Shown here in pieces: positions 1-64,000 of a stretch of 64,000 bases of DNA. The position numbers and the translations under genes were made by a program. Location of the stretch: positions 96,001 to 160,000 of the forward strand of contig CAYZJA010000001.1 in NCBI GenBank assembly GCA_964479005.1. Direction: 5' to 3'. Position 1 is the stretch's first letter, and each line of letters starts with the position of its first letter. The DNA comes from an uncultured Candidatus Saccharibacteria bacterium. Lineage in GTDB: Bacteria > Patescibacteriota > Minisyncoccia > UBA6257. The notes beneath the pieces are model-generated. The model did no database searches. It saw nothing but the letters and a program-made list of their open reading frames with translations, and was not told where the DNA came from.

Positions 1-1429
1 TGAAAAAGATGGTCGGCGTTTTGGCATTAGGCCAGGCGATGAATTAGTTGTTAAATGGGAAGAAAAGCAAACAGAAATCGCAGTAGATACTACAGAATCT
101 TTGGTAAAAAAGGGAGAAATTGGAGTTTTTCGAGATATAACAAACAGGTACAAAATTAAACAAGGGGAATTTTTGGAATTAAAACTCGCAGGCCATGCGC
201 CTTCTCTTAAAATTATTCACAAAAAGCTAAATAGAAAGAAATTGTCTTATAAGGAAATGCATTCCTTGGTTTCAGATATAGCTAAGCATAGAATTAATGA
301 TTTAGAATTATCTTTTTTTATTGCTTCTGCTTTTGATGAAAAAAACTTTTCAAAAGAGGAGATTTATTATTTAACCAAAGCTATTAGTGAAACAGGGGAA
401 ATGATGAAATTTGGAAAAGTTGCGGCTGATAAACATTCTATCGGAGGAATTCCAGGTAATCGCGTAAGCCCCATAATAGTTGCCATTGTGGCAAGTCATG
501 GAATTACAATCCCAAAGACTTCTTCCAGAGCAATAACTTCCGCAGCAGGGACGGCAGATACAATGGAAGTGTTGGCGCCAGTGAGTTTTTCTTTAGATAA
601 AATAAAAAAGATTGTTAAAAAAACGAATGCTTGTTTAATTTGGGGAGGGGCTTTAAAATTAGCTCCTGCTGATGATAGGTTTATTAAAATTACTCGTCGA
701 TTAGGATTAGAACCTTATTCTAAAATGGTTGCTAGTATTATGTCTAAACAAGTAGCCACTGGAATTAATCATTTGGTTATAGATATGCCGATTGGCCCCA
801 CCGCAAAAATTTCAAGTGTAAAAGATATTCAGTTTGTTAAAAATTTATTCTTGTATTTAGCAAAAAGATTTAATATTAAAATTAAAATTGTTTCTCAAAA
901 AACGATGGGCCCTATAGGAAAAGGTGTTGGTCCTTGTTTGGAAGCAAGAGATGTATTGAGAGTTTTGCAACAAAAAGAAAACAGGCCAAAAGATTTAGAG
1001 AAAAAGGCCATATTATTATCAGGATATTTATTAGAATTAGTTGGGAAAGCAAAAAAAAGAAATGGGAAAAAATTAGCCGAGGAGAGTTTGCGATCAAAGA
1101 ATGCTTTTAAAAAAATGCAAGAGATTATAAAAGAACAGGGAGGGAATTCAAATATTGATTCTGAAGAGCTTCCTTTGGGTAAAGTCACTTATGAATTGAA
1201 ATCTTCTCAAAATGGTTTAGTTAAGTCTATTCATAATAAAAATCTGAACAAGATTTGTGGATTATTAGGTACGCCTTTGACTCAAGAGGCAGGGATTTAT
1301 TTAAATAAATCTATTGGAGAAAAAGTAAAAAAGAAAGATACTCTTTGTATTTTTTATACTGATAGCGAACAAAGGTTAATTTTAGCTAAGCACGCTTTGC
1401 AAAAATTGGAATTGTATAACATATCATAA
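1..1429 (+). CDS. AMP phosphorylase / thymidine phosphorylase family (glycosyltransferase family 3), 5' partial; the frame is open back to the window start, so the real N-terminus lies upstream
   Basis: Motifs HSIGGIPGNRVSPIIVAIVASHGITIPKTSSRAITSAAGTADTMEVL typical of the pyrimidine-nucleoside/AMP phosphorylase family. No in-frame stop between positions 2 and 101. The ORF tool start at 101 is a TTG. Confidence 0.6.
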   Translation, partial: EKDGRRFGIRPGDELVVKWEEKQTEIAVDTTESLVKKGEIGVFRDITNRYKIKQGEFLELKLAGHAPSLKIIHKKLNRKKLSYKEMHSLVSDIAKHRINDLELSFFIASAFDEKNFSKEEIYYLTKAISETGEMMKFGKVAADKHSIGGIPGNRVSPIIVAIVASHGITIPKTSSRAITSAAGTADTMEVLAPVSFSLDKIKKIVKKTNACLIWGGALKLAPADDRFIKITRRLGLEPYSKMVASIMSKQVATGINHLVIDMPIGPTAKISSVKDIQFVKNLFLYLAKRFNIKIKIVSQKTMGPIGKGVGPCLEARDVLRVLQQKENRPKDLEKKAILLSGYLLELVGKAKKRNGKKLAEESLRSKNAFKKMQEIIKEQGGNSNIDSEELPLGKVTYELKSSQNGLVKSIHNKNLNKICGLLGTPLTQEAGIYLNKSIGEKVKKKDTLCIFYTDSEQRLILAKHALQKLELYNIS

Positions 1430-1478
1430 GGTAGTATAATAATATATAGAAGGTCGATAATTTTAAAAAAATAAAAAT

Positions 1479-1844
1479 ATGATTTGGATACTTTATTTTC
1501 TTGTGGCTGTATGGGGAATTTTTGGGATTCTTATGCTTTTTGCTCCTAGAAAAGCAATAGGTTTAGCCTTAAAGTTTACTCATAGCGGTCCTTATTGGGT
1601 ATGGGGAATAATAGCTCTAATAATTGCTGTTTTGCTTTGGCAGTCTGCGAATTCACTAAGCACTCCTTTACCTATTCAGATTTTAGCAGTTTGGGCAGGT
1701 ATTAAAGGATTATTTACGTTACTTTTGCCAAAAAGCAAAATGAATCGCATGTTAAATTATTTCACTAGTATCTCAGATGTTTTTTTAAGAGTATTTGGTG
1801 TAGTTTTGTTGGTTTTAACTTACTACATCTTCATGCTGATTTAG
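1479..1844 (+). CDS. small hypothetical membrane protein (3-4 TM helices)
   Basis: Hydrophobic 121-aa ORF followed by an intrinsic terminator. Confidence 0.4.
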   Translation: MIWILYFLVAVWGIFGILMLFAPRKAIGLALKFTHSGPYWVWGIIALIIAVLLWQSANSLSTPLPIQILAVWAGIKGLFTLLLPKSKMNRMLNYFTSISDVFLRVFGVVLLVLTYYIFMLI

Positions 1845-1870
1845 GAAATTAATCATTAATAGAAATAAAG

Positions 1871-1906
1871 ATAGCAGGTATGTTTATCATGCCTGCTATT
1901 GTTTTT
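1871..1906 (+). terminator. rho-independent terminator
   Basis: Hairpin atagcagg...cctgctat followed by gttttt. Confidence 0.55.
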
Positions 1907-1960
1907 AAAAAAGATAAAAGAATGATACAATAAAATAAGTATATTTTAATTATTAAATTT

Positions 1961-2581
1961 ATGTTTGCAGAAGTTCCTTTGATTTTTCAGCTTATAATTC
2001 TTTTATTTTCTGTTGTTGTTCATGAAGTTTCTCATGGATTGGCTGCTTTACGTTTGGGCGACGACACAGCAGAAAAAATGGGACGTTTAACATTAAACCC
2101 ATTAAAACATTTAGATCCGATTGGGTCTGTTCTTGTTCCTTTGATGCTAGTTTTAATGAAATCAGGATTTATATTTGGTTGGGCTAAACCTGTTCCTTAT
2201 AATCCATTGAATCTTAAAATGCCGCGTCGTGATTCAGCTATATTGGCTTTTGCCGGACCAATGTCCAATTTTTGCTTGGCTCTTATTTTTGGATTGATTA
2301 TTAGAATAATAATTATAACTTCTTCGTTTGTATCGCTTTTGCCGTTTTTGATAGTTATAGTAAAGATTAATTTAATTTTAGGTATATTTAATTTACTACC
2401 GATCCCTCCATTAGATGGTTCAAAAATATTATTTTATTTTTTTCCATCCCGTGAATTAGAAATCTTTCTTCACCGATATGGCATCATTGTTTTGTTTCTT
2501 TTTATTATGTTTGCAGGGGCGATTATCTTTCCCATTATTAAGTTATTATTCTTGATTTTAACTGGAATCCCATTGGGCTGA
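1961..2581 (+). CDS. peptidase M50 / site-2 protease family zinc metalloprotease (membrane)
   Basis: HEVSH (HExxH) in a TM helix, polytopic membrane protein, LDG motif in a later TM segment. Confidence 0.6.
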   Translation: MFAEVPLIFQLIILLFSVVVHEVSHGLAALRLGDDTAEKMGRLTLNPLKHLDPIGSVLVPLMLVLMKSGFIFGWAKPVPYNPLNLKMPRRDSAILAFAGPMSNFCLALIFGLIIRIIIITSSFVSLLPFLIVIVKINLILGIFNLLPIPPLDGSKILFYFFPSRELEIFLHRYGIIVLFLFIMFAGAIIFPIIKLLFLILTGIPLG

Positions 2582-2610
2582 TTGACATAAAATGCCTTAT
2601 TTGCTAAACT
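2582..2610 (+). promoter_or_regulatory. sigma70-type promoter of the str operon (TTGACA-17-TAAACT)
   Basis: TTGACA at 2582, 17-bp spacer containing TTTGCTA, -10 TAAACT, immediately upstream of rpsL. Confidence 0.4.
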
Positions 2611-2620
2611 ATTTTTTGTT

Positions 2621-3034
2621 ATGCCTACTTTACATCAATTAATTAAAAAAGGGAGAAAATCAATTGTGAAGAAGAGCAAATCAGTTGCTCTGTCTTTTTC
2701 TTTTGATACTATAAAAAATAGGCCAAGCAATCATCCATCTTCTTTTAAAAAAGGTGTTTGCTTAAAAGTTTTTACAGCAACTCCAAAAAAGCCAAACTCC
2801 GCTTTACGAAAAGTAGCTAGAGTGAAATTAAGCAATGGCATGGAAGTTACCGCATATATTCCAGGAATAGGGCATAATTTACAGGAGCACTCAATAGTCT
2901 TAGTAAGAGGTGGAAGAGTAAAAGATTTGCCAGGAGTTCGTTATCATGTAGTTCGTGGCAAACATGATATTTCTGGAGTAGATGGAAGAAAACAGCAAAG
3001 AAGTAAATATGGAACAAAAAAAGCAAAAGAATAA
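2621..3034 (+). CDS. rpsL: 30S ribosomal protein S12, with a ~15-aa internal insertion relative to E. coli
   Basis: [11 protein letters not shown]...[15 protein letters not shown]...[29 protein letters not shown]. Confidence 0.95.
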
Positions 3035-3043
3035 GCATCTATT

Positions 3044-3511
3044 ATGAGGAGAAAACATAGACAAGAAAAAGAATATGAACCAGATTTAATTTATAAAAGC
3101 GCTTTAGCGACGCGTTTTATTAATTATTTAATGAAAGATGGAAAAAAGTCAGTGGCGCAGAGAGTTCTTTATAACACAATGGAAAATATTAAAAAACAAA
3201 CTAAGCAAGATCCATTGAGTATTTTTGATTTAGCTATTAAAAATGTTTCACCAGAATTAGAAGTTAAAAGCAGAAGAATAGGAGGCGCTAATTATCAAGT
3301 TCCTCAAGCGGTTCCTGAATATAGAAAAACCACATTAGCTTGCCGTTGGATTATTAATATGGCCCGGGCTAAAAAAGGAAAAACAATGGCAGAAAGATTA
3401 GCAGAAGAATTAATTCTGGCTTCGAAAAACGAGGGAGCAGCTATAAAGAAAAAATTAGATATTCATCGTATGGCTGAGGCAAATCGCGCTTTTGCTCGTT
3501 TTCGTTTCTAA
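3044..3511 (+). CDS. rpsG: 30S ribosomal protein S7
   Basis: Conserved S7 sequence; position after rpsL. Confidence 0.95.
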
Positions 3512-3521
3512 ATTTAATATC

Positions 3522-5630
3522 ATGACTAAAATATATCCTATAGATAAAATAAGGGACATTGGTTTTATAGCTCACATTGACGCTGGTAAGACTACCACTA
3601 CTGAGCGCGTTTTATTTTATACTGGAATATCCCATAAAATAGGAAATATAGATGACGGAGATACTGTGATGGATTGGATGGACCAAGAGAGAGAAAGAGG
3701 CATTACCATTACTTCTGCCGCCACTACTTGTTTTTGGATTCCTTCATATAGAAATCAAGATTCTAATTATGAACATCGAATAAATATTATTGATACTCCA
3801 GGGCATATTGATTTTACTGCTGAAGTGCAGCGATCTTTAAGGGTGCTTGATGGCGCAGTAGTCATTTTTGATGGAGTAGCTGGTGTGGAATCTCAATCTG
3901 AAACAGTTTGGCATCAAGCTGATAAATATAATGTTCCGAGGATGTGTTTTATTAATAAAATGGATAGAATAGGCGCTGATTTTTATAAAGGACTAAAATC
4001 TATTTATGAAAGATTAACTCCAAATGCCCAACCAATTAATATACCTATTGGAGCTGAAGATAAATTTGAAGGGATTGCTGATTTAATTACAATGAAAGCT
4101 GTGTATTTTGAAGGTGAAAAAGGTGAGAATATAATCACAAAAGAAATCCCTTCAGATTTACTGGATAAAGCCAAAGAATATAGAAAATTATTGATAGAAA
4201 AAGTAGTGGAGCAGGACGAAAAATTATTAGGCGAATATTTAGAAGGCAAAGAGCCAACAGAGGAAAAGATAAGAGAGATATTGAGAAAGATTACTATTAA
4301 AGGGGATATAGTTCCTGTTCTTTGCGGCGCTTCTTTTAAAAACAAAGGAGTGCAGCTTCTTATTGACGCGATTGTAGAATATTTGCCTTCTCCTAAAGAT
4401 GTTCCAGCTGTTGAAGGAATTCATCCTAAAACCGGAGAAAAAGTCATTTGTCCTCCAGATGATAAAAAACCTTTTGCTGCTTTGGTATTTAAGGTAGCGA
4501 ATGATCCTTATGTTGGTACATTAAGTTTTTTCCGGGTTTATTCTGGAGTGTTTAAAAAAGGCAATTATGTTCTTAATGCCACTAAATCAAGCCAAGAAAG
4601 GATTGGAAGATTATTGCAAATGCATTCTAATCGCCGTGAAGAATTAGATGTGATACGAGCAGGTGACATAGCGGCTACAGTTGGATTAAAAGATACAGGA
4701 ACAGGTGACACTTTGTGTGATATTAATTCACCTGTCATTTTAGAAAAGATTTTTTTCCCAGAACCTGTTATTTCAATAAAAGTAGAGCCACAGACAAAAT
4801 CTGACCAGGAAAAAATGTCTTTGGTATTAAAAAAATTAGCTGAAGAAGATCCAACTTTTCAAGTAAAAACTGATGAAGAAACTTCAGAAACAATCATATC
4901 GGGAATGGGTGAACTTCATTTGGAAATCTTGGTAGATAGAATGAAAAGAGAGTTTAATCTTAAAGTGGACACTGGAAAGCCTCAAGTGGCTTATAGAGAA
5001 ACAATTAAGAAAATTGTTGAAAGTGAAGGTAAGTATATTCGGCAATCTGGGGGACGCGGCCAATATGGCCATGTTGTATTGAGATTAGAGCCATTAGAAA
5101 GAGGAAAGGGGTTTGAATTTGTTGATAGTATTAAAGGTGGAGATATTCCTAAAGAATTTATTCCTGCAGTACGAAAGGGAATAGAACAAGCTTTGGAAAA
5201 AGGTATTTTAGCGGGTTATCCAATGTCTGATGTAAGAGTTGCGCTTTATGATGGATCTTTCCATGATGTGGATTCTTCAGATTTTGCTTTCAAGATTGCT
5301 GGTTCTATGGCTTTTCAAGATGGAGCAAAAAGAGCTAATCCCGTTCTTTTAGAGCCAATAATGAAATTAGAAGTTGTGGTGCCTGAAAAATTCTTAGGTG
5401 ATGTTGTGGGTGATTTGAGTTCTAAAAGAGGCCTTGTAGAAAGCATGCATGATAGAGGGGTCATGAAAGTAATTGACGCTAAAGTTCCTTTAGCTGAAAT
5501 GTTTGGTTTTGCTACAAAATTACGTTCTATGACTGAAGGCAGAGGTACGTTTACCATGGAGTTCTTCTGCTATAAAGAAGTTCCTTCTAATATAACCGAG
5601 GAGATAATGGGTAAACAGTCTGCGGCTTGA
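3522..5630 (+). CDS. fusA: elongation factor G (start moved to [25 protein letters not shown]; the ORF tool start at 3492 overlaps rpsG)
   Basis: G-domain [17 protein letters not shown]; ~700 aa; str operon context. Confidence 0.95.
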
Positions 5631-5749
5631 CAATGAATTAGTTATGCCTTAATATTGTAGATACAAAGGTAATCCGCCATTTACCAGTCAGTGAAGGCGG
5701 AGAAAAATAAAAAAAACAATAAAAATAATAAAAATTAAAATTAAAAAAC

Positions 5750-6949
5750 ATGGCAGAAAAAGAGAAATTTGTTCGTGGAAAAACACATATGAATGTAGGA
5801 ACCATTGGTCATATTGATCATGGTAAAACTACCTTAACAGCAGCTATTTCACATGCGCTTCACCTGAAAGGTTTAGCGAAGAAGGCCCTTAATGTTGCTG
5901 AAATTGATAAGGCTCCTGAAGAAAAAGCCCGTGGTATTACCATTAACGTTCATCATTCCGAGTATGAAACTGAAAAAAGGCATTATGCTCATATCGATTG
6001 TCCAGGACATATTGATTATATTAAAAATATGGTCACTGGATCAGCGCAAATGGATGGCGCCATCCTAGTAGTTTCTGCTCCTGATGGCCCTATGCCGCAA
6101 ACATTTGAGCATATTCTTTTAGCTCGTCAAGTTGGAGTTCCTGCAATGGTAGTCTTTTTGAATAAAACAGACATGGTTCAGGATAAAGAATTATTGGAAT
6201 TAGTGGAAACTGAGATAAGGGAACTTTTAACTAAGAATGGTTATCCTGGAAATGATGTTCCTATAATAAAGGGATCATCTTTAAAAGCATTGGATGCTAA
6301 ATCTGTTGATGATACTGAAATAAAGCCAATATTTGAATTAATAGATGCGCTTGATTCTTATTTCCCTGATCCAGTAAGGGATACAGATAAACCATTTCTT
6401 ATGCCTATTGAAGATATATTCTCTATAGAAGGACGTGGTACTGTAGCTACTGGAAGAGTTGAAAGAGGAAGAATTAATATCAATGATGAAGTAGAAATTA
6501 TAGGATATCATCCAACAGTAAAAACTGTTGTGACTGGCCTTGAAATGTTTAATAAATCTCTTGATGAAAGCCAAGCTGGAGATAACGTAGGCGTTCTATT
6601 AAGAGGAACTAAGAAAGAAGAAATAAGGAGAGGCCAAGTATTAGCTAAGCCAGGTTCTATTACTCCTCATACAGAGTTTGAAGCAGAGGTTTATATCTTA
6701 GCCAAAGAAGAAGGCGGAAGGCATACGCCGTTCTTTAGTGGCTATAAGCCCCAATTCTTTATTCGCACAGCTGATGTTACAGGAGAAGTTACTCTTCCTG
6801 AAGGAGTAGAAATGGTTATGCCTGGCGATAATGTAAAGTTTAAAGTTAAATTAATTGCTCCAGTTGCGTTAGACGATACTTCTCGTTTTGCCATTAGAGA
6901 AGGTGGACGAACTGTAGGTGCTGGAGTTGTTACAAAAATTATAAAGTAA
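5750..6949 (+). CDS. tuf: elongation factor Tu
   Basis: [26 protein letters not shown]; 399 aa. Confidence 0.97.
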
Positions 6950-6959
6950 AGAATTTATC

Positions 6960-7286
6960 GTGCCTACTTCTAAGACCGAGATTCAACAGAAGATTAGAAT
7001 TAAAATAAAGGGCTATGATCATCGGATCCTTGACAACTCTTGTCAGCAAATTATTGAGACTGTAATGAGATATGGCAGCGAAGCTATTGGTCCAATCCCT
7101 TTGCCAACCGAAATTCATCGTTATACAGTGAATAGGGCTACTTTTGTTAAAAAGGATGCCAGGGAGCAGTTTGAAATCAGGATTCATAAAAGATTGATAG
7201 AAATTCCTAATCCTAATCAGAAAATTATTGAAGCCCTTACAAGTTTAGATTTGCCGGCAGGAGTAGATATAGAAATAAAGATGTAA
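6960..7286 (+). CDS. rpsJ: 30S ribosomal protein S10 (GTG start)
   Basis: [16 protein letters not shown]... S10 signature. Confidence 0.95.
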
Positions 7287-7299
7287 AATCAGCACAGCT

Positions 7300-7345
7300 A
7301 GTCTATAGCGGTAACCTTGAGGAAAACTGGGCTAGTGCCCAGTTT
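7300..7345 (+). promoter_or_regulatory. stable hairpin between rpsJ and rplC (AACTGGGC-tagt-GCCCAGTT followed by TTTT); possible attenuator or processing site
   Basis: 8-bp GC-rich perfect stem then U-run, inside the operon. Confidence 0.3.
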
Positions 7346-7360
7346 TTCAATGTCAAATTT

Positions 7361-7960
7361 ATGAAATTTATATTAGCTAAAAAATTGAAAATGTCGCAGG
7401 TTTTTGATAGCGAAGAAAAAGTTATTCCAGTAACTATTTTAGAGGCTGGTCCTGTTAAAATTACACAAATAAAAACCGAAGATAAAGATGGTTATGAAGC
7501 TATTCAGATTGGCTATGGGCATAAAAAAAATCAAACAAAAGCTTTGGCCGGGCACTTAAAGGATTTAGGAAAGTTTTCTTGGCTAGCAGAAATTCATGGA
7601 AAGGTTTCTGATTACAAAGTTGGTGATGAAATTAAGGTAGATATTTTTAAAGAAGGGGATAAAGTAATAGTAATAGGAAAAAGTAAGGGAAAGGGCTTTC
7701 AGGGCGTGGTTAAAAGACATGGATTTAGAGGTTCTCCTGCAAGCCACGGAACAAAAGATAGATTGAGAGCGCCTGGATCAATTGGCGCTACTGGGCTTCA
7801 TCGTGTAGTAAAGGGCAAAAAAATGGCGGGCAGAATGGGCCAGGATCAGTTGACATTAAAAAAAATAGAGGTTATAAAAGTTGATTCAGAAAAAGGTCTT
7901 CTTTATTTGAAAGGAGCTATTCCCGGCAGAAGAGGTTCATTAATAAAAGTTATGGGATAA
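7361..7960 (+). CDS. rplC: 50S ribosomal protein L3
   Basis: Sequence similarity to L3; S10 operon order. Confidence 0.95.
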   Translation: MKFILAKKLKMSQVFDSEEKVIPVTILEAGPVKITQIKTEDKDGYEAIQIGYGHKKNQTKALAGHLKDLGKFSWLAEIHGKVSDYKVGDEIKVDIFKEGDKVIVIGKSKGKGFQGVVKRHGFRGSPASHGTKDRLRAPGSIGATGLHRVVKGKKMAGRMGQDQLTLKKIEVIKVDSEKGLLYLKGAIPGRRGSLIKVMG

Positions 7961-7965
7961 AAGAT

Positions 7966-8598
7966 ATGAAAGCGCCTATTTACAATTTAAAAGGAAAGAC
8001 ATTAAAAAAGATTGAGTTATCTGAGGATATTTTTGGTAAGAAGATTAATAATAATCTTGTTCACCAGGTTTATACAAGCCTTTTAAGCAATCGACGAAAA
8101 CCATTAGCTTTTAGTAAAGACAGGTCAGAAGTGAGAGGTGGAGGAAAAAAGCCATGGAGGCAAAAAGGGACAGGAAGGGCCAGGCATGGCTCTATTCGTT
8201 CTCCTTTATGGAAAGGAGGTGGGGTGACATTTGGTCCGAGAGCAAAAGAAAGAGATTTTAAAAAGAAGATAAATAAAAAGATAAAAAAGGACGCTATTAA
8301 AATGGTTCTTTCCCAGAAGTTTAGAGATGGGGAGATTAAAATAATTGAGGATATCGATTTAAAGGAACATAAAACCAGCCAAATGGATAAATTTTTTAGA
8401 AGCCTTTTAAAAATAGAAAAGAAATTTCCAAAAGTTTTGTTTTTAATTGACTCAAAAAATGAGGTATTACGAAAGAGTGCGAAAAATCTACCCTATATTA
8501 AAATTATGAATGCTGAGAATATTGATTTGATAGAAATATTAAATAATAAATATTTGGTGATATCAAAAAATATTTTGCCAATGATAGAGATTAAGTAA
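7966..8598 (+). CDS. rplD: 50S ribosomal protein L4
   Basis: S10 operon order; L4-like sequence. Confidence 0.9.
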   Translation: MKAPIYNLKGKTLKKIELSEDIFGKKINNNLVHQVYTSLLSNRRKPLAFSKDRSEVRGGGKKPWRQKGTGRARHGSIRSPLWKGGGVTFGPRAKERDFKKKINKKIKKDAIKMVLSQKFRDGEIKIIEDIDLKEHKTSQMDKFFRSLLKIEKKFPKVLFLIDSKNEVLRKSAKNLPYIKIMNAENIDLIEILNNKYLVISKNILPMIEIK

Positions 8599-8606
8599 AT
8601 AAATTT

Positions 8607-9065
8607 ATGGGTATTTTGAATATTTTTAAAAATAAGAACCTTTTTCGTTCTACTCAAAAGAACCTTGTTTCTCGTGATGCTCGAAATAAGAAAATCGAAG
8701 AAAAAAAGGTTGAGAAAGAGAAAACCAAAAAGCCAGTAGCAGAAGAAAAGAAAGTTGAAATAAAAGGGAAGATTGTTTTAGAAGGATCCTCTTCGGCATT
8801 GTTGATTAATCCTTATTTGAGCGAAAAGTCTACTAGTTTAAGAGAGCAAGAAAATAAATATATTTTTAAAGTTAGCCCTAGAGCGACAAAAAACGAAATA
8901 AAAAAACTTTTAGAAAATATTTACAATGTGGAGGTAACCAAGATTAATGTAATAAATACCCCTGCTAAGCCTAAAAGATGGAGACAGAAAAAAAGATATT
9001 TTAACAGGAGTAAAAAAATGATGGTTACCATAAAGAAAGGCCAAAAAATAGAATTAGGAATATGA
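8607..9065 (+). CDS. rplW: 50S ribosomal protein L23 with a ~55-aa Lys-rich N-terminal extension
   Basis: C-terminal half matches L23; the extension carries two copies of the aagaacctt(gtt) motif (see findings). Confidence 0.85.
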   Translation: MGILNIFKNKNLFRSTQKNLVSRDARNKKIEEKKVEKEKTKKPVAEEKKVEIKGKIVLEGSSSALLINPYLSEKSTSLREQENKYIFKVSPRATKNEIKKLLENIYNVEVTKINVINTPAKPKRWRQKKRYFNRSKKMMVTIKKGQKIELGI

Positions 9066-9898
9066 TAAAAAGATATAAACCAACAACACCATCTCGTCGC
9101 CACTATACTGTTTCTGATTATTCAGTTTTAACTAGTGAAAAGCCTTTTAAAAGACTAACTTCTTCTAAAAAAAGAAGCGTTGGGAGATCTAAAGGAAGAA
9201 TAACGGTTCGGCATAAAGGTGGCGGCAACAAGAAACTGCATAGAGAGATTGTTTTTGGCGAGCAAAAAAAAGGAGTTCCGGGAATAATAAAGACCATAGA
9301 ATATGATCCTTACCGCTCTGCATTTATCTCATTGGTATCTTATAAAGACGGCGATTGGCGCTATATTTTATCTCCACATAATTTGAAAGTTGGGGATGAA
9401 ATTATTTGTGATGAAAAAACGCCTTTTAAGAAAGGAAATAGATTGCAATTAAAAAATATTCCAGTCGGAAGCTTGATACATAATATAGAAATTAGAGTAG
9501 GCGCTGGAGGAAGACTAGCTAAGTCAGCAGGATCTTCTGCGCAAGTTATAACCCAAGATGGAAAACATACCCATCTTAAAATGCCTTCATCAGAAATAAG
9601 GAAGATATTGGATGTTTGCTATGCGTCAATTGGGCAACTTTCTAATGTTGAACATGGAATGGTAAGCATTGGAAAAGCAGGAAGGGCGCGTCATATGGGA
9701 AGAAGGCCCAAAGTAAGAGGAACGGCAATGAATCCTGTAGATCATCCATATGGTGGCGGAGAAGGAAAAACGCAAAGAGGAACAAAAAGGCCAAAAAGCA
9801 TTTATGGTAAAGTTACTGGTGGCGTAAAAACAAGAAAGAAGAAAAAATATTCTAATAAGTTTATTATAAAAAAGCGAAAGAAAAAACGTAAAAAATAA
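9062..9898 (+). CDS. rplB: 50S ribosomal protein L2 (poly-Lys C-terminal tail)
   Basis: L2 signature; ATGA overlap with rplW. Confidence 0.95.
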
Positions 9899-9902
9899 TA
9901 TT

Positions 9903-10232
9903 ATGTCTCGTTCACTAAAAAAAGGCCCATACGTTCATCCAAAATTGTTAAAGAAACTCTCCAAGATAAAGATAGGAGATAAAACTCCTATTAAAACTTG
10001 GTCTAGAGATTCAATAATTACACCAGAAATGGTTGGTTTTGTTTTCGCCGTGCATAATGGTAAAGATTTTATTGAGGTAGAAACAAGAGAAGAAATGGTT
10101 GGGCATCATTTAGGGGAATTTTCTTTAACAAGAAAGTTTTTTAAACATGGTGGAAAAATGCAAAAAGAATTGGAAGCAAAAGCAAGGGTTTCAGAAAAAA
10201 CATCAGCGTCTGCGCAAAGTGAAAAAAAATAA
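9903..10232 (+). CDS. rpsS: 30S ribosomal protein S19
   Basis: [10 protein letters not shown]... S19 signature. Confidence 0.95.
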
Positions 10233-10251
10233 ATATTTAGCAGAATAAATT

Positions 10252-10764
10252 ATGGAAGTTAAAGCCTCTTTAAAATATTTAAGAATTAGTCCTCGGAAAG
10301 TCCGATTACTCACAAATTTAATAAAAGGGCTATCTGTTAAAAGCGCAGAAGCTAATTTGCTTCATATTTCTAAGAAAAGCAGCAAGCCTTTGTTAAAATT
10401 ATTAAGATCTGCTATAGCTAATGCTAAACATAATTTTGATTTAGATAAAGACAATCTTTTTATTAGGGCTATTAGAGTAGATGAAGGGCCGGCTTTTAAG
10501 AGGTTCCGTCCTAGAGCGCGTGGAGCAGCTTATCCAATAAGAAAAAGAACCTCACATATCTTTCTTACCTTAAAGGAAATAAAAGAAAAGGAAACTAAAA
10601 CAAAAAAAGAAGTTAAAGATGTTAAACATGAGAAGGAGATAAAAGAGAAAAAAGCTCGAGTAAAAAGTTCCGCTTTTGTAAAAAAACCAGAGTTTAAAAA
10701 AGAAGAAAAAATAATAAAGAGATCTGCTCAAAAACAAAGAATATTTCGTCGTAAAGCAATTTAA
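10252..10764 (+). CDS. rplV: 50S ribosomal protein L22 with a Lys/Glu-rich C-terminal extension
   Basis: L22 core plus ~55-aa charged tail. Confidence 0.9.
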   Translation: MEVKASLKYLRISPRKVRLLTNLIKGLSVKSAEANLLHISKKSSKPLLKLLRSAIANAKHNFDLDKDNLFIRAIRVDEGPAFKRFRPRARGAAYPIRKRTSHIFLTLKEIKEKETKTKKEVKDVKHEKEIKEKKARVKSSAFVKKPEFKKEEKIIKRSAQKQRIFRRKAI

Positions 10765-10772
10765 ATATTGAT

Positions 10773-11420
10773 ATGGGTCAAAAAATTAATCCAAAATCTT
10801 TTAGGATAGGTATTAACAAGGGATGGCATTCCCGTTGGTTTAATTTAAAAGAATCCCCAAAATTATTGGAACAGGATTATAAAATTCGTGAATTTATTTA
10901 TAAAAAAGCTAAAACATGCAGGATAGAAAGCGTGGATATTGAAAGAAAAGCCGGTGATATTAAAATTATTATTAAAACTGCTCGTCCCGGATTATTGATT
11001 GGCCGTCAGGGTAAAGGCATAGAAGATATTCAAAAAGGATTAGCAAAGTTATTAAAGATCAAATCGCGTATTGATATTTCAATTGAAGAAGTTAAACATC
11101 CGGAAATATCTGGGGAGATTGTAGCTCAAAGCATTGCTGAAGATATAGAAAAGAGAATGCCATACAGAAGAGTCCTAAAGCAATATATAACCAAAGTAAT
11201 ACAGCGTAAAGAGGTCTTGGGTGTGAAAATTATGCTTTCAGGCAGGTTAGACGGAACAGAGATTGCACGTAATGAATGGCTAAAAGAAGGAAAATTGCCC
11301 TTATCAACTATTAGGGCAGATATTGATTATGGTTTTACTGAAGCGCGTTGTACTTATGGAACAATAGGAATAAAAGTATGGATTTATAAAGGAGAAAAGT
11401 TTTCAGATATTAATAAATAG
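10773..11420 (+). CDS. rpsC: 30S ribosomal protein S3
   Basis: MGQKINP... KH domain. Confidence 0.95.
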   Translation: MGQKINPKSFRIGINKGWHSRWFNLKESPKLLEQDYKIREFIYKKAKTCRIESVDIERKAGDIKIIIKTARPGLLIGRQGKGIEDIQKGLAKLLKIKSRIDISIEEVKHPEISGEIVAQSIAEDIEKRMPYRRVLKQYITKVIQRKEVLGVKIMLSGRLDGTEIARNEWLKEGKLPLSTIRADIDYGFTEARCTYGTIGIKVWIYKGEKFSDINK

Positions 11421-11428
11421 TAATTCTT

Positions 11429-11842
11429 ATGTTATTGCCAAAAAAAGTAAAACATAGAAAAATGCATAAAGGTCGGAAGAGATTTCGCCAAGTAGAAACC
11501 AGGGGAATTGAACTTTCTTTTGGTAGTTTTGGATTAAAGGCCATGGAAGAATCCTGGTTAACATCCCAACAGATTGAATCAGCTTATCGGGCAATAGCCC
11601 GTTCCTTGCGAAAAGAAGGAAAAATCTGGATGAGGGTATTTCCTGATAAACCTATTACTAAAAAAGCGGCAGAAACTAAAATGGGCAAAGGAAAGGGTTC
11701 TGTGGATCATTACGTTTTTCCAGTAAGGCCCGGAAGAATTCTTTTTGAATTAGACGGAATCTCTTATGAAAAAGTGAAAGAAGCTTTTCGTTTGGCTAAT
11801 TCAAAATTACCAATTAAAACTTTAATTATTAGAAAACAATAA
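11429..11842 (+). CDS. rplP: 50S ribosomal protein L16
   Basis: MLLPKKVKHRK... L16 signature. Confidence 0.95.
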   Translation: MLLPKKVKHRKMHKGRKRFRQVETRGIELSFGSFGLKAMEESWLTSQQIESAYRAIARSLRKEGKIWMRVFPDKPITKKAAETKMGKGKGSVDHYVFPVRPGRILFELDGISYEKVKEAFRLANSKLPIKTLIIRKQ

Positions 11843-11844
11843 TT

Positions 11845-12045
11845 ATGGTAAAAGCAAAAGAATTACGATTAAAACCCGAAGAGGAATTAAATCAATTACT
11901 GTCTGAATCCCAAAAGAAATTACGGGAATTGAGGTTTAATTTGGCTAGCGGAAAAGTTAAAAACGTACGCACCATTCGTGTTTTGAAAAAGAACATTGCG
12001 AGAATTTTAACTATTTTAAATGAAGAAAATGAAAATCAACTCTAA
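11845..12045 (+). CDS. rpmC: 50S ribosomal protein L29
   Basis: Size, coiled-coil character and operon position. Confidence 0.85.
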   Translation: MVKAKELRLKPEEELNQLLSESQKKLRELRFNLASGKVKNVRTIRVLKKNIARILTILNEENENQL

Positions 12046-12168
12046 TTATGAGCCAAAGGCGAATAACAAGGTTCTTATTATGAGCAAAGCAAATAACAAG
12101 GTTCTTATTATGAGCCAAAGGCGAATAACAAGGTTCTTATTATGAGCAAAGCAAATAACAAGGTTCTT
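12045..12168 (+). repeat. four tandem ~31-bp units (A-B-A-B; A=attatgagccaaaggcgaataacaaggttctt, B=attatgagcaaagcaaataacaaggttctt) filling the rpmC-rpsQ spacer; each unit duplicates the rpsQ translation-initiation context aacaaggttcttat-ATG
   Basis: Direct reading of the sequence; the real rpsQ start at 12171 is preceded by the same 14-nt context. Confidence 0.9.
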
Positions 12169-12170
12169 AT

Positions 12171-12479
12171 ATGGAAAAACAAATTAAAAAACAAAAAAGG
12201 ATATTAAAAGGAGAAGTTATATCAGACAAGATGGATAAAACTGTTGTAGTTAAGGTTTCCAGATTGAAAGTGCATCCGAAATATAAGAAGCGCTATAAAA
12301 TTACCAAGCGTTTTAAAGCCCATGATGAGAAGAATGAGTGTCGTGTAGGCGATAAAGTAATGATTGAAGAAACAAGGCCTCTATCTAAAGGGAAAAGATG
12401 GAAAGTGAAACATAAAGAACAAATAACAAATAATAAGAAAGAAGATGATTCAACCGCAGACAATATTAAAAGTAATTGA
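12171..12479 (+). CDS. rpsQ: 30S ribosomal protein S17
   Basis: S17 OB-fold signature [15 protein letters not shown]... Confidence 0.9.
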
Positions 12480-12813
12480 TAATAGTGGCGCGAAAGTAAT
12501 CCGTTGTTTTCGAGTATTAGGCGGAACGAAAAGAAGATATGCTGAGATTGGCGATATTGTTGTTGCTTCTGTTCAAATAGCTGAGCCTCGTAGAGAAGTG
12601 AAGAAAAAAGCGGTAGTAAAAGCCATAATCGTGCGTCAGAAAAAGGCTTTTAGGAGAAAAGACGGAAGCTATATTCGTTTTAATGAAAACGCTGCGGTTC
12701 TTGTTAATGATAAAAAAGAACCTTTGGGTAATCGTATTTTTGGTCCTGTGCCGCGCGAAATAAAAGAAAGAGGGTATAGTAAAATAGCGGGTTTAGCCCC
12801 AGAATTAGTATAA
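12445..12813 (+). CDS. rplN: 50S ribosomal protein L14
   Basis: [17 protein letters not shown]... Confidence 0.95.
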
Positions 12814-12822
12814 TTTATATTT

Positions 12823-13131
12823 ATGAATATTAAAAAAGGCGATACAGTTTTAATGAAAAAAGGCAAAGATAAAGGAAAGACAGGTAAAGTGATAAAGGTT
12901 TTGCCAAAAGATGGCAAGGTGGTTGTTGAAGCTTTAAATTTAATAAAAAAGATTCAAAAAGCCAAAAAGGCAGGTGAAAAAGGGCAAATGATTTCAGTTC
13001 CGAGACCTGTTTATAGAGCTAATGTTATGCTAATTTGTCCTAATTGTAAGCGACCTACAAGAATTAGTTATACTAAAGATGATGGCGCTAAATACAGAGT
13101 TTGTAAAAAATGCGGTTCAAAGATTTCCTAA
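12823..13131 (+). CDS. rplX: 50S ribosomal protein L24 (KOW) with an unusual C-terminal CxxC-x17-CxxC zinc ribbon
   Basis: N-terminal KOW region; C-terminus CPNCKRP...CKKCGS. Confidence 0.85.
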   Translation: MNIKKGDTVLMKKGKDKGKTGKVIKVLPKDGKVVVEALNLIKKIQKAKKAGEKGQMISVPRPVYRANVMLICPNCKRPTRISYTKDDGAKYRVCKKCGSKIS

Positions 13132-13137
13132 GTATTA

Positions 13138-13710
13138 ATGACGTTTATGAAATTTTCTTACAAAGAACAATTTAAAAAAATAGTAATTCCAGAAATGAAA
13201 AAAGAATATCATATTGATAATGATTTGAGAGTACCAAGAATTATAAAGGTGGTGGTTAATATAGGCATAGGTCGATTAACTACTGGTTCTAAGAATAACA
13301 AAGAATTAATTAAAAGGGTTTCAGATGCTTTGGCAATAATTACCGGCCAAAAACCATCTGTAAGGGCGGCAAAAAAATCTATTGCAAGCTTTAAAACAAG
13401 AGAAGGAATGCCGATTGGTTTGAAAGTTACTTTAAGAGGCAAGAGGATGGAGGATTTTATTTATAAATTTGTTAGTTTGACCATTCCAAGGATTAGAGAT
13501 TTTTGGGGAATCCCTTTAAAGAATATTGACGAGACTGGAAATTTAAATTATGGTATTAAAGAATGTAATGTTTTTCCGGAGACAGAAAGCATACAAAATA
13601 TTCCTTCATTTGGCTTGGAAATTACCTTTGTTACAAGCACAAAAAATAGAGAGCAGTCAATGAAATTATATAAACTATTAGGTTTTCCTTTATGGCAAAA
13701 AAATCAGTAA
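13138..13710 (+). CDS. rplE: 50S ribosomal protein L5
   Basis: L5 signature; spc operon order. Confidence 0.95.
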
Positions 13711-13877
13711 TAGCAAGATCTAAAAAGAAACCCAAGTTCTCTTCACGAATAGTGCGGCGTTGTTGGCGTTGCGGAAGAAAAAAAGGCTATATTAGAGATT
13801 TTGGCCTTTGCCGTATATGTTTTAGGGAGTTAGCTTCAGAAGGAAAAATACCTGGAATAAAAAAAGCAAGCTGGTAA
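13692..13877 (+). CDS. rpsZ: 30S ribosomal protein S14 type Z (zinc-binding, 61 aa)
   Basis: [20 protein letters not shown]. Confidence 0.9.
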
Positions 13878-13931
13878 AAGGTAAATAACAAATAACAATA
13901 AACAATAGAACAATTTAGTAATTTATATCTT

Positions 13932-14324
13932 ATGACCGATCCTATAGCAGACATGTTAACAAGAATACGTAATGCTCAAGCAGTTAAAAAAGAAACCGTT
14001 GTTTTCCCTTATTCAAAAATAAAATGGGAGATTTTAAATGTTTTATCAAAAAGTGATTATATCAAGGGGTTAGATAAAACAAACAAAAAAAATAAAAAGT
14101 TTATTGAAATAATTCTAAAATATGATGAAGAGAAAACTCCAAAGATTTCTGAATTAAAGAGAGTTTCTAAGCCATCAAGACGCGTATATGTTCACGCAAA
14201 AGATATTTGGTTTTTTAAAAAAGGTTTAGGCATAAAAGTTTTGTCAACTCCAAAAGGAGTTCTTTCTGATAAAGAATCAAAGAAATTAAATGTCGGCGGG
14301 GAGATTTTATTAGAAATATGGTAA
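13932..14324 (+). CDS. rpsH: 30S ribosomal protein S8
   Basis: MTDPIADMLTRIRNA... Confidence 0.95.
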   Translation: MTDPIADMLTRIRNAQAVKKETVVFPYSKIKWEILNVLSKSDYIKGLDKTNKKNKKFIEIILKYDEEKTPKISELKRVSKPSRRVYVHAKDIWFFKKGLGIKVLSTPKGVLSDKESKKLNVGGEILLEIW

Positions 14325-14334
14325 TTTATATATT

Positions 14335-14877
14335 ATGTCTCGTATAGGTAAAAAAGAAATTAATATTCCAGATTCAGTTGAAGTAGTATTGGAAGAAAAC
14401 AAATTAAAAGCCAAGGGTCCTAAGGGTGAGGATTTTTTAATTATCAAAAATGGTTTTAAAATTAATATTAAAGATAATGCCTTATTAGTTATTCCTTTAG
14501 AGCAAAAAAAAGATACTTCTGCCCAATGGGGGACTTTAAGAGCATTAATTAATAATCTTATAATAGGGGTAGATAAAGGATTTGAAAAACAATTGGAGAT
14601 TAATGGAGTAGGTTATCGCGCTGATATGGATGGAGCTAATTTGAATCTTAAATTAGGATATAGTCATCCAATTATACTTTCTGTTCCCGAAGGACTGGAT
14701 GTAAAAGTGGAAAAAAATATAATCACTATTAATGGTATTTCAAAAGAAAAAGTTGGACAATTTGCCGCGCTAATAAAGTTTCAAAGGCCTGTGGAACCTT
14801 ATAAAGGAAAAGGTGTTCGTTATGTTGGGGAAAAAGTTTTACGAAAAGCGGGTAAGAAGGTGGTAACCACTGCTTAA
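14335..14877 (+). CDS. rplF: 50S ribosomal protein L6
   Basis: L6 two-domain sequence. Confidence 0.95.
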   Translation: MSRIGKKEINIPDSVEVVLEENKLKAKGPKGEDFLIIKNGFKINIKDNALLVIPLEQKKDTSAQWGTLRALINNLIIGVDKGFEKQLEINGVGYRADMDGANLNLKLGYSHPIILSVPEGLDVKVEKNIITINGISKEKVGQFAALIKFQRPVEPYKGKGVRYVGEKVLRKAGKKVVTTA

Positions 14878-14894
14878 ATTAATTAAAAGAGTAA

Positions 14895-15299
14895 ATGAAT
14901 AAAAATAGCAAAAGAGAGCAAAGAGAAAAAAGGCATAGAAGAGTAAGGGCAAAGATCCATGGAACAAAAGATAGGCCCCGTCTTTGTATTTTTAAATCCA
15001 ATAAGCATATTTACGCTCAAATTATTAATGATGATAAGGGATTTACACTCGTTTTTGCTTCAGATTTAGAAATCAAAGATTCAAAAAAAGATAAGAACCT
15101 TGCTTCGCAAGAACCTTGTTATTCGCCTTTGGCTCATAATAAAAAAATTAATTTAGCTCAAAAAGTTGGGGAATTAATAGCTAAGAGGGCAAAAGATAAA
15201 AAAATAACGAAAATTCTTTTTGACAGAGGTGGATTTAAATATCACGGTCAAGTGAAAACTTTAGCTGATGAAGCCAGAAAACACGGATTACAGTTTTAA
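14895..15299 (+). CDS. rplR: 50S ribosomal protein L18, with a ~14-aa in-frame insertion encoded by an inverted copy of the S17-leader repeat
   Basis: Core and C-terminus [26 protein letters not shown] match L18; ~13-15 aa longer than E. coli L18 in the middle. Confidence 0.9.
15094..15140 (-). repeat. inverted copy of the S17-leader repeat inside rplR: 15109-15140 is the exact reverse complement of unit A (32/32), preceded by a partial copy aagaaccttgcttcgc
   Basis: Reverse complement of attatgagccaaaggcgaataacaaggttctt = aagaaccttgttattcgcctttggctcataat, found verbatim. Confidence 0.85.
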
Positions 15300-15312
15300 T
15301 TTTTAAACCATT

Positions 15313-15867
15313 ATGGCTTTTAATAGAAGATCGAAGGTAAATAAAAGTGAATTTGAAGAGAGTCTTTTAGATATTGCGCGTGTAACTCGAGTAGTAGCAG
15401 GAGGAAAACGTTTAAGTTTTCGAGCTACGTTGGTAATTGGCAATAAATCCAAGCATCAAGTTGGTGTCGGGATAAGTAAAGGAAAAGATGTGGCTCAGGC
15501 GATTCAAAAAGCAAATAATAATGCAAAAAAGAATCTCATTATTGTTCCAATTATTAATGAAACAATTCCACATGAAGTAAAAGCGAAATATAAAGCCTCA
15601 AGAGTAATCATAAAGCCAGCCAAAAAAGGAAGAGGAATAAGAGCTGGCGGAGCAGTGCGAACTGTATTAAAATTAGCTAATGTCCCAAATGCTAATGCTA
15701 AAATTTTAAGTTCCAGCACTAATGCTATTAATAATGCCAGAGTAACTATTCTTGCTCTTTCTAAATTAAAGAGTTTTGTCAGTAAAGAAAAATCTAATGA
15801 AGAAAAATCCATTGATAAAAAACAACAAACAAAGAATTATGCAAATTCATCAGATAAGATCAAATAA
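15313..15867 (+). CDS. rpsE: 30S ribosomal protein S5 with a C-terminal extension
   Basis: S5 dsRBD and S5 domain-2 signature. Confidence 0.9.
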   Translation: MAFNRRSKVNKSEFEESLLDIARVTRVVAGGKRLSFRATLVIGNKSKHQVGVGISKGKDVAQAIQKANNNAKKNLIIVPIINETIPHEVKAKYKASRVIIKPAKKGRGIRAGGAVRTVLKLANVPNANAKILSSSTNAINNARVTILALSKLKSFVSKEKSNEEKSIDKKQQTKNYANSSDKIK

Positions 15868-16282
15868 TAAATCATCAAAAAAAAGGAAAGTCGGCAGAGG
15901 CGGTAAGAGAGGGACTTATTCTGGGCGAGGAATTAAAGGTCAGAAATCCCGGGCTGGATCAAAGATAAAACCTCAAATAAGAGAGATGATATTAAGGTTT
16001 CCTAAAAGACGCGGGGTGTCTTTTAATCCTTTAAAAAAGAAATCTTTAGCCATAAAATTGAATGATATAGTAAAAGCTTTTCCTGAAGGTGGCGTTATTA
16101 ACCTTAATAAATTAAAGAAAGCAGGCTTGATAAAAAAAATAAAAGGTGAAATTCGTCCAATTAAAATTTTAGGTGCAATACCTTTATCCAAAAAATATAT
16201 TATTAAAAATTGTTTAGTTTCTGAAAAAGTAAAGGAGGTAATTATAAAAGCCGGAGGAAAAATAGATTTTAAAATTAAATAA
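15836..16282 (+). CDS. rplO: 50S ribosomal protein L15 (start chosen at MQIHQIRS; the ORF tool start at 15776 is also possible). It directly follows rpsE with no L30 gene between.
   Basis: KVGRGGKRGTYSGRGIKGQKSRAG matches the L15 glycine-rich N-terminus. Confidence 0.8.
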   Translation: MMQIHQIRSNNKSSKKRKVGRGGKRGTYSGRGIKGQKSRAGSKIKPQIREMILRFPKRRGVSFNPLKKKSLAIKLNDIVKAFPEGGVINLNKLKKAGLIKKIKGEIRPIKILGAIPLSKKYIIKNCLVSEKVKEVIIKAGGKIDFKIK

Positions 16283-16289
16283 ATTTAAT

Positions 16290-17561
16290 ATGTTCAAAAA
16301 TCTTTTAGCTCTATTACGAACGCCTGATTTAAGAAAAAAAGTAATTATAATTTTACTGCTCTTGGTGATTTTTCGGATAATGGCTACCATTCCATTGCCT
16401 AATGTTGACAGAGAGCAATTACAGGTTTTCCTCAGCGCTAATCAGATATTCGGGCTTTTTAACGTTTTTACAGGAGGCGCTTTTAAAAATATTTCAATTG
16501 CTTTACTCGGTGTCGGGCCTTTTATTACAGCTTCTATTATAATGCAGCTTCTTACCATGGTTTTTCCTGCCTTAAAAGAGATGCTTAGCCAAGGTACTGA
16601 TAAAGAAAGAGCAAAATTTATGCAATATTCCCGTTTATTGACGATTCCTTTAGCTGCTTTGCAGGGATTTGGTTTTTTAAATTTATTAAGCAGGCAGGGT
16701 GTTATTGTTTTTGCTAATCCTATTGATTTGATAAGAAGTGTTATTATAGTTACTACGGCTTCAATATTTTTGATGTGGATTGGTGAATTGATAACAGAAC
16801 AAAAATTGGGAAATGGAATTTCTTTAATAATTTTTACAGGTATTGTTATAGGTTTTCCACGTGAAATTATGCAAACAATAATAAGCACAGACCCAACAAG
16901 GCTTCCTAATATGATAGCGTTTTTTGCTATTGCGCTTTTGATGATTGTAGGAGTGGTATTTATTTCAAGGGGAGAAAGAAGGATTCCTGTGAGTTATGCA
17001 AAGCAAGTGCGTGGAACAAAAATTTATGGGGGGGCTTCTACATATTTACCATTGAAAATCAATCAAGCTGGCGTAATTCCTATTATTTTTGCTCTTTCTA
17101 TTTTAATGTTTCCTCAAATGATTAGTCAGTTTTTAGCAAATTCACAAAGTCCGTTTATGCTTAAAATGGCTCTCTTTTTGCAAGGATTTAATCAACAATC
17201 ATTAATTTATCTTGCTTGTTATTTTGGTTTGGTTGTTCTATTTACGTTTTTTTATACAACCATTACTTTTAATCCTGAAACTATTGCTGAAAACTTACAA
17301 AAAAGAGGCGGTTTTGTTCCTGGTTATCGGCCTGGCAAAATAACTTCACAATACCTTGTCAACACCAGCCATAAGGTTACTTTTTTTGGAGCTATATTCT
17401 TGGGCATGATCGCTATTCTTCCAATAATTATGCAGCAGACTACCGGTGTTACCACTTTTGCTATTGGAGGTACTTCAATCTTAATTATGGTAAGTGTAGC
17501 TATAGAAGTCATGGATACAATAGAAGCTCAATTAATAATGCGTGAATATGAAATCTCATAA
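16290..17561 (+). CDS. secY: preprotein translocase SecY
   Basis: 10-TM protein with SecY signatures, follows rplO. Confidence 0.95.
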   Translation: MFKNLLALLRTPDLRKKVIIILLLLVIFRIMATIPLPNVDREQLQVFLSANQIFGLFNVFTGGAFKNISIALLGVGPFITASIIMQLLTMVFPALKEMLSQGTDKERAKFMQYSRLLTIPLAALQGFGFLNLLSRQGVIVFANPIDLIRSVIIVTTASIFLMWIGELITEQKLGNGISLIIFTGIVIGFPREIMQTIISTDPTRLPNMIAFFAIALLMIVGVVFISRGERRIPVSYAKQVRGTKIYGGASTYLPLKINQAGVIPIIFALSILMFPQMISQFLANSQSPFMLKMALFLQGFNQQSLIYLACYFGLVVLFTFFYTTITFNPETIAENLQKRGGFVPGYRPGKITSQYLVNTSHKVTFFGAIFLGMIAILPIIMQQTTGVTTFAIGGTSILIMVSVAIEVMDTIEAQLIMREYEIS

Positions 17562-18192
17562 TATCATTTTTTTAGGACGCTCTGGTTCGGGAAAAGGCAC
17601 ACAGGCAGAATTATTAATGAAAAAATTCGCCTTAGTGAATATAGATACAGGTGATATTTTAAGAAAGTTGGCAAGAAGAAAAGATAAATTTGGAAAAACG
17701 ATTTTAGAAATCATGGACCAGGGGAAATTAGTTCCAATTTGGTTAGTACTTTATTGTTGGGTGGATAAACTTCTTAAAATTTCTTCCAAAAAAGGAATAA
17801 TGATGGAAGGAAATCCTCGTCAGCTGGAAGAGGCAAAGATTTTAGAGGAAGTCTTTTCCTGGCTTGGGCGTGAAAATTTTAAAGTAGTTTATTTACGAAC
17901 ATCAGCAAAAGAAGTGATGCAGAGATTATTAATGAGGCGAATTTGTTCTAAATGCGGCAGAGAATTTTCTTTGAATTTCACTCCAAATTTAAAAGAATGT
18001 TCTCATTGTAAAGGAAAATTGATTCGGCGATCTGATGATTATCCAAAAGCTATCAAAAATAGAATGTTATTTTTTCAAAAAAAGATTTTACCTGTAATTA
18101 ATTATTTTCGAAAGAAAAAAATTGTAATTGAGGTTAATGGAGAGGGTTCTATTGAAGAAATCCATAAAGGGATTCTTAAAAAATTATTGTGA
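17542..18192 (+). CDS. adk: adenylate kinase with a zinc-binding LID (CxxC...CxxC)
   Basis: GRSGSGKGTQ P-loop; CSKCGREF...CSHCKGKL. Confidence 0.9.
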   Translation: MNMKSHNIIFLGRSGSGKGTQAELLMKKFALVNIDTGDILRKLARRKDKFGKTILEIMDQGKLVPIWLVLYCWVDKLLKISSKKGIMMEGNPRQLEEAKILEEVFSWLGRENFKVVYLRTSAKEVMQRLLMRRICSKCGREFSLNFTPNLKECSHCKGKLIRRSDDYPKAIKNRMLFFQKKILPVINYFRKKKIVIEVNGEGSIEEIHKGILKKLL

Positions 18193-18950
18193 TATATTTT
18201 AAAACTTCTCAAGATATCAGTATTCTACGTGAAGGCGGAAAAAAATTGGCATTAGTTTTAAAAAAAGTAACGCAGGCTGTTCAGCCAGGAATATCTACTG
18301 CTGATTTGGATAAATTGGCTTTTAATCTTATTTGTGAATACGGGGGTAAACCCTCGTTTTTAAATTATCAACCAAGTTTTGCTAATAAGCCATTTCCATC
18401 AAGTTTATGTACTTCAATAAATGAAACTGTGGTTCATGGCCTTCCTTCAGAGAAAAAGATCTTAAAGCAAGGTGATGTGATTTCATTAGATTTAGGAATG
18501 GAGTATAAAGGATTATTTACTGATATGGCAGCAACAGTAGGCGTAGGAGAAATAAAGCCAATATATGAAAAATTGATAAAAATAACGAATGAGTCTTTAT
18601 TACAAGCAATAAAAACGTCAAAGGTAGATAATACTTTGGGTGATATAGGTTATGCTATTCAAAAATGTGTAGAAAAAGAGGGATTTGTTGTTGTAAAAGG
18701 TTTAGTGGGGCATGGAGTTGGTTATTCTCCGCATGAAGATCCTGTTGTTTTTAATTATGGAACCCCGCATCAGGGGTTAAAATTGGAAGAGGGTATGGTT
18801 ATAGCAATAGAGCCAATGGTGACTTTTGATGATGGAACTGTAAAAGAAGAAAAAGATGGCAGTTTTGTGACTCTCAATGGAAGAGTATCGGGTCATTTTG
18901 AACATACAGTGGCTATTACAAAAAAGGGACCAATAGTAATTACGGAGTAA
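18189..18950 (+). CDS. map: methionine aminopeptidase type I
   Basis: Pita-bread fold metal ligands; follows adk. Confidence 0.95.
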   Translation: MIYFKTSQDISILREGGKKLALVLKKVTQAVQPGISTADLDKLAFNLICEYGGKPSFLNYQPSFANKPFPSSLCTSINETVVHGLPSEKKILKQGDVISLDLGMEYKGLFTDMAATVGVGEIKPIYEKLIKITNESLLQAIKTSKVDNTLGDIGYAIQKCVEKEGFVVVKGLVGHGVGYSPHEDPVVFNYGTPHQGLKLEEGMVIAIEPMVTFDDGTVKEEKDGSFVTLNGRVSGHFEHTVAITKKGPIVITE

Positions 18951-18969
18951 CAAAGGCGAGGAGATATAT

Positions 18970-19161
18970 AAGCAAGTATTTCTCTTTCACTCCTACATTC
19001 CAGCAGAGACAAACAATACTCACTCACTCGGGAACACCTTCCGAAATTCCGCTTCGCCACGTTAAACGTGGCTTCGCTCCAGTTTCGGCTTTCCTTTTCG
19101 TTCGTTTCATTTGTTTGTATCTCTGCTTCCATTAATGTCGTTCAGGAGCAAATACTTGCTT
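18970..19161. repeat. ~190-nt imperfect palindrome / long hairpin in a non-coding, GC-richer gap after map
   Basis: aagcaagtattt (18970) is the reverse complement of aaatacttgctt (19150); agcagagacaaacaa pairs with ttgtttgtatctctgct; centre ccacgtt-a-aacgtgg. Confidence 0.5.
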
Positions 19162-19605
19162 TAATATTTTTTCAACAGCCTCTTCTTGCATTAAACTTTT
19201 ATACATTCACACTTTGTTAATTGTTATTTGTTTTTTGTTTATATCCTGGAGGTTGACCTTCGAGCAATAATGTGGTAGCATATAAATGTCCAAAAATGGA
19301 CATTGTTTTTTTGACAAAAGAATAAAAATATAGAAAATAAAAATATAGAAATTATAGAAAAGGAGATTAAGAAATGAAAAAAAAGAAAGGAAAAAAGGAA
19401 AAAAGAATCAAAGAATCAAAGAATCAAAGAATCAAAGAAAATGATACCGTCTGATGAGGAGATTGGAAAAATGCTGGATATGTCTGAGTTTGTACAAGTA
19501 ATGTATATCGATTGGGGAAATCCACTGGGCACAAAGCCCATCAAATCAAAGTCAAAATAAAAGCCAGAGGAGATAAAAAAATATAGAAAAAGGAGGTGAA
19601 ATGTA

Positions 19606-19866
19606 ATGTTAAAAGTTGTAATAAAGGTTTTGTCTTTATTTGTTTTTATAGTTTTATGTTCATTATTTGCTGATAAAGCTTTATCTCAAATGATAAGTCT
19701 TTATGATAAATTTGGAACGAGATATATCATTGCAATTAATGGATTTGAATTTCTGAGTTTTATCTTTTGGACGGGGTTTATAGTCATGACTTTAATTATA
19801 TTAAAGATAATTATATTGGTTGCTACAGAAAAGAAAGAAGAAAAGCAAGAAGAAGTAGAAGAATAA
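19606..19866 (+). CDS. small membrane protein (86 aa, 2 TM, acidic tail) with a strong SD; preceded by two tiny strong-SD ORFs
   Basis: aaaaggaggtgaaatgtaATG; hydrophobic core. Confidence 0.4.
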   Translation: MLKVVIKVLSLFVFIVLCSLFADKALSQMISLYDKFGTRYIIAINGFEFLSFIFWTGFIVMTLIILKIIILVATEKKEEKQEEVEE

Positions 19867-19873
19867 AAAATGA

Positions 19874-19915
19874 CCCTCGCATCTATGGAGAGATAGGTGT
19901 GAGGGTTTTTTATTT
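19874..19915 (+). terminator. rho-independent terminator
   Basis: ccctcgca...tgtgaggg stem (one G-U wobble) then ttttttatttt. Confidence 0.65.
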
Positions 19916-19951
19916 TCTTAAATTTTTGGTATACTACAGTATATATAGAAG

Positions 19952-20410
19952 ATGAATGAACTTTGGACTATTATTATTGCTGGTTCTCCGATAGTTGAAT
20001 TGCGAGGGGCGATTCCTGTGGCTATGGGAATTTTTAATTTTGCTTGGCCTAAAGCGTTAATTTTAAGTTTAATTGGGAATATTTTACCAATTATTCCTAT
20101 AATTTGGTTTTTAGACAAATTATCTGATTATTTGAGTAAACAATTTGATATTTTTAATCGTTTTTTTAATTGGCTTTTTGAAAGAACTAGGAAAAAGACA
20201 GAAAACAGCTTTAATAAATGGGGAAAATGGGCCTTAGTGGCATTTGTTGCGATTCCTTTGCCTTTTACAGGGGTTTGGACTGGTTCAATAGCGGCATTTT
20301 TGTTTGGTGTTAAGTACAGAAACGCTTTTTGGCTTATTAGTTTGGGAGCGCTTTTTGCCGGGATATTAGTTACGATTTTAACTCTTTTAGGCACAAATAT
20401 ATTTTCATGA
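19952..20410 (+). CDS. small integral membrane protein, possibly of the putative small multidrug export protein family (COG2426-like)
   Basis: 152 aa, 4 TM helices, ELRGAIP motif near the N-terminus. Confidence 0.35.
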   Translation: MNELWTIIIAGSPIVELRGAIPVAMGIFNFAWPKALILSLIGNILPIIPIIWFLDKLSDYLSKQFDIFNRFFNWLFERTRKKTENSFNKWGKWALVAFVAIPLPFTGVWTGSIAAFLFGVKYRNAFWLISLGALFAGILVTILTLLGTNIFS

Positions 20411-21183
20411 ATAAATTTATTGTTTTTAATTTTAAAATGGCCCCAGCATCTCTTGTAGAAGCAAAAGAAATTTTTCAAATTTTTAAAAAGTTTGCGCAAA
20501 AAACTAAGCCGAACAAAATAATTATAGCGCCGCCTTCTATCTATTTAGCAGAAGCGTCAGATGTTTTTCAAAAAGAATGCATCTTAGGGGCTCAAGATGT
20601 TTTTTGGTTTAATCGTAATTCTGCTACGGGAGAGATTTCACCTAAGATGTTAAAATCATTGGGTGTAGAATATATTATTGTTGGGCATTCTGAAAGACGA
20701 GAATATTTTAATGAAACTAACGAAATAATTAATTCTAAAATAAAAGCCTGTCTAAGTAATGATTTAACTCCGATTCTCTGTATTGGAGAAAAAGAGAGAA
20801 AAAAAGGGGATTGTTCTTTATCTTTCCGGATAAAAAAGATTCTTTTTGAACAATTAAATTATGCTCTAAGAGGCATTATTCTCGAGAAATCCACAGATTT
20901 AGTCATTACTTATGAGCCAGTTTGGGCTATTAGCGCTAATCAACCAAAAGAATTGGAAGATCCAGAAGAAATTGAAAAAACAATTAGTCTTATTCGTTTT
21001 TGGCTTGCCAGACGATTTTCAGAAAATATAGCAAAAAATATACATATTCTTTATGGCGGTTCAGTAGACTCACAGAATATTTCTTCTTTTTTGTCTTTGA
21101 AAGAAATTAACGGAGTTTTAGTTGGTCGAATGAGTACAAATAAAATAGGCCTTAAAAAACTTTTTAAAAAAATAATAAAATAA
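20407..21183 (+). CDS. tpiA: triosephosphate isomerase
   Basis: IVGHSERR, CIGE, YEPVWAIS motifs. Confidence 0.9.
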   Translation: MNKFIVFNFKMAPASLVEAKEIFQIFKKFAQKTKPNKIIIAPPSIYLAEASDVFQKECILGAQDVFWFNRNSATGEISPKMLKSLGVEYIIVGHSERREYFNETNEIINSKIKACLSNDLTPILCIGEKERKKGDCSLSFRIKKILFEQLNYALRGIILEKSTDLVITYEPVWAISANQPKELEDPEEIEKTISLIRFWLARRFSENIAKNIHILYGGSVDSQNISSFLSLKEINGVLVGRMSTNKIGLKKLFKKIIK

Positions 21184-21191
21184 ATAAAATT

Positions 21192-21761
21192 ATGGATAAG
21201 AAGTATATTATAATTATAGCTATCTTAATTATTGTTAGTGGAATTTTTGCTTCGCTTATGATTTATGAAAAATTGACAGGAGTAAACAAAATTGAACCAT
21301 TAGGGATAGCATCGGAAAATATTATAGTGGCAGGAGATGAAGAAGAAATAGTTCAGGTTATTACGCCAGCGACTGTAGATCAGGAGATAGAATTAGCAGC
21401 TAATTGTGATGCTTTTCCTGATATGTTAACATCTTGTACAAAATATAAATGTCAATTTATTCATCCATTTACTGGCGAGGATATGAAGAGAGAAATTTTG
21501 GGAATAATTGATGGAAAATGTAATTATATTGAGCAGATGCCTAATAGTGGGCAAATGGAATGTAAATATACAGAAAGTTTTAGAAAAGTTGTCGCTCAAT
21601 ATTATAGGGATATTGAATATGCAGAATCTATTGGATTTGAAATAGATATAGATTTAGGAAGTGAAGAGCAAGTAACAAAATATACTATAGACGGCAAAGA
21701 GGTAGCAAATCCTCTGCAAGAAGCGACAGACACTGGAATTTGTATTATCTCAGGCTATTAA
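21192..21761 (+). CDS. hypothetical secreted/membrane-anchored Cys-rich protein
   Basis: N-terminal TM helix, 8 Cys, no recognisable family. Confidence 0.4.
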   Translation: MDKKYIIIIAILIIVSGIFASLMIYEKLTGVNKIEPLGIASENIIVAGDEEEIVQVITPATVDQEIELAANCDAFPDMLTSCTKYKCQFIHPFTGEDMKREILGIIDGKCNYIEQMPNSGQMECKYTESFRKVVAQYYRDIEYAESIGFEIDIDLGSEEQVTKYTIDGKEVANPLQEATDTGICIISGY

Positions 21762-21863
21762 AGGATAAATTTTGACCAGATATATTTTGAGAGCAAGTGA
21801 TATTAATAAAATCCATAGAAGTTAAAAATAATAAAACAAAAATATAATAAAATAAATAAAATT

Positions 21864-22646
21864 ATGAATGAAAAAAAACAAAAACAGTTAATTGATACTT
21901 TAATAGTCTTCTTGGTAATTTTAGGTTTAGGTGTTTTGAGCTGGGGTTATTATAATTATCATCAAGCGCAAAGTATTATCAATGAAGGCGAGCATACGAT
22001 TTCTTTTACTGCCGAGGGAAAAGTTTTGGCTAAACCTGATATTGCGAAAATTACTTTTTATGTAATAAATCAAGGAGAAAAAGCTGAAACAGTGCAGAAA
22101 GAGAATAATGAAAGGATGCAAGAAGCTGTTACTTTTGTTAAAAATCAAGGAGTTGAAGATGACGATATTAGAACAGTTAGGTATAATTTAAACCCTGAAT
22201 ATGATTATACCTGGTGTAAAAAACCTGGTGAAAAACCTTATCCCTCTTGTCCTCCAAAAATTATTGGTTATAAATTAGATCAGGGTGTAGAAGTTAAAAT
22301 TAGAGATTTTGATAAAATTGATACAATTGTAGGAGGATTGTCTGAAAAAGGAGTGAATCAGATTTCCAATGTGAGTTTTGTTATTGATGATACTGAAAAC
22401 TACAAAAATGAGGCTCGTATTTTGGCATTGGACAAGGTAGAAAAAAGAGCTAAATTATTAGCGCAAAAAAGCTCAATTAAATTAGGAAAGATTATTGATA
22501 TTTCAGAAGGACAGGGCATTTACCCTGTTTATAGGGCTGCAACAATGGAAGCAGTGCCTGGTTCTTCCGATGAAATAACAGCTCCAATTGAACCTGGCAC
22601 AGAGGAAATTACTGTAACATTGACTGTTACCTACAAACTACGTTAA
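21864..22646 (+). CDS. SIMPL-domain (DUF541, BP26/YggE-like) periplasmic protein
   Basis: N-terminal TM; pattern ISFTAEGKV...PDIAKITF...RTVRYNLNPEY fits SIMPL. Confidence 0.5.
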   Translation: MNEKKQKQLIDTLIVFLVILGLGVLSWGYYNYHQAQSIINEGEHTISFTAEGKVLAKPDIAKITFYVINQGEKAETVQKENNERMQEAVTFVKNQGVEDDDIRTVRYNLNPEYDYTWCKKPGEKPYPSCPPKIIGYKLDQGVEVKIRDFDKIDTIVGGLSEKGVNQISNVSFVIDDTENYKNEARILALDKVEKRAKLLAQKSSIKLGKIIDISEGQGIYPVYRAATMEAVPGSSDEITAPIEPGTEEITVTLTVTYKLR

Positions 22647-22651
22647 GGGCA

Positions 22652-23836
22652 TTGAAGATATTTATGAAGTCCATTAGATCTGCAAATATTTTGGGTCAGC
22701 TTGTTTTAATGAGAGTGGATTTTAATATTCCTGTTAAAAATGGCAAGGTTTTAGATGATTTTCGTATTCAGCGCGTTTTACCGACCATTCAATTCTTAAG
22801 AGATAAAAAAGCGAAAAAGATTATCTTAATTTCTCATTTAGGTCAGCCAGATGCTAAAGACAGAGATAAACCAGAATTTAGTTTAGCTCCAATCGCGAGT
22901 CATTTAGAAAAATTAATTGGGGAAAGTGTATATTTTACAGCAATGTTAATTGGAAAAGGTCTAAAACAAGAAATTGAAAATCTACCAGATGGTTCCATAA
23001 TTCTTTTAGAGAACATTCGCTTTTATAAAGAAGAGAATCAGAATAATAAAAATTTTGCTAAACAATTAGCAAAAATAGCTGATATTTTTATTAATGAAGC
23101 TTTTTCAGTTTGTCATCGCAAGATAGCTTCTTTATGCGCAATAACAGAGTTCCTGCCTTCTTATGCAGGAATTTTGCTTGGAGAAGAGTTGGTTAATTTA
23201 AATAAACTTATTCAAAAACCGCAACATCCTTTAGTTGTAATTTTGGGCGGAGTTAAAATAAAAGACAAAATATCTGTTATAGAGAAATTTAAGAATAAAG
23301 CTGATTTCATTTTATTAGGCGGAGTTATGGCTAATACGTTTTTAAAGGCAAATGATTTTTCTATTGGTAAGTCACTTCATGATGAAGAATCTTTTACACA
23401 AGTGAAAGATTTAAACATTGGAAAAACAGAGTTGATTTTACCTGGTGACTTTGTGGTTTTAGATAAAAATAATCAAAAACAAATAAGAGAATTGGGGAAA
23501 ATAGCTGAAAATGATAAAATTCTTGATATTGGGCCAATAGCTTGTGATACTTTTTCTAAAATTATTTCTAAAGCAAAAACAGTATTTTTTAATGGTCCTA
23601 TGGGGAAATTTGAAGATAAAAGATTTTCTGATGGAACCAATAAGATTATTAATGCAGTTATTGAAAATAAATTAGCTTTTTCAGCAATAGGCGGAGGAGA
23701 AACTATTGCCTGTTTTAGATTTTTTAATTCCAAATTCCAAATTCCAAATTCTATATTCTTATCAACGGGCGGTGGGGCAATGCTTAAATATCTTGCTGGC
23801 GAATCTTTACCCGGCTTAGTAGCACTAAATAAATAA
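22652..23836 (+). CDS. pgk: phosphoglycerate kinase; carries an internal ccaaatt x3 microsatellite between the two GGG motifs
   Basis: RVDFNIP, SHLGQP, GGGE...STGGGAMLKYL motifs. Confidence 0.9.
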   Translation: MKIFMKSIRSANILGQLVLMRVDFNIPVKNGKVLDDFRIQRVLPTIQFLRDKKAKKIILISHLGQPDAKDRDKPEFSLAPIASHLEKLIGESVYFTAMLIGKGLKQEIENLPDGSIILLENIRFYKEENQNNKNFAKQLAKIADIFINEAFSVCHRKIASLCAITEFLPSYAGILLGEELVNLNKLIQKPQHPLVVILGGVKIKDKISVIEKFKNKADFILLGGVMANTFLKANDFSIGKSLHDEESFTQVKDLNIGKTELILPGDFVVLDKNNQKQIRELGKIAENDKILDIGPIACDTFSKIISKAKTVFFNGPMGKFEDKRFSDGTNKIINAVIENKLAFSAIGGGETIACFRFFNSKFQIPNSIFLSTGGGAMLKYLAGESLPGLVALNK

Positions 23837-23844
23837 CAATAAAA

Positions 23845-24684
23845 ATGTCTGATATTATAGTTTTTTATCATAAAAATTGTCAAGATGGACTTGCTTCTGC
23901 TTGGGTGGCTTGGAAAAAATTTAAAAATAAAGCAGAATACATAGCATTAAATTATCAAGATCCTTTTGATTATAATGTTAAAGGAAAAAAGATTTATTTT
24001 CTGGATGTAATTCCGAATAGAAAGATTTTAGAAAAACTGAAAAAAAGTGGTTGTGAAATTGTTATTATAGATCATCATTTAAGCGCTAAAAAGAACTTAG
24101 ATTTAGCATCTCCTGGTTCGTTTATTATTAGGCTTGATATGAGGCGTTCGGCAGCGGTTTTAACTTGGAAATACTTCTTTCCAAGGAAGAAAATTCCGAA
24201 GATATTGCTTTATGTAGAAGATATGGATTTATGGAACAATAAAAAGCGATTTAGCCGTGAAATTGTAGCATCTATAAGTTTATCAGACTTTGATTCTAAA
24301 AAGTGGGATAAATTAGTTGATGATATTGAGGATAATAAAAAAAGAAAAAAATACATATTAAGAGGAAAAGAGATTGTTAAACATGAAGATGAAATGATAA
24401 AAGAGATTGTGCAAAAGGCAAAAAAGATTAAAATGGGGAAAATAAAAACCTTAGTCGTTAATTCTTCAGTCTTAATTTCTCAGATAGGGGGTGTTTTAAT
24501 AAAACAATTGCCTCCAATGGCAATAATATGGTTTGAGGCAGGAGATTTTAAAAGAATATCTTTGCGCTCTAATGGGGAGGTCGATGTTTCAAAAATAGCA
24601 GAAAAATATGGCGGCGGAGGGCATAAACGTGCAGCAGGTTTTGCTATTAAATCAAAAGATCCTTTTCCGTGGGAAAAGAATTAA
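23845..24684 (+). CDS. DHH/DHHA1 family phosphoesterase (NrnA-like nanoRNase / pAp phosphatase)
   Basis: IIDHH motif; GGGGH of the DHHA1 domain. Confidence 0.7.
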   Translation: MSDIIVFYHKNCQDGLASAWVAWKKFKNKAEYIALNYQDPFDYNVKGKKIYFLDVIPNRKILEKLKKSGCEIVIIDHHLSAKKNLDLASPGSFIIRLDMRRSAAVLTWKYFFPRKKIPKILLYVEDMDLWNNKKRFSREIVASISLSDFDSKKWDKLVDDIEDNKKRKKYILRGKEIVKHEDEMIKEIVQKAKKIKMGKIKTLVVNSSVLISQIGGVLIKQLPPMAIIWFEAGDFKRISLRSNGEVDVSKIAEKYGGGGHKRAAGFAIKSKDPFPWEKN

Positions 24685-24688
24685 TTTT

Positions 24689-25126
24689 ATGAAAGAAAAA
24701 ATAGATAATAAATTGGAAGTTTATACTGATGGAGGAGCAAGAAATAATCCCGGACCAGCAGGAATCGGGGTTGTTATTGGTGATAAAGAATACGCTGAAT
24801 ATATAGGCAAAGCGACTAATAATATAGCTGAGTATAAGGCGGTTATTTTTGCTTTAAAAAAAACCAAACATTTATTAGGAAAATCAAAGCTTAAAAACAC
24901 CGAGGTAATTGTTAATATTGATTCGTTATTAGTAGTAAACCAACTAAATGGGGAATATAAGATTTTAGAAAAAGAACTTCAACTGCTTTTTATGGAAATA
25001 TGGAATTTAAAATTTAATTTCCCCTATTTAAGATTCAATTATATACCAAGAGAAGAAAACAAAAAGGCTGATCATTTAGTTAATCAGGCTATTGATACAC
25101 GCAGCCAAAACACATTAAATTTGTAA
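24689..25126 (+). CDS. rnhA: ribonuclease HI
   Basis: VYTDGGARNNPGPAGIGVV...NNIAEYKAVIFAL...ADHLVNQAI. Confidence 0.85.
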   Translation: MKEKIDNKLEVYTDGGARNNPGPAGIGVVIGDKEYAEYIGKATNNIAEYKAVIFALKKTKHLLGKSKLKNTEVIVNIDSLLVVNQLNGEYKILEKELQLLFMEIWNLKFNFPYLRFNYIPREENKKADHLVNQAIDTRSQNTLNL

Positions 25127-25160
25127 AAAAAATCGTCCCGTTTAGCGAGACGATTTTTAT
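25125..25160. terminator. bidirectional intrinsic terminator shared by rnhA (+) and rnpB (-)
   Basis: A-run, hairpin atcgtcccg...cgagacgat, T-run. Confidence 0.6.
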
Positions 25161-25167
25161 CTATTGA

Positions 25168-25586
25168 CGATTGAACCTATAAGCCGAATTCTGTATCCTG
25201 TTAAACAGGACGATAGTCATTTATCTAGCCCTGAAATTACTCTCAGGGTCAAGCGGCCACTTTCTGACAAATGTCAGAACACGAGCCTTGCACCCAGTAA
25301 GGATTTAGCCGTTTCATTCTTGAAATTGCTTTCAAGACTCACCCTAATTAAAAAATAATTAGGGTGTTTTGAACTTTTCAGTTCAAAACGTCTCTGTTCG
25401 CACCTCTATTCCAGTTGTAAATCCGTCATTAGCGTTACCGCTAAGAGGCAAAAACTGGAGCGATAGCTGTTAGCTATTACCTTTTACCAACTTTGTTTTA
25501 GGCAAAATTGGTGGTGTTCGGACTTTCCTCCCCGCCTAAGTTTTGCGAACAAAATTTTGGCGGGGTAACTACCCAGTTCAATCGAG
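25168..25586 (-). ncRNA. rnpB: RNase P RNA (bacterial type)
   Basis: Minus strand reads ...GGGGAGGAAAGTCCGAACACC (P4 5' strand) and ...ACAGAATTCGGCTTATAGGTTCAATCG (P4 3' strand + P1); P1 pairing CGATTGAAC/GTTCAATCG; P3 hairpin ACCCCGCC...GGCGGGG; ~420 nt. Confidence 0.85.
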
Positions 25587-25652
25587 AATTATTATACACC
25601 TTTTTTTTGATTAATTCAAGGATTTATAGTAAGATAAAAAAAACAAGGAATA

Positions 25653-27344
25653 ATGATGAAAAATAAAAAAGTTCTGTTTATTTTTATATTAAGCTTATCA
25701 CTTGTAGGTTTAATTTTTTTTGCCGGGCAGAAAATAGTTAAATATAACAATACCAGTAAACAAATTATCAGTTTTTTAAGAGAAAATAATCTAGAAAAAG
25801 CAGTTAATTTAATTAACAATAAACCAGTTCTTAATGAAAACTTTTCTTTTTTGCCTGTAATTGGGCAGGGGATTGAATTAAGACGATGCTTAGAAAGGAT
25901 TGATAATAATTTAAAAGAAATAAATAGCGGATTTTTACTTGCTTCAATGTTCCAACAAGATAAAGATTCATTGTTTTTTCTGCAAGGAATCTATAAAGAT
26001 TTAGATTATTTGAATAGATACAATATAGATTATATAAACAACCAAAAACACTATTTAGAAAATTGGCTTTTGTTTTTTGGAGATAATAAGCCAAAGAATT
26101 ATCTTGTTTTATTTCAGGAAACAGCGATACCAAGGCCTACAGGTGGTTTCATTGGGGCTTATGTGATTTTATCTTTTAATGAAGGAAAGATAGAATTTTC
26201 AGGAAATAATATTTTTGCTTTGGAGGAAACTTTTTTAGAGAAGATTATTCCGCCTGACCCCTTGCAATCTATTAGTGATAAATGGTTTTTTCATGACAGC
26301 AATTGGTTTTTTGATTATCCTTCCAGCGGACAAAAAATATTAAATTTTTATTCAAATACAGGAAATAAGCCCTTATTGGACGGAGTGATAGTTGTTAATT
26401 CTTCTGTCTTAAACAATCTTTTAGAAGTTATTGGACCAATAAGAGTTGATAATTACGATTCAATTATTGATCAAAGTAATTTTTATTCTTTTTTTAAAGA
26501 CCAAATTCAAGAAGGAGCTAAACCTGCTCCTATGCGCGAACAATCGGAGTTTTTTTCAGTATTTTTTCAAGCTTTGCAAACAAAATTGAGAAAGGTTTCT
26601 CCTCAAGTGCTTTCCCAGATTCCAGATATTTTAACAAATAATTTTACAAAAAAGGAGATTCAACTTTATGTTATTGATGACAAATTGGAATATTTTTTCG
26701 ATTCTTTAAATTGGACGGGGAAAATAGAAGAAAGCAAAGATGATTACCTGGGAGTTTCTTTTAATCTTCTTAATCAGAATTTTTCTGAGGATATAAGAGG
26801 CAAAACAATAGAGTTAAAAACCGAGTTTGTTTCTAATGGGCAAATAATAAATACTTTAATAATCGATGTTCCTTCCCATTATTCTATGGATAGAACTCAG
26901 GAAACTTATCTAAAAATTTATCTTCCTAAAGGAATAATAATTGAAAAGGCAGAAAACGGTTATTTAAAAAATAATAAAGATATTTCCTCGTATTATAAAA
27001 AATTAGGATACAAAGAGGACGATGATTTGTTTTTAATAGAGAAAACGAAAATAAGAAATGATAGTCTCGGAATTGAAATTTATGAGGAAGGAGGAAAAAC
27101 AGTGGTTGGTACTTGGACAAAATTATCAATAAAACCTTTTAGGCTGGTTTATAAATTGCCTTTTGATTGGACTGATTTTTCGTCATGGGAATTAAAAATC
27201 CAAAAACAAAGTGGGCAGAATGTAAAATTTTCTTATCAATTTGCTATGCCTGATAATGTGAAAATTATTCCCACCCTTTTCCCTTTTAATAAATTTGTTT
27301 CATTGGAAAAAGATATGGTTCTTGAATTTGAAAGAGAATATTAA
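25653..27344 (+). CDS. large membrane-anchored extracytoplasmic protein, possibly DUF4012 family
   Basis: N-terminal TM; the PRPTGGFIGAYVIL motif resembles the DUF4012 signature (from memory only). Confidence 0.4.
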   Translation: MMKNKKVLFIFILSLSLVGLIFFAGQKIVKYNNTSKQIISFLRENNLEKAVNLINNKPVLNENFSFLPVIGQGIELRRCLERIDNNLKEINSGFLLASMFQQDKDSLFFLQGIYKDLDYLNRYNIDYINNQKHYLENWLLFFGDNKPKNYLVLFQETAIPRPTGGFIGAYVILSFNEGKIEFSGNNIFALEETFLEKIIPPDPLQSISDKWFFHDSNWFFDYPSSGQKILNFYSNTGNKPLLDGVIVVNSSVLNNLLEVIGPIRVDNYDSIIDQSNFYSFFKDQIQEGAKPAPMREQSEFFSVFFQALQTKLRKVSPQVLSQIPDILTNNFTKKEIQLYVIDDKLEYFFDSLNWTGKIEESKDDYLGVSFNLLNQNFSEDIRGKTIELKTEFVSNGQIINTLIIDVPSHYSMDRTQETYLKIYLPKGIIIEKAENGYLKNNKDISSYYKKLGYKEDDDLFLIEKTKIRNDSLGIEIYEEGGKTVVGTWTKLSIKPFRLVYKLPFDWTDFSSWELKIQKQSGQNVKFSYQFAMPDNVKIIPTLFPFNKFVSLEKDMVLEFEREY

Positions 27345-27355
27345 TTAAATTTACA

Positions 27356-28951
27356 ATGGCTAGTTTTAGAAAAATATTAAACCATAAATCTGAAACAATT
27401 TTTGGTGCTGCAATGCTAATGAGCAGTTTGACATTGTTTGGCGCTTTTTTGGGTATTTTGAGAAACGCACTTTTGGCTAGCCGCTTTGGAGCTTCTGGAA
27501 ATTTAGATATCTATTATGCTTCTTTCCGTTTGCCTGATATGATCTATAATATTTTTATTATGGGCGCTATTTCTGCTGCTTTCATTCCTGTTTTTAGCCA
27601 GTACTGGGCAAAAGATGAAAAAAAAGCATGGCAATTTTCTAATGCCATCCTTTTAATTATTGGTTCTTTTGTTGGGACATTAGCTCTATTAGTCGCGATA
27701 TTTACAAAGCCTCTTTTATCCCGCCTTTTAGTGGGCTTTAGTCCTGATCAATTAGCAATAGCTGTTACCTTGACAAGAATTATGATGATTCAGCCTATCT
27801 TAATGGGAATTTCTTCTGTTGCTGCGAGTATTTTAAAAATATTTAAATTATTTTTAGCCAGCGCCTTGGCGCCCTTAGTTTATAATTTAGGAATAATAAT
27901 CGGCATTCTTTTTTTAGTTCCATCAATGGGCTTAAAAGGATTAGCATGGGGAGTGGTTTTAGGGGCTTTATTGCATGTTTTAGTCCAAATTCCAGTCCTT
28001 TTTGGAACAGGTTATAAATTTACTTTTAATTTCTCTATTTTTAGGGAGTTAGATAATGGTCTAAAAAAAGTGGTTTTAATGATGGTTCCTCGTTCCTTAG
28101 GGATTATTGCTTATCAGGTTTTTCTTTTGGGTATTACTGCCATAGCCAGTATGTTAAGAGAGGGAAGTATTGCTGTATTTAATTTTGCTAACGATATTCA
28201 GAATTTGCCTCAAACAGTTTTTGCATTGTCTTTTGCTGTTGCCGCTTTTCCAAGTTTATCAAAGTTAAACGTTGAAAAAAGATATAAAGATTTTGTTAAA
28301 ACTTCTTTTGATACTCTTCTACAAATTTTCTTTTTCCTTATCCCTATAGCTGTTTGGTTTTTCATTTTCCGCGAACCTATTATTCGATTTTTATTGGGGT
28401 ATGGAAAATTTGATTGGACTTCTACGGTGAAAACGATACAAGTTTTTTCGGTTCTTTCTTTTGGAATGATTTTTCAAGGTGTTAACGCTTTTCTCTTGAG
28501 AGTATTTTTTGCAAAAGGAGATGCTTTAAAGCCATTTATTGCCAGTGTGATTTCTTATTCAACAGGATTCTTTTTGTGCTATAAATTAGGAATATCTTTT
28601 GGAGTAGTTGGTCTAGCCATTGCAGTAGCAATTACCTATCTTTTTTATTTTCTTATTCTTTTTCTTTTATTAAAAGCATATGTTCCTATTTCTTTATTGA
28701 AAAAGTTTTATTATTCTTTAGGGAAAATAACCATTGTTTCTCTATCAAGCGGAATAGTGGCTTATTTATTCTTTGCTTTTCTTAAGGGAATCTTTTCTAT
28801 AGATAAAGTAATCAATTTGGCATTGTGCGCTTGCGTCGCTTTTATAATTTCTTTTGCCGTGTTTGTAGTTCTTTGTAATTGGTTTAAGATTAAAGAAATA
28901 GATGAATTAAAAAGAGTTGTTCTTCAAAAAATATATGGAGCAAAAGAATAA
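27356..28951 (+). CDS. murJ: lipid II flippase MurJ (MviN)
   Basis: 14-TM protein with the MurJ N-terminal signature SRFGASGNLDIYYASFRLPD. Confidence 0.85.
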   Translation: MASFRKILNHKSETIFGAAMLMSSLTLFGAFLGILRNALLASRFGASGNLDIYYASFRLPDMIYNIFIMGAISAAFIPVFSQYWAKDEKKAWQFSNAILLIIGSFVGTLALLVAIFTKPLLSRLLVGFSPDQLAIAVTLTRIMMIQPILMGISSVAASILKIFKLFLASALAPLVYNLGIIIGILFLVPSMGLKGLAWGVVLGALLHVLVQIPVLFGTGYKFTFNFSIFRELDNGLKKVVLMMVPRSLGIIAYQVFLLGITAIASMLREGSIAVFNFANDIQNLPQTVFALSFAVAAFPSLSKLNVEKRYKDFVKTSFDTLLQIFFFLIPIAVWFFIFREPIIRFLLGYGKFDWTSTVKTIQVFSVLSFGMIFQGVNAFLLRVFFAKGDALKPFIASVISYSTGFFLCYKLGISFGVVGLAIAVAITYLFYFLILFLLLKAYVPISLLKKFYYSLGKITIVSLSSGIVAYLFFAFLKGIFSIDKVINLALCACVAFIISFAVFVVLCNWFKIKEIDELKRVVLQKIYGAKE

Positions 28952-30722
28952 GAATATTAGAAATTTTGTTATAATTGCGCATATAGATCATGGTAAGTCT
29001 ACTTTGGCTGATAGATTTTTGGAAATAACAAATACTATTTCCCAGAATAAACTAACACCACAATACTTGGATGGGATGGCTTTAGAAAAAGAACACGGGA
29101 TTACTATTAAAATGCATCCTGTTCAGATGAATTATAATGGTTTTATTTTAAATCTTATCGATACTCCCGGTCATGTAGATTTTACTTATGAAGTTTCCCG
29201 CGCTTTAGCTGCTGTAGAAGGGGCTATATTATTAGTTGATGGTATTCAAGGGATTCAAGCGCAGACACTTTCTAATCTCCAATTAGCTAAGGAGCAAAAA
29301 TTGAAAATTATTGGCGCTATTAATAAGATTGATTTAGATATTCATGATTTAGAAAACAGGAAAAAAGAACTAGCAGATTTATTAAATATAACAAGTGATG
29401 ATATTATTCTTGTTTCTGCTAAGACAGGTGAAAATGTGGATTTATTATTGAAAAAAATCATTTCTGAGATTCCTGAACCAGTTATTAATGAAAAATTACC
29501 TTTTCGCGCTTTAATTTTTGATTCCCATTATGATTATTATAAAGGAGTAATAGCTTATGTTCGCGTTGTAGAAGGTGAAATTAAAAAAAGGGAAAAGATT
29601 ATTTTTGCTGCAAGTAAAACAAAAGGTGATATTGTAGATTTGGGTTATTTTGCTCCAGAATTAAGACCAAAGGAAAGCTTGAAATCTGGAGAAATAGGAT
29701 GGATAGCCACTGGTTTAAAAAATCCAGGATTAGTGAGAGTGGGTGATACAATAACCAAAAAACTGCCAATAGAGATTTTGCCAGGATATAAAGAACCAAA
29801 ACCAATGGTATTTGCCGGTTTCTATTTGGCTAAAGGTGGTCAGGATTTTGAGAATTTTCGTTATTCTTTATCCCAATTAAAATTAAATGATTCTGCTATC
29901 TATTTTATTCCCGAAAATTCGGAAGTATTGGGAAGAGGTTATCGTTTAGGATTTTTAGGAATGTTGCACTTAAAAATTACACAAGAGCGGCTTAAAGATG
30001 AATATGGGTTAGATTTGATTATTACTCATCCCACTGTACCGTACAAAGTTTTGTTAAAAGGCGATAAGGCGCCAAAGATTATTACTAATCCAAGTAAATG
30101 GCCACTTTCAGATGAAATTCTTTATTGTGAAGAACCTTGGGCAAAAATGGAAATTATCACACCTTTAGAATATTTATCAGTAATTTTGAAACTTATTAAC
30201 GACTCTCGTGGTCAGGATATAAATACGCTTAGTCTTTCAGATAGGCTGATAATTACTTGCCAGATTCCTTTAGAAGAGGTCATCAAAGATTTTTATGATA
30301 ATTTAAAATCTATCTCTTCGGGATATGCTTCTTTAAATTATGAAATATCTGGATATAAAAAGACTCAATTAGAAAAATTGGAAGTAATTTTAGCGGGAAA
30401 AACATTCCAAAGTTTGTCTAGAATAATTTTTGAAAAAAAGGCAGAAAAGGAAGCTAGGAGTTTGGCCTTAAAACTTAAAAAGATTCTATTACGCCAGAAT
30501 TATCCAGTTTCTATTCAGGTAAGAGCGTTTGGGAGAATTGTTGCCAGGGAAACTTTATCAGCGTTAAAAAAGGATGTGACGGCAGGCCTTTATGGAGGCG
30601 ATAGAACAAGAAAGATAAAAGTTTTGAAAAGACAACAAAAAGGAAAAAAAAGATTGTTGGATAAAGCTAATCTTCAGGTTCCCCCAGAAGTTTTTCTTAA
30701 GATTTTTTCTAAATCCGATTAA
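28935..30722 (+). CDS. lepA: elongation factor 4 (LepA); start chosen at MEQKNKNIRNF
   Basis: IIAHIDHGKSTLADRFL; DTPGHVDF; conserved LepA C-terminal domain. Confidence 0.95.
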   Translation: MEQKNKNIRNFVIIAHIDHGKSTLADRFLEITNTISQNKLTPQYLDGMALEKEHGITIKMHPVQMNYNGFILNLIDTPGHVDFTYEVSRALAAVEGAILLVDGIQGIQAQTLSNLQLAKEQKLKIIGAINKIDLDIHDLENRKKELADLLNITSDDIILVSAKTGENVDLLLKKIISEIPEPVINEKLPFRALIFDSHYDYYKGVIAYVRVVEGEIKKREKIIFAASKTKGDIVDLGYFAPELRPKESLKSGEIGWIATGLKNPGLVRVGDTITKKLPIEILPGYKEPKPMVFAGFYLAKGGQDFENFRYSLSQLKLNDSAIYFIPENSEVLGRGYRLGFLGMLHLKITQERLKDEYGLDLIITHPTVPYKVLLKGDKAPKIITNPSKWPLSDEILYCEEPWAKMEIITPLEYLSVILKLINDSRGQDINTLSLSDRLIITCQIPLEEVIKDFYDNLKSISSGYASLNYEISGYKKTQLEKLEVILAGKTFQSLSRIIFEKKAEKEARSLALKLKKILLRQNYPVSIQVRAFGRIVARETLSALKKDVTAGLYGGDRTRKIKVLKRQQKGKKRLLDKANLQVPPEVFLKIFSKSD

Positions 30723-30731
30723 AATTAAAAT

Positions 30732-31124
30732 ATGAAAAAATTATTATTGATTATAATTAGTTTAGCTCTTATTCTTCTCTTTTCATCAAGGATTAGGGAG
30801 GATTTGCAGACATATCGATTATTAACTGATGAAGTAAAAAGCCTAGAGCAAACAAAAGGCAATATTGAAAAAGAGAGGGAAAAGACTGAGCAACTTTTGG
30901 AAAAGGAAAAGCAAGAAGAGACACTTGAGCAGGCAGCGCGTTTAATGTTAGGACTTAAAAAAAGCGGGGAAGAAGTTATAATGATTTTACCTCCTAAAAA
31001 TTCTTCTGATTCCGAACTTCAAATTAGTACTTCTTCTGATGTTTTACCTGAAAAATCTTTTAATTCCTTTTTTTCCAAAATTTCTCAAATTTGGTATAAT
31101 TTAATAAGAAAATTAAAAAAATAG
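30732..31124 (+). CDS. FtsB/DivIC-like septum formation initiator (TM + coiled coil)
   Basis: N-terminal TM, Glu/Lys coiled coil, C-terminal LGLKKSGEEVIMI resembling the FtsB/DivIC motif. Confidence 0.4.
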   Translation: MKKLLLIIISLALILLFSSRIREDLQTYRLLTDEVKSLEQTKGNIEKEREKTEQLLEKEKQEETLEQAARLMLGLKKSGEEVIMILPPKNSSDSELQISTSSDVLPEKSFNSFFSKISQIWYNLIRKLKK

Positions 31125-31129
31125 ACGTT

Positions 31130-31336
31130 GCGGGCATCGTATAGTGGCAGTACGTAACCTTCCCAAGCCCCCACACCAAACGAGTATCATTGCGAGATTA
31201 GTATAGTGGTAGTACATCACCTTCCCAAGGTGAAGGTGCCGGTCCGATTCCGGTATCTCGCTCCGTTTAAAATTTAAAATACTCGTTGTGGTGTGGGGGC
31301 AAGGTTAAAGTGTGGGTTCGATTCCCATTGTCCGCT
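31130..31336 (+). tRNA. tRNA-Gly(CCC) gene interrupted in the anticodon loop (5' half 31130-31166, 3' half ~31302-31336) by a ~135-bp insert
   Basis: GCGGGCA acceptor pairs with TGTCCGC (one G-U); D arm GTAT/AGTGGCA/GTAC; anticodon stem TAACC...GGTTA split by the insert; loop TTCCCAA; T arm GTGGG-TTCGATT-CCCAT. Confidence 0.55.
31192..31262 (+). tRNA. tRNA-Gly(CCC), complete, nested inside the insert of the outer tRNA
   Basis: Acceptor GCGAGAT/ATCTCGC; D arm GTAT-AGTGGTA-GTAC; anticodon stem TCACC/GGTGA; loop TTCCCAA; T arm GCCGG-TCCGATT-CCGGT; discriminator T. Confidence 0.8.
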
Positions 31337-31419
31337 CAAATTATTTTTTCGTTACTATCCAAAAAGATTGACGAAGTTTCAAGTGCAATATGGTTTTGTA
31401 TAATCTTTTTACATTGCTC

Positions 31420-31448
31420 TTGACAAATAGTTTTACATCGCATATACT
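31420..31448 (+). promoter_or_regulatory. promoter TTGACA-17-TATACT upstream of the GIY-YIG gene
   Basis: Matches the recurring local consensus cTTGACAa-N16/17-TATACT. Confidence 0.4.
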
Positions 31449-31489
31449 GGAGTTAGGTCGTAATAATTAACTATTTCATCACCAAAGCT

Positions 31490-31777
31490 ATGGCTACAAA
31501 AAAATTTAGTCCAACAAGAACAATAACGCAAAAAAACCTCGAAAATGTACCTGGCGACAAGCCAGGTGTCTATCGCATCAAAAACGCGTCAAATGATATT
31601 CTTTACATAGGTAAAGCAAAAGGAGGTAGATTAGATGACAGAATCGCTGAACATAAAGGACAATTCCAAGGTGGAACGAAATTCCAGTATAGATTAACTC
31701 ACAGCAAAGATGCCGCCGAGCGATTAGAGCGTAAAGAAATTCGTGAATGGAAACCGCCTAGAAATAAAGATAAATAA
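31490..31777 (+). CDS. GIY-YIG domain nuclease-like small protein
   Basis: PGVYRIKN...ILYIGKAK; conserved R and E downstream. Confidence 0.6.
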   Translation: MATKKFSPTRTITQKNLENVPGDKPGVYRIKNASNDILYIGKAKGGRLDDRIAEHKGQFQGGTKFQYRLTHSKDAAERLERKEIREWKPPRNKDK

Positions 31778-31780
31778 TTT

Positions 31781-32266
31781 ATGCCCTCTTCGTTAAAAAC
31801 ATACGCGAGCATAGAAGACATCAATAGAATTTATATGAGGGCTAATGCGCATAGTCTTACCGAAAGAATTAATAAGGATAGTGGTCTTGAACAAGATGTT
31901 TTATACATAGAAGCCTTTTTATTGCAAGCAACGTTATTGGAAGGCGTTCTTGTTAATCTTGGTCTAAGATTATTAGAAAGCAAAAAAGAATTAACTGGGC
32001 TTAAAGGTAAAAGATACGTTAAATATGGTTATGATAATGCGATCAATGATTTATATTTAATGAATGCGATAAAAACAAAAGAGTTTAATTTATTAGAGAA
32101 ATATAAATCAAAAAGAAATAAGTATATTCATAATCTATTGTCAAAAAATACGGAGTGTATAGAAAATGAGGTTTTGGATATTCATAATCAGTATAAAGAT
32201 TTTGTTTGGAAAATGATAAAAAAATTGGGGAGATTAGAGAAAAAAAGATTAAGTAAAAAAAAATAA
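31781..32266 (+). CDS. hypothetical all-alpha protein with a C-terminal RNxxxH motif (HEPN-like?)
   Basis: KRNKYIHNL resembles the HEPN/HepT Rx4-6H motif. Confidence 0.25.
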   Translation: MPSSLKTYASIEDINRIYMRANAHSLTERINKDSGLEQDVLYIEAFLLQATLLEGVLVNLGLRLLESKKELTGLKGKRYVKYGYDNAINDLYLMNAIKTKEFNLLEKYKSKRNKYIHNLLSKNTECIENEVLDIHNQYKDFVWKMIKKLGRLEKKRLSKKK

Positions 32267-32270
32267 AACT

Positions 32271-33047
32271 GTGCTTACAAAATTTATTCAAAAATTGCGA
32301 AAAAAGAATAATATGACGCAGGAATTTTTGGCGTCCGAGTTGAATATCTCTCGTCCTACTTATGTTCAAATAGAACAAGGCGAACGGGATTTAACTATCA
32401 CCGAAGCGGAAAAACTAGCTTCTATTTTTGGAATTTCTTTTGAAGATTTTAGACATGGAAAAGATTCTTCAATTACCGCAAAAATTGAAAAGAATAAAAT
32501 CAAACCAAAAATAGGAAAACAAGAGATAAGAATTAACGTCCCGCAAAAAAATCTTAAAAAATTTAAGGAAGTTTTACTTTATGTTTTGTCAAAAGTCGGC
32601 GGTAAATCAAATGTCGGCGAAGCGGTATTATATAAACTGCTTTATTTTATTGATTTTGATTTTTACGAAAAATTTGAGGAACAATTGATTGGCGCGACAT
32701 ATATTAAAAATCATTATGGGCCAACTCCTGTTGAGTTTAAAGCTATTATTGGCAATATGATTCAAAACGATGAAGTCGTAAAAGTTGAGGGAAAATATTT
32801 TAATTATCCACAAAGAAAATATCTGCCAGTTAGACGGCCAGATCTTAATGTTTTATCTGGACGAGAGATAGAACATATTGATGATGTTTTGGCGCGTCTT
32901 GCTGATAAAAATGCTAAAGAAATGGAAAATTACTCCCATGAAGATATTCCGTGGAAAACGGCGGAAAATGGCAAACCACTTTCCTACGAAAGTGTTTTTT
33001 ATCGTGACGAACGTTATTCTGTAAGAAATTATGAAGACGAACTTTAA
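32271..33047 (+). CDS. XRE-family HTH fused to a Panacea (DUF4065/SocA-like) domain; candidate PanA-type antitoxin
   Basis: N-terminal HTH_3 (TQEFLASELNISRPTYVQIEQGER); C-terminal KLLYFIDFDFYEKF...HYGP resembling DUF4065. Confidence 0.5.
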   Translation: MLTKFIQKLRKKNNMTQEFLASELNISRPTYVQIEQGERDLTITEAEKLASIFGISFEDFRHGKDSSITAKIEKNKIKPKIGKQEIRINVPQKNLKKFKEVLLYVLSKVGGKSNVGEAVLYKLLYFIDFDFYEKFEEQLIGATYIKNHYGPTPVEFKAIIGNMIQNDEVVKVEGKYFNYPQRKYLPVRRPDLNVLSGREIEHIDDVLARLADKNAKEMENYSHEDIPWKTAENGKPLSYESVFYRDERYSVRNYEDEL

Positions 33048-33366
33048 TGAACTATCTGAATTTTCTAAGGAATTTAAGCGGTTTTCAAAAAAATATAAAT
33101 CGTTATATGATGACTTAGAAGAGTTTAAGCGCATCGTTGATGTTGTACCATTAGGAAATAGCAAGCATTTTAATATTATTACACAAAACGAGCAATGCAC
33201 CGTTATTAAGGCTCGTTTCTTTTGTCGTTATTTAAAACACTCTTCTTTAAGGATTATCTACGCTTTTTACAGCCAAAATTGTAAAATTGAGTTTATTGAG
33301 ATATATTTTAAAGGCGAAAAAAATAATGAGGATCGCGAGAGAATCAAAGATTACTTGAAAGATTAA
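33031..33366 (+). CDS. RelE/ParE-fold toxin-like protein, overlaps the antitoxin by 17 nt
   Basis: 111 aa; LRIIYAF...IEFIEIYFKG pattern typical of RelE/ParE; translationally coupled arrangement. Confidence 0.4.
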   Translation: MKTNFNELSEFSKEFKRFSKKYKSLYDDLEEFKRIVDVVPLGNSKHFNIITQNEQCTVIKARFFCRYLKHSSLRIIYAFYSQNCKIEFIEIYFKGEKNNEDRERIKDYLKD

Positions 33367-33375
33367 AAATAGATT

Positions 33376-33843
33376 TTGTTATTCTCTCACAGAAAATTTA
33401 TGGATAAAAGAATAATCAGGGAAAAATTGGATTTAATCAGAGGAGAAGTTATCTCATCCGCCACAAGAGTTGAGTTCGTTCTCGGCTATCGCTTAAGAAG
33501 GTATTTTTTTCCTAAAAGTAATAATAAAGCAACAATTCTTTTTTGGAATGTTATGAATACTCCTTACCTTACTTTTGATAATAAAATTAGTATTTATGAA
33601 TCAATACCTTATTTTAAAAAATTGAAAGGTTATCCTACTATTAAAAAATCTTTGAGATTTGTTCAGAGGTTGAGAAATACAATGGCTCATTGGGATTTAG
33701 ATGAAAAGAAAAGCGATCTTAAAAATATTTTTATGTTCACATTAGTTGGGAAATATAGAAAAATAACAATTAACGATAACTTGATTGAAAATTATAGAAA
33801 ACAGATTACTTTTCTTCTAAAAAAATTTGGTTATAGTAGATGA
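33376..33843 (+). CDS. hypothetical protein with an RNxxAHW motif (HEPN-like?)
   Basis: FVQRLRNTMAHWDLD resembles HepT-type Rx4HxY. Confidence 0.25.
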   Translation: MLFSHRKFMDKRIIREKLDLIRGEVISSATRVEFVLGYRLRRYFFPKSNNKATILFWNVMNTPYLTFDNKISIYESIPYFKKLKGYPTIKKSLRFVQRLRNTMAHWDLDEKKSDLKNIFMFTLVGKYRKITINDNLIENYRKQITFLLKKFGYSR

Positions 33844-33917
33844 AGCTTGACGAGGGATTATCTATTTAGATGAAATCTTTTTTGTTTTCTCACTCTTATC
33901 TTAAAAAGATAATATAC

Positions 33918-35000
33918 TCAAATTATTCTTCCGCCGCCTAAGCATTTATCCTTTTGATAAAATACAGCAAATTGACCTGGGCAGGGAGCAAAGACGCCTT
34001 TTTTAAAGATAATCTTTAATTTTCTTTTTTCTGGAATTAAACAAGCTTGCGATAGTTTTTGTTGATAGCGGGTTTTAACTTGCGCATGAATAGATTTTAT
34101 CATTCTTTTTCCTGAAATCAAATGATATGGAAAAACAAACAGCTCTTTTTTATAAAGAGTTTTCTTATTTTTAGTAACAAAAAGTGTGTTTTTATTCTTA
34201 TCCCAGCCTGCTACAAAATATGGACCCCCAGATAATTTTATACCTTTTCGTTGGCCTAAAGTAAAAAAATGTAGCCCTTGATGTTTAGTCAGTATATTTC
34301 CTTTTAAATCTAAAACTGGTCCTTGTTTTTCACCAACCTTTTCTTTAAGAAAGGGACAAACTGATTGGCCAGCAACAAAGCAGAAATCTTGGCTTTGTTT
34401 TTTCTTAATAAAAAATTTGAAACCTTGCTTTTTAGCAATTTTATATATGTCTTTTTTTATATAATTTGCTAATGGAAAAATAATATGAGCAAGATATTTT
34501 TGTGGTAATAAGCATAAATTATATGATTGGTCTTTATTTTTATCTCGCGCTTTTAAAAGCTCATATTTTTTGGTTCTATTGTTTAATCTGAGTCGCGCAT
34601 AGTGGCCAGTGGCGATATATTGAATCTTGTGTTTTCTTGCCCATTGCAATAACTGTTTAAATTTAAAATTAGGGTTACAAATAACGCAGGGGTTTGGAGT
34701 TCTTAGATTTTTCCATTCGGAAATAAAATAATCAACAACTTCTTTTTGAAAATCTTTTCTGGCATCTATAATATAGTAGGGGACATCTAGTTTTTTGCAA
34801 ATGTTCTTGGCGATTTTCAAAGACTCCTTAGTGCAAAAAGGGTTTTCTTTAAAAGGATTTAATTTGTTTTGCCAGATAGGTAGTTTTAAAGAAACGCCAA
34901 TTGGGTTCCACCCTTGCTTTTTTAATAATATTAAAGCCATGGAAGAATCTATTCCACCTGACATTCCAACAACAATTTTTTTACCCTTACCTAATTCCAT
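33918..35000 (-). CDS. mnmA: tRNA-specific 2-thiouridylase MnmA
   Basis: PP-loop VVGMSGGIDSS; catalytic Cys region. Confidence 0.9.
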   Translation of the reverse strand: MELGKGKKIVVGMSGGIDSSMALILLKKQGWNPIGVSLKLPIWQNKLNPFKENPFCTKESLKIAKNICKKLDVPYYIIDARKDFQKEVVDYFISEWKNLRTPNPCVICNPNFKFKQLLQWARKHKIQYIATGHYARLRLNNRTKKYELLKARDKNKDQSYNLCLLPQKYLAHIIFPLANYIKKDIYKIAKKQGFKFFIKKKQSQDFCFVAGQSVCPFLKEKVGEKQGPVLDLKGNILTKHQGLHFFTLGQRKGIKLSGGPYFVAGWDKNKNTLFVTKNKKTLYKKELFVFPYHLISGKRMIKSIHAQVKTRYQQKLSQACLIPEKRKLKIIFKKGVFAPCPGQFAVFYQKDKCLGGGRII

Positions 35001-35470
35001 TCCTTATACTTTTCTTCAATTATCTTTTTTTCTTTTTCTACTCTTTTATGATGTTTTTCCAATTCTTCTGATATTTCAATTTTGTTTTTTAAAAAATAAT
35101 TATAAATCGCCTCTTTTAGGGAATCGGCAGCTAAAATCGAACAATGGAGCTTAAAAGGTGGCAAAGGTTTACCCAATTTGTTTATTAAGTCTTCTTTTGC
35201 TATCTTTAATACTTTTTCAATTTTCTTGCCCTTTACTAAGGTAGTAAGTAAACTGGTATTGGCGATAGCAACAACGCAACCTAAGGTTTCGAATTTTATA
35301 TCTTTGATAATCTTTCCGCCTTTTTTATTTTCTCCGATTTTCAAATAAATATTCATTATATCACCACAAAGAAAATTACCAGCACTACCTGCGCCGTCGG
35401 GATTTTTAATTTTACCCACATTCCTCGGTTTTTTAAAATGTTTAATTATTTCTTTTGAATAAATTGCCAT
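34991..35470 (-). CDS. IscU/NifU/SufU-like Fe-S scaffold or sulfur acceptor
   Basis: HFKKPRNVG...CGD...LGC...HCS conserved Cys triad. Confidence 0.8.
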   Translation of the reverse strand: MAIYSKEIIKHFKKPRNVGKIKNPDGAGSAGNFLCGDIMNIYLKIGENKKGGKIIKDIKFETLGCVVAIANTSLLTTLVKGKKIEKVLKIAKEDLINKLGKPLPPFKLHCSILAADSLKEAIYNYFLKNKIEISEELEKHHKRVEKEKKIIEEKYKEWN

Positions 35471-35474
35471 GAAT

Positions 35475-36641
35475 TTATTTTTTAAATGGAGATATTTTTC
35501 TTAATTTTTTTATGGCTTTTGACAGTATTTTAAGCAGATAATTAATATCTTGTTCTGTAGTCCATCTTCCTATTGTTAATCTCAAAGAACTATGTGCTTG
35601 TTCTGGTCGTAATCCGCATGCCAAAAGAATATGGCTAGGTTCTAATTTTTCAGAAGAACAGGCAGAACCAGTAGAAGCGGCAATTCCATAGGAGTTTAAA
35701 TTCATTACAATAGATTCACCTTCAACATAAGAAAACCAAAAATTAGCATTATTAGGCAATCGTTTTTTGCCATGGCCATTAAGATGAGAATCTGGTATTT
35801 TCTTCAAAACTTCATTAATTAGCTTATCTCTTAACTTGATTTGTCTTTTTGATTCTTTTTTCATTTCTTTTTCACAGATTTCTATTGCTTTTCCAAACCC
35901 TACAATTGCCGGAACATTAACAGTTGATGCTCTTAATCCAAATTCATGGCCTCCGCCGTGAATTAATGGTTCTATTTTTGTTCCTTTTTTAACATATAAC
36001 AAAGCCGCGCCTTTTGGCCCATAGATTTTATGTGAAGAAGCAGTTAATAAATTAACTTTCATTTTCTGTACATCAAGAGGCATTTTTCCAAAACTTTGGA
36101 CTGCGTCAGTATGAAAATATACTTTTTTCTTTTCACAGATTTTTCCTATTTTTTCAATTGGTTCAATAGTTCCTATCTCATTGCTCCCATGAATAATTGA
36201 TACTAATATTGTATCTTTTCTTATGGCTTTTTCTATTTCTTTTGGATCGATCATGCCATATTTATTGACTTTTATTTTTGTAAGCTCAAAACCTTGTTTT
36301 TCTAACCATTCAGCGCTGTTTAAAACGCAGCTATGTTCAATAGAGGAAATAATAATGTGTTTGCCCTTGTTTTGGTTAGCAAAAGCTATTCCCTTAATAG
36401 CAAGATTATTACTTTCTGTTGCTGAGCTTGTAAAGATTATTTCATTTTTATTTTTCGCATTAAGGACTTTTGACATTATTGAGCGGCTTTTTTCCAGAGC
36501 TTTTTTTGCTTCTTCACCAAAACTATGCAAAGAAACAGAATTCCCAAATTTTTCTGTAAAATAAGGAAGCATCGCCTTTAATACGCGAGAATCAACAGGA
36601 GTAGTAGCAGCATAATCCAAATATGTTTTTGTAATTTTCAT
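35475..36641 (-). CDS. iscS: cysteine desulfurase (IscS/NifS, class V aminotransferase)
   Basis: SSHKIYGPKG PLP-lysine motif; C-terminal SGSACSS active-site Cys loop. Confidence 0.9.
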   Translation of the reverse strand: MKITKTYLDYAATTPVDSRVLKAMLPYFTEKFGNSVSLHSFGEEAKKALEKSRSIMSKVLNAKNKNEIIFTSSATESNNLAIKGIAFANQNKGKHIIISSIEHSCVLNSAEWLEKQGFELTKIKVNKYGMIDPKEIEKAIRKDTILVSIIHGSNEIGTIEPIEKIGKICEKKKVYFHTDAVQSFGKMPLDVQKMKVNLLTASSHKIYGPKGAALLYVKKGTKIEPLIHGGGHEFGLRASTVNVPAIVGFGKAIEICEKEMKKESKRQIKLRDKLINEVLKKIPDSHLNGHGKKRLPNNANFWFSYVEGESIVMNLNSYGIAASTGSACSSEKLEPSHILLACGLRPEQAHSSLRLTIGRWTTEQDINYLLKILSKAIKKLRKISPFKK

Positions 36642-36713
36642 AATTCAATCAATTTTAGCACAAAGAAAATGAGTTTACAATTCTTATAATTTCTGTTAAT
36701 TTATATAAAGAAC

Positions 36714-36785
36714 GCCGGGGTAACTCAGTGGTAGAGTAGCTGTTTCGTAAACAGCAAGTCGCGAGTTCGAATCTCGCCTCCGGCT
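36714..36785 (+). tRNA. tRNA-Thr(CGU)
   Basis: Acceptor GCCGGGG/CTCCGGC; anticodon stem GCTGT/ACAGC; loop TTCGTAA; T arm GCGAG-TTCGAAT-CTCGC. Confidence 0.9.
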
Positions 36786-36843
36786 CAGTAATTTTTATTC
36801 CTTGACTTGATTTTACTTTGCTCTATAATTATGCATTAGGGTA

Positions 36844-37212
36844 ATGGCAGGAAAAAAGGAGGTGTTTGTTATGAGAATTAAAAGAACAATCTCTGGACCA
36901 AAAAGAAACACCCCCTCTACTTATGGACAGGAACTTTCTATGGCCAAAAACGTTGTGGAAAGTACATTAAGTAGTAAAAATAAGCAACTGATAGAATATA
37001 TTTTATCAGTTGCTAAATTGAAAATTAGAGGCGATAATTTTTTCGCTACTAAGATAAAAAAACTTTCAGATAGGGTAATGATAAACGGGGGTGTTTTAAT
37101 GAAAAAAACCAGGAGAATCAATCTTTACATTTACAACATGGATTTAAGGTCAACGCAAGAATTGATTGATAAAGCCCGAAGTATTTTAGAGGTAAATAAA
37201 AATGCAGCTTAA
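36844..37212 (+). CDS. hypothetical protein
   Basis: 122-aa ORF with SD-like GGAGGTG upstream; no recognisable family. Confidence 0.3.
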   Translation: MAGKKEVFVMRIKRTISGPKRNTPSTYGQELSMAKNVVESTLSSKNKQLIEYILSVAKLKIRGDNFFATKIKKLSDRVMINGGVLMKKTRRINLYIYNMDLRSTQELIDKARSILEVNKNAA

Positions 37213-37267
37213 TAAATTAACAAACAAAGTAAAACAATACATCCTGCCATTGCCTTACCCTACTTAC

Positions 37268-37359
37268 TTGACAAAAAAATTAGATTCTATATACTTAAGT
37301 AAAGTTTCCCAAGACATCAGGCAGCGATTAAGCATAAGGCCTGGTAAGGAATAAATTTA
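37268..37359 (+). promoter_or_regulatory. promoter (TTGACA-16-TATACT) plus structured leader upstream of rplJ (candidate L10 leader)
   Basis: Consensus promoter at 37268-37295; ~65-nt leader with GC-rich hairpin GGCAGCG...GGCCUGG. Confidence 0.35.
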
Positions 37360-37410
37360 ATGTTTTTATATTCTATCTGTGGGAAACCACAGATTTTTAA
37401 TTATTTTTTT

Positions 37411-37929
37411 ATGATTTCTAAAGAAAAAAAGGAACAAATTATTAAAGAATTATCAGAACAGATAAAAAAAGCCAAGGCAATTTATTTTGCCAAATTTTTA
37501 GGACTAAAAGTTTCTGAAATGAATGAATTACGCCAAGAATTGAAAAAAGATAATGCTAAAGCGAGAGTAGTAAAAAAGAACCTGGCTAAAATTGTTTTTT
37601 CTCAGAAAGGTTATAAAGACGAGATTTCTAATGATGAAGCAAATTCTTTTATGGTTAATTTTGCTTTTGATGATCCGATTAGCACAGCTAAAGTACTTTG
37701 GAATTTTTCCAAAAAGAATGATAAATTTCAAATTTTGGGAGGAGTAACAGACGGAGTGTTCTTAGACGCAGAAAAAGTAATAAGATTAGCAAAGATACCA
37801 TCAAAAGATATACTTTTAGGTCGATTAGTTGGTTCAATAGCTTCTCCAATACAACGATTATTATATGTCTTAAATGGAAATATTCAGAAATTAGTTGTGG
37901 TATTGGAAGGCATAAAAGCAACAAAATAA
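37411..37929 (+). CDS. rplJ: 50S ribosomal protein L10 (start chosen at MISKEKKEQ)
   Basis: L10 N-terminal pattern; followed by rplL. Confidence 0.9.
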   Translation: MISKEKKEQIIKELSEQIKKAKAIYFAKFLGLKVSEMNELRQELKKDNAKARVVKKNLAKIVFSQKGYKDEISNDEANSFMVNFAFDDPISTAKVLWNFSKKNDKFQILGGVTDGVFLDAEKVIRLAKIPSKDILLGRLVGSIASPIQRLLYVLNGNIQKLVVVLEGIKATK

Positions 37930-37959
37930 TTCATTTAATAATTTAGTAATATAATTATC

Positions 37960-38394
37960 ATGGCAGAAAAAAAAGAAGAAAAAAAAGAGGAAAAGAAAGA
38001 AAAAAAAGTTTCTGAAAAATTACAGGAAATAATGAAAAAAGTTGAGGAATTGACCGTTATAGAATTGGCAGATTTAGTTAAGGCATTAGAAGATAAATTC
38101 GGTGTTTCTGCTGCTCCTCAAGCAGTAGCCTCAGCTGGCGCAGCTGGCGTTGGCGAAGGTGAAGAGAGAGCTGAAGAAAAAAAAGAAACAGTTTCTGTAA
38201 TTCTTAAAGATGCTGGTCAGGCAAAAGTGCAAATAATCAAGGAAATAAAGGAAATTATGGGTTTGGGGCTGAAAGAAGCAAAAGATTTAGTAGATGCTGC
38301 TCCAAAAGCGTTAAAAGAGAATATTTCTGTGTCTGAAGCAGAAGAAATTAAGAAAAAATTAGAAGAAGCTGGCGCTACAGTAGAGATAAAATAA
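37960..38394 (+). CDS. rplL: 50S ribosomal protein L7/L12
   Basis: Ala-rich hinge and C-terminal domain ...[12 protein letters not shown]...[11 protein letters not shown]. Confidence 0.95.
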
Positions 38395-38418
38395 TACGAA
38401 AGTGTAAAAGCGAAAAGT

Positions 38419-38493
38419 GCGCGTGTAGCTCAGTTGGTTAGAGCGTACGATTCACATTCGTAAGGTCTCTGGTTCGAATCCAGACACGCGCAC
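38419..38493 (+). tRNA. tRNA-Val(CAC)
   Basis: Acceptor GCGCGTG/CACGCGC; D arm GCTC-AGTTGGTTA-GAGC; anticodon stem TACGA/TCGTA; loop TTCACAT; T arm TCTGG-TTCGAAT-CCAGA. Confidence 0.9.
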
Positions 38494-38610
38494 TGGTAAT
38501 TTCAAGTTCTTGACTAATAGTTAAAGGTTGTTATACTTTAAATGTAGAAGAAAATTAAATAAAAAAGGTCGATAAAACTTTAAAATAATTATAATTGGAA
38601 TTTTAAAAAT

Positions 38611-38811
38611 ATGAATAAAACCTGGTTAATCATAGCACTTGCAGTATTAGTAGTGGTTATTATTATGATCGTTCGTAGTGCAGGAGCGCCAACTGATGTT
38701 CCTGAAACAACAACTACTACTGAGGCAGTTGTAGATGAAGTTTTGCCTTTAGAAGGTGAAACAGTCGAAGATGAAGTTTCAGAAGATGAAGCAGTGGTTC
38801 CTGTTGAATAG
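38611..38811 (+). CDS. small membrane-anchored protein with a Thr-rich, acidic tail
   Basis: 66 aa; TM helix; followed by an intrinsic terminator. Confidence 0.35.
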   Translation: MNKTWLIIALAVLVVVIIMIVRSAGAPTDVPETTTTTEAVVDEVLPLEGETVEDEVSEDEAVVPVE

Positions 38812-38825
38812 ACGATTTTTAAAAA

Positions 38826-38860
38826 GACCTGTTATATTTGATATAGCAGGTCTTTTTCTT
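38826..38860 (+). terminator. rho-independent terminator
   Basis: agacctg...caggtct hairpin then ttttt. Confidence 0.6.
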
Positions 38861-38871
38861 TATACATAAAG

Positions 38872-38984
38872 TTATCCACAATGGGACTTGACAAGATTTA
38901 AATGTTTGCTATACTACGGATGCTGTCGTTTGGAAGTATTTGTTAGCTTGCTAATGGATATGGAAGAGTGGCAGCATTTTTTTA
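38872..38984 (+). ncRNA. candidate small RNA module, copy 1: TTATCCACA box, promoter TTGACA-16-TATACT (38888-38915), ~60-nt hairpin transcript ending in an intrinsic terminator
   Basis: No ORF; stem ATGCTG...CAGCAT then T7; a paralogous module sits in inverted orientation at 61018-61140. Confidence 0.45.
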
Positions 38985-39065
38985 TACTTACATAATAACA
39001 AAAGATACGAAGAATTGTCCTTCATATTTTTGATTGACTTTATTAATAAGACGTGATATAGTAAA

Positions 39066-39091
39066 AATGCTCTTAATTGAGCATTTTTTTG
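39066..39091 (+). terminator. intrinsic terminator hairpin in the 5' region upstream of the EPS module
   Basis: aatgctc-ttaatt-gagcatt then ttttttt. Confidence 0.5.
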
Positions 39092-39212
39092 TACTTTGAC
39101 ATTTAAAATATATAGCCGTAACAGGGAAAATTCTTTGTTATTGGAGATAAAAGATAGATTATTAAATGATTTGATTAGTAAAAAATAAATTTAAATAAAG
39201 GAGGAAAGAAAG

Positions 39213-39926
39213 ATGAAAAGGAAGTTAGTTATAGTTTTTGTTTTGTTTATTTTAGTGCTGAGTTTTACTCCAATTTTGAAACACTGGTCTTCAGAATGGG
39301 AATTGAATGCCCCAGTGTTATTGGATAGCGTTCAATTATCGAATGATTGCCGTATATTGTTGGGATCGTATTATTCAAGCGGGGTGATTTATCAGGATAA
39401 TTCTTTTGAATTTATTACTCATTCATCTGATGTGTTTTCTGATGTAAATGGTTTTAGGCCCTATCCTTGGGGAGGAGAAGTGTTTTCAGGAGAAATATCT
39501 TTTTTATGTTCCCTTGATAATTATACAGGATTCAGATCATTTATGATCCAGGGGAAACAGAAAGATGATCATGGCGCCATTGCTGTTCCTGGTTTACTGT
39601 CAAAACCAAATGTAGAATCAGGAGAATTATATTATCTATCGTTTTGGGTGAAATATGATATTCAAGAAGGAGGATTTAGGCTTACACAACAATTCTTTCG
39701 TAAGCAAGACAGCGAATATCCTCATTATGCTTGCTATGGTTCTTTGATTAAAGGTAATAGTAATAAACGCTGGGAGTATGTAGGTTTAATTGTTCAGGCA
39801 CCAATTGATGCTTGGAAAGGAGATCCAGTATTAGAATTGAAAGGCAAGGGATTTGTTTTAGTTGATGATGTTTATTTCGGAAAGATAGAAATAATAAAGG
39901 AGGTGAATAAAGGTGAGATTCTTTAG
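39213..39926 (+). CDS. secreted/membrane-anchored hypothetical protein, first gene of the EPS module
   Basis: Strong SD aaggagg; signal anchor; beta-rich composition. Confidence 0.4.
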   Translation: MKRKLVIVFVLFILVLSFTPILKHWSSEWELNAPVLLDSVQLSNDCRILLGSYYSSGVIYQDNSFEFITHSSDVFSDVNGFRPYPWGGEVFSGEISFLCSLDNYTGFRSFMIQGKQKDDHGAIAVPGLLSKPNVESGELYYLSFWVKYDIQEGGFRLTQQFFRKQDSEYPHYACYGSLIKGNSNKRWEYVGLIVQAPIDAWKGDPVLELKGKGFVLVDDVYFGKIEIIKEVNKGEIL

Positions 39927-41196
39927 AAAATTAGGTATTTTTTCTTTTGAGGATTTTGTCTATGCCGGTTCTACTTTTGTGCTCGCGATGTATGTCATTT
40001 GTATTCTTGTAATTACTCTTTTCCAAATAACAGGGCAATCAGTAATTTTTAGCAGCCGTTTTTCACTCTGTTCTTTGGACATTCAATTTCCTTTTTTCTT
40101 AATTATTTGCATCATCCTGATGTATTTGAGTATGTTTATCTGGATTTTTATGGGATTTGCAGGTATATTTTATAGAAAAAAGGTAGATTTGAAGCAAGAA
40201 GATGATTCTACTCTAATATCAGTTCTTATCCCTGCGCATAATGAAGAAGATGTTATAGAAGGTATTTTGGGAGATTTAGTAGCGCAAGAATATAAGAACT
40301 TAGAGATTATCGTATTAGCTCATAATTGTACTGATTCCACAATATCCAGAGCGCAATCAGTAGATGATTCAAGGATTCAAATATTGGATATAAGAACTCG
40401 TAAGTCAGGAAAAGCATTAGCCCTTAACAGAGGATTAGAAGAAGTAAAAGGAGAAATTATTGCTCTATTTGATACTGACAACAGGATAAAAGATAAAAAA
40501 TTCTTTAATCGAGCAATAGTATATTTCAGAGACGAAACCATTGATGCTATCCAAACCGAACTTGCTACAAGTAACAGATCTGCTTCTTTGTTGACTTTTC
40601 TTCAGGAAGTAGAATATGATACTTTCTCTTCAATATCCTGGCGTGGTAGGGATGTTCTAGGTCTTCCTTGTTTTTTAGCAGGAACAGGTATTTTTATCCG
40701 AACAAAAACCTTAAGAGAGATGGGTGGATGGAAAAATTCCTTGGTGGAAGATTTTGAACTTTTTACTAGATTGACTTTGGAAAAGAAGAAGATAGTTTTT
40801 GCTGATAATCTTGTTGTTTATGATGAAAAACCGCCATCTTGGAGTGGAATAATGAAACAAAGATCACGTTGGATAAAAGGTCATTTGAAGGTTACTTGGG
40901 ATAATCTAGATAAGTTTGGAAATTGGTTGGACTATATTTATCGCTTGACTCCTTTAGCTGTTTTTGCATGGTGGGCATCAAATTTCCTATACTGGTTTTA
41001 CTATCTAACTGGCCAAATTTCTATTTTTAATGTAACAGGATGGATTTGGTTAAGTTGGACTTTTGCCTTCTTTGCTCTTCCTACTTATAATAGTATAAAA
41101 AAACGCAGTTGGAAAGGGGTTTTATTTTTGCCTGTTTATTGGTTCTTTGTTTTTCACTTGCTGTGGGCAAGTTTATACAGTTTAGGAGTGAAATGA
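39913..41196 (+). CDS. processive family-2 glycosyltransferase (polysaccharide synthase; cellulose/chitin/PNAG-synthase-like) with flanking TM helices
   Basis: GT-A fold motifs LISVLIPAHNEE and DTD (LFDTDNR), processivity motif QRSRW, multiple C-terminal TM helices. Confidence 0.8.
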   Translation: MRFFRKLGIFSFEDFVYAGSTFVLAMYVICILVITLFQITGQSVIFSSRFSLCSLDIQFPFFLIICIILMYLSMFIWIFMGFAGIFYRKKVDLKQEDDSTLISVLIPAHNEEDVIEGILGDLVAQEYKNLEIIVLAHNCTDSTISRAQSVDDSRIQILDIRTRKSGKALALNRGLEEVKGEIIALFDTDNRIKDKKFFNRAIVYFRDETIDAIQTELATSNRSASLLTFLQEVEYDTFSSISWRGRDVLGLPCFLAGTGIFIRTKTLREMGGWKNSLVEDFELFTRLTLEKKKIVFADNLVVYDEKPPSWSGIMKQRSRWIKGHLKVTWDNLDKFGNWLDYIYRLTPLAVFAWWASNFLYWFYYLTGQISIFNVTGWIWLSWTFAFFALPTYNSIKKRSWKGVLFLPVYWFFVFHLLWASLYSLGVK

Positions 41197-42353
41197 AACT
41201 TAGTAGGGAAATTGTAATAACGATTATAATTTTAATCTTTTTATTGGTATCTTTATCCGAATTTGGAGCAACTTTTTATTCTTCTATATCTCAAAAGCAG
41301 AAAAGTAGTAATTATATTTACGATGAGAAAATTATAGTTATAGATGAGAAAGTTATAGAAGATGAAAGACAGGAGATAGAGAATATTCAAATCAGTTTTA
41401 GAGGAATAGATTTCTATCCTGATCCTTATCCTTATTCTACTTCAGAAGCTTTTGATGCCTTAGAACAGCTCCTTAATTTTCAGGGAATGAATTATGTCCA
41501 ATTACGTTTTTTCCTAACTCAAGATTCTCTTACTTCCAACAAAGTGGTTTATGATGAAAAACAAGATATTACTCTAGAAAGCATGATTGTTATGATTCAT
41601 CAAGCAGGAAAGAGAGTATCATTACTGCCTGATATTATCATTAAAACAGGGGATTATGTAGCTAGTCTTAGTCCTGAAGATATTGAACAATGGTTTGCTT
41701 CTTATTATGATGCTTTAATGCACTATGCTATTTTGGCGCAGACATATGATGTAGAATTATACTGTATCGGTAATGAGCTTCATTCTTTATGGATAGAGGA
41801 TCAAAAATGGAGATACATTATTGATAAACTGAGAGAGCAATACAAAGGTTTAGTCACTACTAAACTTAACTGTTGGTGGCAGGAAAAAACATTCCAAAAA
41901 GTATTAACTTATGGTTGGCTGGAAAAACTTGATTATATTGCCATTGCTCCATATTTTGATCTAACGTGGGAAAATGATCTTTCTTTAGAAGAAATAAAGA
42001 GCAGCTGGCAGAATAGTCGTCATGGACTTAATATAGTAGCAGAATTGGAAGAAATCGCTAAAAAATATAAAAAAAAGATGATTTTTTCAGAGATTGGTTA
42101 TAGAAGCATTGATGGAACTACTATTGAACCTTGGAATAGTGATTCTATAGTACCTCGTTCAGGAGGAAGTGGTAAGATTGATTTAGAAGAACAATCCTTA
42201 GCTACTCAAGCTTTATTTGATGTTTTCAAAGATAAAGATTGGTGGGGAGGAGTATTCTGGTTCTATTGGCCGACTGTTAAACCAAATGAACAAGATAAAA
42301 CATGGGCTATATGGAATAAACCAGTACAGCTGGTTATTCAAAATAATTTTTGA
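41193..42353 (+). CDS. membrane-anchored clan GH-A-like glycoside hydrolase (TIM barrel; GH5/GH113-like)
   Basis: ATGA overlap with the GT2 gene; candidate catalytic pair IGNE ... FSEIG about 140 aa apart. Confidence 0.45.
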   Translation: MKLSREIVITIIILIFLLVSLSEFGATFYSSISQKQKSSNYIYDEKIIVIDEKVIEDERQEIENIQISFRGIDFYPDPYPYSTSEAFDALEQLLNFQGMNYVQLRFFLTQDSLTSNKVVYDEKQDITLESMIVMIHQAGKRVSLLPDIIIKTGDYVASLSPEDIEQWFASYYDALMHYAILAQTYDVELYCIGNELHSLWIEDQKWRYIIDKLREQYKGLVTTKLNCWWQEKTFQKVLTYGWLEKLDYIAIAPYFDLTWENDLSLEEIKSSWQNSRHGLNIVAELEEIAKKYKKKMIFSEIGYRSIDGTTIEPWNSDSIVPRSGGSGKIDLEEQSLATQALFDVFKDKDWWGGVFWFYWPTVKPNEQDKTWAIWNKPVQLVIQNNF

Positions 42354-42355
42354 AA

Positions 42356-42390
42356 CAAAGGGGAAGATTAATCTTCCCCTTTTATTTTTT
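42356..42390 (+). terminator. rho-independent terminator
   Basis: aaaggggaaga-ttaa-tcttcccctttt then T-run. Confidence 0.65.
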
Positions 42391-42486
42391 ATAAATATAA
42401 AATATTTTTATCATTTAATTTATAAAGCCAATGAAAGAGTTGGCAAATCATTATTAATATCATATTTTACTTAATTAAGAGTGGAC

Positions 42487-42680
42487 TTGACAAGAAAAAA
42501 AAAGTTTGCTATTGTGTTTTCACGGTGGGGCTTTTATTTTAGCCCCGCAGTGGGGCTTATGAATAATATTCAAAAAAGGGGATTTCATAATTTAAACAAA
42601 ATTTCTTTTCGATTTCTTGCGTTTAGTAAAATTGAAAAAGAAGTTTTTTGAGGTTGGCGTTTTTGCGCCAACTTTTTAAT
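42487..42680 (+). ncRNA. candidate promoter-to-terminator non-coding unit (~160 nt): promoter TTGACA-17-TATTGT at 42487-42515, terminator 42653-42680
   Basis: Same gGACTTGACAAG...GTTTGCTAT promoter architecture as the sRNA modules; hairpin GGGGCT...AGCCCC; only a weak 29-aa ORF inside. Confidence 0.3.
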
Positions 42681-42735
42681 ATTAAAATTAATAAAAAAAA
42701 TAAATAAAAAAATAAAAATTAATAAAATAAAAAAA

Positions 42736-43998
42736 ATGAAAAAAATAATAACAATTTTAAGTACTTCCCTTTTGATGTTTGCTTTTGTAACTTCAGTTTC
42801 CGCAGCAGCTCCGAATTGGAATGTCAGTGGAACATGGATGGCAGAGCATGAGTTCGGGGGGAATACTTACTCTCATGTAAACAACATTGTTCAAGCACTA
42901 GACGGTTCCCTGACGGGGACCGGAGGATGGGATGGTACGCAAAACGGCATCCCCGTTGGTACTCCTAATACATGGGAGATAACCAACGGTTCGGTTTCTG
43001 GTAACAACATTCAATTTAACTACCAATACAATACCGTCGAGTTATGCGCCAAGGATGGAGGTATTGATGCAGTAATTAATGCTGACGGTTCTATGACTGG
43101 AACATGGCATGATGATTGTGGTACTGGACGAACTGGCGCATGGACAGTCCCAGCAGGTTCCGCAGTCTATTTAAGAACTGCAGAAATTACTTCTCCAACA
43201 TCAGGAGAAGAAGTTTCGGGAATGGTTTCATTTGATGCAATACTAACTGACAAAGATGGTGATGATAGTGTTCAATGGGCAGTTCGTCAGGGTACTTGCA
43301 CTGCAGGAATAGGAACAGTGTTTGGTAATGTAGATGGTAAATCAGATATCTACACTTGGGATCATGTCAATTTCCATGCATCAGCCGATACTTCTTCCTG
43401 GGCTCCTGGAAATTACTGTTTTGTCTTTAATCCCACAGAGAGTGCTGGAGATATAGCTATTAGAGAGACACGAGAGTTTATCCTAAAAGACACTGTAGCA
43501 CCATTGGTAACGATAGAAAGTCCTAGTGAGGGTGATGTTGTTTCTGGTACAGTTGAAATTTATGGAACTGTTGTAGAATACTATATGCTAAGTCACTACA
43601 ATATCTCGGTTTATCCAGGTGATGCCGACTTTAATGATTTCAGCAAAAGAATAGCTCAAGCAACTATTTATCGCACTACGGGTTTTAGTAATGAATTAAT
43701 TTTCGCATGGGATTCAACTGGATTTGAAGATGGCGAGTATCTAATTAGATTAGCTGCTAGAGACGCTGCTGGTAATCGTAGTTATGATGGCGATGCATAT
43801 CTAGGTGGTGATGATTCACAGCATGTGATTAGAGTAACTGTGAATAATATACCAGACCTAATTGGTCCACCGATTAATAAAGATCAATGTAAAAAAGATG
43901 GTTGGAAGATATTTGATAATCCAAGTTTTAAGAATCAGGGAGATTGTGTAAGTTATGTCCAGAGTAATGAAAATGCAAAAGGAAATAAAAATAAATAA
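42736..43998 (+). CDS. secreted protein with Ig-like beta-sandwich domains (GC-richer composition)
   Basis: Signal peptide ...SVSAAAP; TVAPLVTIESPSEGDVVSGTVEIYG is Big-like; Lys-rich tail. Confidence 0.45.
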   Translation: MKKIITILSTSLLMFAFVTSVSAAAPNWNVSGTWMAEHEFGGNTYSHVNNIVQALDGSLTGTGGWDGTQNGIPVGTPNTWEITNGSVSGNNIQFNYQYNTVELCAKDGGIDAVINADGSMTGTWHDDCGTGRTGAWTVPAGSAVYLRTAEITSPTSGEEVSGMVSFDAILTDKDGDDSVQWAVRQGTCTAGIGTVFGNVDGKSDIYTWDHVNFHASADTSSWAPGNYCFVFNPTESAGDIAIRETREFILKDTVAPLVTIESPSEGDVVSGTVEIYGTVVEYYMLSHYNISVYPGDADFNDFSKRIAQATIYRTTGFSNELIFAWDSTGFEDGEYLIRLAARDAAGNRSYDGDAYLGGDDSQHVIRVTVNNIPDLIGPPINKDQCKKDGWKIFDNPSFKNQGDCVSYVQSNENAKGNKNK

Positions 43999-44023
43999 AA
44001 AATAAATAAAAAAAATAAAAAAT

Positions 44024-45772
44024 ATGAATAAACAATTATTCTCTAAAACGATTTCACTTTTCTTAGTTTTTTCTTTGGTGTTCGTAGGTGTTTCAATATT
44101 TTCACCAAATAATATTGAAGCTAAAGGACAGAAACCAAATAACAAAATATCAATTTGTCATAGAACTAGTTCTGCTACTAATCCTTGGAATGTAATTAAT
44201 GTTAGTGTTAATGCTCAAGATGCTCACTTAGCTCATGGAGATTTTCTTTATGAAGGTAGTTATCCAGTGAATTCTAAAGAAGCAGAGGAATGGTGTGGCA
44301 TGACTAGATATACTTGTAATGAAAGTACTTGGCAATGTGTAATTGATAACCAAGGTCAATATTCAAGTTATGATGATTGTTCAACTGTTTGTCAGGAACC
44401 AATGGCAACTGTAACAATTTGTAAATATGACGAAGAAAGGAATCCTTTAAGTGGATGGAAAATGATTTTGAAAGGGGATTTGCAAGACCAAGTAACTGTT
44501 TTTCCTGATGGGTCAGCATATTTGTCAGGAGATTTACCATTAGAAGATTATTTATTAATGGCTTCTGGTCAATATGTTTATAGGCCTGGAACTTTAGGGG
44601 CTGAATATTCTGATGCTGGCTATACTAAGAGGAATTGTCCAGGAGATGCTACTTATTTATGTAGTGGTCCCTATACCCCATGGTTTAATGTTTTTGATAT
44701 TATAGGTATTCATAAAGGATGGTTGGGGATTATGGTTAATGACGCCGCAACTAATTGGGGTTCTTACTTTAACTCTGCTCATACTTATGCTCTGGGATAT
44801 CCTAATTATAGTGGTTCATTATCTTTTACAATTAAAGATGATGTGTATAGTGATAATTCAGGACAATTAAATGTTGATATTTATAAAGGATATACTGGGG
44901 AGACAGATGAAAATGGTTGTATAACCTTTAATGATGTTCCTTTGGAAACTTATTCTCTTGAGGAAATTCTTAAAGATGGATGGCAAAATGTTAGTGGTTT
45001 AGGACAGATTGTTATTGATGAATCTCAAGAAACTTTTGATGTGATTAATAGTGAAATTAAAAGCGAAAAAGAACTAGCATGCATAAATTCAGGTGGCACA
45101 GTTGGAACAGGTATATGCTGCAAAAGTGTAGAAGGTTTTCCAAATGATTGTGCTACAGGAGCCTGCGGTTGTTCTGCAGGAGATAGCCATGAAGTTCAGG
45201 TTTGTAATTGTCCAGCAGGCAAATGTTTTGATGGAAATTCCTGCGTAACAAAATGTGAAGAAGGAATTAATCTTCTTAAAAACGGTAGTTTCGAATATCC
45301 GGAAGTAACTAATACAAGCAAATGGCAGTTATTTCCATCAGGGACAGCTCTACTTGAATGGGTAGTTGGATGGGTTAGCGCTGCTCCATCAGACCCTCCA
45401 ACAATTGAAATACAGAAAGGCGTAGTAGTTTCTCCTAGTAATGGACTTCAAAGCATTGAATTAGATTCAGAAGCTCCAACCTATATTTCTCAAGCAGTTA
45501 ATACAGAATCTGGCTATGGATATAAATTAAGCTTTGATTTTGCAGCCAGGCCTAATACTTCAGAAGAAGATAATAAATTAGAGGTTTGGGCTGATAGTAT
45601 TCTTAAAGATAGTATTAGCAGCAATACATCTTGGCAAACAAAAACATATAATTTTAATGCTACTTCTAACCTTACGGAAATCAAATTCGTGGATATAGGA
45701 ATTCCTAATACCGATTCAATGGGTACATTATTAGATAATGTTAAATTAGAATGTGTTCCGCCGGTTCTGTAA
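44024..45772 (+). CDS. secreted multidomain protein, shorter paralogue of the 1440-aa giant: Cys-knot module, ~210-aa prealbumin/CnaB-like tandem domain, C-terminal jelly-roll-like domain
   Basis: Signal peptide MNKQLFSKTISLFL...; the TVTICKYDEER...ETFDVIN block is >60% identical to 1440-aa residues ~810-1020; C-terminal NGSFEYPEVT...LDNVKLECVP matches NGDFESPEVT...LDNVSVRCVP. Confidence 0.5.
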   Translation: MNKQLFSKTISLFLVFSLVFVGVSIFSPNNIEAKGQKPNNKISICHRTSSATNPWNVINVSVNAQDAHLAHGDFLYEGSYPVNSKEAEEWCGMTRYTCNESTWQCVIDNQGQYSSYDDCSTVCQEPMATVTICKYDEERNPLSGWKMILKGDLQDQVTVFPDGSAYLSGDLPLEDYLLMASGQYVYRPGTLGAEYSDAGYTKRNCPGDATYLCSGPYTPWFNVFDIIGIHKGWLGIMVNDAATNWGSYFNSAHTYALGYPNYSGSLSFTIKDDVYSDNSGQLNVDIYKGYTGETDENGCITFNDVPLETYSLEEILKDGWQNVSGLGQIVIDESQETFDVINSEIKSEKELACINSGGTVGTGICCKSVEGFPNDCATGACGCSAGDSHEVQVCNCPAGKCFDGNSCVTKCEEGINLLKNGSFEYPEVTNTSKWQLFPSGTALLEWVVGWVSAAPSDPPTIEIQKGVVVSPSNGLQSIELDSEAPTYISQAVNTESGYGYKLSFDFAARPNTSEEDNKLEVWADSILKDSISSNTSWQTKTYNFNATSNLTEIKFVDIGIPNTDSMGTLLDNVKLECVPPVL

Positions 45773-45878
45773 GTTATAAATAATATCCGGCAATTACAAA
45801 AGAAAAAGTTGATAGGATTTAATGGCGAATTAACCGTTCATTTTAAATAAAAGATTAAAAAGTTAAATATATAAAAAA

Positions 45879-48800
45879 ATGAAAAAACAATTTTTCTCTA
45901 AAACATTTTCAATTTTCTTGGCACTTTCTTTTGTACTTTCTAATAGCGCAATGTTAGTGCCATTACAAGCTGAAGCTTGTGAGGAAGAAATATGCGAAGA
46001 CGTTATTGTGGTAAGTAATATAGAAGATAAGGTTTTTGATATTGCAGAAACTCTTCCCGGTGAAGCAGCTGTTCTTGCTTGGGATGATCATCCGGCATGG
46101 ACAGCGTATATTGAAGGCGCAAATTGGATTTGGAAGACAGAATATGTAGAAAATCCTGATCAAGACGAAACATATATATTTAAAAAAGATTTTGATATTG
46201 TTGGCATTCCAGATTCTGCAACATTAAAAGTTGCAACTGATAATTCGTATAGTGTTTGGGTTAACAATGTTTTGATTGGAGAAGTTATAACTGAAGATAA
46301 TCACAGTTCAACAACCCAAGATCAATATAATAATATCGTTGACTTTCATACCGGTTCAAATGAAATTAAATTTGAAGTTAAAAACTGGGCAGGAAATGCG
46401 TCACCGAAATTAAATCCTGCAGGTCTTTTGTATAGACTTGAGATTGTAAGATCTTCTTGTGAACCTCAATGTATACCTCAATCTTCTATAGAAACAGACT
46501 GTACTAATGGTTTAGATGATGACTGCGATGGTTTTATTGATAGTGAAGATTCTGATTGTCAGATGTTAATAATGGCTTCTAAAGTAATTTGTGATAATGA
46601 ATCAGATTTACCTAATTGGGGGACAGGATCTGGAGTTGACTATCCTTCATATAACATTGATCAAAACACAGCTTCGGATTATGTAGCTGAACATTCTGGT
46701 TGTTATTTAGCTTCTAATTGGTTTTTTCAATGGGGACAACAAGGTTCTGATGATTTTGGAAAAGACTTTTATGGAGAAGCTGGCAATGGCTACACTACTT
46801 TTGGGCCAACAAATGAAAATGGAGTAGCTAGTACAACAGTGGATTCTGTTACCGGTAGTTATTTGGAATTAAGGGAAGTTCTGCAGCAAGGTTATATTCC
46901 TTTTACGTATGACCAATCACATAAATCTAATGATAATAATATTTCTGCAGAATTTTATTGCCACAATGATATTCTCAATTATGATAACTGGGATTATATA
47001 AAAAATCCTCAATTAGGAATTACTCATTATTGCGTTGGATTTAATGCATTAATCGAACAAGAAGAACCAGAACCTGTTTGTGGAAATGAAATTATAGAAA
47101 CTGGTGAACAATGTGATCCACCTTCAACCACTGCTCCTAATTCTACTGATGAATATTTCTGTGACCAAAATTGTAATTTAGTTCCTATCTATCATTCTCT
47201 GGATGGTTGTCCAAAAAATCAAATCCTAGAATTTATTCAGTCTTATCAAATTCATTCAACTAGTACGACAGAAGTTATTATTCCTGTGAGTGGTAGCGAT
47301 ACATATAAGTTTGAAGTTAAAGGAACTTTTTATCCTACTCAAAATGGAAAAAATGAGAATTTCCTATCAGATGCCGCCTATACGACTGAAGATGGCTGGG
47401 TTTCAACTTCTACAAAATACGGAATTAAAGGCATACCACCTGATTATGCTGCCCATGCTTTATTAGGTGATTTAGGATTAGGGGCTGGAGTAATTAATTG
47501 GGGAGATTATGATTCTTCTCATGAATATGATTTCTCTTACACAATTCCTTCAGGCGCTACTTCTACTCAATTTGTGATAGGTGATAGATGGGATAATTGG
47601 TTTATACCAGATGATATTAGTTGGAATAATCAAGGCGGAATGAAAGATAATCTTGGAAATTTGACTTTAGATGTTTATGAGTGTAAGCCAATCCAAGCTA
47701 GATGTGATCCTAAGTTAGAATTAGTTATGAATGGCGATTTTGAGAGTCCTGAAGTGACTGATCTAGTAAAAAAATGGGGTATTTTTCCATCAGGGACAAC
47801 CGATTTAGAATGGTTAATTAATTGGAGAGAAATTTGGCCTTCAGCACCAAAAATAGCAAATCTTGAAATTCAGAAAAGTTATTATACTCCAGTAATAGCT
47901 CCTGTAGTTCCTGGAGATCCAGATCAATATGCTGAGTTAGATACTGATTGGCATGGTCCAGGTGGACCTTCTGGTGAACCAGCCTCAGTAGCTATTTCTC
48001 AAGATATTCCAACAATTATAGGGGAAACTTATAGATTAAGTTTTGATTTTTCACCACGACCATATACTGATTTAGAACAGAATCATTTAAAGGGTTTTGT
48101 TGATAGCGCTGAATTATTTGATATTTCTGCTGATGGTTCTGGTTTAACAGATACTTTATGGAATCAATATTCTGATAATTTTGTTGCTACAAGTTCAATA
48201 ACAAACATTAAATTTACTGATTATGGTACACCAGACTCTTTAGGCACTTTCTTAGATAATGTTAGCGTAAGATGTGTTCCTCAGGACGAACCTACTATGT
48301 ATCATTGTAATGAGGAATGGCAATGTATAGCAGATCCTGAAGGTGAATATAATACTGATAATTGTGACAATCAATGTATTAAACCTGGAACATCCACAGT
48401 TACTATTTGTAAATATAATGAACAAGAAGAACCTTTAAGAGGTTGGAAGATGATACTTAAAGGTGATAGGTATGATACAGTGCCTGTTTTTCCAGATGGG
48501 CAAAATTATTCTTCAAATCCTTTGCTATTAGGTGATTACTTAATTCAGGCTTCTGGTCAATATTTATATAGACCAGGAACACCTGGCGCTGAGTATTCTG
48601 ATGCTGGCTATACTAAGAGGAATTGTCCAGGAGATGCTGATTATTTATGCAGTGGAGATTATACCCCATGGTTTAATGTTTTTGATATTATAGGTATTCA
48701 TCAAGGATGGTTGGGGATTATGGTTAATGATAATCTTACTGATTGGGGGTATTTTACTTCTGACCATACTTATACTCTTGGCTATCCTGGTTATAGTGGT

Positions 48801-50201
48801 TCGTTCACTTTTACTATAAAGGATGATGTATATTCAGATAATAGTGGATCATTAACAGTTAAAATCTATAAAGGCTATGTAGGGGAAACTGGAGAAAAAG
48901 GATGTGTTACATTTAATGGTGTTCCTTATGGCGAGTATATAGTTGATGAAGATCTTCAAAGTGGTTGGATAAATCAAGATGGTTTAGGAAATGTTACAGT
49001 AGATGACCTAGAAGAAACATTTGATGTTGTCAATATTCCACCAGAAGGACAGATAGGTTCTTTAACTGTTTGTAAATATAGAGATCACGAACCATTTGGG
49101 GAATACAATACAGGTATTGATACACCTCTAACTTGGGAGATGAGAATTATTGGACCTAATAGTTATGATCAATTGTACGAAACTGATCCTCAGAATGGAT
49201 GCAAAACAATAAATAATTTAGAATATGGCCAATATGTAGTTTCTGAAGAATTGAAGATTGGTTGGGATCAAACTTATCCTCTTGATCCTAATACCCATAC
49301 CATTGATATAAATGGCGGTAATTCTAATCCATCAGTATATTTCTTGAATTATAAAACAATTGATAATGGTGGAACAAAATATGCTTGTAATGCAGAAGGG
49401 CAATGTATAGAAAATGAAGGGGGTAATTATACCACTTCTAATTGTGATGAAGAATGTAGACCATATCCATATACTTGTAATTCATCTACCTCAGAATGTG
49501 TACGTGATGTTCATGGCCAATTTGGTTTATTGCAAGGTTGTGAGGATGCTTGTAGGGTATCTACTCCATTAGGAGGTCAATATGCAATATTGGGAACAGT
49601 TTTGGGTGCTGCTACTGAAAAGGAAGAAGAACCTTGCGGTCTTTATCTTTTGGAATACATAAAGCTTGGAGGTGATAATAATCCTGAGGAAGTGAAGAAA
49701 TTACAATATTTCTTAAATGAATATCTTGGCATTAATTTAGAGATAACAGGAGTTTATAATCAAGCTACTTATCAAGAAGTTATGAGATTCCAGCTTCTTT
49801 TGAACGATGAAATTTTGGCTCCTTGGGTTGAAGTTAATTGTCTTCCATCTAGTAATATAGCTACTGGTTATGTTTATCGAACAACACAATGGAAAATAAA
49901 TATGATTGTTTGTCCAGAATTGAACCTTCCAGTACCGAATTTATATGATGAAACTTGTAAATATATTAGTCTATATCCAGGAGAAGGTGTAGTTGCTGGA
50001 GCAGCTACTTCTACAGTGGGTGGAACTAATGGAACTACCACAACTACCTCAACTACAACTCCTGAAACAATAGGAGATACTACAACAACTGTTCCTCAAG
50101 ATACTGGGGATGAGCAGTCACAAAATTGGATTTGGGTTTTGATTGGACTTTTAGTGATTGGCGGCGCAGCTTATTTGGTTTATCAAACTAGACAAGTATA
50201 A
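45879..50201 (+). CDS. giant (1440 aa) cell-surface protein: signal peptide, Cys-rich Myxococcus-type repeats (CGNEIIETGEQCD), a metal-binding-like CTNGLDDDCDGFIDSEDSDC, two prealbumin/CnaB-like blocks, a jelly-roll-like domain, a PG_binding_1-like domain, a Thr-rich linker and a C-terminal TM anchor
   Basis: Motifs read directly; C-terminus ...TTTTSTTTPETIGDTTTT...NWIWVLIGLLVIGGAAYLVYQTRQV. Confidence 0.55.
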   Translation: MKKQFFSKTFSIFLALSFVLSNSAMLVPLQAEACEEEICEDVIVVSNIEDKVFDIAETLPGEAAVLAWDDHPAWTAYIEGANWIWKTEYVENPDQDETYIFKKDFDIVGIPDSATLKVATDNSYSVWVNNVLIGEVITEDNHSSTTQDQYNNIVDFHTGSNEIKFEVKNWAGNASPKLNPAGLLYRLEIVRSSCEPQCIPQSSIETDCTNGLDDDCDGFIDSEDSDCQMLIMASKVICDNESDLPNWGTGSGVDYPSYNIDQNTASDYVAEHSGCYLASNWFFQWGQQGSDDFGKDFYGEAGNGYTTFGPTNENGVASTTVDSVTGSYLELREVLQQGYIPFTYDQSHKSNDNNISAEFYCHNDILNYDNWDYIKNPQLGITHYCVGFNALIEQEEPEPVCGNEIIETGEQCDPPSTTAPNSTDEYFCDQNCNLVPIYHSLDGCPKNQILEFIQSYQIHSTSTTEVIIPVSGSDTYKFEVKGTFYPTQNGKNENFLSDAAYTTEDGWVSTSTKYGIKGIPPDYAAHALLGDLGLGAGVINWGDYDSSHEYDFSYTIPSGATSTQFVIGDRWDNWFIPDDISWNNQGGMKDNLGNLTLDVYECKPIQARCDPKLELVMNGDFESPEVTDLVKKWGIFPSGTTDLEWLINWREIWPSAPKIANLEIQKSYYTPVIAPVVPGDPDQYAELDTDWHGPGGPSGEPASVAISQDIPTIIGETYRLSFDFSPRPYTDLEQNHLKGFVDSAELFDISADGSGLTDTLWNQYSDNFVATSSITNIKFTDYGTPDSLGTFLDNVSVRCVPQDEPTMYHCNEEWQCIADPEGEYNTDNCDNQCIKPGTSTVTICKYNEQEEPLRGWKMILKGDRYDTVPVFPDGQNYSSNPLLLGDYLIQASGQYLYRPGTPGAEYSDAGYTKRNCPGDADYLCSGDYTPWFNVFDIIGIHQGWLGIMVNDNLTDWGYFTSDHTYTLGYPGYSGSFTFTIKDDVYSDNSGSLTVKIYKGYVGETGEKGCVTFNGVPYGEYIVDEDLQSGWINQDGLGNVTVDDLEETFDVVNIPPEGQIGSLTVCKYRDHEPFGEYNTGIDTPLTWEMRIIGPNSYDQLYETDPQNGCKTINNLEYGQYVVSEELKIGWDQTYPLDPNTHTIDINGGNSNPSVYFLNYKTIDNGGTKYACNAEGQCIENEGGNYTTSNCDEECRPYPYTCNSSTSECVRDVHGQFGLLQGCEDACRVSTPLGGQYAILGTVLGAATEKEEEPCGLYLLEYIKLGGDNNPEEVKKLQYFLNEYLGINLEITGVYNQATYQEVMRFQLLLNDEILAPWVEVNCLPSSNIATGYVYRTTQWKINMIVCPELNLPVPNLYDETCKYISLYPGEGVVAGAATSTVGGTNGTTTTTSTTTPETIGDTTTTVPQDTGDEQSQNWIWVLIGLLVIGGAAYLVYQTRQV

Positions 50202-50373
50202 ATATCAGACAAGATTGAATCAAAAAACAGTGCTGATTTAGCATTTTTTGCGTCAATTTTTAGTAGTTGGACCTAAATATGAAATTTAGGTAGTAAAAAC
50301 TAATAGGTCGATCTTTGGTAAAAACCAAAGTAAAAAAATCAAAAATAACAAATTAAATTAATTAAAAATTAAA

Positions 50374-50889
50374 ATGAAAAAGATATTAATTGGTTTAACG
50401 ATCATTACATTGGCTGCAATGGTTGCTAGTCCTGCTATGGCTTACTACTGGCCAATGCCAATGGAATCCAGTGACGTAACAGTCAATAATGATAGTTACT
50501 CGAGGATTCGCAATAACGTAACAGTTGTTGCTAAAACCGGCGATAACACTGCTAATACTGGCTCGGCAAGTTTCGGTGGTTTGGGTAGTACAATTCAGAC
50601 TGGTAATGCTGTCGCTGAAGCGACAGTAGTAACTGTTGCCAACACAAATTACACCAGAATTAAGGCTCCTTGCACTAATTGCGACGGCGATGTCACTGTT
50701 AACAATGATGATAGTGACGCTTTTGTCAGGAATAGAGTTAGGGTTATTGCCGACACCGGCGATAACACTGCTAATACTGGCTCGGCATGTTTAGGTGGTG
50801 AGGGTAGTTTGATTGTAACAGGCAGTGCATGGGCTGAAGGAAATGTTGTTACTGTTACTAACACTAACATAACCAGAATTCGCAGATAG
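50374..50889 (+). CDS. secreted protein made of two ~62-aa copies of a novel TGDNTANTG/NTN repeat
   Basis: Signal peptide; VTVNNDSYSRIRNNVTVVAKTGDNTANTGSA...VANTNYTRI repeated as VTVNNDDSDAFVRNRVRVIADTGDNTANTGSA...VTNTNITRI. Confidence 0.5.
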   Translation: MKKILIGLTIITLAAMVASPAMAYYWPMPMESSDVTVNNDSYSRIRNNVTVVAKTGDNTANTGSASFGGLGSTIQTGNAVAEATVVTVANTNYTRIKAPCTNCDGDVTVNNDDSDAFVRNRVRVIADTGDNTANTGSACLGGEGSLIVTGSAWAEGNVVTVTNTNITRIRR

Positions 50890-50958
50890 TAATTGATTGT
50901 TATGAACAGGAAGGGGGTTCTTTGTCCTCTTCCTTGCATAAGCCCTTAAAAGATTATT

Positions 50959-51549
50959 TTGAGGGCTTATGCAAGGGATATTAAAAAATCAAATATGAAA
51001 AATCAAATATCAAAAATTCCGGTTTTAGTTGCTTTTCTGACAATTATTCCGTTAGTTTGCGGGGCTTTTTCCTTTGAAGAACCTTTTGATGATTTTGAAG
51101 AATGGATTTCGGATCTTAGTGATGGAATGAGTAGTACTCATATAATAAATGAAGTTAAGGTTTTAACAAATACTGGCAATAATGTAATTAATGGCGAAAT
51201 AACAGAAGGTGAAGCAAAAAGCCGGATTTTTATTAAAAACGTTATTAATGGAAAAGAAATAGACCCAATTGAGATTGAATCTGATAAAAACGAAATTAAA
51301 GTGGAAAGCCAAATTAAAACAGAAAATGGCAAAGTTATTATTCAGAGAGAAATTCAAATTGATTCTGAAAAAAGCACTGAAAATTATGAGGTTGATTTGG
51401 AAAATTCAGAAACTGAGACAGAAAGTGAAGGAATATTGAAAGACGGTTTAGATTCCTTTCAAGAAGGATGGTTAGATTTTATCGAAGATTTAAGGTCTTT
51501 TTTTGACGATATCTTTAATATTTTTAAATTAAATGCAAGAATCAAATAG
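50959..51549 (+). CDS. secreted acidic protein with one degenerate TNTGNN repeat (true start probably MKNQISK at 50995)
   Basis: Signal peptide IPVLVAFLTIIPLVCGA; VKVLTNTGNNVINGEITEGEA; 17-nt overlap with the next gene. Confidence 0.4.
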   Translation: MRAYARDIKKSNMKNQISKIPVLVAFLTIIPLVCGAFSFEEPFDDFEEWISDLSDGMSSTHIINEVKVLTNTGNNVINGEITEGEAKSRIFIKNVINGKEIDPIEIESDKNEIKVESQIKTENGKVIIQREIQIDSEKSTENYEVDLENSETETESEGILKDGLDSFQEGWLDFIEDLRSFFDDIFNIFKLNARIK

Positions 51550-54163
51550 ATTAAAAAACTTTATTTTAATTCCTTTGCTAATCATAAGTTTGGTAGGTTT
51601 TAATTTTTATCCCTTTTTGGTTTTTGCAGAAGGAGATGGAGTTGTCACCGAAGGAGTAGTAATTGAGAATAATGAAGACACGCAGATTGTTACTGGAGAT
51701 TCTAATACTGAAGTTAATCTTGAAAACACTGTAAATTCTAATCTTACCGAATTAAACGGGGATGATTCTTCAGACGGAGAATCAGAACCTCTTGAGAATT
51801 TAGAATGTGAGGAAATTGATGTTACTACTTCAAGCACTGATGTTGTTTTTAATATTGCCAATGATAATGAGGCAGAAGTAGAGAATAATATCGAGACTGA
51901 GGAAGAAACTGGAGATAATGAAATTGATCAAAGTGAAGGAGATGCCATCATTGACACCGGAGATATAAATTTAGTCGTTGGCGTAGTTAATACAGTCAAC
52001 ACTAATGTTACTGGTTCTGATTTTTCTCAGCTTTTGTTAAACGTTTTTGAAAATTTAGAAGAAGATATTGATTTATCTGACCAATTAATGGGAATTTCTT
52101 CTTTGGAAAATTGTTATTCACCAATGGAATGTTTTGATCTTAATATTGTTAATGATAACCAAGGAAGTATTGAAAATAATATTTTAGTTGATGCATCAAC
52201 TGGCGAAAATACTGCCCAGAGTATTGATGGAGACGCAATCATTAAGACCGGTAACGCTAATGTTGCAGTTAATGCTTTAAATATTCTCAATACCGATATT
52301 ATCGGCTCAAACTGGACTCAGCTTATTATCAATGTATTTGATAATTGGACTGGCGATTTAGTTTTTCCCGGAAAAGGAAAAATGCAAGGATTTTTAAATC
52401 AAAAACCGCGCTCCTGTGAAGGAGATTGTGGAGATACTAATATAGTTAATTCTAATGAAGGCGAGATTGAAAATAAAGTCCATGTTCAGGCTAATACTGG
52501 CGAAAATCAATCTAATGGAAATTCAAGTATTATCCGCACTGGCCAAGCTAATGCTGAAGTTAATCTTTTAAATATTGCCAATACTAATTTATATGATAAG
52601 AATTGGTTTTTTGTAGGAATTAATAATTTTGGCAACTGGAAAGGAAATGTATTTAGTTTGCCTCCTGGTTTGGAAATGTCAGGAGATTCTAATAGTGTTC
52701 AAATTTATAATCTTGAACTAGAAGATGTTAATAATCCAACAGAAGATTTTGATAATAACACCAGTGGTAATTCTTTGAATATAGTCAATGAAAATACCGG
52801 GATTATTAAAAATAATATTATAGTTAATCTTTCGACTGGCGAGAACTCAGCTATTTCTTCTAACGGTCAGACAACGATAGAGACCGGAGATGCCAATACC
52901 CTAACTAACATTGCCAATCTTTTAAATTCAAATATTGTCGGCAGTAATTGGCTTTTGGGAACTGTAAATATTTTAGGAGATTGGAATGGAGATTTGGCTT
53001 TTGGCCGTCCTGATAATTGGATTGGTGGGAGTGTTGCCTCTTCTCATAATCCGGTTTCTCCTGGAGAAACTATAACTTATACTTTGACATATATTAACAA
53101 TGGGGATGCTGATGCTACACAAGTAATGATTATTGATGATTACGATGAGGCGCATCTTTCTATTATAGATACAGGTGGTGGAATTATCATTGATAATCCT
53201 GGCGAGATTCAGTGGGACATTGGAACAATTGCAGTAGGCGGTTCCGGTTCAGTTTCTTATTCTGCTGTAATTGATCCAGAAGTACCTTATGGTACTACCT
53301 ATCTTACTAATCAGGCGACAATTGATAGTTTTGAAGAAGATTTTAATAATGAAGATAACATTGAAATTTTATCAATTGAAGTGTATAGACCTTTGCCAGT
53401 TGCTTCAGTTATGTTGGGTTTTTCTTCTCCCTCGTCTTCGCCAAAATTGGAAATTAGCAAAACTCACAATGTAGATGATTTCGTTTATTCAGGAAGCGAT
53501 GTTGATTTTAAGATAGTGCTATATAATGATAGCGATAGTTCTGCTTATGATGTTGTCGTTTATGATACTTTACGGAACGATGCATCTGAAGCGATCAGTA
53601 CTTCCCATTGGGATTTGGGAGAAGTTTTCCCTCACGAAGAAATAATTATTGACTATACGGCAGCCATAGGTTCTGAGTTTCCAGCCGGCTTTTATACTAA
53701 TATAGCTGAGGCTCTAGGTTTTGATAGCCAGGGAAATCCAGTTAGTTCTCCTGAGGCCTCTAGCACAATTGAGGTTAGGGCGGCAGAAGTTCCTCCTGAT
53801 GAAACAGAGGAAGTGGAGGAAATTTCTCTTGAGGAGATAGAAAAGGAATTAAAAGAAATGAAAGACAAGATAAGAAAAATAAGAGAAGAGATAGAAAGAC
53901 TTTCTCATCCGTCTCCAGTCGAAGAATTTACAAGTTCTCTTCCAAAACAATTAATATCAGAGGTTTTGGCTGCTGAAGAACCTTTTGTTCCCAAAGAAAA
54001 AATTAATTTGCCTGAAAGAGGTTTGGCTCCGTTGCTTTTGGCTAGCTTAAGAGAGATAGGGGGAACGGATTGGATGATGATTTTGGCCATTTTTTGCCTT
54101 ATTGGGTTAATTATAATTGGAATTAGAGAGTGGGAATTAATTCGAAAAAAGAAAAAGAGATAA
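51533..54163 (+). CDS. large (876 aa) surface protein: N-terminal TM/signal, four or five copies of the ~75-aa TGEN/NTN repeat, two DUF11-type domains, a Glu/Lys coiled coil and a C-terminal TM anchor with KKKKR tail
   Basis: Repeats NIVNDNQGSIENNILVDASTGENTAQS...TGNANVAVNALNILNTDI and variants; DUF11-like PVSPGETITYTLTYINNGDADATQV...WDIGTIAVGGSGSVSY. Confidence 0.55.
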   Translation: MQESNRLKNFILIPLLIISLVGFNFYPFLVFAEGDGVVTEGVVIENNEDTQIVTGDSNTEVNLENTVNSNLTELNGDDSSDGESEPLENLECEEIDVTTSSTDVVFNIANDNEAEVENNIETEEETGDNEIDQSEGDAIIDTGDINLVVGVVNTVNTNVTGSDFSQLLLNVFENLEEDIDLSDQLMGISSLENCYSPMECFDLNIVNDNQGSIENNILVDASTGENTAQSIDGDAIIKTGNANVAVNALNILNTDIIGSNWTQLIINVFDNWTGDLVFPGKGKMQGFLNQKPRSCEGDCGDTNIVNSNEGEIENKVHVQANTGENQSNGNSSIIRTGQANAEVNLLNIANTNLYDKNWFFVGINNFGNWKGNVFSLPPGLEMSGDSNSVQIYNLELEDVNNPTEDFDNNTSGNSLNIVNENTGIIKNNIIVNLSTGENSAISSNGQTTIETGDANTLTNIANLLNSNIVGSNWLLGTVNILGDWNGDLAFGRPDNWIGGSVASSHNPVSPGETITYTLTYINNGDADATQVMIIDDYDEAHLSIIDTGGGIIIDNPGEIQWDIGTIAVGGSGSVSYSAVIDPEVPYGTTYLTNQATIDSFEEDFNNEDNIEILSIEVYRPLPVASVMLGFSSPSSSPKLEISKTHNVDDFVYSGSDVDFKIVLYNDSDSSAYDVVVYDTLRNDASEAISTSHWDLGEVFPHEEIIIDYTAAIGSEFPAGFYTNIAEALGFDSQGNPVSSPEASSTIEVRAAEVPPDETEEVEEISLEEIEKELKEMKDKIRKIREEIERLSHPSPVEEFTSSLPKQLISEVLAAEEPFVPKEKINLPERGLAPLLLASLREIGGTDWMMILAIFCLIGLIIIGIREWELIRKKKKR

Positions 54164-54185
54164 AAGAATTGAATTAGAAATAAAA

Positions 54186-54222
54186 CAGGACTGATAACAA
54201 TATTAGCCCTGTTTTGTTTTAC
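54186..54222 (+). repeat. dispersed ~30-bp palindromic repeat, copy 1 (aaaacaggactgataacaatat...cctgtttt)
   Basis: Copies at 55197-55231 and 56610-56640 are in reverse orientation; core aaaacaggactgataacaatat matches exactly. Confidence 0.7.
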
Positions 54223-54329
54223 GATAATTGACTATTGACTCTTGGCCTATAATCTGTTATCATTTTAGAGCAATTAAAGAAGATTATTTTATAGCATTTT
54301 GAAAATTTTATAAAAAGAGGTGAAATATA

Positions 54330-54578
54330 GTGGATAAGAAAGAAAAGATAGATGTATTGGTTTTATGTTGTATGATGATAGTTTTTGTTACTTTGTCGAA
54401 ATTGACGTATAATTTTTGCATGTCTAAAGGAGTAGAATATATATCAAAATATATCGCTGCTTCTTTAACACCTTTAGAATCCATATTAGCTTTAGTTTGC
54501 TGGATTATTTTTTCTTGTCTTATGTTTCTTCTGACGCTTTACTTGTTTTGTCTTTGGAAAGATGATTTTTGCGAATGA
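54330..54578 (+). CDS. small 2-TM membrane protein (GTG start)
   Basis: SD aaagaggtg; hydrophobic 82-aa ORF. Confidence 0.3.
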   Translation: MDKKEKIDVLVLCCMMIVFVTLSKLTYNFCMSKGVEYISKYIAASLTPLESILALVCWIIFSCLMFLLTLYLFCLWKDDFCE

Positions 54579-54606
54579 TGAAAATTATATTAAGGAGGTA
54601 ATTAAT

Positions 54607-54849
54607 ATGTCAAGGGAATTAACAAATCTCGAGATAAGAGCATTGAATTTCAAAGTAGGAGAAAAAGTCAAGGAGTTTTTAGTGTGCGCGGTATGCAAAG
54701 GCAATCCCGGTATAGAATATGGGAATATTGACAATGTCAAATTTTGCGGTGATAAAGATTTTGCTAAAGAAAAAAAGAAGAAATTAAAAAAGAAATTTTC
54801 TAAAGATAATGTAAGCATTTTAGAAATTCAAGTTAGAAAAATAGAATAA
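54607..54849 (+). CDS. small Cys-containing protein (80 aa) with a Lys-rich tail
   Basis: Strong SD taaggaggtaattaatATG; CAVCKGNPG...FCGD. Confidence 0.35.
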   Translation: MSRELTNLEIRALNFKVGEKVKEFLVCAVCKGNPGIEYGNIDNVKFCGDKDFAKEKKKKLKKKFSKDNVSILEIQVRKIE

Positions 54850-54882
54850 TAAAATTAATTAATAAAAAAGGAGGTAATTATA

Positions 54883-55083
54883 ATGATACATATTTTAGAC
54901 ACTGAAGAAACACCTAATATTGGAAACCAAGTGTTTGCAAACTGCGGAGAGAAATTAGATTTTCGTCCTATATGCGCAGATATTTATGGCCGAAAAACTT
55001 GTCCCGAGTGTTTGAAAAAACATGATTTATTATCAAAATCGAAAACACCATCAATGTACATGTTTATACTAGAAGAAAAGTAA
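54883..55083 (+). CDS. small zinc-ribbon-like protein (66 aa)
   Basis: Near-identical SD context aaaaggaggtaattataATG; NCGEK...CPEC. Confidence 0.35.
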   Translation: MIHILDTEETPNIGNQVFANCGEKLDFRPICADIYGRKTCPECLKKHDLLSKSKTPSMYMFILEEK

Positions 55084-55196
55084 ATTTAAATTGGTGTGAG
55101 AGCCCTCTTAAAGGTACGTAAAACTATCTTAAGGGGGTTTTTATTTTGATATAGCTAAGTTGCTAAAGTTAATTTATTGTAATGATTTATTTAGAG

Positions 55197-55231
55197 CTGA
55201 TATATTGTTATCAGTCCTGTTTTGTTTTATA
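55197..55231 (-). repeat. dispersed ~30-bp palindromic repeat, copy 2 (reverse orientation)
   Basis: gagctgatatattgttatcagtcctgttttgtttt. Confidence 0.7.
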
Positions 55232-55253
55232 ATTTGTATTAAGTTTATTAAAT

Positions 55254-56606
55254 ATGTCTTATACGGTTGACACATTATTAATTATATCTTATTTCGTAAT
55301 AATAATTCTTGTAGGTTTATTTGCAGCGAGAAAACAAACTAAAGAAGGTTTTCTTATTTCTAATAGAAAGCTTTCTTCATTTCCATTGATATCTACGATC
55401 GTAGCTTCGCTTATTGGAGGAAATGCTATTGTTGTTTTTACAACAGCTATTTTCCTATATGGAATTTCTGCTTTTTGGGGTTTTATAGGGCTTGCCTGTG
55501 GTTGTTTATGCCTTATTTTTGTTACAAAAAAGGTAAAATCAATAGCTGATGAAAAGAAGTTCTATACTCTTAGTGATTTCTTTTATGAAAAATATGGTAA
55601 AAGCGTTGGTTTATTAATAGCTTTTACTATTACATTAACCTTTTTTATTCTCTTACTTATTCAGATAATCGCTGGCAGCATTCTACTAAGTAAAATAATC
55701 GGTTTAAGCTATGTATTATCTGTTTTAATTGTAACCACAGTTGTTTTCCTTTATCTACTCGCAGCAGGCTTTAAAGCGGTTGTTAGAACAGATATTTTTC
55801 AATGTTTTGCTATTTTGATACCGCTTTTAATAATTGCTATTTTTTTATCCACTGGGAAAGGTATTAGTATTTCAGAGTTTAATCCATTTAGAAGTGGCTT
55901 TATGTCCATATCATTTTTTCTATTTGGGTTAATTACTGTGATAATTGGTGCGGATATGTGGCAACGTATTTACGCAGGGGAAAATTTCAAGACAATTAAA
56001 AAATCTTTGATTATTTCAGCTATTACTATTCCAATTATTGGTCTTGGAGTATCTATGATTGGTTTTGCAGCTAAATCAAATTTTCCAAATATTCTATCTG
56101 AAGAAGCGCTTATTTATGGTATCTCATATTTATTACCTGCTGGATTGTCTGGTTTAGCACTTGTTGTTTTATTTGCAGCAATTATGTCTACCATAGATAC
56201 GATAACATTTGTTCTGGCTACTAATTTTTCCAAAGATTTTATTTCTAGATTAAAAAACGAAGAAACTAGTAAAAAAGACCTTGTGTCTTTAACTCGTTTA
56301 GGAATATTTTTATTTATTGCCCTCGCTTTAGTTATAGCTTTATTTTATTCAAATATAATAAATGTAGCTTTATCATTAGCTAGTATGACTTTTATCTTGG
56401 CCCCAACGATAATTGGCTCCTTGTATATTAAATTAAAAAGGAGGGCAATATTATTAAGTATTTTGTCAGGATTATTCTATACCTTTTTGATGGTATTATT
56501 AGGACTTATAAAACCAGAAACCATTACCGTATCTTTGTTTATTTCTCTGGGATCTCTTTTTATAGGTCAAAAAATTTTTAAATATAAAGAGGTTAAATCT
56601 GATTAA
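55254..56606 (+). CDS. sodium:solute symporter family (SSS) transporter
   Basis: 12-13 TM helices; N-terminal region typical of PutP/PanF-like SSS proteins. Confidence 0.65.
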   Translation: MSYTVDTLLIISYFVIIILVGLFAARKQTKEGFLISNRKLSSFPLISTIVASLIGGNAIVVFTTAIFLYGISAFWGFIGLACGCLCLIFVTKKVKSIADEKKFYTLSDFFYEKYGKSVGLLIAFTITLTFFILLLIQIIAGSILLSKIIGLSYVLSVLIVTTVVFLYLLAAGFKAVVRTDIFQCFAILIPLLIIAIFLSTGKGISISEFNPFRSGFMSISFFLFGLITVIIGADMWQRIYAGENFKTIKKSLIISAITIPIIGLGVSMIGFAAKSNFPNILSEEALIYGISYLLPAGLSGLALVVLFAAIMSTIDTITFVLATNFSKDFISRLKNEETSKKDLVSLTRLGIFLFIALALVIALFYSNIINVALSLASMTFILAPTIIGSLYIKLKRRAILLSILSGLFYTFLMVLLGLIKPETITVSLFISLGSLFIGQKIFKYKEVKSD

Positions 56607-56609
56607 AAA

Positions 56610-56640
56610 TAGAGCTGATATATTGTTATCAGTCCTGTTT
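56610..56640 (-). repeat. dispersed ~30-bp palindromic repeat, copy 3 (reverse orientation)
   Basis: agagctgatatattgttatcagtcctgtttt. Confidence 0.7.
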
Positions 56641-56681
56641 TAATATAATAATAGCCAGAGATTTCCAATTCTATTAGGTTC

Positions 56682-56709
56682 TTGACTTCCTTAATAGATT
56701 GGCTATAAT
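56682..56709 (+). promoter_or_regulatory. promoter TTGACT-16-TATAAT for the Fic gene
   Basis: Near-consensus -35/-10; the ORF tool start (TTG at 56709) overlaps the -10, so the true start is probably ATG 56739. Confidence 0.45.
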
Positions 56710-56738
56710 TGGATATAGCTAATATAGCCAATAATCAT

Positions 56739-57800
56739 ATGGCAAGAAATAAACAATTTGATCAGAGAATAGAAAATATTCCTACAGAAATTTGGTCAAA
56801 GCTTATACAAATTGATGAATTAAAGGGGCAATGGATTGCCGGCGCTCGGTTGAGCCCACAAGTTTTAAACCACCTTAAGCGGTCTGTTTTGATTACTTCT
56901 ACTGGTGCCTCAACTCGTATTGAGGGAGCTCGGCTTTCTGACGAAGATGTTGAGAAATTAATGCGTGGTATTGATATTCAGAAGTTTACTGACCGTGATA
57001 AGCAGGAAGTAAAGGGATATTTTGAATTACTAGAAAATATTTTTGATTCTTGGAGATCGATTAAGCTTTCAGAAAGCGCTATCAAGCATTTTCACAAAGA
57101 GCTTTTGAAGTATGTAAAAAAGGATGAACTCCACAGAGGTGATTATAAGAAAACCGAGAATAAAGTTGAGATGATTGATGCAGCTGGTAAATCCATCGGA
57201 ACTCTTTTTGACACTACACCGGTATATCTTACCCCGAAAGAAATGCAGGAATTAGTAGAGTGGACCCGAGAATCTTTGGCTGAAAAAAAATCTCATCCAC
57301 TTTTGATTGTTGGTAATTTTCTTGTTGAGTTTTTACAGATTCATCCATTCCAAGATGGCAATGGCCGGCTTAGCCGTGTTCTTACAAATCTTCTTTTATT
57401 GAAAGAGGGATATTTATATATGCCCTATATTTCTCATGAGAAGCTGGTTGAAGACAATAAGCCGGATTACTATATGGCCTTACGCAGAAGTCAAAAGACT
57501 TTTAAGACAGATCACGAAGACATCACTTCGTGGTTGGATTTCTTTTTGACTATTTTATTGAAGCAGTCAAAGATGGCCGTTGAGCTACTCTCAAAAGAGA
57601 ACATTGAAAAACTTCTTTCAATGAAGCAACTTGCTGTTTGGGAGTATTTGCAAAAGGCAAAAGAAACTACTACCGGCGAGATTATCAGAGGAACCAAGAT
57701 TACACGGCCTACTGTAAAACAGGCTCTTAACAAATTATTGCGTCTCAAAAAAATTGAACGCATTGGGCTCGGTAGAAGCACAAGATATAGAAAATTATGA
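56739..57800 (+). CDS. Fic family protein (AMPylator type) with a class II N-terminal inhibitory motif and a C-terminal winged HTH
   Basis: Fic motif HPFQDGNGRLSR; STRIEGA fits (S/T)xxxE(G/N); C-terminal wHTH-like ...LLRLKKIERIGLGRSTRYRKL. Confidence 0.85.
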   Translation: MARNKQFDQRIENIPTEIWSKLIQIDELKGQWIAGARLSPQVLNHLKRSVLITSTGASTRIEGARLSDEDVEKLMRGIDIQKFTDRDKQEVKGYFELLENIFDSWRSIKLSESAIKHFHKELLKYVKKDELHRGDYKKTENKVEMIDAAGKSIGTLFDTTPVYLTPKEMQELVEWTRESLAEKKSHPLLIVGNFLVEFLQIHPFQDGNGRLSRVLTNLLLLKEGYLYMPYISHEKLVEDNKPDYYMALRRSQKTFKTDHEDITSWLDFFLTILLKQSKMAVELLSKENIEKLLSMKQLAVWEYLQKAKETTTGEIIRGTKITRPTVKQALNKLLRLKKIERIGLGRSTRYRKL

Positions 57801-57830
57801 TAATTTAATAAAAGTGATAAATCTAAAAGT

Positions 57831-58847
57831 ATGAGTTTATCAATTGGAATTGTCGGTTTACCTAATGTGGGAAAATCCACTCTTTTTAAACTTTTAACAA
57901 AGCAGGAAGTTAATATTGCTAATTATCCATTTACTACCATTGATCCTAATGTGGCTGTTGTTTCAGTGGCTGATGAGAGATTAGAAAAAATAGCTGAGAT
58001 AAGCAAACCGGAAAAAGTAATTCCTGCCGCAATTGAATTTTTTGATATTGCAGGGTTAGTAAAAGGAGCTAATAAGGGAGAAGGGTTAGGAAATCAATTT
58101 TTAGCCCAGATTCGCGAAACCAATGCTATAGTACAAGTAGTTCGATGTTTTTCTGAAGAAACAGTAGCTCATATAGATGGCAGTATAGATCCTTTAAGAG
58201 ATATTAAAGTAGTTAATACCGAGTTAATCTTAAAAGATTTAGAAACTACAGAAAAGAGAATTAGTAAAATAGAAGGGGAAGCTCATGCTGGAAATAAAGA
58301 CATTGTTAAAGAATTAGAAATATTAAATCAGATAAAAAATTTACTAACAGAAGACAATCTTTTGATAAATTTTTTGAACGAAGAGTTATTAAATAATCCA
58401 GCAGTGAAAGATTTAAATTTTTTAACGGCAAAAAAACAAATCTACTTGTTTAATGGCAGAGACGAGGATACTCCAAAAGAAGTTATTAATTTTATTCAGC
58501 AATTAAAAAGTGAATATATTATTACTGGTTTAGAAACAAATCCTGATTTATTAGAGCTTATTAAAAAAGCCTATCAGGTTTTGGGGCTTATTAGCTTTTT
58601 TACTATTGTAGGTGAAAAAGAGGCGCGCGCTTGGCCTGTAAAAAAAGGTATTAAAGCTCAGGAAGCGGCAGGGATGATTCACAGTGATTTTGCCGATAAA
58701 TTTATTAAAGCTGAAGTTATTGATTGGAAGAAATTATTAGAAGCAGGCAAGTGGAGTGTTGCCCGCCAAAAAGGATGGATTCAATTAGAAGGAAAAGAGT
58801 ATGAGGTACAGGATGGAGATGTTATAATATTTAAACACGGGGGATGA
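57831..58847 (+). CDS. ychF: ribosome-binding ATPase YchF (Obg family)
   Basis: IGIVGLPNVGKSTLF; NYPFTTIDPN; C-terminal TGS-like. Confidence 0.9.
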   Translation: MSLSIGIVGLPNVGKSTLFKLLTKQEVNIANYPFTTIDPNVAVVSVADERLEKIAEISKPEKVIPAAIEFFDIAGLVKGANKGEGLGNQFLAQIRETNAIVQVVRCFSEETVAHIDGSIDPLRDIKVVNTELILKDLETTEKRISKIEGEAHAGNKDIVKELEILNQIKNLLTEDNLLINFLNEELLNNPAVKDLNFLTAKKQIYLFNGRDEDTPKEVINFIQQLKSEYIITGLETNPDLLELIKKAYQVLGLISFFTIVGEKEARAWPVKKGIKAQEAAGMIHSDFADKFIKAEVIDWKKLLEAGKWSVARQKGWIQLEGKEYEVQDGDVIIFKHGG

Positions 58848-59104
58848 AAAAGAAATTTATATTTTATGGTCGGGTCCAAGGTATAGGGTTTCGTTTTAGA
58901 GCCGAAATGTTAGCTAAAAAATTTAATATATTTGGTTGGGTGGAGAATAATGATGATGGAGGTGTTACTTTAATAGCAGAAGGGGCAGAAGAAAACATAG
59001 AAAGTTTAATAAATAATTTAAAAGATTATTTTCAAGATAATATTGAAAATATAAAAGAAAGTATAGAAAAAGGCGAGGGGTTAATTGATTTCAAAATAAA
59101 ATGA
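58844..59104 (+). CDS. acyP: acylphosphatase-like protein
   Basis: YGRVQGIGFRFRAEMLAKK...GWVENNDDG. Confidence 0.7.
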   Translation: MKKKFIFYGRVQGIGFRFRAEMLAKKFNIFGWVENNDDGGVTLIAEGAEENIESLINNLKDYFQDNIENIKESIEKGEGLIDFKIK

Positions 59105-59451
59105 GTTTTATTAAGCATAAAGAGAGTAAAGAAAGCTTATTTGTTTGGACTAAGCATTCGCAAGCAAAGATGCGTCAATATATGCTTTCTGAAAGTAGAG
59201 TAAAGCGGGTGATAAGAAATCCTAAAAGAGTGGAAGAGGGTATTGCTCCAAAGACTTTAGCTTCAATGCAAAAGGCGGGTTCTAAAAAGCATCCTTATGA
59301 GATTTGGGTAATGTATCAACTTGTTAGTGAGCGAGGCCGTAGAATAAAAGTTATTAGCGCGTGGAAATATCCTGGTACTACTCATCCCGGAGATCCAATT
59401 CCTATTCCACCAGATATTTTTGAGGAAATTATTAAAGACCTTGGAACATAA
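59101..59451 (+). CDS. hypothetical protein
   Basis: 116-aa ORF translationally coupled to acyP; no recognised motif. Confidence 0.35.
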   Translation: MSFIKHKESKESLFVWTKHSQAKMRQYMLSESRVKRVIRNPKRVEEGIAPKTLASMQKAGSKKHPYEIWVMYQLVSERGRRIKVISAWKYPGTTHPGDPIPIPPDIFEEIIKDLGT

Positions 59452-59453
59452 AT

Positions 59454-60164
59454 ATGGAGAAAGAAAAGTTTGAAGATTTAATAAGCCAGTCCTTAAAAAA
59501 ACTTCCTTATCGGTTCTTAAATAAATTAAAAAATATCGCTATTATAGCGCAAGATAAGCCAAGTGAATTCCAGAGACAACAATTAGGTTATTCTTCCGGC
59601 GGCTCTATTTTGGGCTTGTATGAAGGAGTTCCTCAAATTAAAAGGGGATACTATTATAGAGCAGCGCCAGACAAAATAACTTTATTTCAAAAAAACATTG
59701 AAAGAGCGGCAGGTAATAATGAAGAAAGAATTAAGGAAATTGTGCAAGGAACAGTTTGGCACGAAATAGCTCATCATTTTGGAATGAATGAAGAGGAGAT
59801 TCAAAAGCGAGTTCAAGACAATAAACCATTTTCTCGAAAAAATATGATTACTTTTGACCAATTTGAACAATTAGATTTACGCGTAGCTAAAATTTTAAAA
59901 GCGGAAAAAATAGAAGAAGCAGACGAGCTTCTTATTTTGCATATTGACTTGGGTGCAGAAAAAAGGCAATTAGTTGCCGGTATTGCTAAGGATTATTCTT
60001 TAGAGGAATTAGAGGGCAAAAAAATTATTATTGTGGCTAATTTAGAGCCAAAAAAAATAAAGGGTTATATAAGTCAGGGCATGCTTTTAGCAGTTGATTC
60101 TCCGCAAGGGCCCGTTTTATTAGTTCCAGAAGGTGAAGTATCACCTGGTAGTAAAGTAAGATAA
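59454..60164 (+). CDS. fusion of a zincin-like putative metallopeptidase (DUF1025-like, HExxH) and a C-terminal tRNA-binding OB-fold domain (CsaA/Trbp111/EMAP-like)
   Basis: VWHEIAHHFG; C-terminal LDLRVAKILKAEKIEEADELLILHIDLG...VANLEPKKIKGYISQGMLLAV. Confidence 0.5.
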   Translation: MEKEKFEDLISQSLKKLPYRFLNKLKNIAIIAQDKPSEFQRQQLGYSSGGSILGLYEGVPQIKRGYYYRAAPDKITLFQKNIERAAGNNEERIKEIVQGTVWHEIAHHFGMNEEEIQKRVQDNKPFSRKNMITFDQFEQLDLRVAKILKAEKIEEADELLILHIDLGAEKRQLVAGIAKDYSLEELEGKKIIIVANLEPKKIKGYISQGMLLAVDSPQGPVLLVPEGEVSPGSKVR

Positions 60165-60168
60165 AAAT

Positions 60169-61017
60169 ATGAAAAAACTATATGTTATCAACAGTTTAGG
60201 TATGAAGGAGCCTTTTTCATGGAGAAAGATTTGTAATGGCGCTGAACGAGTTGGCGCTTCAAAAGCATTAGCAAAAGAAATTGCCACTATTATTGAAAGA
60301 GAAGCATATCCTGGAATAACCACAAAAGAGATTTTTCAACGAGTGGAACAAATTTTATCAAAAGAGTGTCCTCGCGGCAGAATTCGTTTTAGATTAAAAG
60401 AAGCAATGAGACGTTTAGGCCCCAGTGGTTTTCCATTTGAAAAATATGTTGGAGGGATTTTAATGCAATTAGGTTTTTCCATTGAACTTAATCGATATGT
60501 TAAAGGGCAATGTGTTCGTCACGAAATTGATTTTTTAGCCAAAGAGGAAAAATATTTTTTAATTGGAGAATGTAAATATCATAGTTTGCCAGGGGGAAGG
60601 GTGGATTTAAAAGTTGGTTTGATTCATTGTGCCCGTTTTTTAGATTTGAAATCAGGTGATTTTTTTGGAAAGATTAAATCAGAAAAACTAAAAATACGAC
60701 CGATTATTGTCACCAATACTAAATTTACAAGCAAAATAATTAAATATGCTGAGTGTGCTGGCATAGATTTATTAGGATGGAAATATCCAGAGCTGAGAGG
60801 ATTAGAGTATGTGATTGAATCAGAAAGATTTTACCCAATTACTATTCTTCCGTCTTTAACTAATAATTTATTAGAAATATTTTATCAGCAAAAATTAATG
60901 TTGGTTCAGGATTTATTAAAGTTAGATGTAATAAAATTTTCAAAAAAGACAAGAATTCCAGAAAAAAAGATATCTGCCATTAAAAGGGAGGCAGAGATAT
61001 TGTTATTAGAAGAGTAG
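60169..61017 (+). CDS. ATP-cone domain fused to an Mrr-like (PD-(D/E)xK) restriction-endonuclease domain
   Basis: N-terminal LYVINSLGMKEPFSWRKI...EIFQRVEQIL (ATP-cone pattern); C-terminal FEKYVGGILMQLGF...HEIDFLA...GECKYH. Confidence 0.45.
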   Translation: MKKLYVINSLGMKEPFSWRKICNGAERVGASKALAKEIATIIEREAYPGITTKEIFQRVEQILSKECPRGRIRFRLKEAMRRLGPSGFPFEKYVGGILMQLGFSIELNRYVKGQCVRHEIDFLAKEEKYFLIGECKYHSLPGGRVDLKVGLIHCARFLDLKSGDFFGKIKSEKLKIRPIIVTNTKFTSKIIKYAECAGIDLLGWKYPELRGLEYVIESERFYPITILPSLTNNLLEIFYQQKLMLVQDLLKLDVIKFSKKTRIPEKKISAIKREAEILLLEE

Positions 61018-61140
61018 TAAAAAAATGCTACTGCCCTTTGAAACTAAATAGCAAGCTATTCAATCTCTCTAGACAGTAGCATTGGTAGTATAGCAAACAT
61101 TTAAGTCTTGTCAAGTCCCATTGTGGATAACTTAAAATTA
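61018..61140 (-). ncRNA. candidate small RNA module, copy 2 (minus strand): TTATCCACA box 61132-61140, -35 TTGACA 61119-61124, -10 TATACT 61097-61102, ~65-nt hairpin RNA ending in a terminator at ~61018-61033
   Basis: 48/49-nt identity of the promoter region with copy 1; stem ATGCTACTG...CAGTAGCAT then T8. Confidence 0.45.
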
Positions 61141-63548
61141 TGATAATTATGAAGAAAAAATATATTTTGTGGTTTAAGGAAATAAATATTAAAGATGTTC
61201 CTATTGTTGGCGGGAAAAATGCTTCATTAGGGGAGATGTATAGGAATTTATCAAAAAAAGGAGTAAATATCCCAAATGGTTTTGCTATTTCTGCTCAGTC
61301 ATATTTCTATTTTTTGAAAAAAGGAAAAATAAAAAAAAGAATTCAAGAGATTTTGTCTGAGTTTAATCCGAAGAGCATTAAGAGTCTTCAAGAAACAGGA
61401 AAGAAAATAAGAAAATTAATTTTAGATATACCATTACCAAAAGATTTGGAAAAAGATATTATTAAAAATTATCAAAAGCTTTGCAAGATGTATAAGCAAG
61501 ATGATTTAGATGTGGCAGTTCGTTCTTCTGCCACAGCCGAGGATCTTCCCTCAGCCAGTTTTGCAGGTCAACATGAAACCTATCTTAATGTAAGAGGAGA
61601 AGAAGAATTACTGAAAGCGGTTAAAAACAGTTATGCGTCTTTATTTACAGATAGGGCAATAATGTATCGTGAGGAAAAAGGATTTAAACACATGGATATT
61701 GGGCTTTCCACTGGAGTCCAAAAAATGGTGCGTTCTGATTTAGCATCTTCTGGAGTTATGTTTACTTTAGATACAGAGACAGGATTTGCTAATGTAGTTT
61801 TAATTAATTCTATTTTTGGAATAGGAGAGATGATAGTAAAAGGGTTGATTACTCCTGACGAATTTTATGTTTTTAAACCAACACTTAAACAAGGATATAA
61901 AGCGATTATTAGAAAAGATTTAGGAAGAAAGACAAAAAAATATATTTATAACAAAAAAGCTGGGCTCAAGGAAATTGCGGTTTCTAAAAAAGATCAATTA
62001 AAATTTTCTCTTTCTGATGACGAAATTCTTACTTTGGCAAAATGGGGAATTATTATTGAAGAGCACTACTCAAAAATTCAAAAAAAATGGATGCCTCAGG
62101 ATATAGAATGGGCAAAAGATGGAAAAACAGGCGAATTATTTATTGTTCAATCAAGGCCAGAAACTGTTCATTCAATTGAAACAAATATTTATAAGGAATA
62201 TAAAATAAAAACCGCTAAAAGACCAATTTTAAATGGCATTGCTATTGGTAATAAAATAGGCGCAGGTAAGATTCATATTATAAAAAACGCTTCAAAACTT
62301 TCAGAATTTAAAAAGGGAGAGATTTTAGTCACCAAGATGACTGATCCTGACTGGACTTCAGTTTTCCCTATGGCTTCAGCTATTATTACTGATGAAGGTG
62401 GTAAAACCTGCCATAGCGCAATAATTTCCAGAGAATTAGGCGTGCCTTGTATTGTAGGGACAAGAAACGCGACAAAAATTCTTAAAAATGGACAGGAAGT
62501 AACTGTAGATTGTACTCAAGGCCTTGATGGAAAGATCTTTAATGGAAAAGTTCCTTTTAAAATTAAAGAATATAATTTTAAAAAATTTCCAAAAATAAAG
62601 ACCAAGATCATGATTAATATCGGCGCTCCTGAAATAGCTTTTGCAACATCATTTCTTCCTAATGATGGAGTAGGTTTAGCCAGAGAGGAATTTATTATTG
62701 CGGAGAAAATCAGGATTCATCCGTTGGCGTTATATCACTACAAAAAACTTAAGTCAAAAGAGGTTATTAAAAAGATTGACGAGATGACTGTGGAACATAA
62801 GGATAAGAAAGAATATTTTATAAAAGAATTAGCAGAAGGAATTGCTCAGATAGCTGCTGCTTTTTATCCAAAAGAAGTAATTGTAAGATTTTCTGATTTT
62901 AAAACCAATGAATATCGCAATCTGATTGGAGGAGAACTTTTTGAACAGGAAGATGAAGCCAATCCAATGCTTGGATTCAGGGGTGCTTCAAGGTATTATG
63001 ATGAAAAATTTAAACCAGCTTTTTTGATGGAGTGTGAAGCGATAAAGCGAACTCGCGATGTTTTTGGTTTAAAGAATATTAAAGTAATGATTCCTTTTTG
63101 TCGGACAGTCGATGAGGGAAAAAAAGTGATTGAATTAATGAAAAAGGCAGGTTTACAAAGAGGGAAAGATGGTTTGAAAATTTATGTAATGTGCGAAATT
63201 CCGTCAAATGTAATTTTAGTAGATCGTTTCAGTGAAATTTTTGATTTTTACTCAATTGGGAGCAACGATCTAACACAACTCATATTAGGAGTTGATCGAG
63301 ATAATGCACATTTAACACAAGTTTTTAATGAAAATGATGATGCAGTAAAAAGAGCTATAGAGGAGTTTATTAAAAAAGTTCATCAATATAAAAAGAAAGT
63401 GAGTATTTGTGGTGAAGCTCCAGCGAGCGTTGAAGGATTTGTAGAATTTCTTATTAAGTGTGGGATAGATTCTATTTCAATAAACCCTGGCTCTGTTATA
63501 AAGACGATGCTTTTAGTAAGTAAAATAGAGAAAAAATTACAAAAATGA
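61140..63548 (+). CDS. ppsA: phosphoenolpyruvate synthase (pyruvate, water dikinase)
   Basis: N-terminal ATP-grasp (VPIVGGKNASLGEM); phospho-His domain GGKTCHSAIISRELGVPCIVG; C-terminal PEP-utilising TIM barrel; 802 aa. Confidence 0.85.
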   Translation: MIIMKKKYILWFKEINIKDVPIVGGKNASLGEMYRNLSKKGVNIPNGFAISAQSYFYFLKKGKIKKRIQEILSEFNPKSIKSLQETGKKIRKLILDIPLPKDLEKDIIKNYQKLCKMYKQDDLDVAVRSSATAEDLPSASFAGQHETYLNVRGEEELLKAVKNSYASLFTDRAIMYREEKGFKHMDIGLSTGVQKMVRSDLASSGVMFTLDTETGFANVVLINSIFGIGEMIVKGLITPDEFYVFKPTLKQGYKAIIRKDLGRKTKKYIYNKKAGLKEIAVSKKDQLKFSLSDDEILTLAKWGIIIEEHYSKIQKKWMPQDIEWAKDGKTGELFIVQSRPETVHSIETNIYKEYKIKTAKRPILNGIAIGNKIGAGKIHIIKNASKLSEFKKGEILVTKMTDPDWTSVFPMASAIITDEGGKTCHSAIISRELGVPCIVGTRNATKILKNGQEVTVDCTQGLDGKIFNGKVPFKIKEYNFKKFPKIKTKIMINIGAPEIAFATSFLPNDGVGLAREEFIIAEKIRIHPLALYHYKKLKSKEVIKKIDEMTVEHKDKKEYFIKELAEGIAQIAAAFYPKEVIVRFSDFKTNEYRNLIGGELFEQEDEANPMLGFRGASRYYDEKFKPAFLMECEAIKRTRDVFGLKNIKVMIPFCRTVDEGKKVIELMKKAGLQRGKDGLKIYVMCEIPSNVILVDRFSEIFDFYSIGSNDLTQLILGVDRDNAHLTQVFNENDDAVKRAIEEFIKKVHQYKKKVSICGEAPASVEGFVEFLIKCGIDSISINPGSVIKTMLLVSKIEKKLQK

Positions 63549-64000
63549 GACACTTTCATTTAATAGATTTACCTTCGGATTTAGTTTTTGTTTATTTAGA
63601 AGATGAATTTCGGAAACAATTTTTGGAAACAGCCAGGCAAGCTTTTAGAAGTTTTAAAAAATTAGGAGAGTTTGTTGGTTATACAAGGACAGGGATTATA
63701 GAAACTTTTAGAGTTAAAAATAGATTTACAAAATTATCAACCGTAATAAAATTAGCAAATTTTCTTTCTCGAGAAGGGTTTCAAGGCTTTAGCCTTAATG
63801 AAGTGGAAAAGAAAATCATTGCTTATCGAGGAATTGGAACGAGTTTAATTATCAAAAATTCATATTTTTCTCTGAAAGAAGATGAAAGAATGATTAGAAT
63901 ATTTTTTCATTTATTAGGTGATGGATATGGTGGAAAATATGGTGCAGGTAAACCTTTTTATCGAAACTACGCGAAAGAATTGTTGAATGAATTTGGGGAA
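63545..64000 (+). CDS. hypothetical protein, 3' partial (open to the window end); ATGA overlap with the ppsA stop
   Basis: Frame open from ATG 63545 to position 64000; contains FFHLLGDGYGG, faintly LAGLIDADG-like. Confidence 0.35.
   Translation, partial: MRHFHLIDLPSDLVFVYLEDEFRKQFLETARQAFRSFKKLGEFVGYTRTGIIETFRVKNRFTKLSTVIKLANFLSREGFQGFSLNEVEKKIIAYRGIGTSLIIKNSYFSLKEDERMIRIFFHLLGDGYGGKYGAGKPFYRNYAKELLNEFGE

Follow-up and report, generated by a model that had tools for sequence, protein, structure and literature searches.

Three neighbouring genes of an ultra-small Patescibacteria/CPR bacterium, here called A, B and C, were found to share an all-beta repeat of about 51 residues that belongs to no named family. 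The trio is conserved in the group as a whole, and its products therefore probably make up an as yet undescribed kind of adhesin or fibre on the cell surface. We see about even chances that the trio is a conserved, Patescibacteria-typical surface module in which A-type modules stack on the anchored head of C, with B as adaptor, nucleator or cap. Patescibacteria make up a very large, mostly uncultivated share of bacterial diversity, and the cultivated ones live attached to host cells; to our knowledge, little is known of their attachment beyond type IV pili and a few adhesins. With the repeat defined, thousands of proteins could be annotated, and structural and cell biologists would gain a candidate CPR-specific attachment structure that is concrete enough to test.

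Three genes with one repeat

The features of the locus are collected in Table 1; all three ORFs were found at the coordinates given in the sequence-only reading. Protein A has no membrane anchor and consists only of a Sec-type signal peptide (residues 1-23, ending ...PAMA before YY) and two repeat units. Its halves are 68% identical across 65 residues (BLASTP E=1e-27), in agreement with the sequence-only reading, which had described the protein as two repeat copies. A Cys-x-x-Cys linker (C100, C103) is also present, the C-terminal tail, NTNITRIRR, is conserved, and in alignments of the A family T55, G56, N58, T76, G77, A79, C100 and C103 are near-invariant. The AlphaFold modelling of A proposed in the same reading was carried out with AlphaFold2 on a 7-sequence alignment and returned a poor model (pLDDT 57). 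As this did not suffice for a fold search, the head of C was modelled in its place.

For gene B two starts are available. The TTG lies inside the second of two hairpins that follow gene A. The ATG is the likelier start, and the ATG form is the one used in one JGI gene call. In the protein, a signal peptide precedes a single degenerate repeat; the middle region is acidic, and the C-terminus is a conserved amphipathic tail, LRSFFDDIFNIF. The single degenerate copy that had been noted in the 196-aa form stood up to a shuffle control, where the maximum was 8.2 bits in 2000 shuffles of B and none of the 2000 reached the score of the native sequence (17.4 bits). B-like proteins of other loci match the repeat HMM at 17-28 bits, and the aligned B family has 14 members, conserved in 14 loci.

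Protein C has more than 130 homologues, and those that carry a name are mostly called 'DUF11 domain-containing protein [Patescibacteria...]'. As read from the sequence, it begins with a hydrophobic leader that ends ...VFA before EGD. Next comes the head (residues about 40-490), with 4.5 repeats, namely four full copies and an N-terminal half copy, which accords with the four or five copies counted previously. The DNA copies of the cores are 63-76% identical to a reference copy. The orphan half repeat sits at the mature N-terminus and was modelled with high confidence; it was detected in 68 of 177 large relatives and is visible in the family consensus. In the AlphaFold2 model of the head, pLDDT is mostly >90, and according to the prediction the 4.5 repeats make up a single rigid, solenoid-like body that is all beta, in line with the beta-solenoid or beta-sandwich suggested before. 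This predicted fold is confident and has no close solved relative. Downstream of the head lies the stalk, with matches to CLIPPER/DUF11 (PF01345, two stretches, 59.6 bits, cut-off 24.6) and CLIPPER_2/DUF7507 (PF24346, 27.6 bits, cut-off 27). It is followed by a helical linker of acidic character, and the chain closes with a membrane helix at the C-terminus and a basic tail in the cytoplasm. In the translation, the helix reads as 18 hydrophobic residues, followed by KKKKR.

Table 1. Features of the A-B-C locus, in positions of the window, i.e. the whole 64-kb stretch of DNA analysed
Feature	Position	Strand	Basis and remarks
Gene A	50374..50889	+	171-aa secreted protein; ORF read from sequence
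A repeat core 1 (aa 39-92)	50488..50649	+	HMM domain, 41.5 bits
A repeat core 2 (aa 113-166)	50710..50871	+	HMM domain, 41.0 bits
Two adjacent RNA stem-loops	50908..50973	+	Hairpin 1 50908-50934, hairpin 2 50935-50973; just past the A stop codon
Gene B	50995..51549	+	184 aa from ATG at 50995; 196 aa from TTG at 50959
B degenerate repeat	51136-51249	+	aa 60-97 of the 196-aa form; 17.4 bits, broadened HMM
Gene C	51533..54163	+	876-aa membrane-anchored surface protein; ORF read from sequence
C orphan half repeat (aa 45-71)	51665..51745	+	Second strand only; HMM positions 24-51, 21.7 bits
C head, four full cores	51860..52936	+	HMM domains, 42-53 bits each
C full core (aa 110-159)	51860-52009	+	Iterated repeat HMM; GSNW...NxFxNWxGD extension follows
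C full core (aa 207-256)	52151-52300	+	As above
C full core (aa 306-353)	52448-52591	+	As above
C full core (aa 419-468)	52787-52936	+	As above
C stalk	53042..53749	+	Pfam; CLIPPER/DUF11 (aa 504-611) and CLIPPER_2/DUF7507 (aa 636-739)
C membrane anchor	54071..54160	+	Hydrophobic helix WMMILAIFCLIGLIIIGI, then basic tail REWELIRKKKKR; read from translation

The repeat family

That the three genes share a repeat held up, but the size of 60-75 residues first given for it did not, as the conserved core spans only about 51-55 aa. The period between repeats is 74 aa in A and about 97-113 aa in C, where it is longer because an extra segment of about 45 aa, 'GSNW..LIINVFDNWxGDLxFP', trails each core. 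An HMM was built from the repeats, a check that the sequence-only reading had proposed, and revealed a large family: at E<=1e-3 it comprises 2852 representatives of clusters defined at 50% identity, 1586 of them at E<=1e-10, and position-specific conservation extends across 51 columns in about 1000 non-redundant repeats. Family matches that could be placed taxonomically are nearly all from Patescibacteria, in a survey that is biased towards C-like proteins since both of its search patterns lie inside the C-specific extension. Small relatives have two repeats in 82 of 115 cases; in 105 of the 115 the last repeat ends <=8 aa from the C-terminus, and the commonest tail is TRIRR. Another class of relatives, of about 415 aa, combines four repeats with a hydrophobic tail of its own, indicating that the repeat can also function within one chain.

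No Pfam or NCBIfam family was found on the repeat region of A, B or C, and the outcome that the sequence-only reading had named as refuting, a match of the repeat to an existing Pfam repeat family of known function, did not arise. In the libraries searched (Pfam-A 2025, 24,736 models; NCBIfam 20.0, 18,950 models), A and B yielded nothing above noise (E>=0.03, 14 bits or less), and the matches on C were confined to residues 503-739 (DUF11, DUF7927 and DUF7507). The Pfam families of C, like those of the C-like protein of locus L002, map downstream of the repeats. Among relatives, the repeat was without a Pfam match in 69 A-like proteins, 10 mid-length proteins had no family match at all, and in the precomputed Pfam annotation of more than 100 C-like proteins there were stalk or Ig-type, binding and anchoring families, none of which covers the head repeat. 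Single-sequence and profile searches of PDB sequences found no match to the repeat, and Foldseek against PDB and BFVD gave nothing usable for it. The literature searched yielded a description of CLIPPER and none of the repeat itself. Wherever repeat-only members are named, the name is 'hypothetical protein'; the names of C-like members derive solely from their stalk or anchor domains, and cluster look-ups for the family returned no names. The earlier impression that this is not a named family was therefore supported in Pfam, NCBIfam and PDB sequences.

Gene order and neighbourhood

Genes B and C overlap by 17 nt (51533-51549), as had been seen before, but A and B do not abut: about 105 nt lie between them and fold into two strong hairpins. 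The proposed translational coupling likewise holds in part. Short B/C overlaps recur in several relatives, which favours coupling of these two genes, whereas A is separated by the hairpins and uncoupled.

To survey gene order we used the loci of the C alignment. Starting from C, a repeat gene of <400 aa was found upstream on the same strand in 20 of 32 genome loci, where the gene counted is A-like, except that in L009 and L015 it is the B-like gene that follows an A-like one; each of the 32 belongs either to a Patescibacteria lineage or to a MAG whose only label is 'bacterium'. Two further loci of the 32 are cut by a contig end, and the remaining 10, with complete flanks, have a C-like gene without a detectable A-like gene, so that A is not obligatory. 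Starting from A, a large protein was found downstream in all three loci, with CLIPPER in two. Very distant Patescibacteria lineages, at 25-45% identity, retain the A-(B)-C order on one strand. This recurrence, together with signal peptides on all three proteins and the stalk and membrane anchor of C, sustains the joint surface structure proposed initially, in which the three proteins may form a hetero-oligomer.

Related loci have neighbouring genes in which the two-repeat module is joined to a VWA (60 bits), DUF642 or TasA-like domain. TasA-like genes adjoin the trio in L002 and L043, and in L017 and L023 TasA-like N-terminal regions, recognised by eye and without a Pfam match, are fused to the repeat. 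In the window, the upstream neighbours of the trio carry DUF642, SpaA-type, Big_7 and PG-binding domains, with SpaA-type domains in proteins of 582 aa and 1440 aa, and downstream lie small ORFs and a 450-aa multi-helix membrane protein, as read from the translation. The only LPXTG-like motif among the window ORFs occurs in an unrelated ORF.

The hairpins after gene A are exceptionally stable (MFE -41.2 kcal/mol, z -6.8) and are conserved in related loci, with compensatory changes at 7 pairs. Across A-like genes, 3' regions have a median z of -5.8, compared with -1.1 at 90 control 3' ends (Mann-Whitney p=2e-6). No Rfam family matched the hairpins at threshold. They probably act as a 3'-end stabiliser or as an attenuator that uncouples A from B and C; they have no clear U-tract, and an effect on expression is hence an assumption.

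A proposed assembly and its alternatives

From the conserved operon and the domain fusions, we envisage a system for assembly or display at the surface. In the mechanism that we propose, the repeat would be a self-associating structural unit, in which conserved N, A, V, T and G occupy alternate positions of two long facing strands while the other face varies. Conservation at alternate positions was indeed observed, and the strongest couplings lie on an antiparallel register (i+j about 52-55), in an analysis that is suggestive but noisy, with only two pairs above z 3. Secreted A-type modules, which have no obvious cap at either end, would stack onto the repeat head of C, which itself starts with an orphan half repeat. 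In this way they would lengthen the head into a fibre, with A as the major subunit, or else dock on it. B would be made in step with the overlapping gene C and serve as adaptor, nucleator or cap; the strong first half of its repeat could complement the orphan second half in C. Owing to the hairpins, A may reach levels disproportionate to those of B and C, and the two-repeat fusions (VWA, DUF642/PA14-like, TasA-like) may mount binding domains on the same scaffold. The structure would probably serve attachment to host cells or surfaces. We considered that A and the C head might have complementary charges and rejected this, as A-like proteins and C heads are both acidic in most loci.

The trio could instead be a set of independent paralogous binders, in which the repeat body binds a ligand (host glycan, cell wall or mineral) with no A-B-C complex. 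C would be a self-sufficient adhesin, and A would be secreted in soluble form as a binder or decoy. Tandem duplication plus co-regulation could then account for the adjacency of the genes and the repeats that they share. In the known layout of fibrillar adhesins the N-terminal domain is the adhesive one (PMC12617251), the 10 loci with complete flanks have C without A, and the outward repeat positions vary as in a diversifying binding surface. Against this, the same-strand order persists over very distant lineages, the orphan half repeat and the B/C overlap recur, and the module fused to VWA, DUF642 or TasA-like domains is anchorless, so that something must hold these fusion proteins on the cell; on balance we judge separate binders unlikely, if worth keeping in view. 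A cation-dependent S-layer or sheath lattice, a layer and not a fibre, seems improbable to us. Here acidic, abundant A would be joined via putative Ca2+ at D/N/G/T-rich turns (TGDN, TGDA), with C and B tethering the two-dimensional layer to the membrane. The strong acidity of all heads (net -26 to -131) and of most A-like proteins suits such a lattice, as does the very strong post-A hairpin, which would befit an abundantly expressed envelope protein, and weak structural similarity was seen to proteins that include RTX beta-rolls, the S-layer protein RsaA and a beta-helical antifreeze protein, the latter two both Ca2+-dependent. However, mature A is only about 15 kDa, well below the size of typical S-layer proteins, and neither the RTX GGxGxD model nor S-layer families matched A, B and C (Pfam and NCBIfam) or the 69 A-like proteins (Pfam).

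A covalent, sortase- or pilus-type polymer with A as pilin-like subunit and C as basal subunit is very improbable. Sortase genes do lie a few kb from the A-C pair in the related loci L043 and L044, and the two large neighbours in the window have SpaA-type domains, but A, which ends in ...NITRIRR, has neither an LPXTG-like motif nor a hydrophobic stretch or basic tail there, and its leader is a Sec-type signal peptide and not that of a type IV pilin. The C-terminus of C is a plain membrane helix, none of A, B and C has an LPXTG-like end, and the ORFs of the window contain no TLxTC motif. It is similarly hard to believe that the repeat is a described family missed by the libraries, or an artefact that stems from the composition of a low-GC genome rich in Asn, Thr and Gly. 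The genome has about 32% GC, its proteins are rich in N, T, G and D, and Pfam and NCBIfam hold only what had been curated at their dates; yet the 51-column conservation, the 2852 clusters, the shuffle controls and the confident structure prediction all speak against this, as does the lack of a description in Pfam, NCBIfam, PDB sequences and the literature.

Within the stacking model that we prefer, a more specific and doubtful version is a Patescibacteria/CPR-specific, self-assembling beta-solenoid fibre, with C as stalked nucleator, B as split-repeat adaptor, A as cap-less polymerising subunit and the VWA, DUF642 and TasA-like fusions as co-assembled cargo. This would be a curli-like but unrelated organelle of episymbiotic attachment. 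If A polymerises on C, the principle of a shared-repeat subunit plus nucleator, known from curli, would have been invented independently.

Relation to known systems

Curli, with CsgA as major subunit and CsgB as nucleator, differ in their repeat of about 22 aa, compared with about 51 aa and much longer strands here; in the present case, too, a Patescibacterium is the host, and C, the partner, is a stalked membrane protein. Curlin_rpt (PF07012) matched neither A, B and C nor 69 relatives (E<=0.01), and CsgG/E/F-type genes were absent from the trio neighbours examined, in the part of the window scanned. TasA/camelysin Peptidase_M73 (PF12389) had no match in A, B or C, and RTX/HemolysinCabind nonapeptide repeats (GGxGxDxUx, PF00353) were not found. 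As in modular minor pilins and tip adhesins and in cohesin-dockerin display, a small module occurs alone (A) or fused (VWA, DUF642/PA14-like, TasA-like), and a cell-anchored protein (C) carries several copies of it. Fold and sequence are unrelated to those systems, and here we found neither pilus machinery nor a sortase signal, nor signatures of cohesin or dockerin; that A and C interact is our inference. Among the closest known structures, none of them a close relative, are right-handed beta-helix and beta-roll proteins, such as SufB/SufD, RTX blocks, autotransporter passengers and the putative adhesin 4qrk.

The closest layout is that of fibrillar adhesins with a stalk of CLIPPER (DUF11) domains, some of which have no intramolecular isopeptide bond (PMC12617251). 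Like these, C has a signal peptide, an N-terminal head, a CLIPPER/CLIPPER_2 Ig-like stalk and a C-terminal anchor. Unlike them, its head is an unnamed repeat body and not a known adhesive domain, its stalk has only two domains, its anchor is a membrane helix in place of a sortase or OmpA-type module, and two small secreted proteins with the head repeat are encoded just upstream.

A repeat shared by three adjacent genes

The three open reading frames in which the sequence-only reading had seen a common repeat are present in the window (GC ~32%; see the table), and copies of the repeat were recovered by profile in A, B and C. The profile was seeded on the two units of A, which follow a Sec-type signal peptide and are 68% identical over 65 residues (BLASTP E=1e-27), and was iterated on homologues until it converged at a 51-position core, TNNNDATVENNVTVSANTGDNSASGNTGDASITTGDANASANVVNVVNTNI. 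It detected four full cores in C (aa 110-159, 207-256, 306-353 and 419-468; 42-53 bits each), an orphan second-half copy at the mature N-terminus of C (aa 45-71, 21.7 bits) and one degenerate copy in B (aa 60-97, 17.4 bits, against a maximum of 8.2 bits in 2000 shuffles of B), and matched none of the other ORFs of the 64-kb window. The repeat length first proposed, ~60-75 aa, holds for A, where the period is 74 aa, but not for C, where a GSNW...NxFxNWxGD extension after each core brings it to about 100 aa. At the DNA level the copies are a mere 63-76% identical, and they are old duplications maintained at the protein level rather than recent repeats.

A longer version of C (P0264, a database protein on JGI contig Ga0309839_1000001, from essentially the same organism) runs to 971 aa, against 876 in the window. 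Past the insertion the identity is 97% over 835 residues. The surplus is an additional unit of ~95 aa that nearly duplicates the first full one, giving 5.5 copies of the repeat against 4.5, and it reflects either a repeat-number polymorphism of the surface protein or a collapse of the repeat in the assembly behind the window.

Coordinates of the genes, hairpins and neighbouring features (L-numbers are related loci in other genomes, in their own coordinates)
Feature	Sequence and position	Strand	Description
Gene A	window 50374-50889	+	171 aa
Hairpins after A	window 50908-50973		two adjacent RNA stem-loops
Gene B	window 50959/50995-51549	+	196/184 aa
Gene C	window 51533-54163	+	876 aa
Fusions of a one- or two-repeat module beside related trios	L002 6392-7783; L006 2456-4566; L015 5771-7072		DUF642+PA14-like, VWA, TasA/camelysin-like or unknown-type domains
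Further such fusions	L023 1398-2360; L017 8992-10410
Surface-protein island	window 39213-50201		5' of the trio
TasA/camelysin-type genes	L002 12227-16551; L043 10234-10836		just downstream of trios
Sortase and subtilisin-like genes	L043 1967-3750; L044 3503-4828, 10183-10662		few kb from an A-C pair
Fic-type ORF	window 56709-57800		363 aa

Searches for known relatives

That the repeat belongs to no named family was borne out by searches of curated collections. Pfam-A and NCBIfam found nothing on the repeat region of A, B or C; the real matches of the trio (DUF11/CLIPPER, DUF7927 and DUF7507/CLIPPER_2) all fall on C aa 503-739. Pfam likewise placed no family on the repeat in 69 A-like proteins and ten mid-length relatives, and the families that Pfam had precomputed for >100 C-like proteins were of the stalk or Ig-type, the binding and the anchoring kinds, with none for the repeat head (placement downstream of the repeats was checked for C and for the C-like protein of L002). 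Neither A nor the C head nor a 69-sequence profile matched any PDB sequence. A-like members are named 'hypothetical protein' or not at all in their sources, and C-like members are named after their other domains alone, e.g. DUF11 or fibronectin type III. A literature search turned up the CLIPPER paper and no description of this repeat, nor was there one in a Patescibacteria genetics paper. Separately, we looked for the sequence features that define the curli, RTX, TasA and sortase-pilus families and did not find them. We regard the repeat as very probably a new, surface-located family. What had been observed from the sequence alone is confirmed, and the interpretation placed on it is supported.

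Searched exhaustively by profile, 1.84 billion cluster representatives yielded 2852 proteins at E<=1e-3, 1586 of them at E<=1e-10. Among the matches listed, a small class (~150-280 aa) has mostly two repeats, the last at the C-terminus and commonly ending in ...TRIRR; a large class (~600-1200 aa) has mostly four full repeats; and a ~415-aa class has four repeats, with a short hydrophobic tail at the C-terminus. Four proteins of Levybacteria and other Microgenomates (P0288, P0305, P0323 and P0324; ~415-455 aa) carry four repeats with a period of ~88 aa (ISGNGxxSDN... plus core). At the C-terminus their class has a proline-containing motif and, after it, a short hydrophobic stretch devoid of basic residues (e.g. 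...PEMPSNVEVSFSFAAMMAFFGMSF); this end has the look of a sorting or anchor signal of an uncharacterised kind.

A genome scan seeded on C-type patterns yielded 32 loci, all in Patescibacteria MAGs (Saccharibacteria-labelled, Portnoy-, Giovannoni-, Paceibacterota, Microgenomates, Berkelbacteria and Parcubacteria) or in MAGs labelled just 'bacterium'. Named protein matches came from Patescibacteria, Nealson-, Giovannoni-, Levy- and Daviesbacteria, with one exception: P0074, a homologue of the C head (E=1e-37), is labelled 'Candidatus Marinimicrobia' and may represent a mis-binned contig or a transfer. The repeat family is unnamed, large, extracellular and essentially restricted to Patescibacteria.

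Gene order and RNA hairpins

The C-like gene is preceded, on its own strand, by a repeat-bearing gene of <400 aa in 20 of the 32 loci, and two more are cut by contig ends. This small gene is A-like, except in L009 and L015, where it is a B-like gene that trails an A-like one. Starting from A-like proteins, a large protein was found downstream in 3/3 loci, as also in a groundwater relative at 32% identity. B-like genes lie between A-like and C-like genes in 14 loci and are a real family, marked by a signal peptide, N.VNVSxxTGxN, GE(I/V)xEGExK...NG.E.EP and a C-terminal LKSFFxNIFSIF. The three genes had been described as overlapping or abutting; B and C do overlap, by 17 nt, but A and B are ~105 nt apart. 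Short B/C overlaps of 17-50 nt recur in four or more lineages. The A-(B)-C surface operon is conserved.

The interval after the stop of A can form two adjacent stem-loops (-41 kcal/mol, z -6.8), which are kept in related loci with compensatory changes at seven pairs. In 22 loci the 90 nt 3' of A-like genes had a median z of -5.8, compared with -1.1 for 90 gene ends taken from these loci as controls, and a median MFE of -35.7 compared with -15.9 kcal/mol (p=2e-6). No Rfam family matched the hairpins. With no clear U-tract to them, they may serve mRNA stability or processing rather than termination. Hairpins of this strength after A are expected if A is expressed separately from B and C, and its expression would probably be the higher; B and C, unlike A, are coupled. 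The TTG start of B sits in the 3' arm of the second hairpin, and translation more likely begins at the ATG; of the JGI gene calls of B, one uses this ATG and another is the longer form. The peptide 'RAYAR', apparently conserved between the TTG-start region and L006, can be put down to the conserved RNA stem that underlies it.

Architecture of C, module fusions and predicted structure

C shares the plan of fibrillar adhesins with CLIPPER stalks (PMC12617251), namely a signal peptide, an N-terminal head and two CLIPPER-type Ig-like domains, after which come a glutamate-rich helical linker, an 18-residue hydrophobic helix and a KKKKR end. An LPXTG signal on A, B or C and a sortase motif were looked for in the window and neither was present. 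Given this plan, the helix with its basic end and the missing sortase signals, C should be anchored as a type I membrane protein, with its repeat head held off the cell. We would class the trio as a repeat-built surface adhesin or fibre system outside the curli, RTX, TasA and sortase-pilus families.

The two-repeat module of A also forms, in related loci, the C-terminal part of proteins with N-terminal binding domains. These are of the VWA (60 bits), DUF642 ('choice-of-anchor C'-like), PA14-like and TasA/camelysin-like kinds, the last called by eye from an N-terminal motif that Pfam did not confirm; the fusion at L015 5771-7072 is a VWA one. The fusion proteins have no anchor of their own, and their repeats are often preceded by CC or CxxC motifs. 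The ends of the repeat arrays differ among the proteins: A is flush with its repeats at start and end, C-like proteins often open on a second-half repeat alone (68 of 177 detected), and the B repeat is strongly conserved in its first half and degenerate in its second.

AlphaFold2 on A, the prediction that the sequence-only reading had proposed, was poor with its seven sequences (pLDDT 57). For C aa 30-500, with an alignment of 103 sequences, pLDDT was 86.3, pTM 0.85 and 317 residues stood at >=90. The model is all beta, each ~100-aa unit having one very long strand, two short ones around TGxN/TGxA turns and further strands of 9-11 residues; its high pTM implies that the 4.5 units of the head would pack as one rigid body. 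Foldseek found nothing significant in PDB or BFVD, and the predicted fold is a confident one without close solved relatives. Across ~1000 non-redundant cores, alternate positions are conserved in strand 1 (N2 N4 A6 V8 N10 V12 A16 T18 G19 N21) and strand 2 (I32 T34 G35 A37 A39 V43 N45 V47 N48 N50). The strongest direct couplings (2-50, 16-37, 21-32 and 8-47) give an antiparallel register, in noisy data with just two pairs at z >3. This fits two long strands that pack their small or Asn-rich faces together, like solenoid-type repeats, and we would call the predicted fold 'beta-solenoid-like' at most.

A possible assembly and its alternatives

The hairpins after A, the module fusions and the open repeat ends together suggest that the repeat may be a self-associating module. 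A-type modules, cargo-bearing or not, would add by stacking to the anchored head of C, extending it as a fibre or docking there, and B would serve as a stoichiometric adaptor or cap for C. We give physical assembly of A and/or B with C an even chance, and a true polymeric fibre seems unlikely. Counting against assembly, ten loci with complete flanks have a C-like gene and no detected A-like gene, the ~415-aa class is self-contained, and the acidity of both the A-like proteins and the C heads leaves no simple charge pairing. The chief alternative has A, B and C acting independently, with the repeat body itself doing the binding.

The same acidity, with the D/N/G/T-rich turns, would also allow a Ca2+-dependent, S-layer-like lattice. 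A sortase pilus could be imagined from the sortase genes near two related loci (L043 and L044), but is unlikely for this window, which has neither a sorting signal on A, B or C nor a sortase motif.

Neighbouring genes

The island 5' of the trio encodes surface proteins, among them a 420-aa Big_7 protein and two others, of 582 and 1440 aa, that have a long, nearly identical internal segment in common. DUF642 (DUF642/'choice-of-anchor C' in the larger) and SpaA-type domains occur in both, and the 1440-aa one adds PG_binding_1 and, at its C-terminus, a membrane helix. Similar DUF642 proteins in relatives end in the repeat module, which those of the window lack. ORFs of 427 and 414 aa in the island resemble, as judged by eye, a glycosyltransferase and a glycoside hydrolase. 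Elsewhere, TasA/camelysin-type (Peptidase_M73) genes with the N-terminal signature AFFSDTE...GNTFAAG follow the trios of L002 and L043, a hint of a wider neighbourhood of fibre or biofilm genes. The sortase genes of L043 and L044 are accompanied by subtilisin-like (Peptidase_S8) genes, and the window has none of these. Downstream of C, and unrelated to the trio, the translation of one ORF of the window contains the Fic-type motif HPFQDGNGRLSR.
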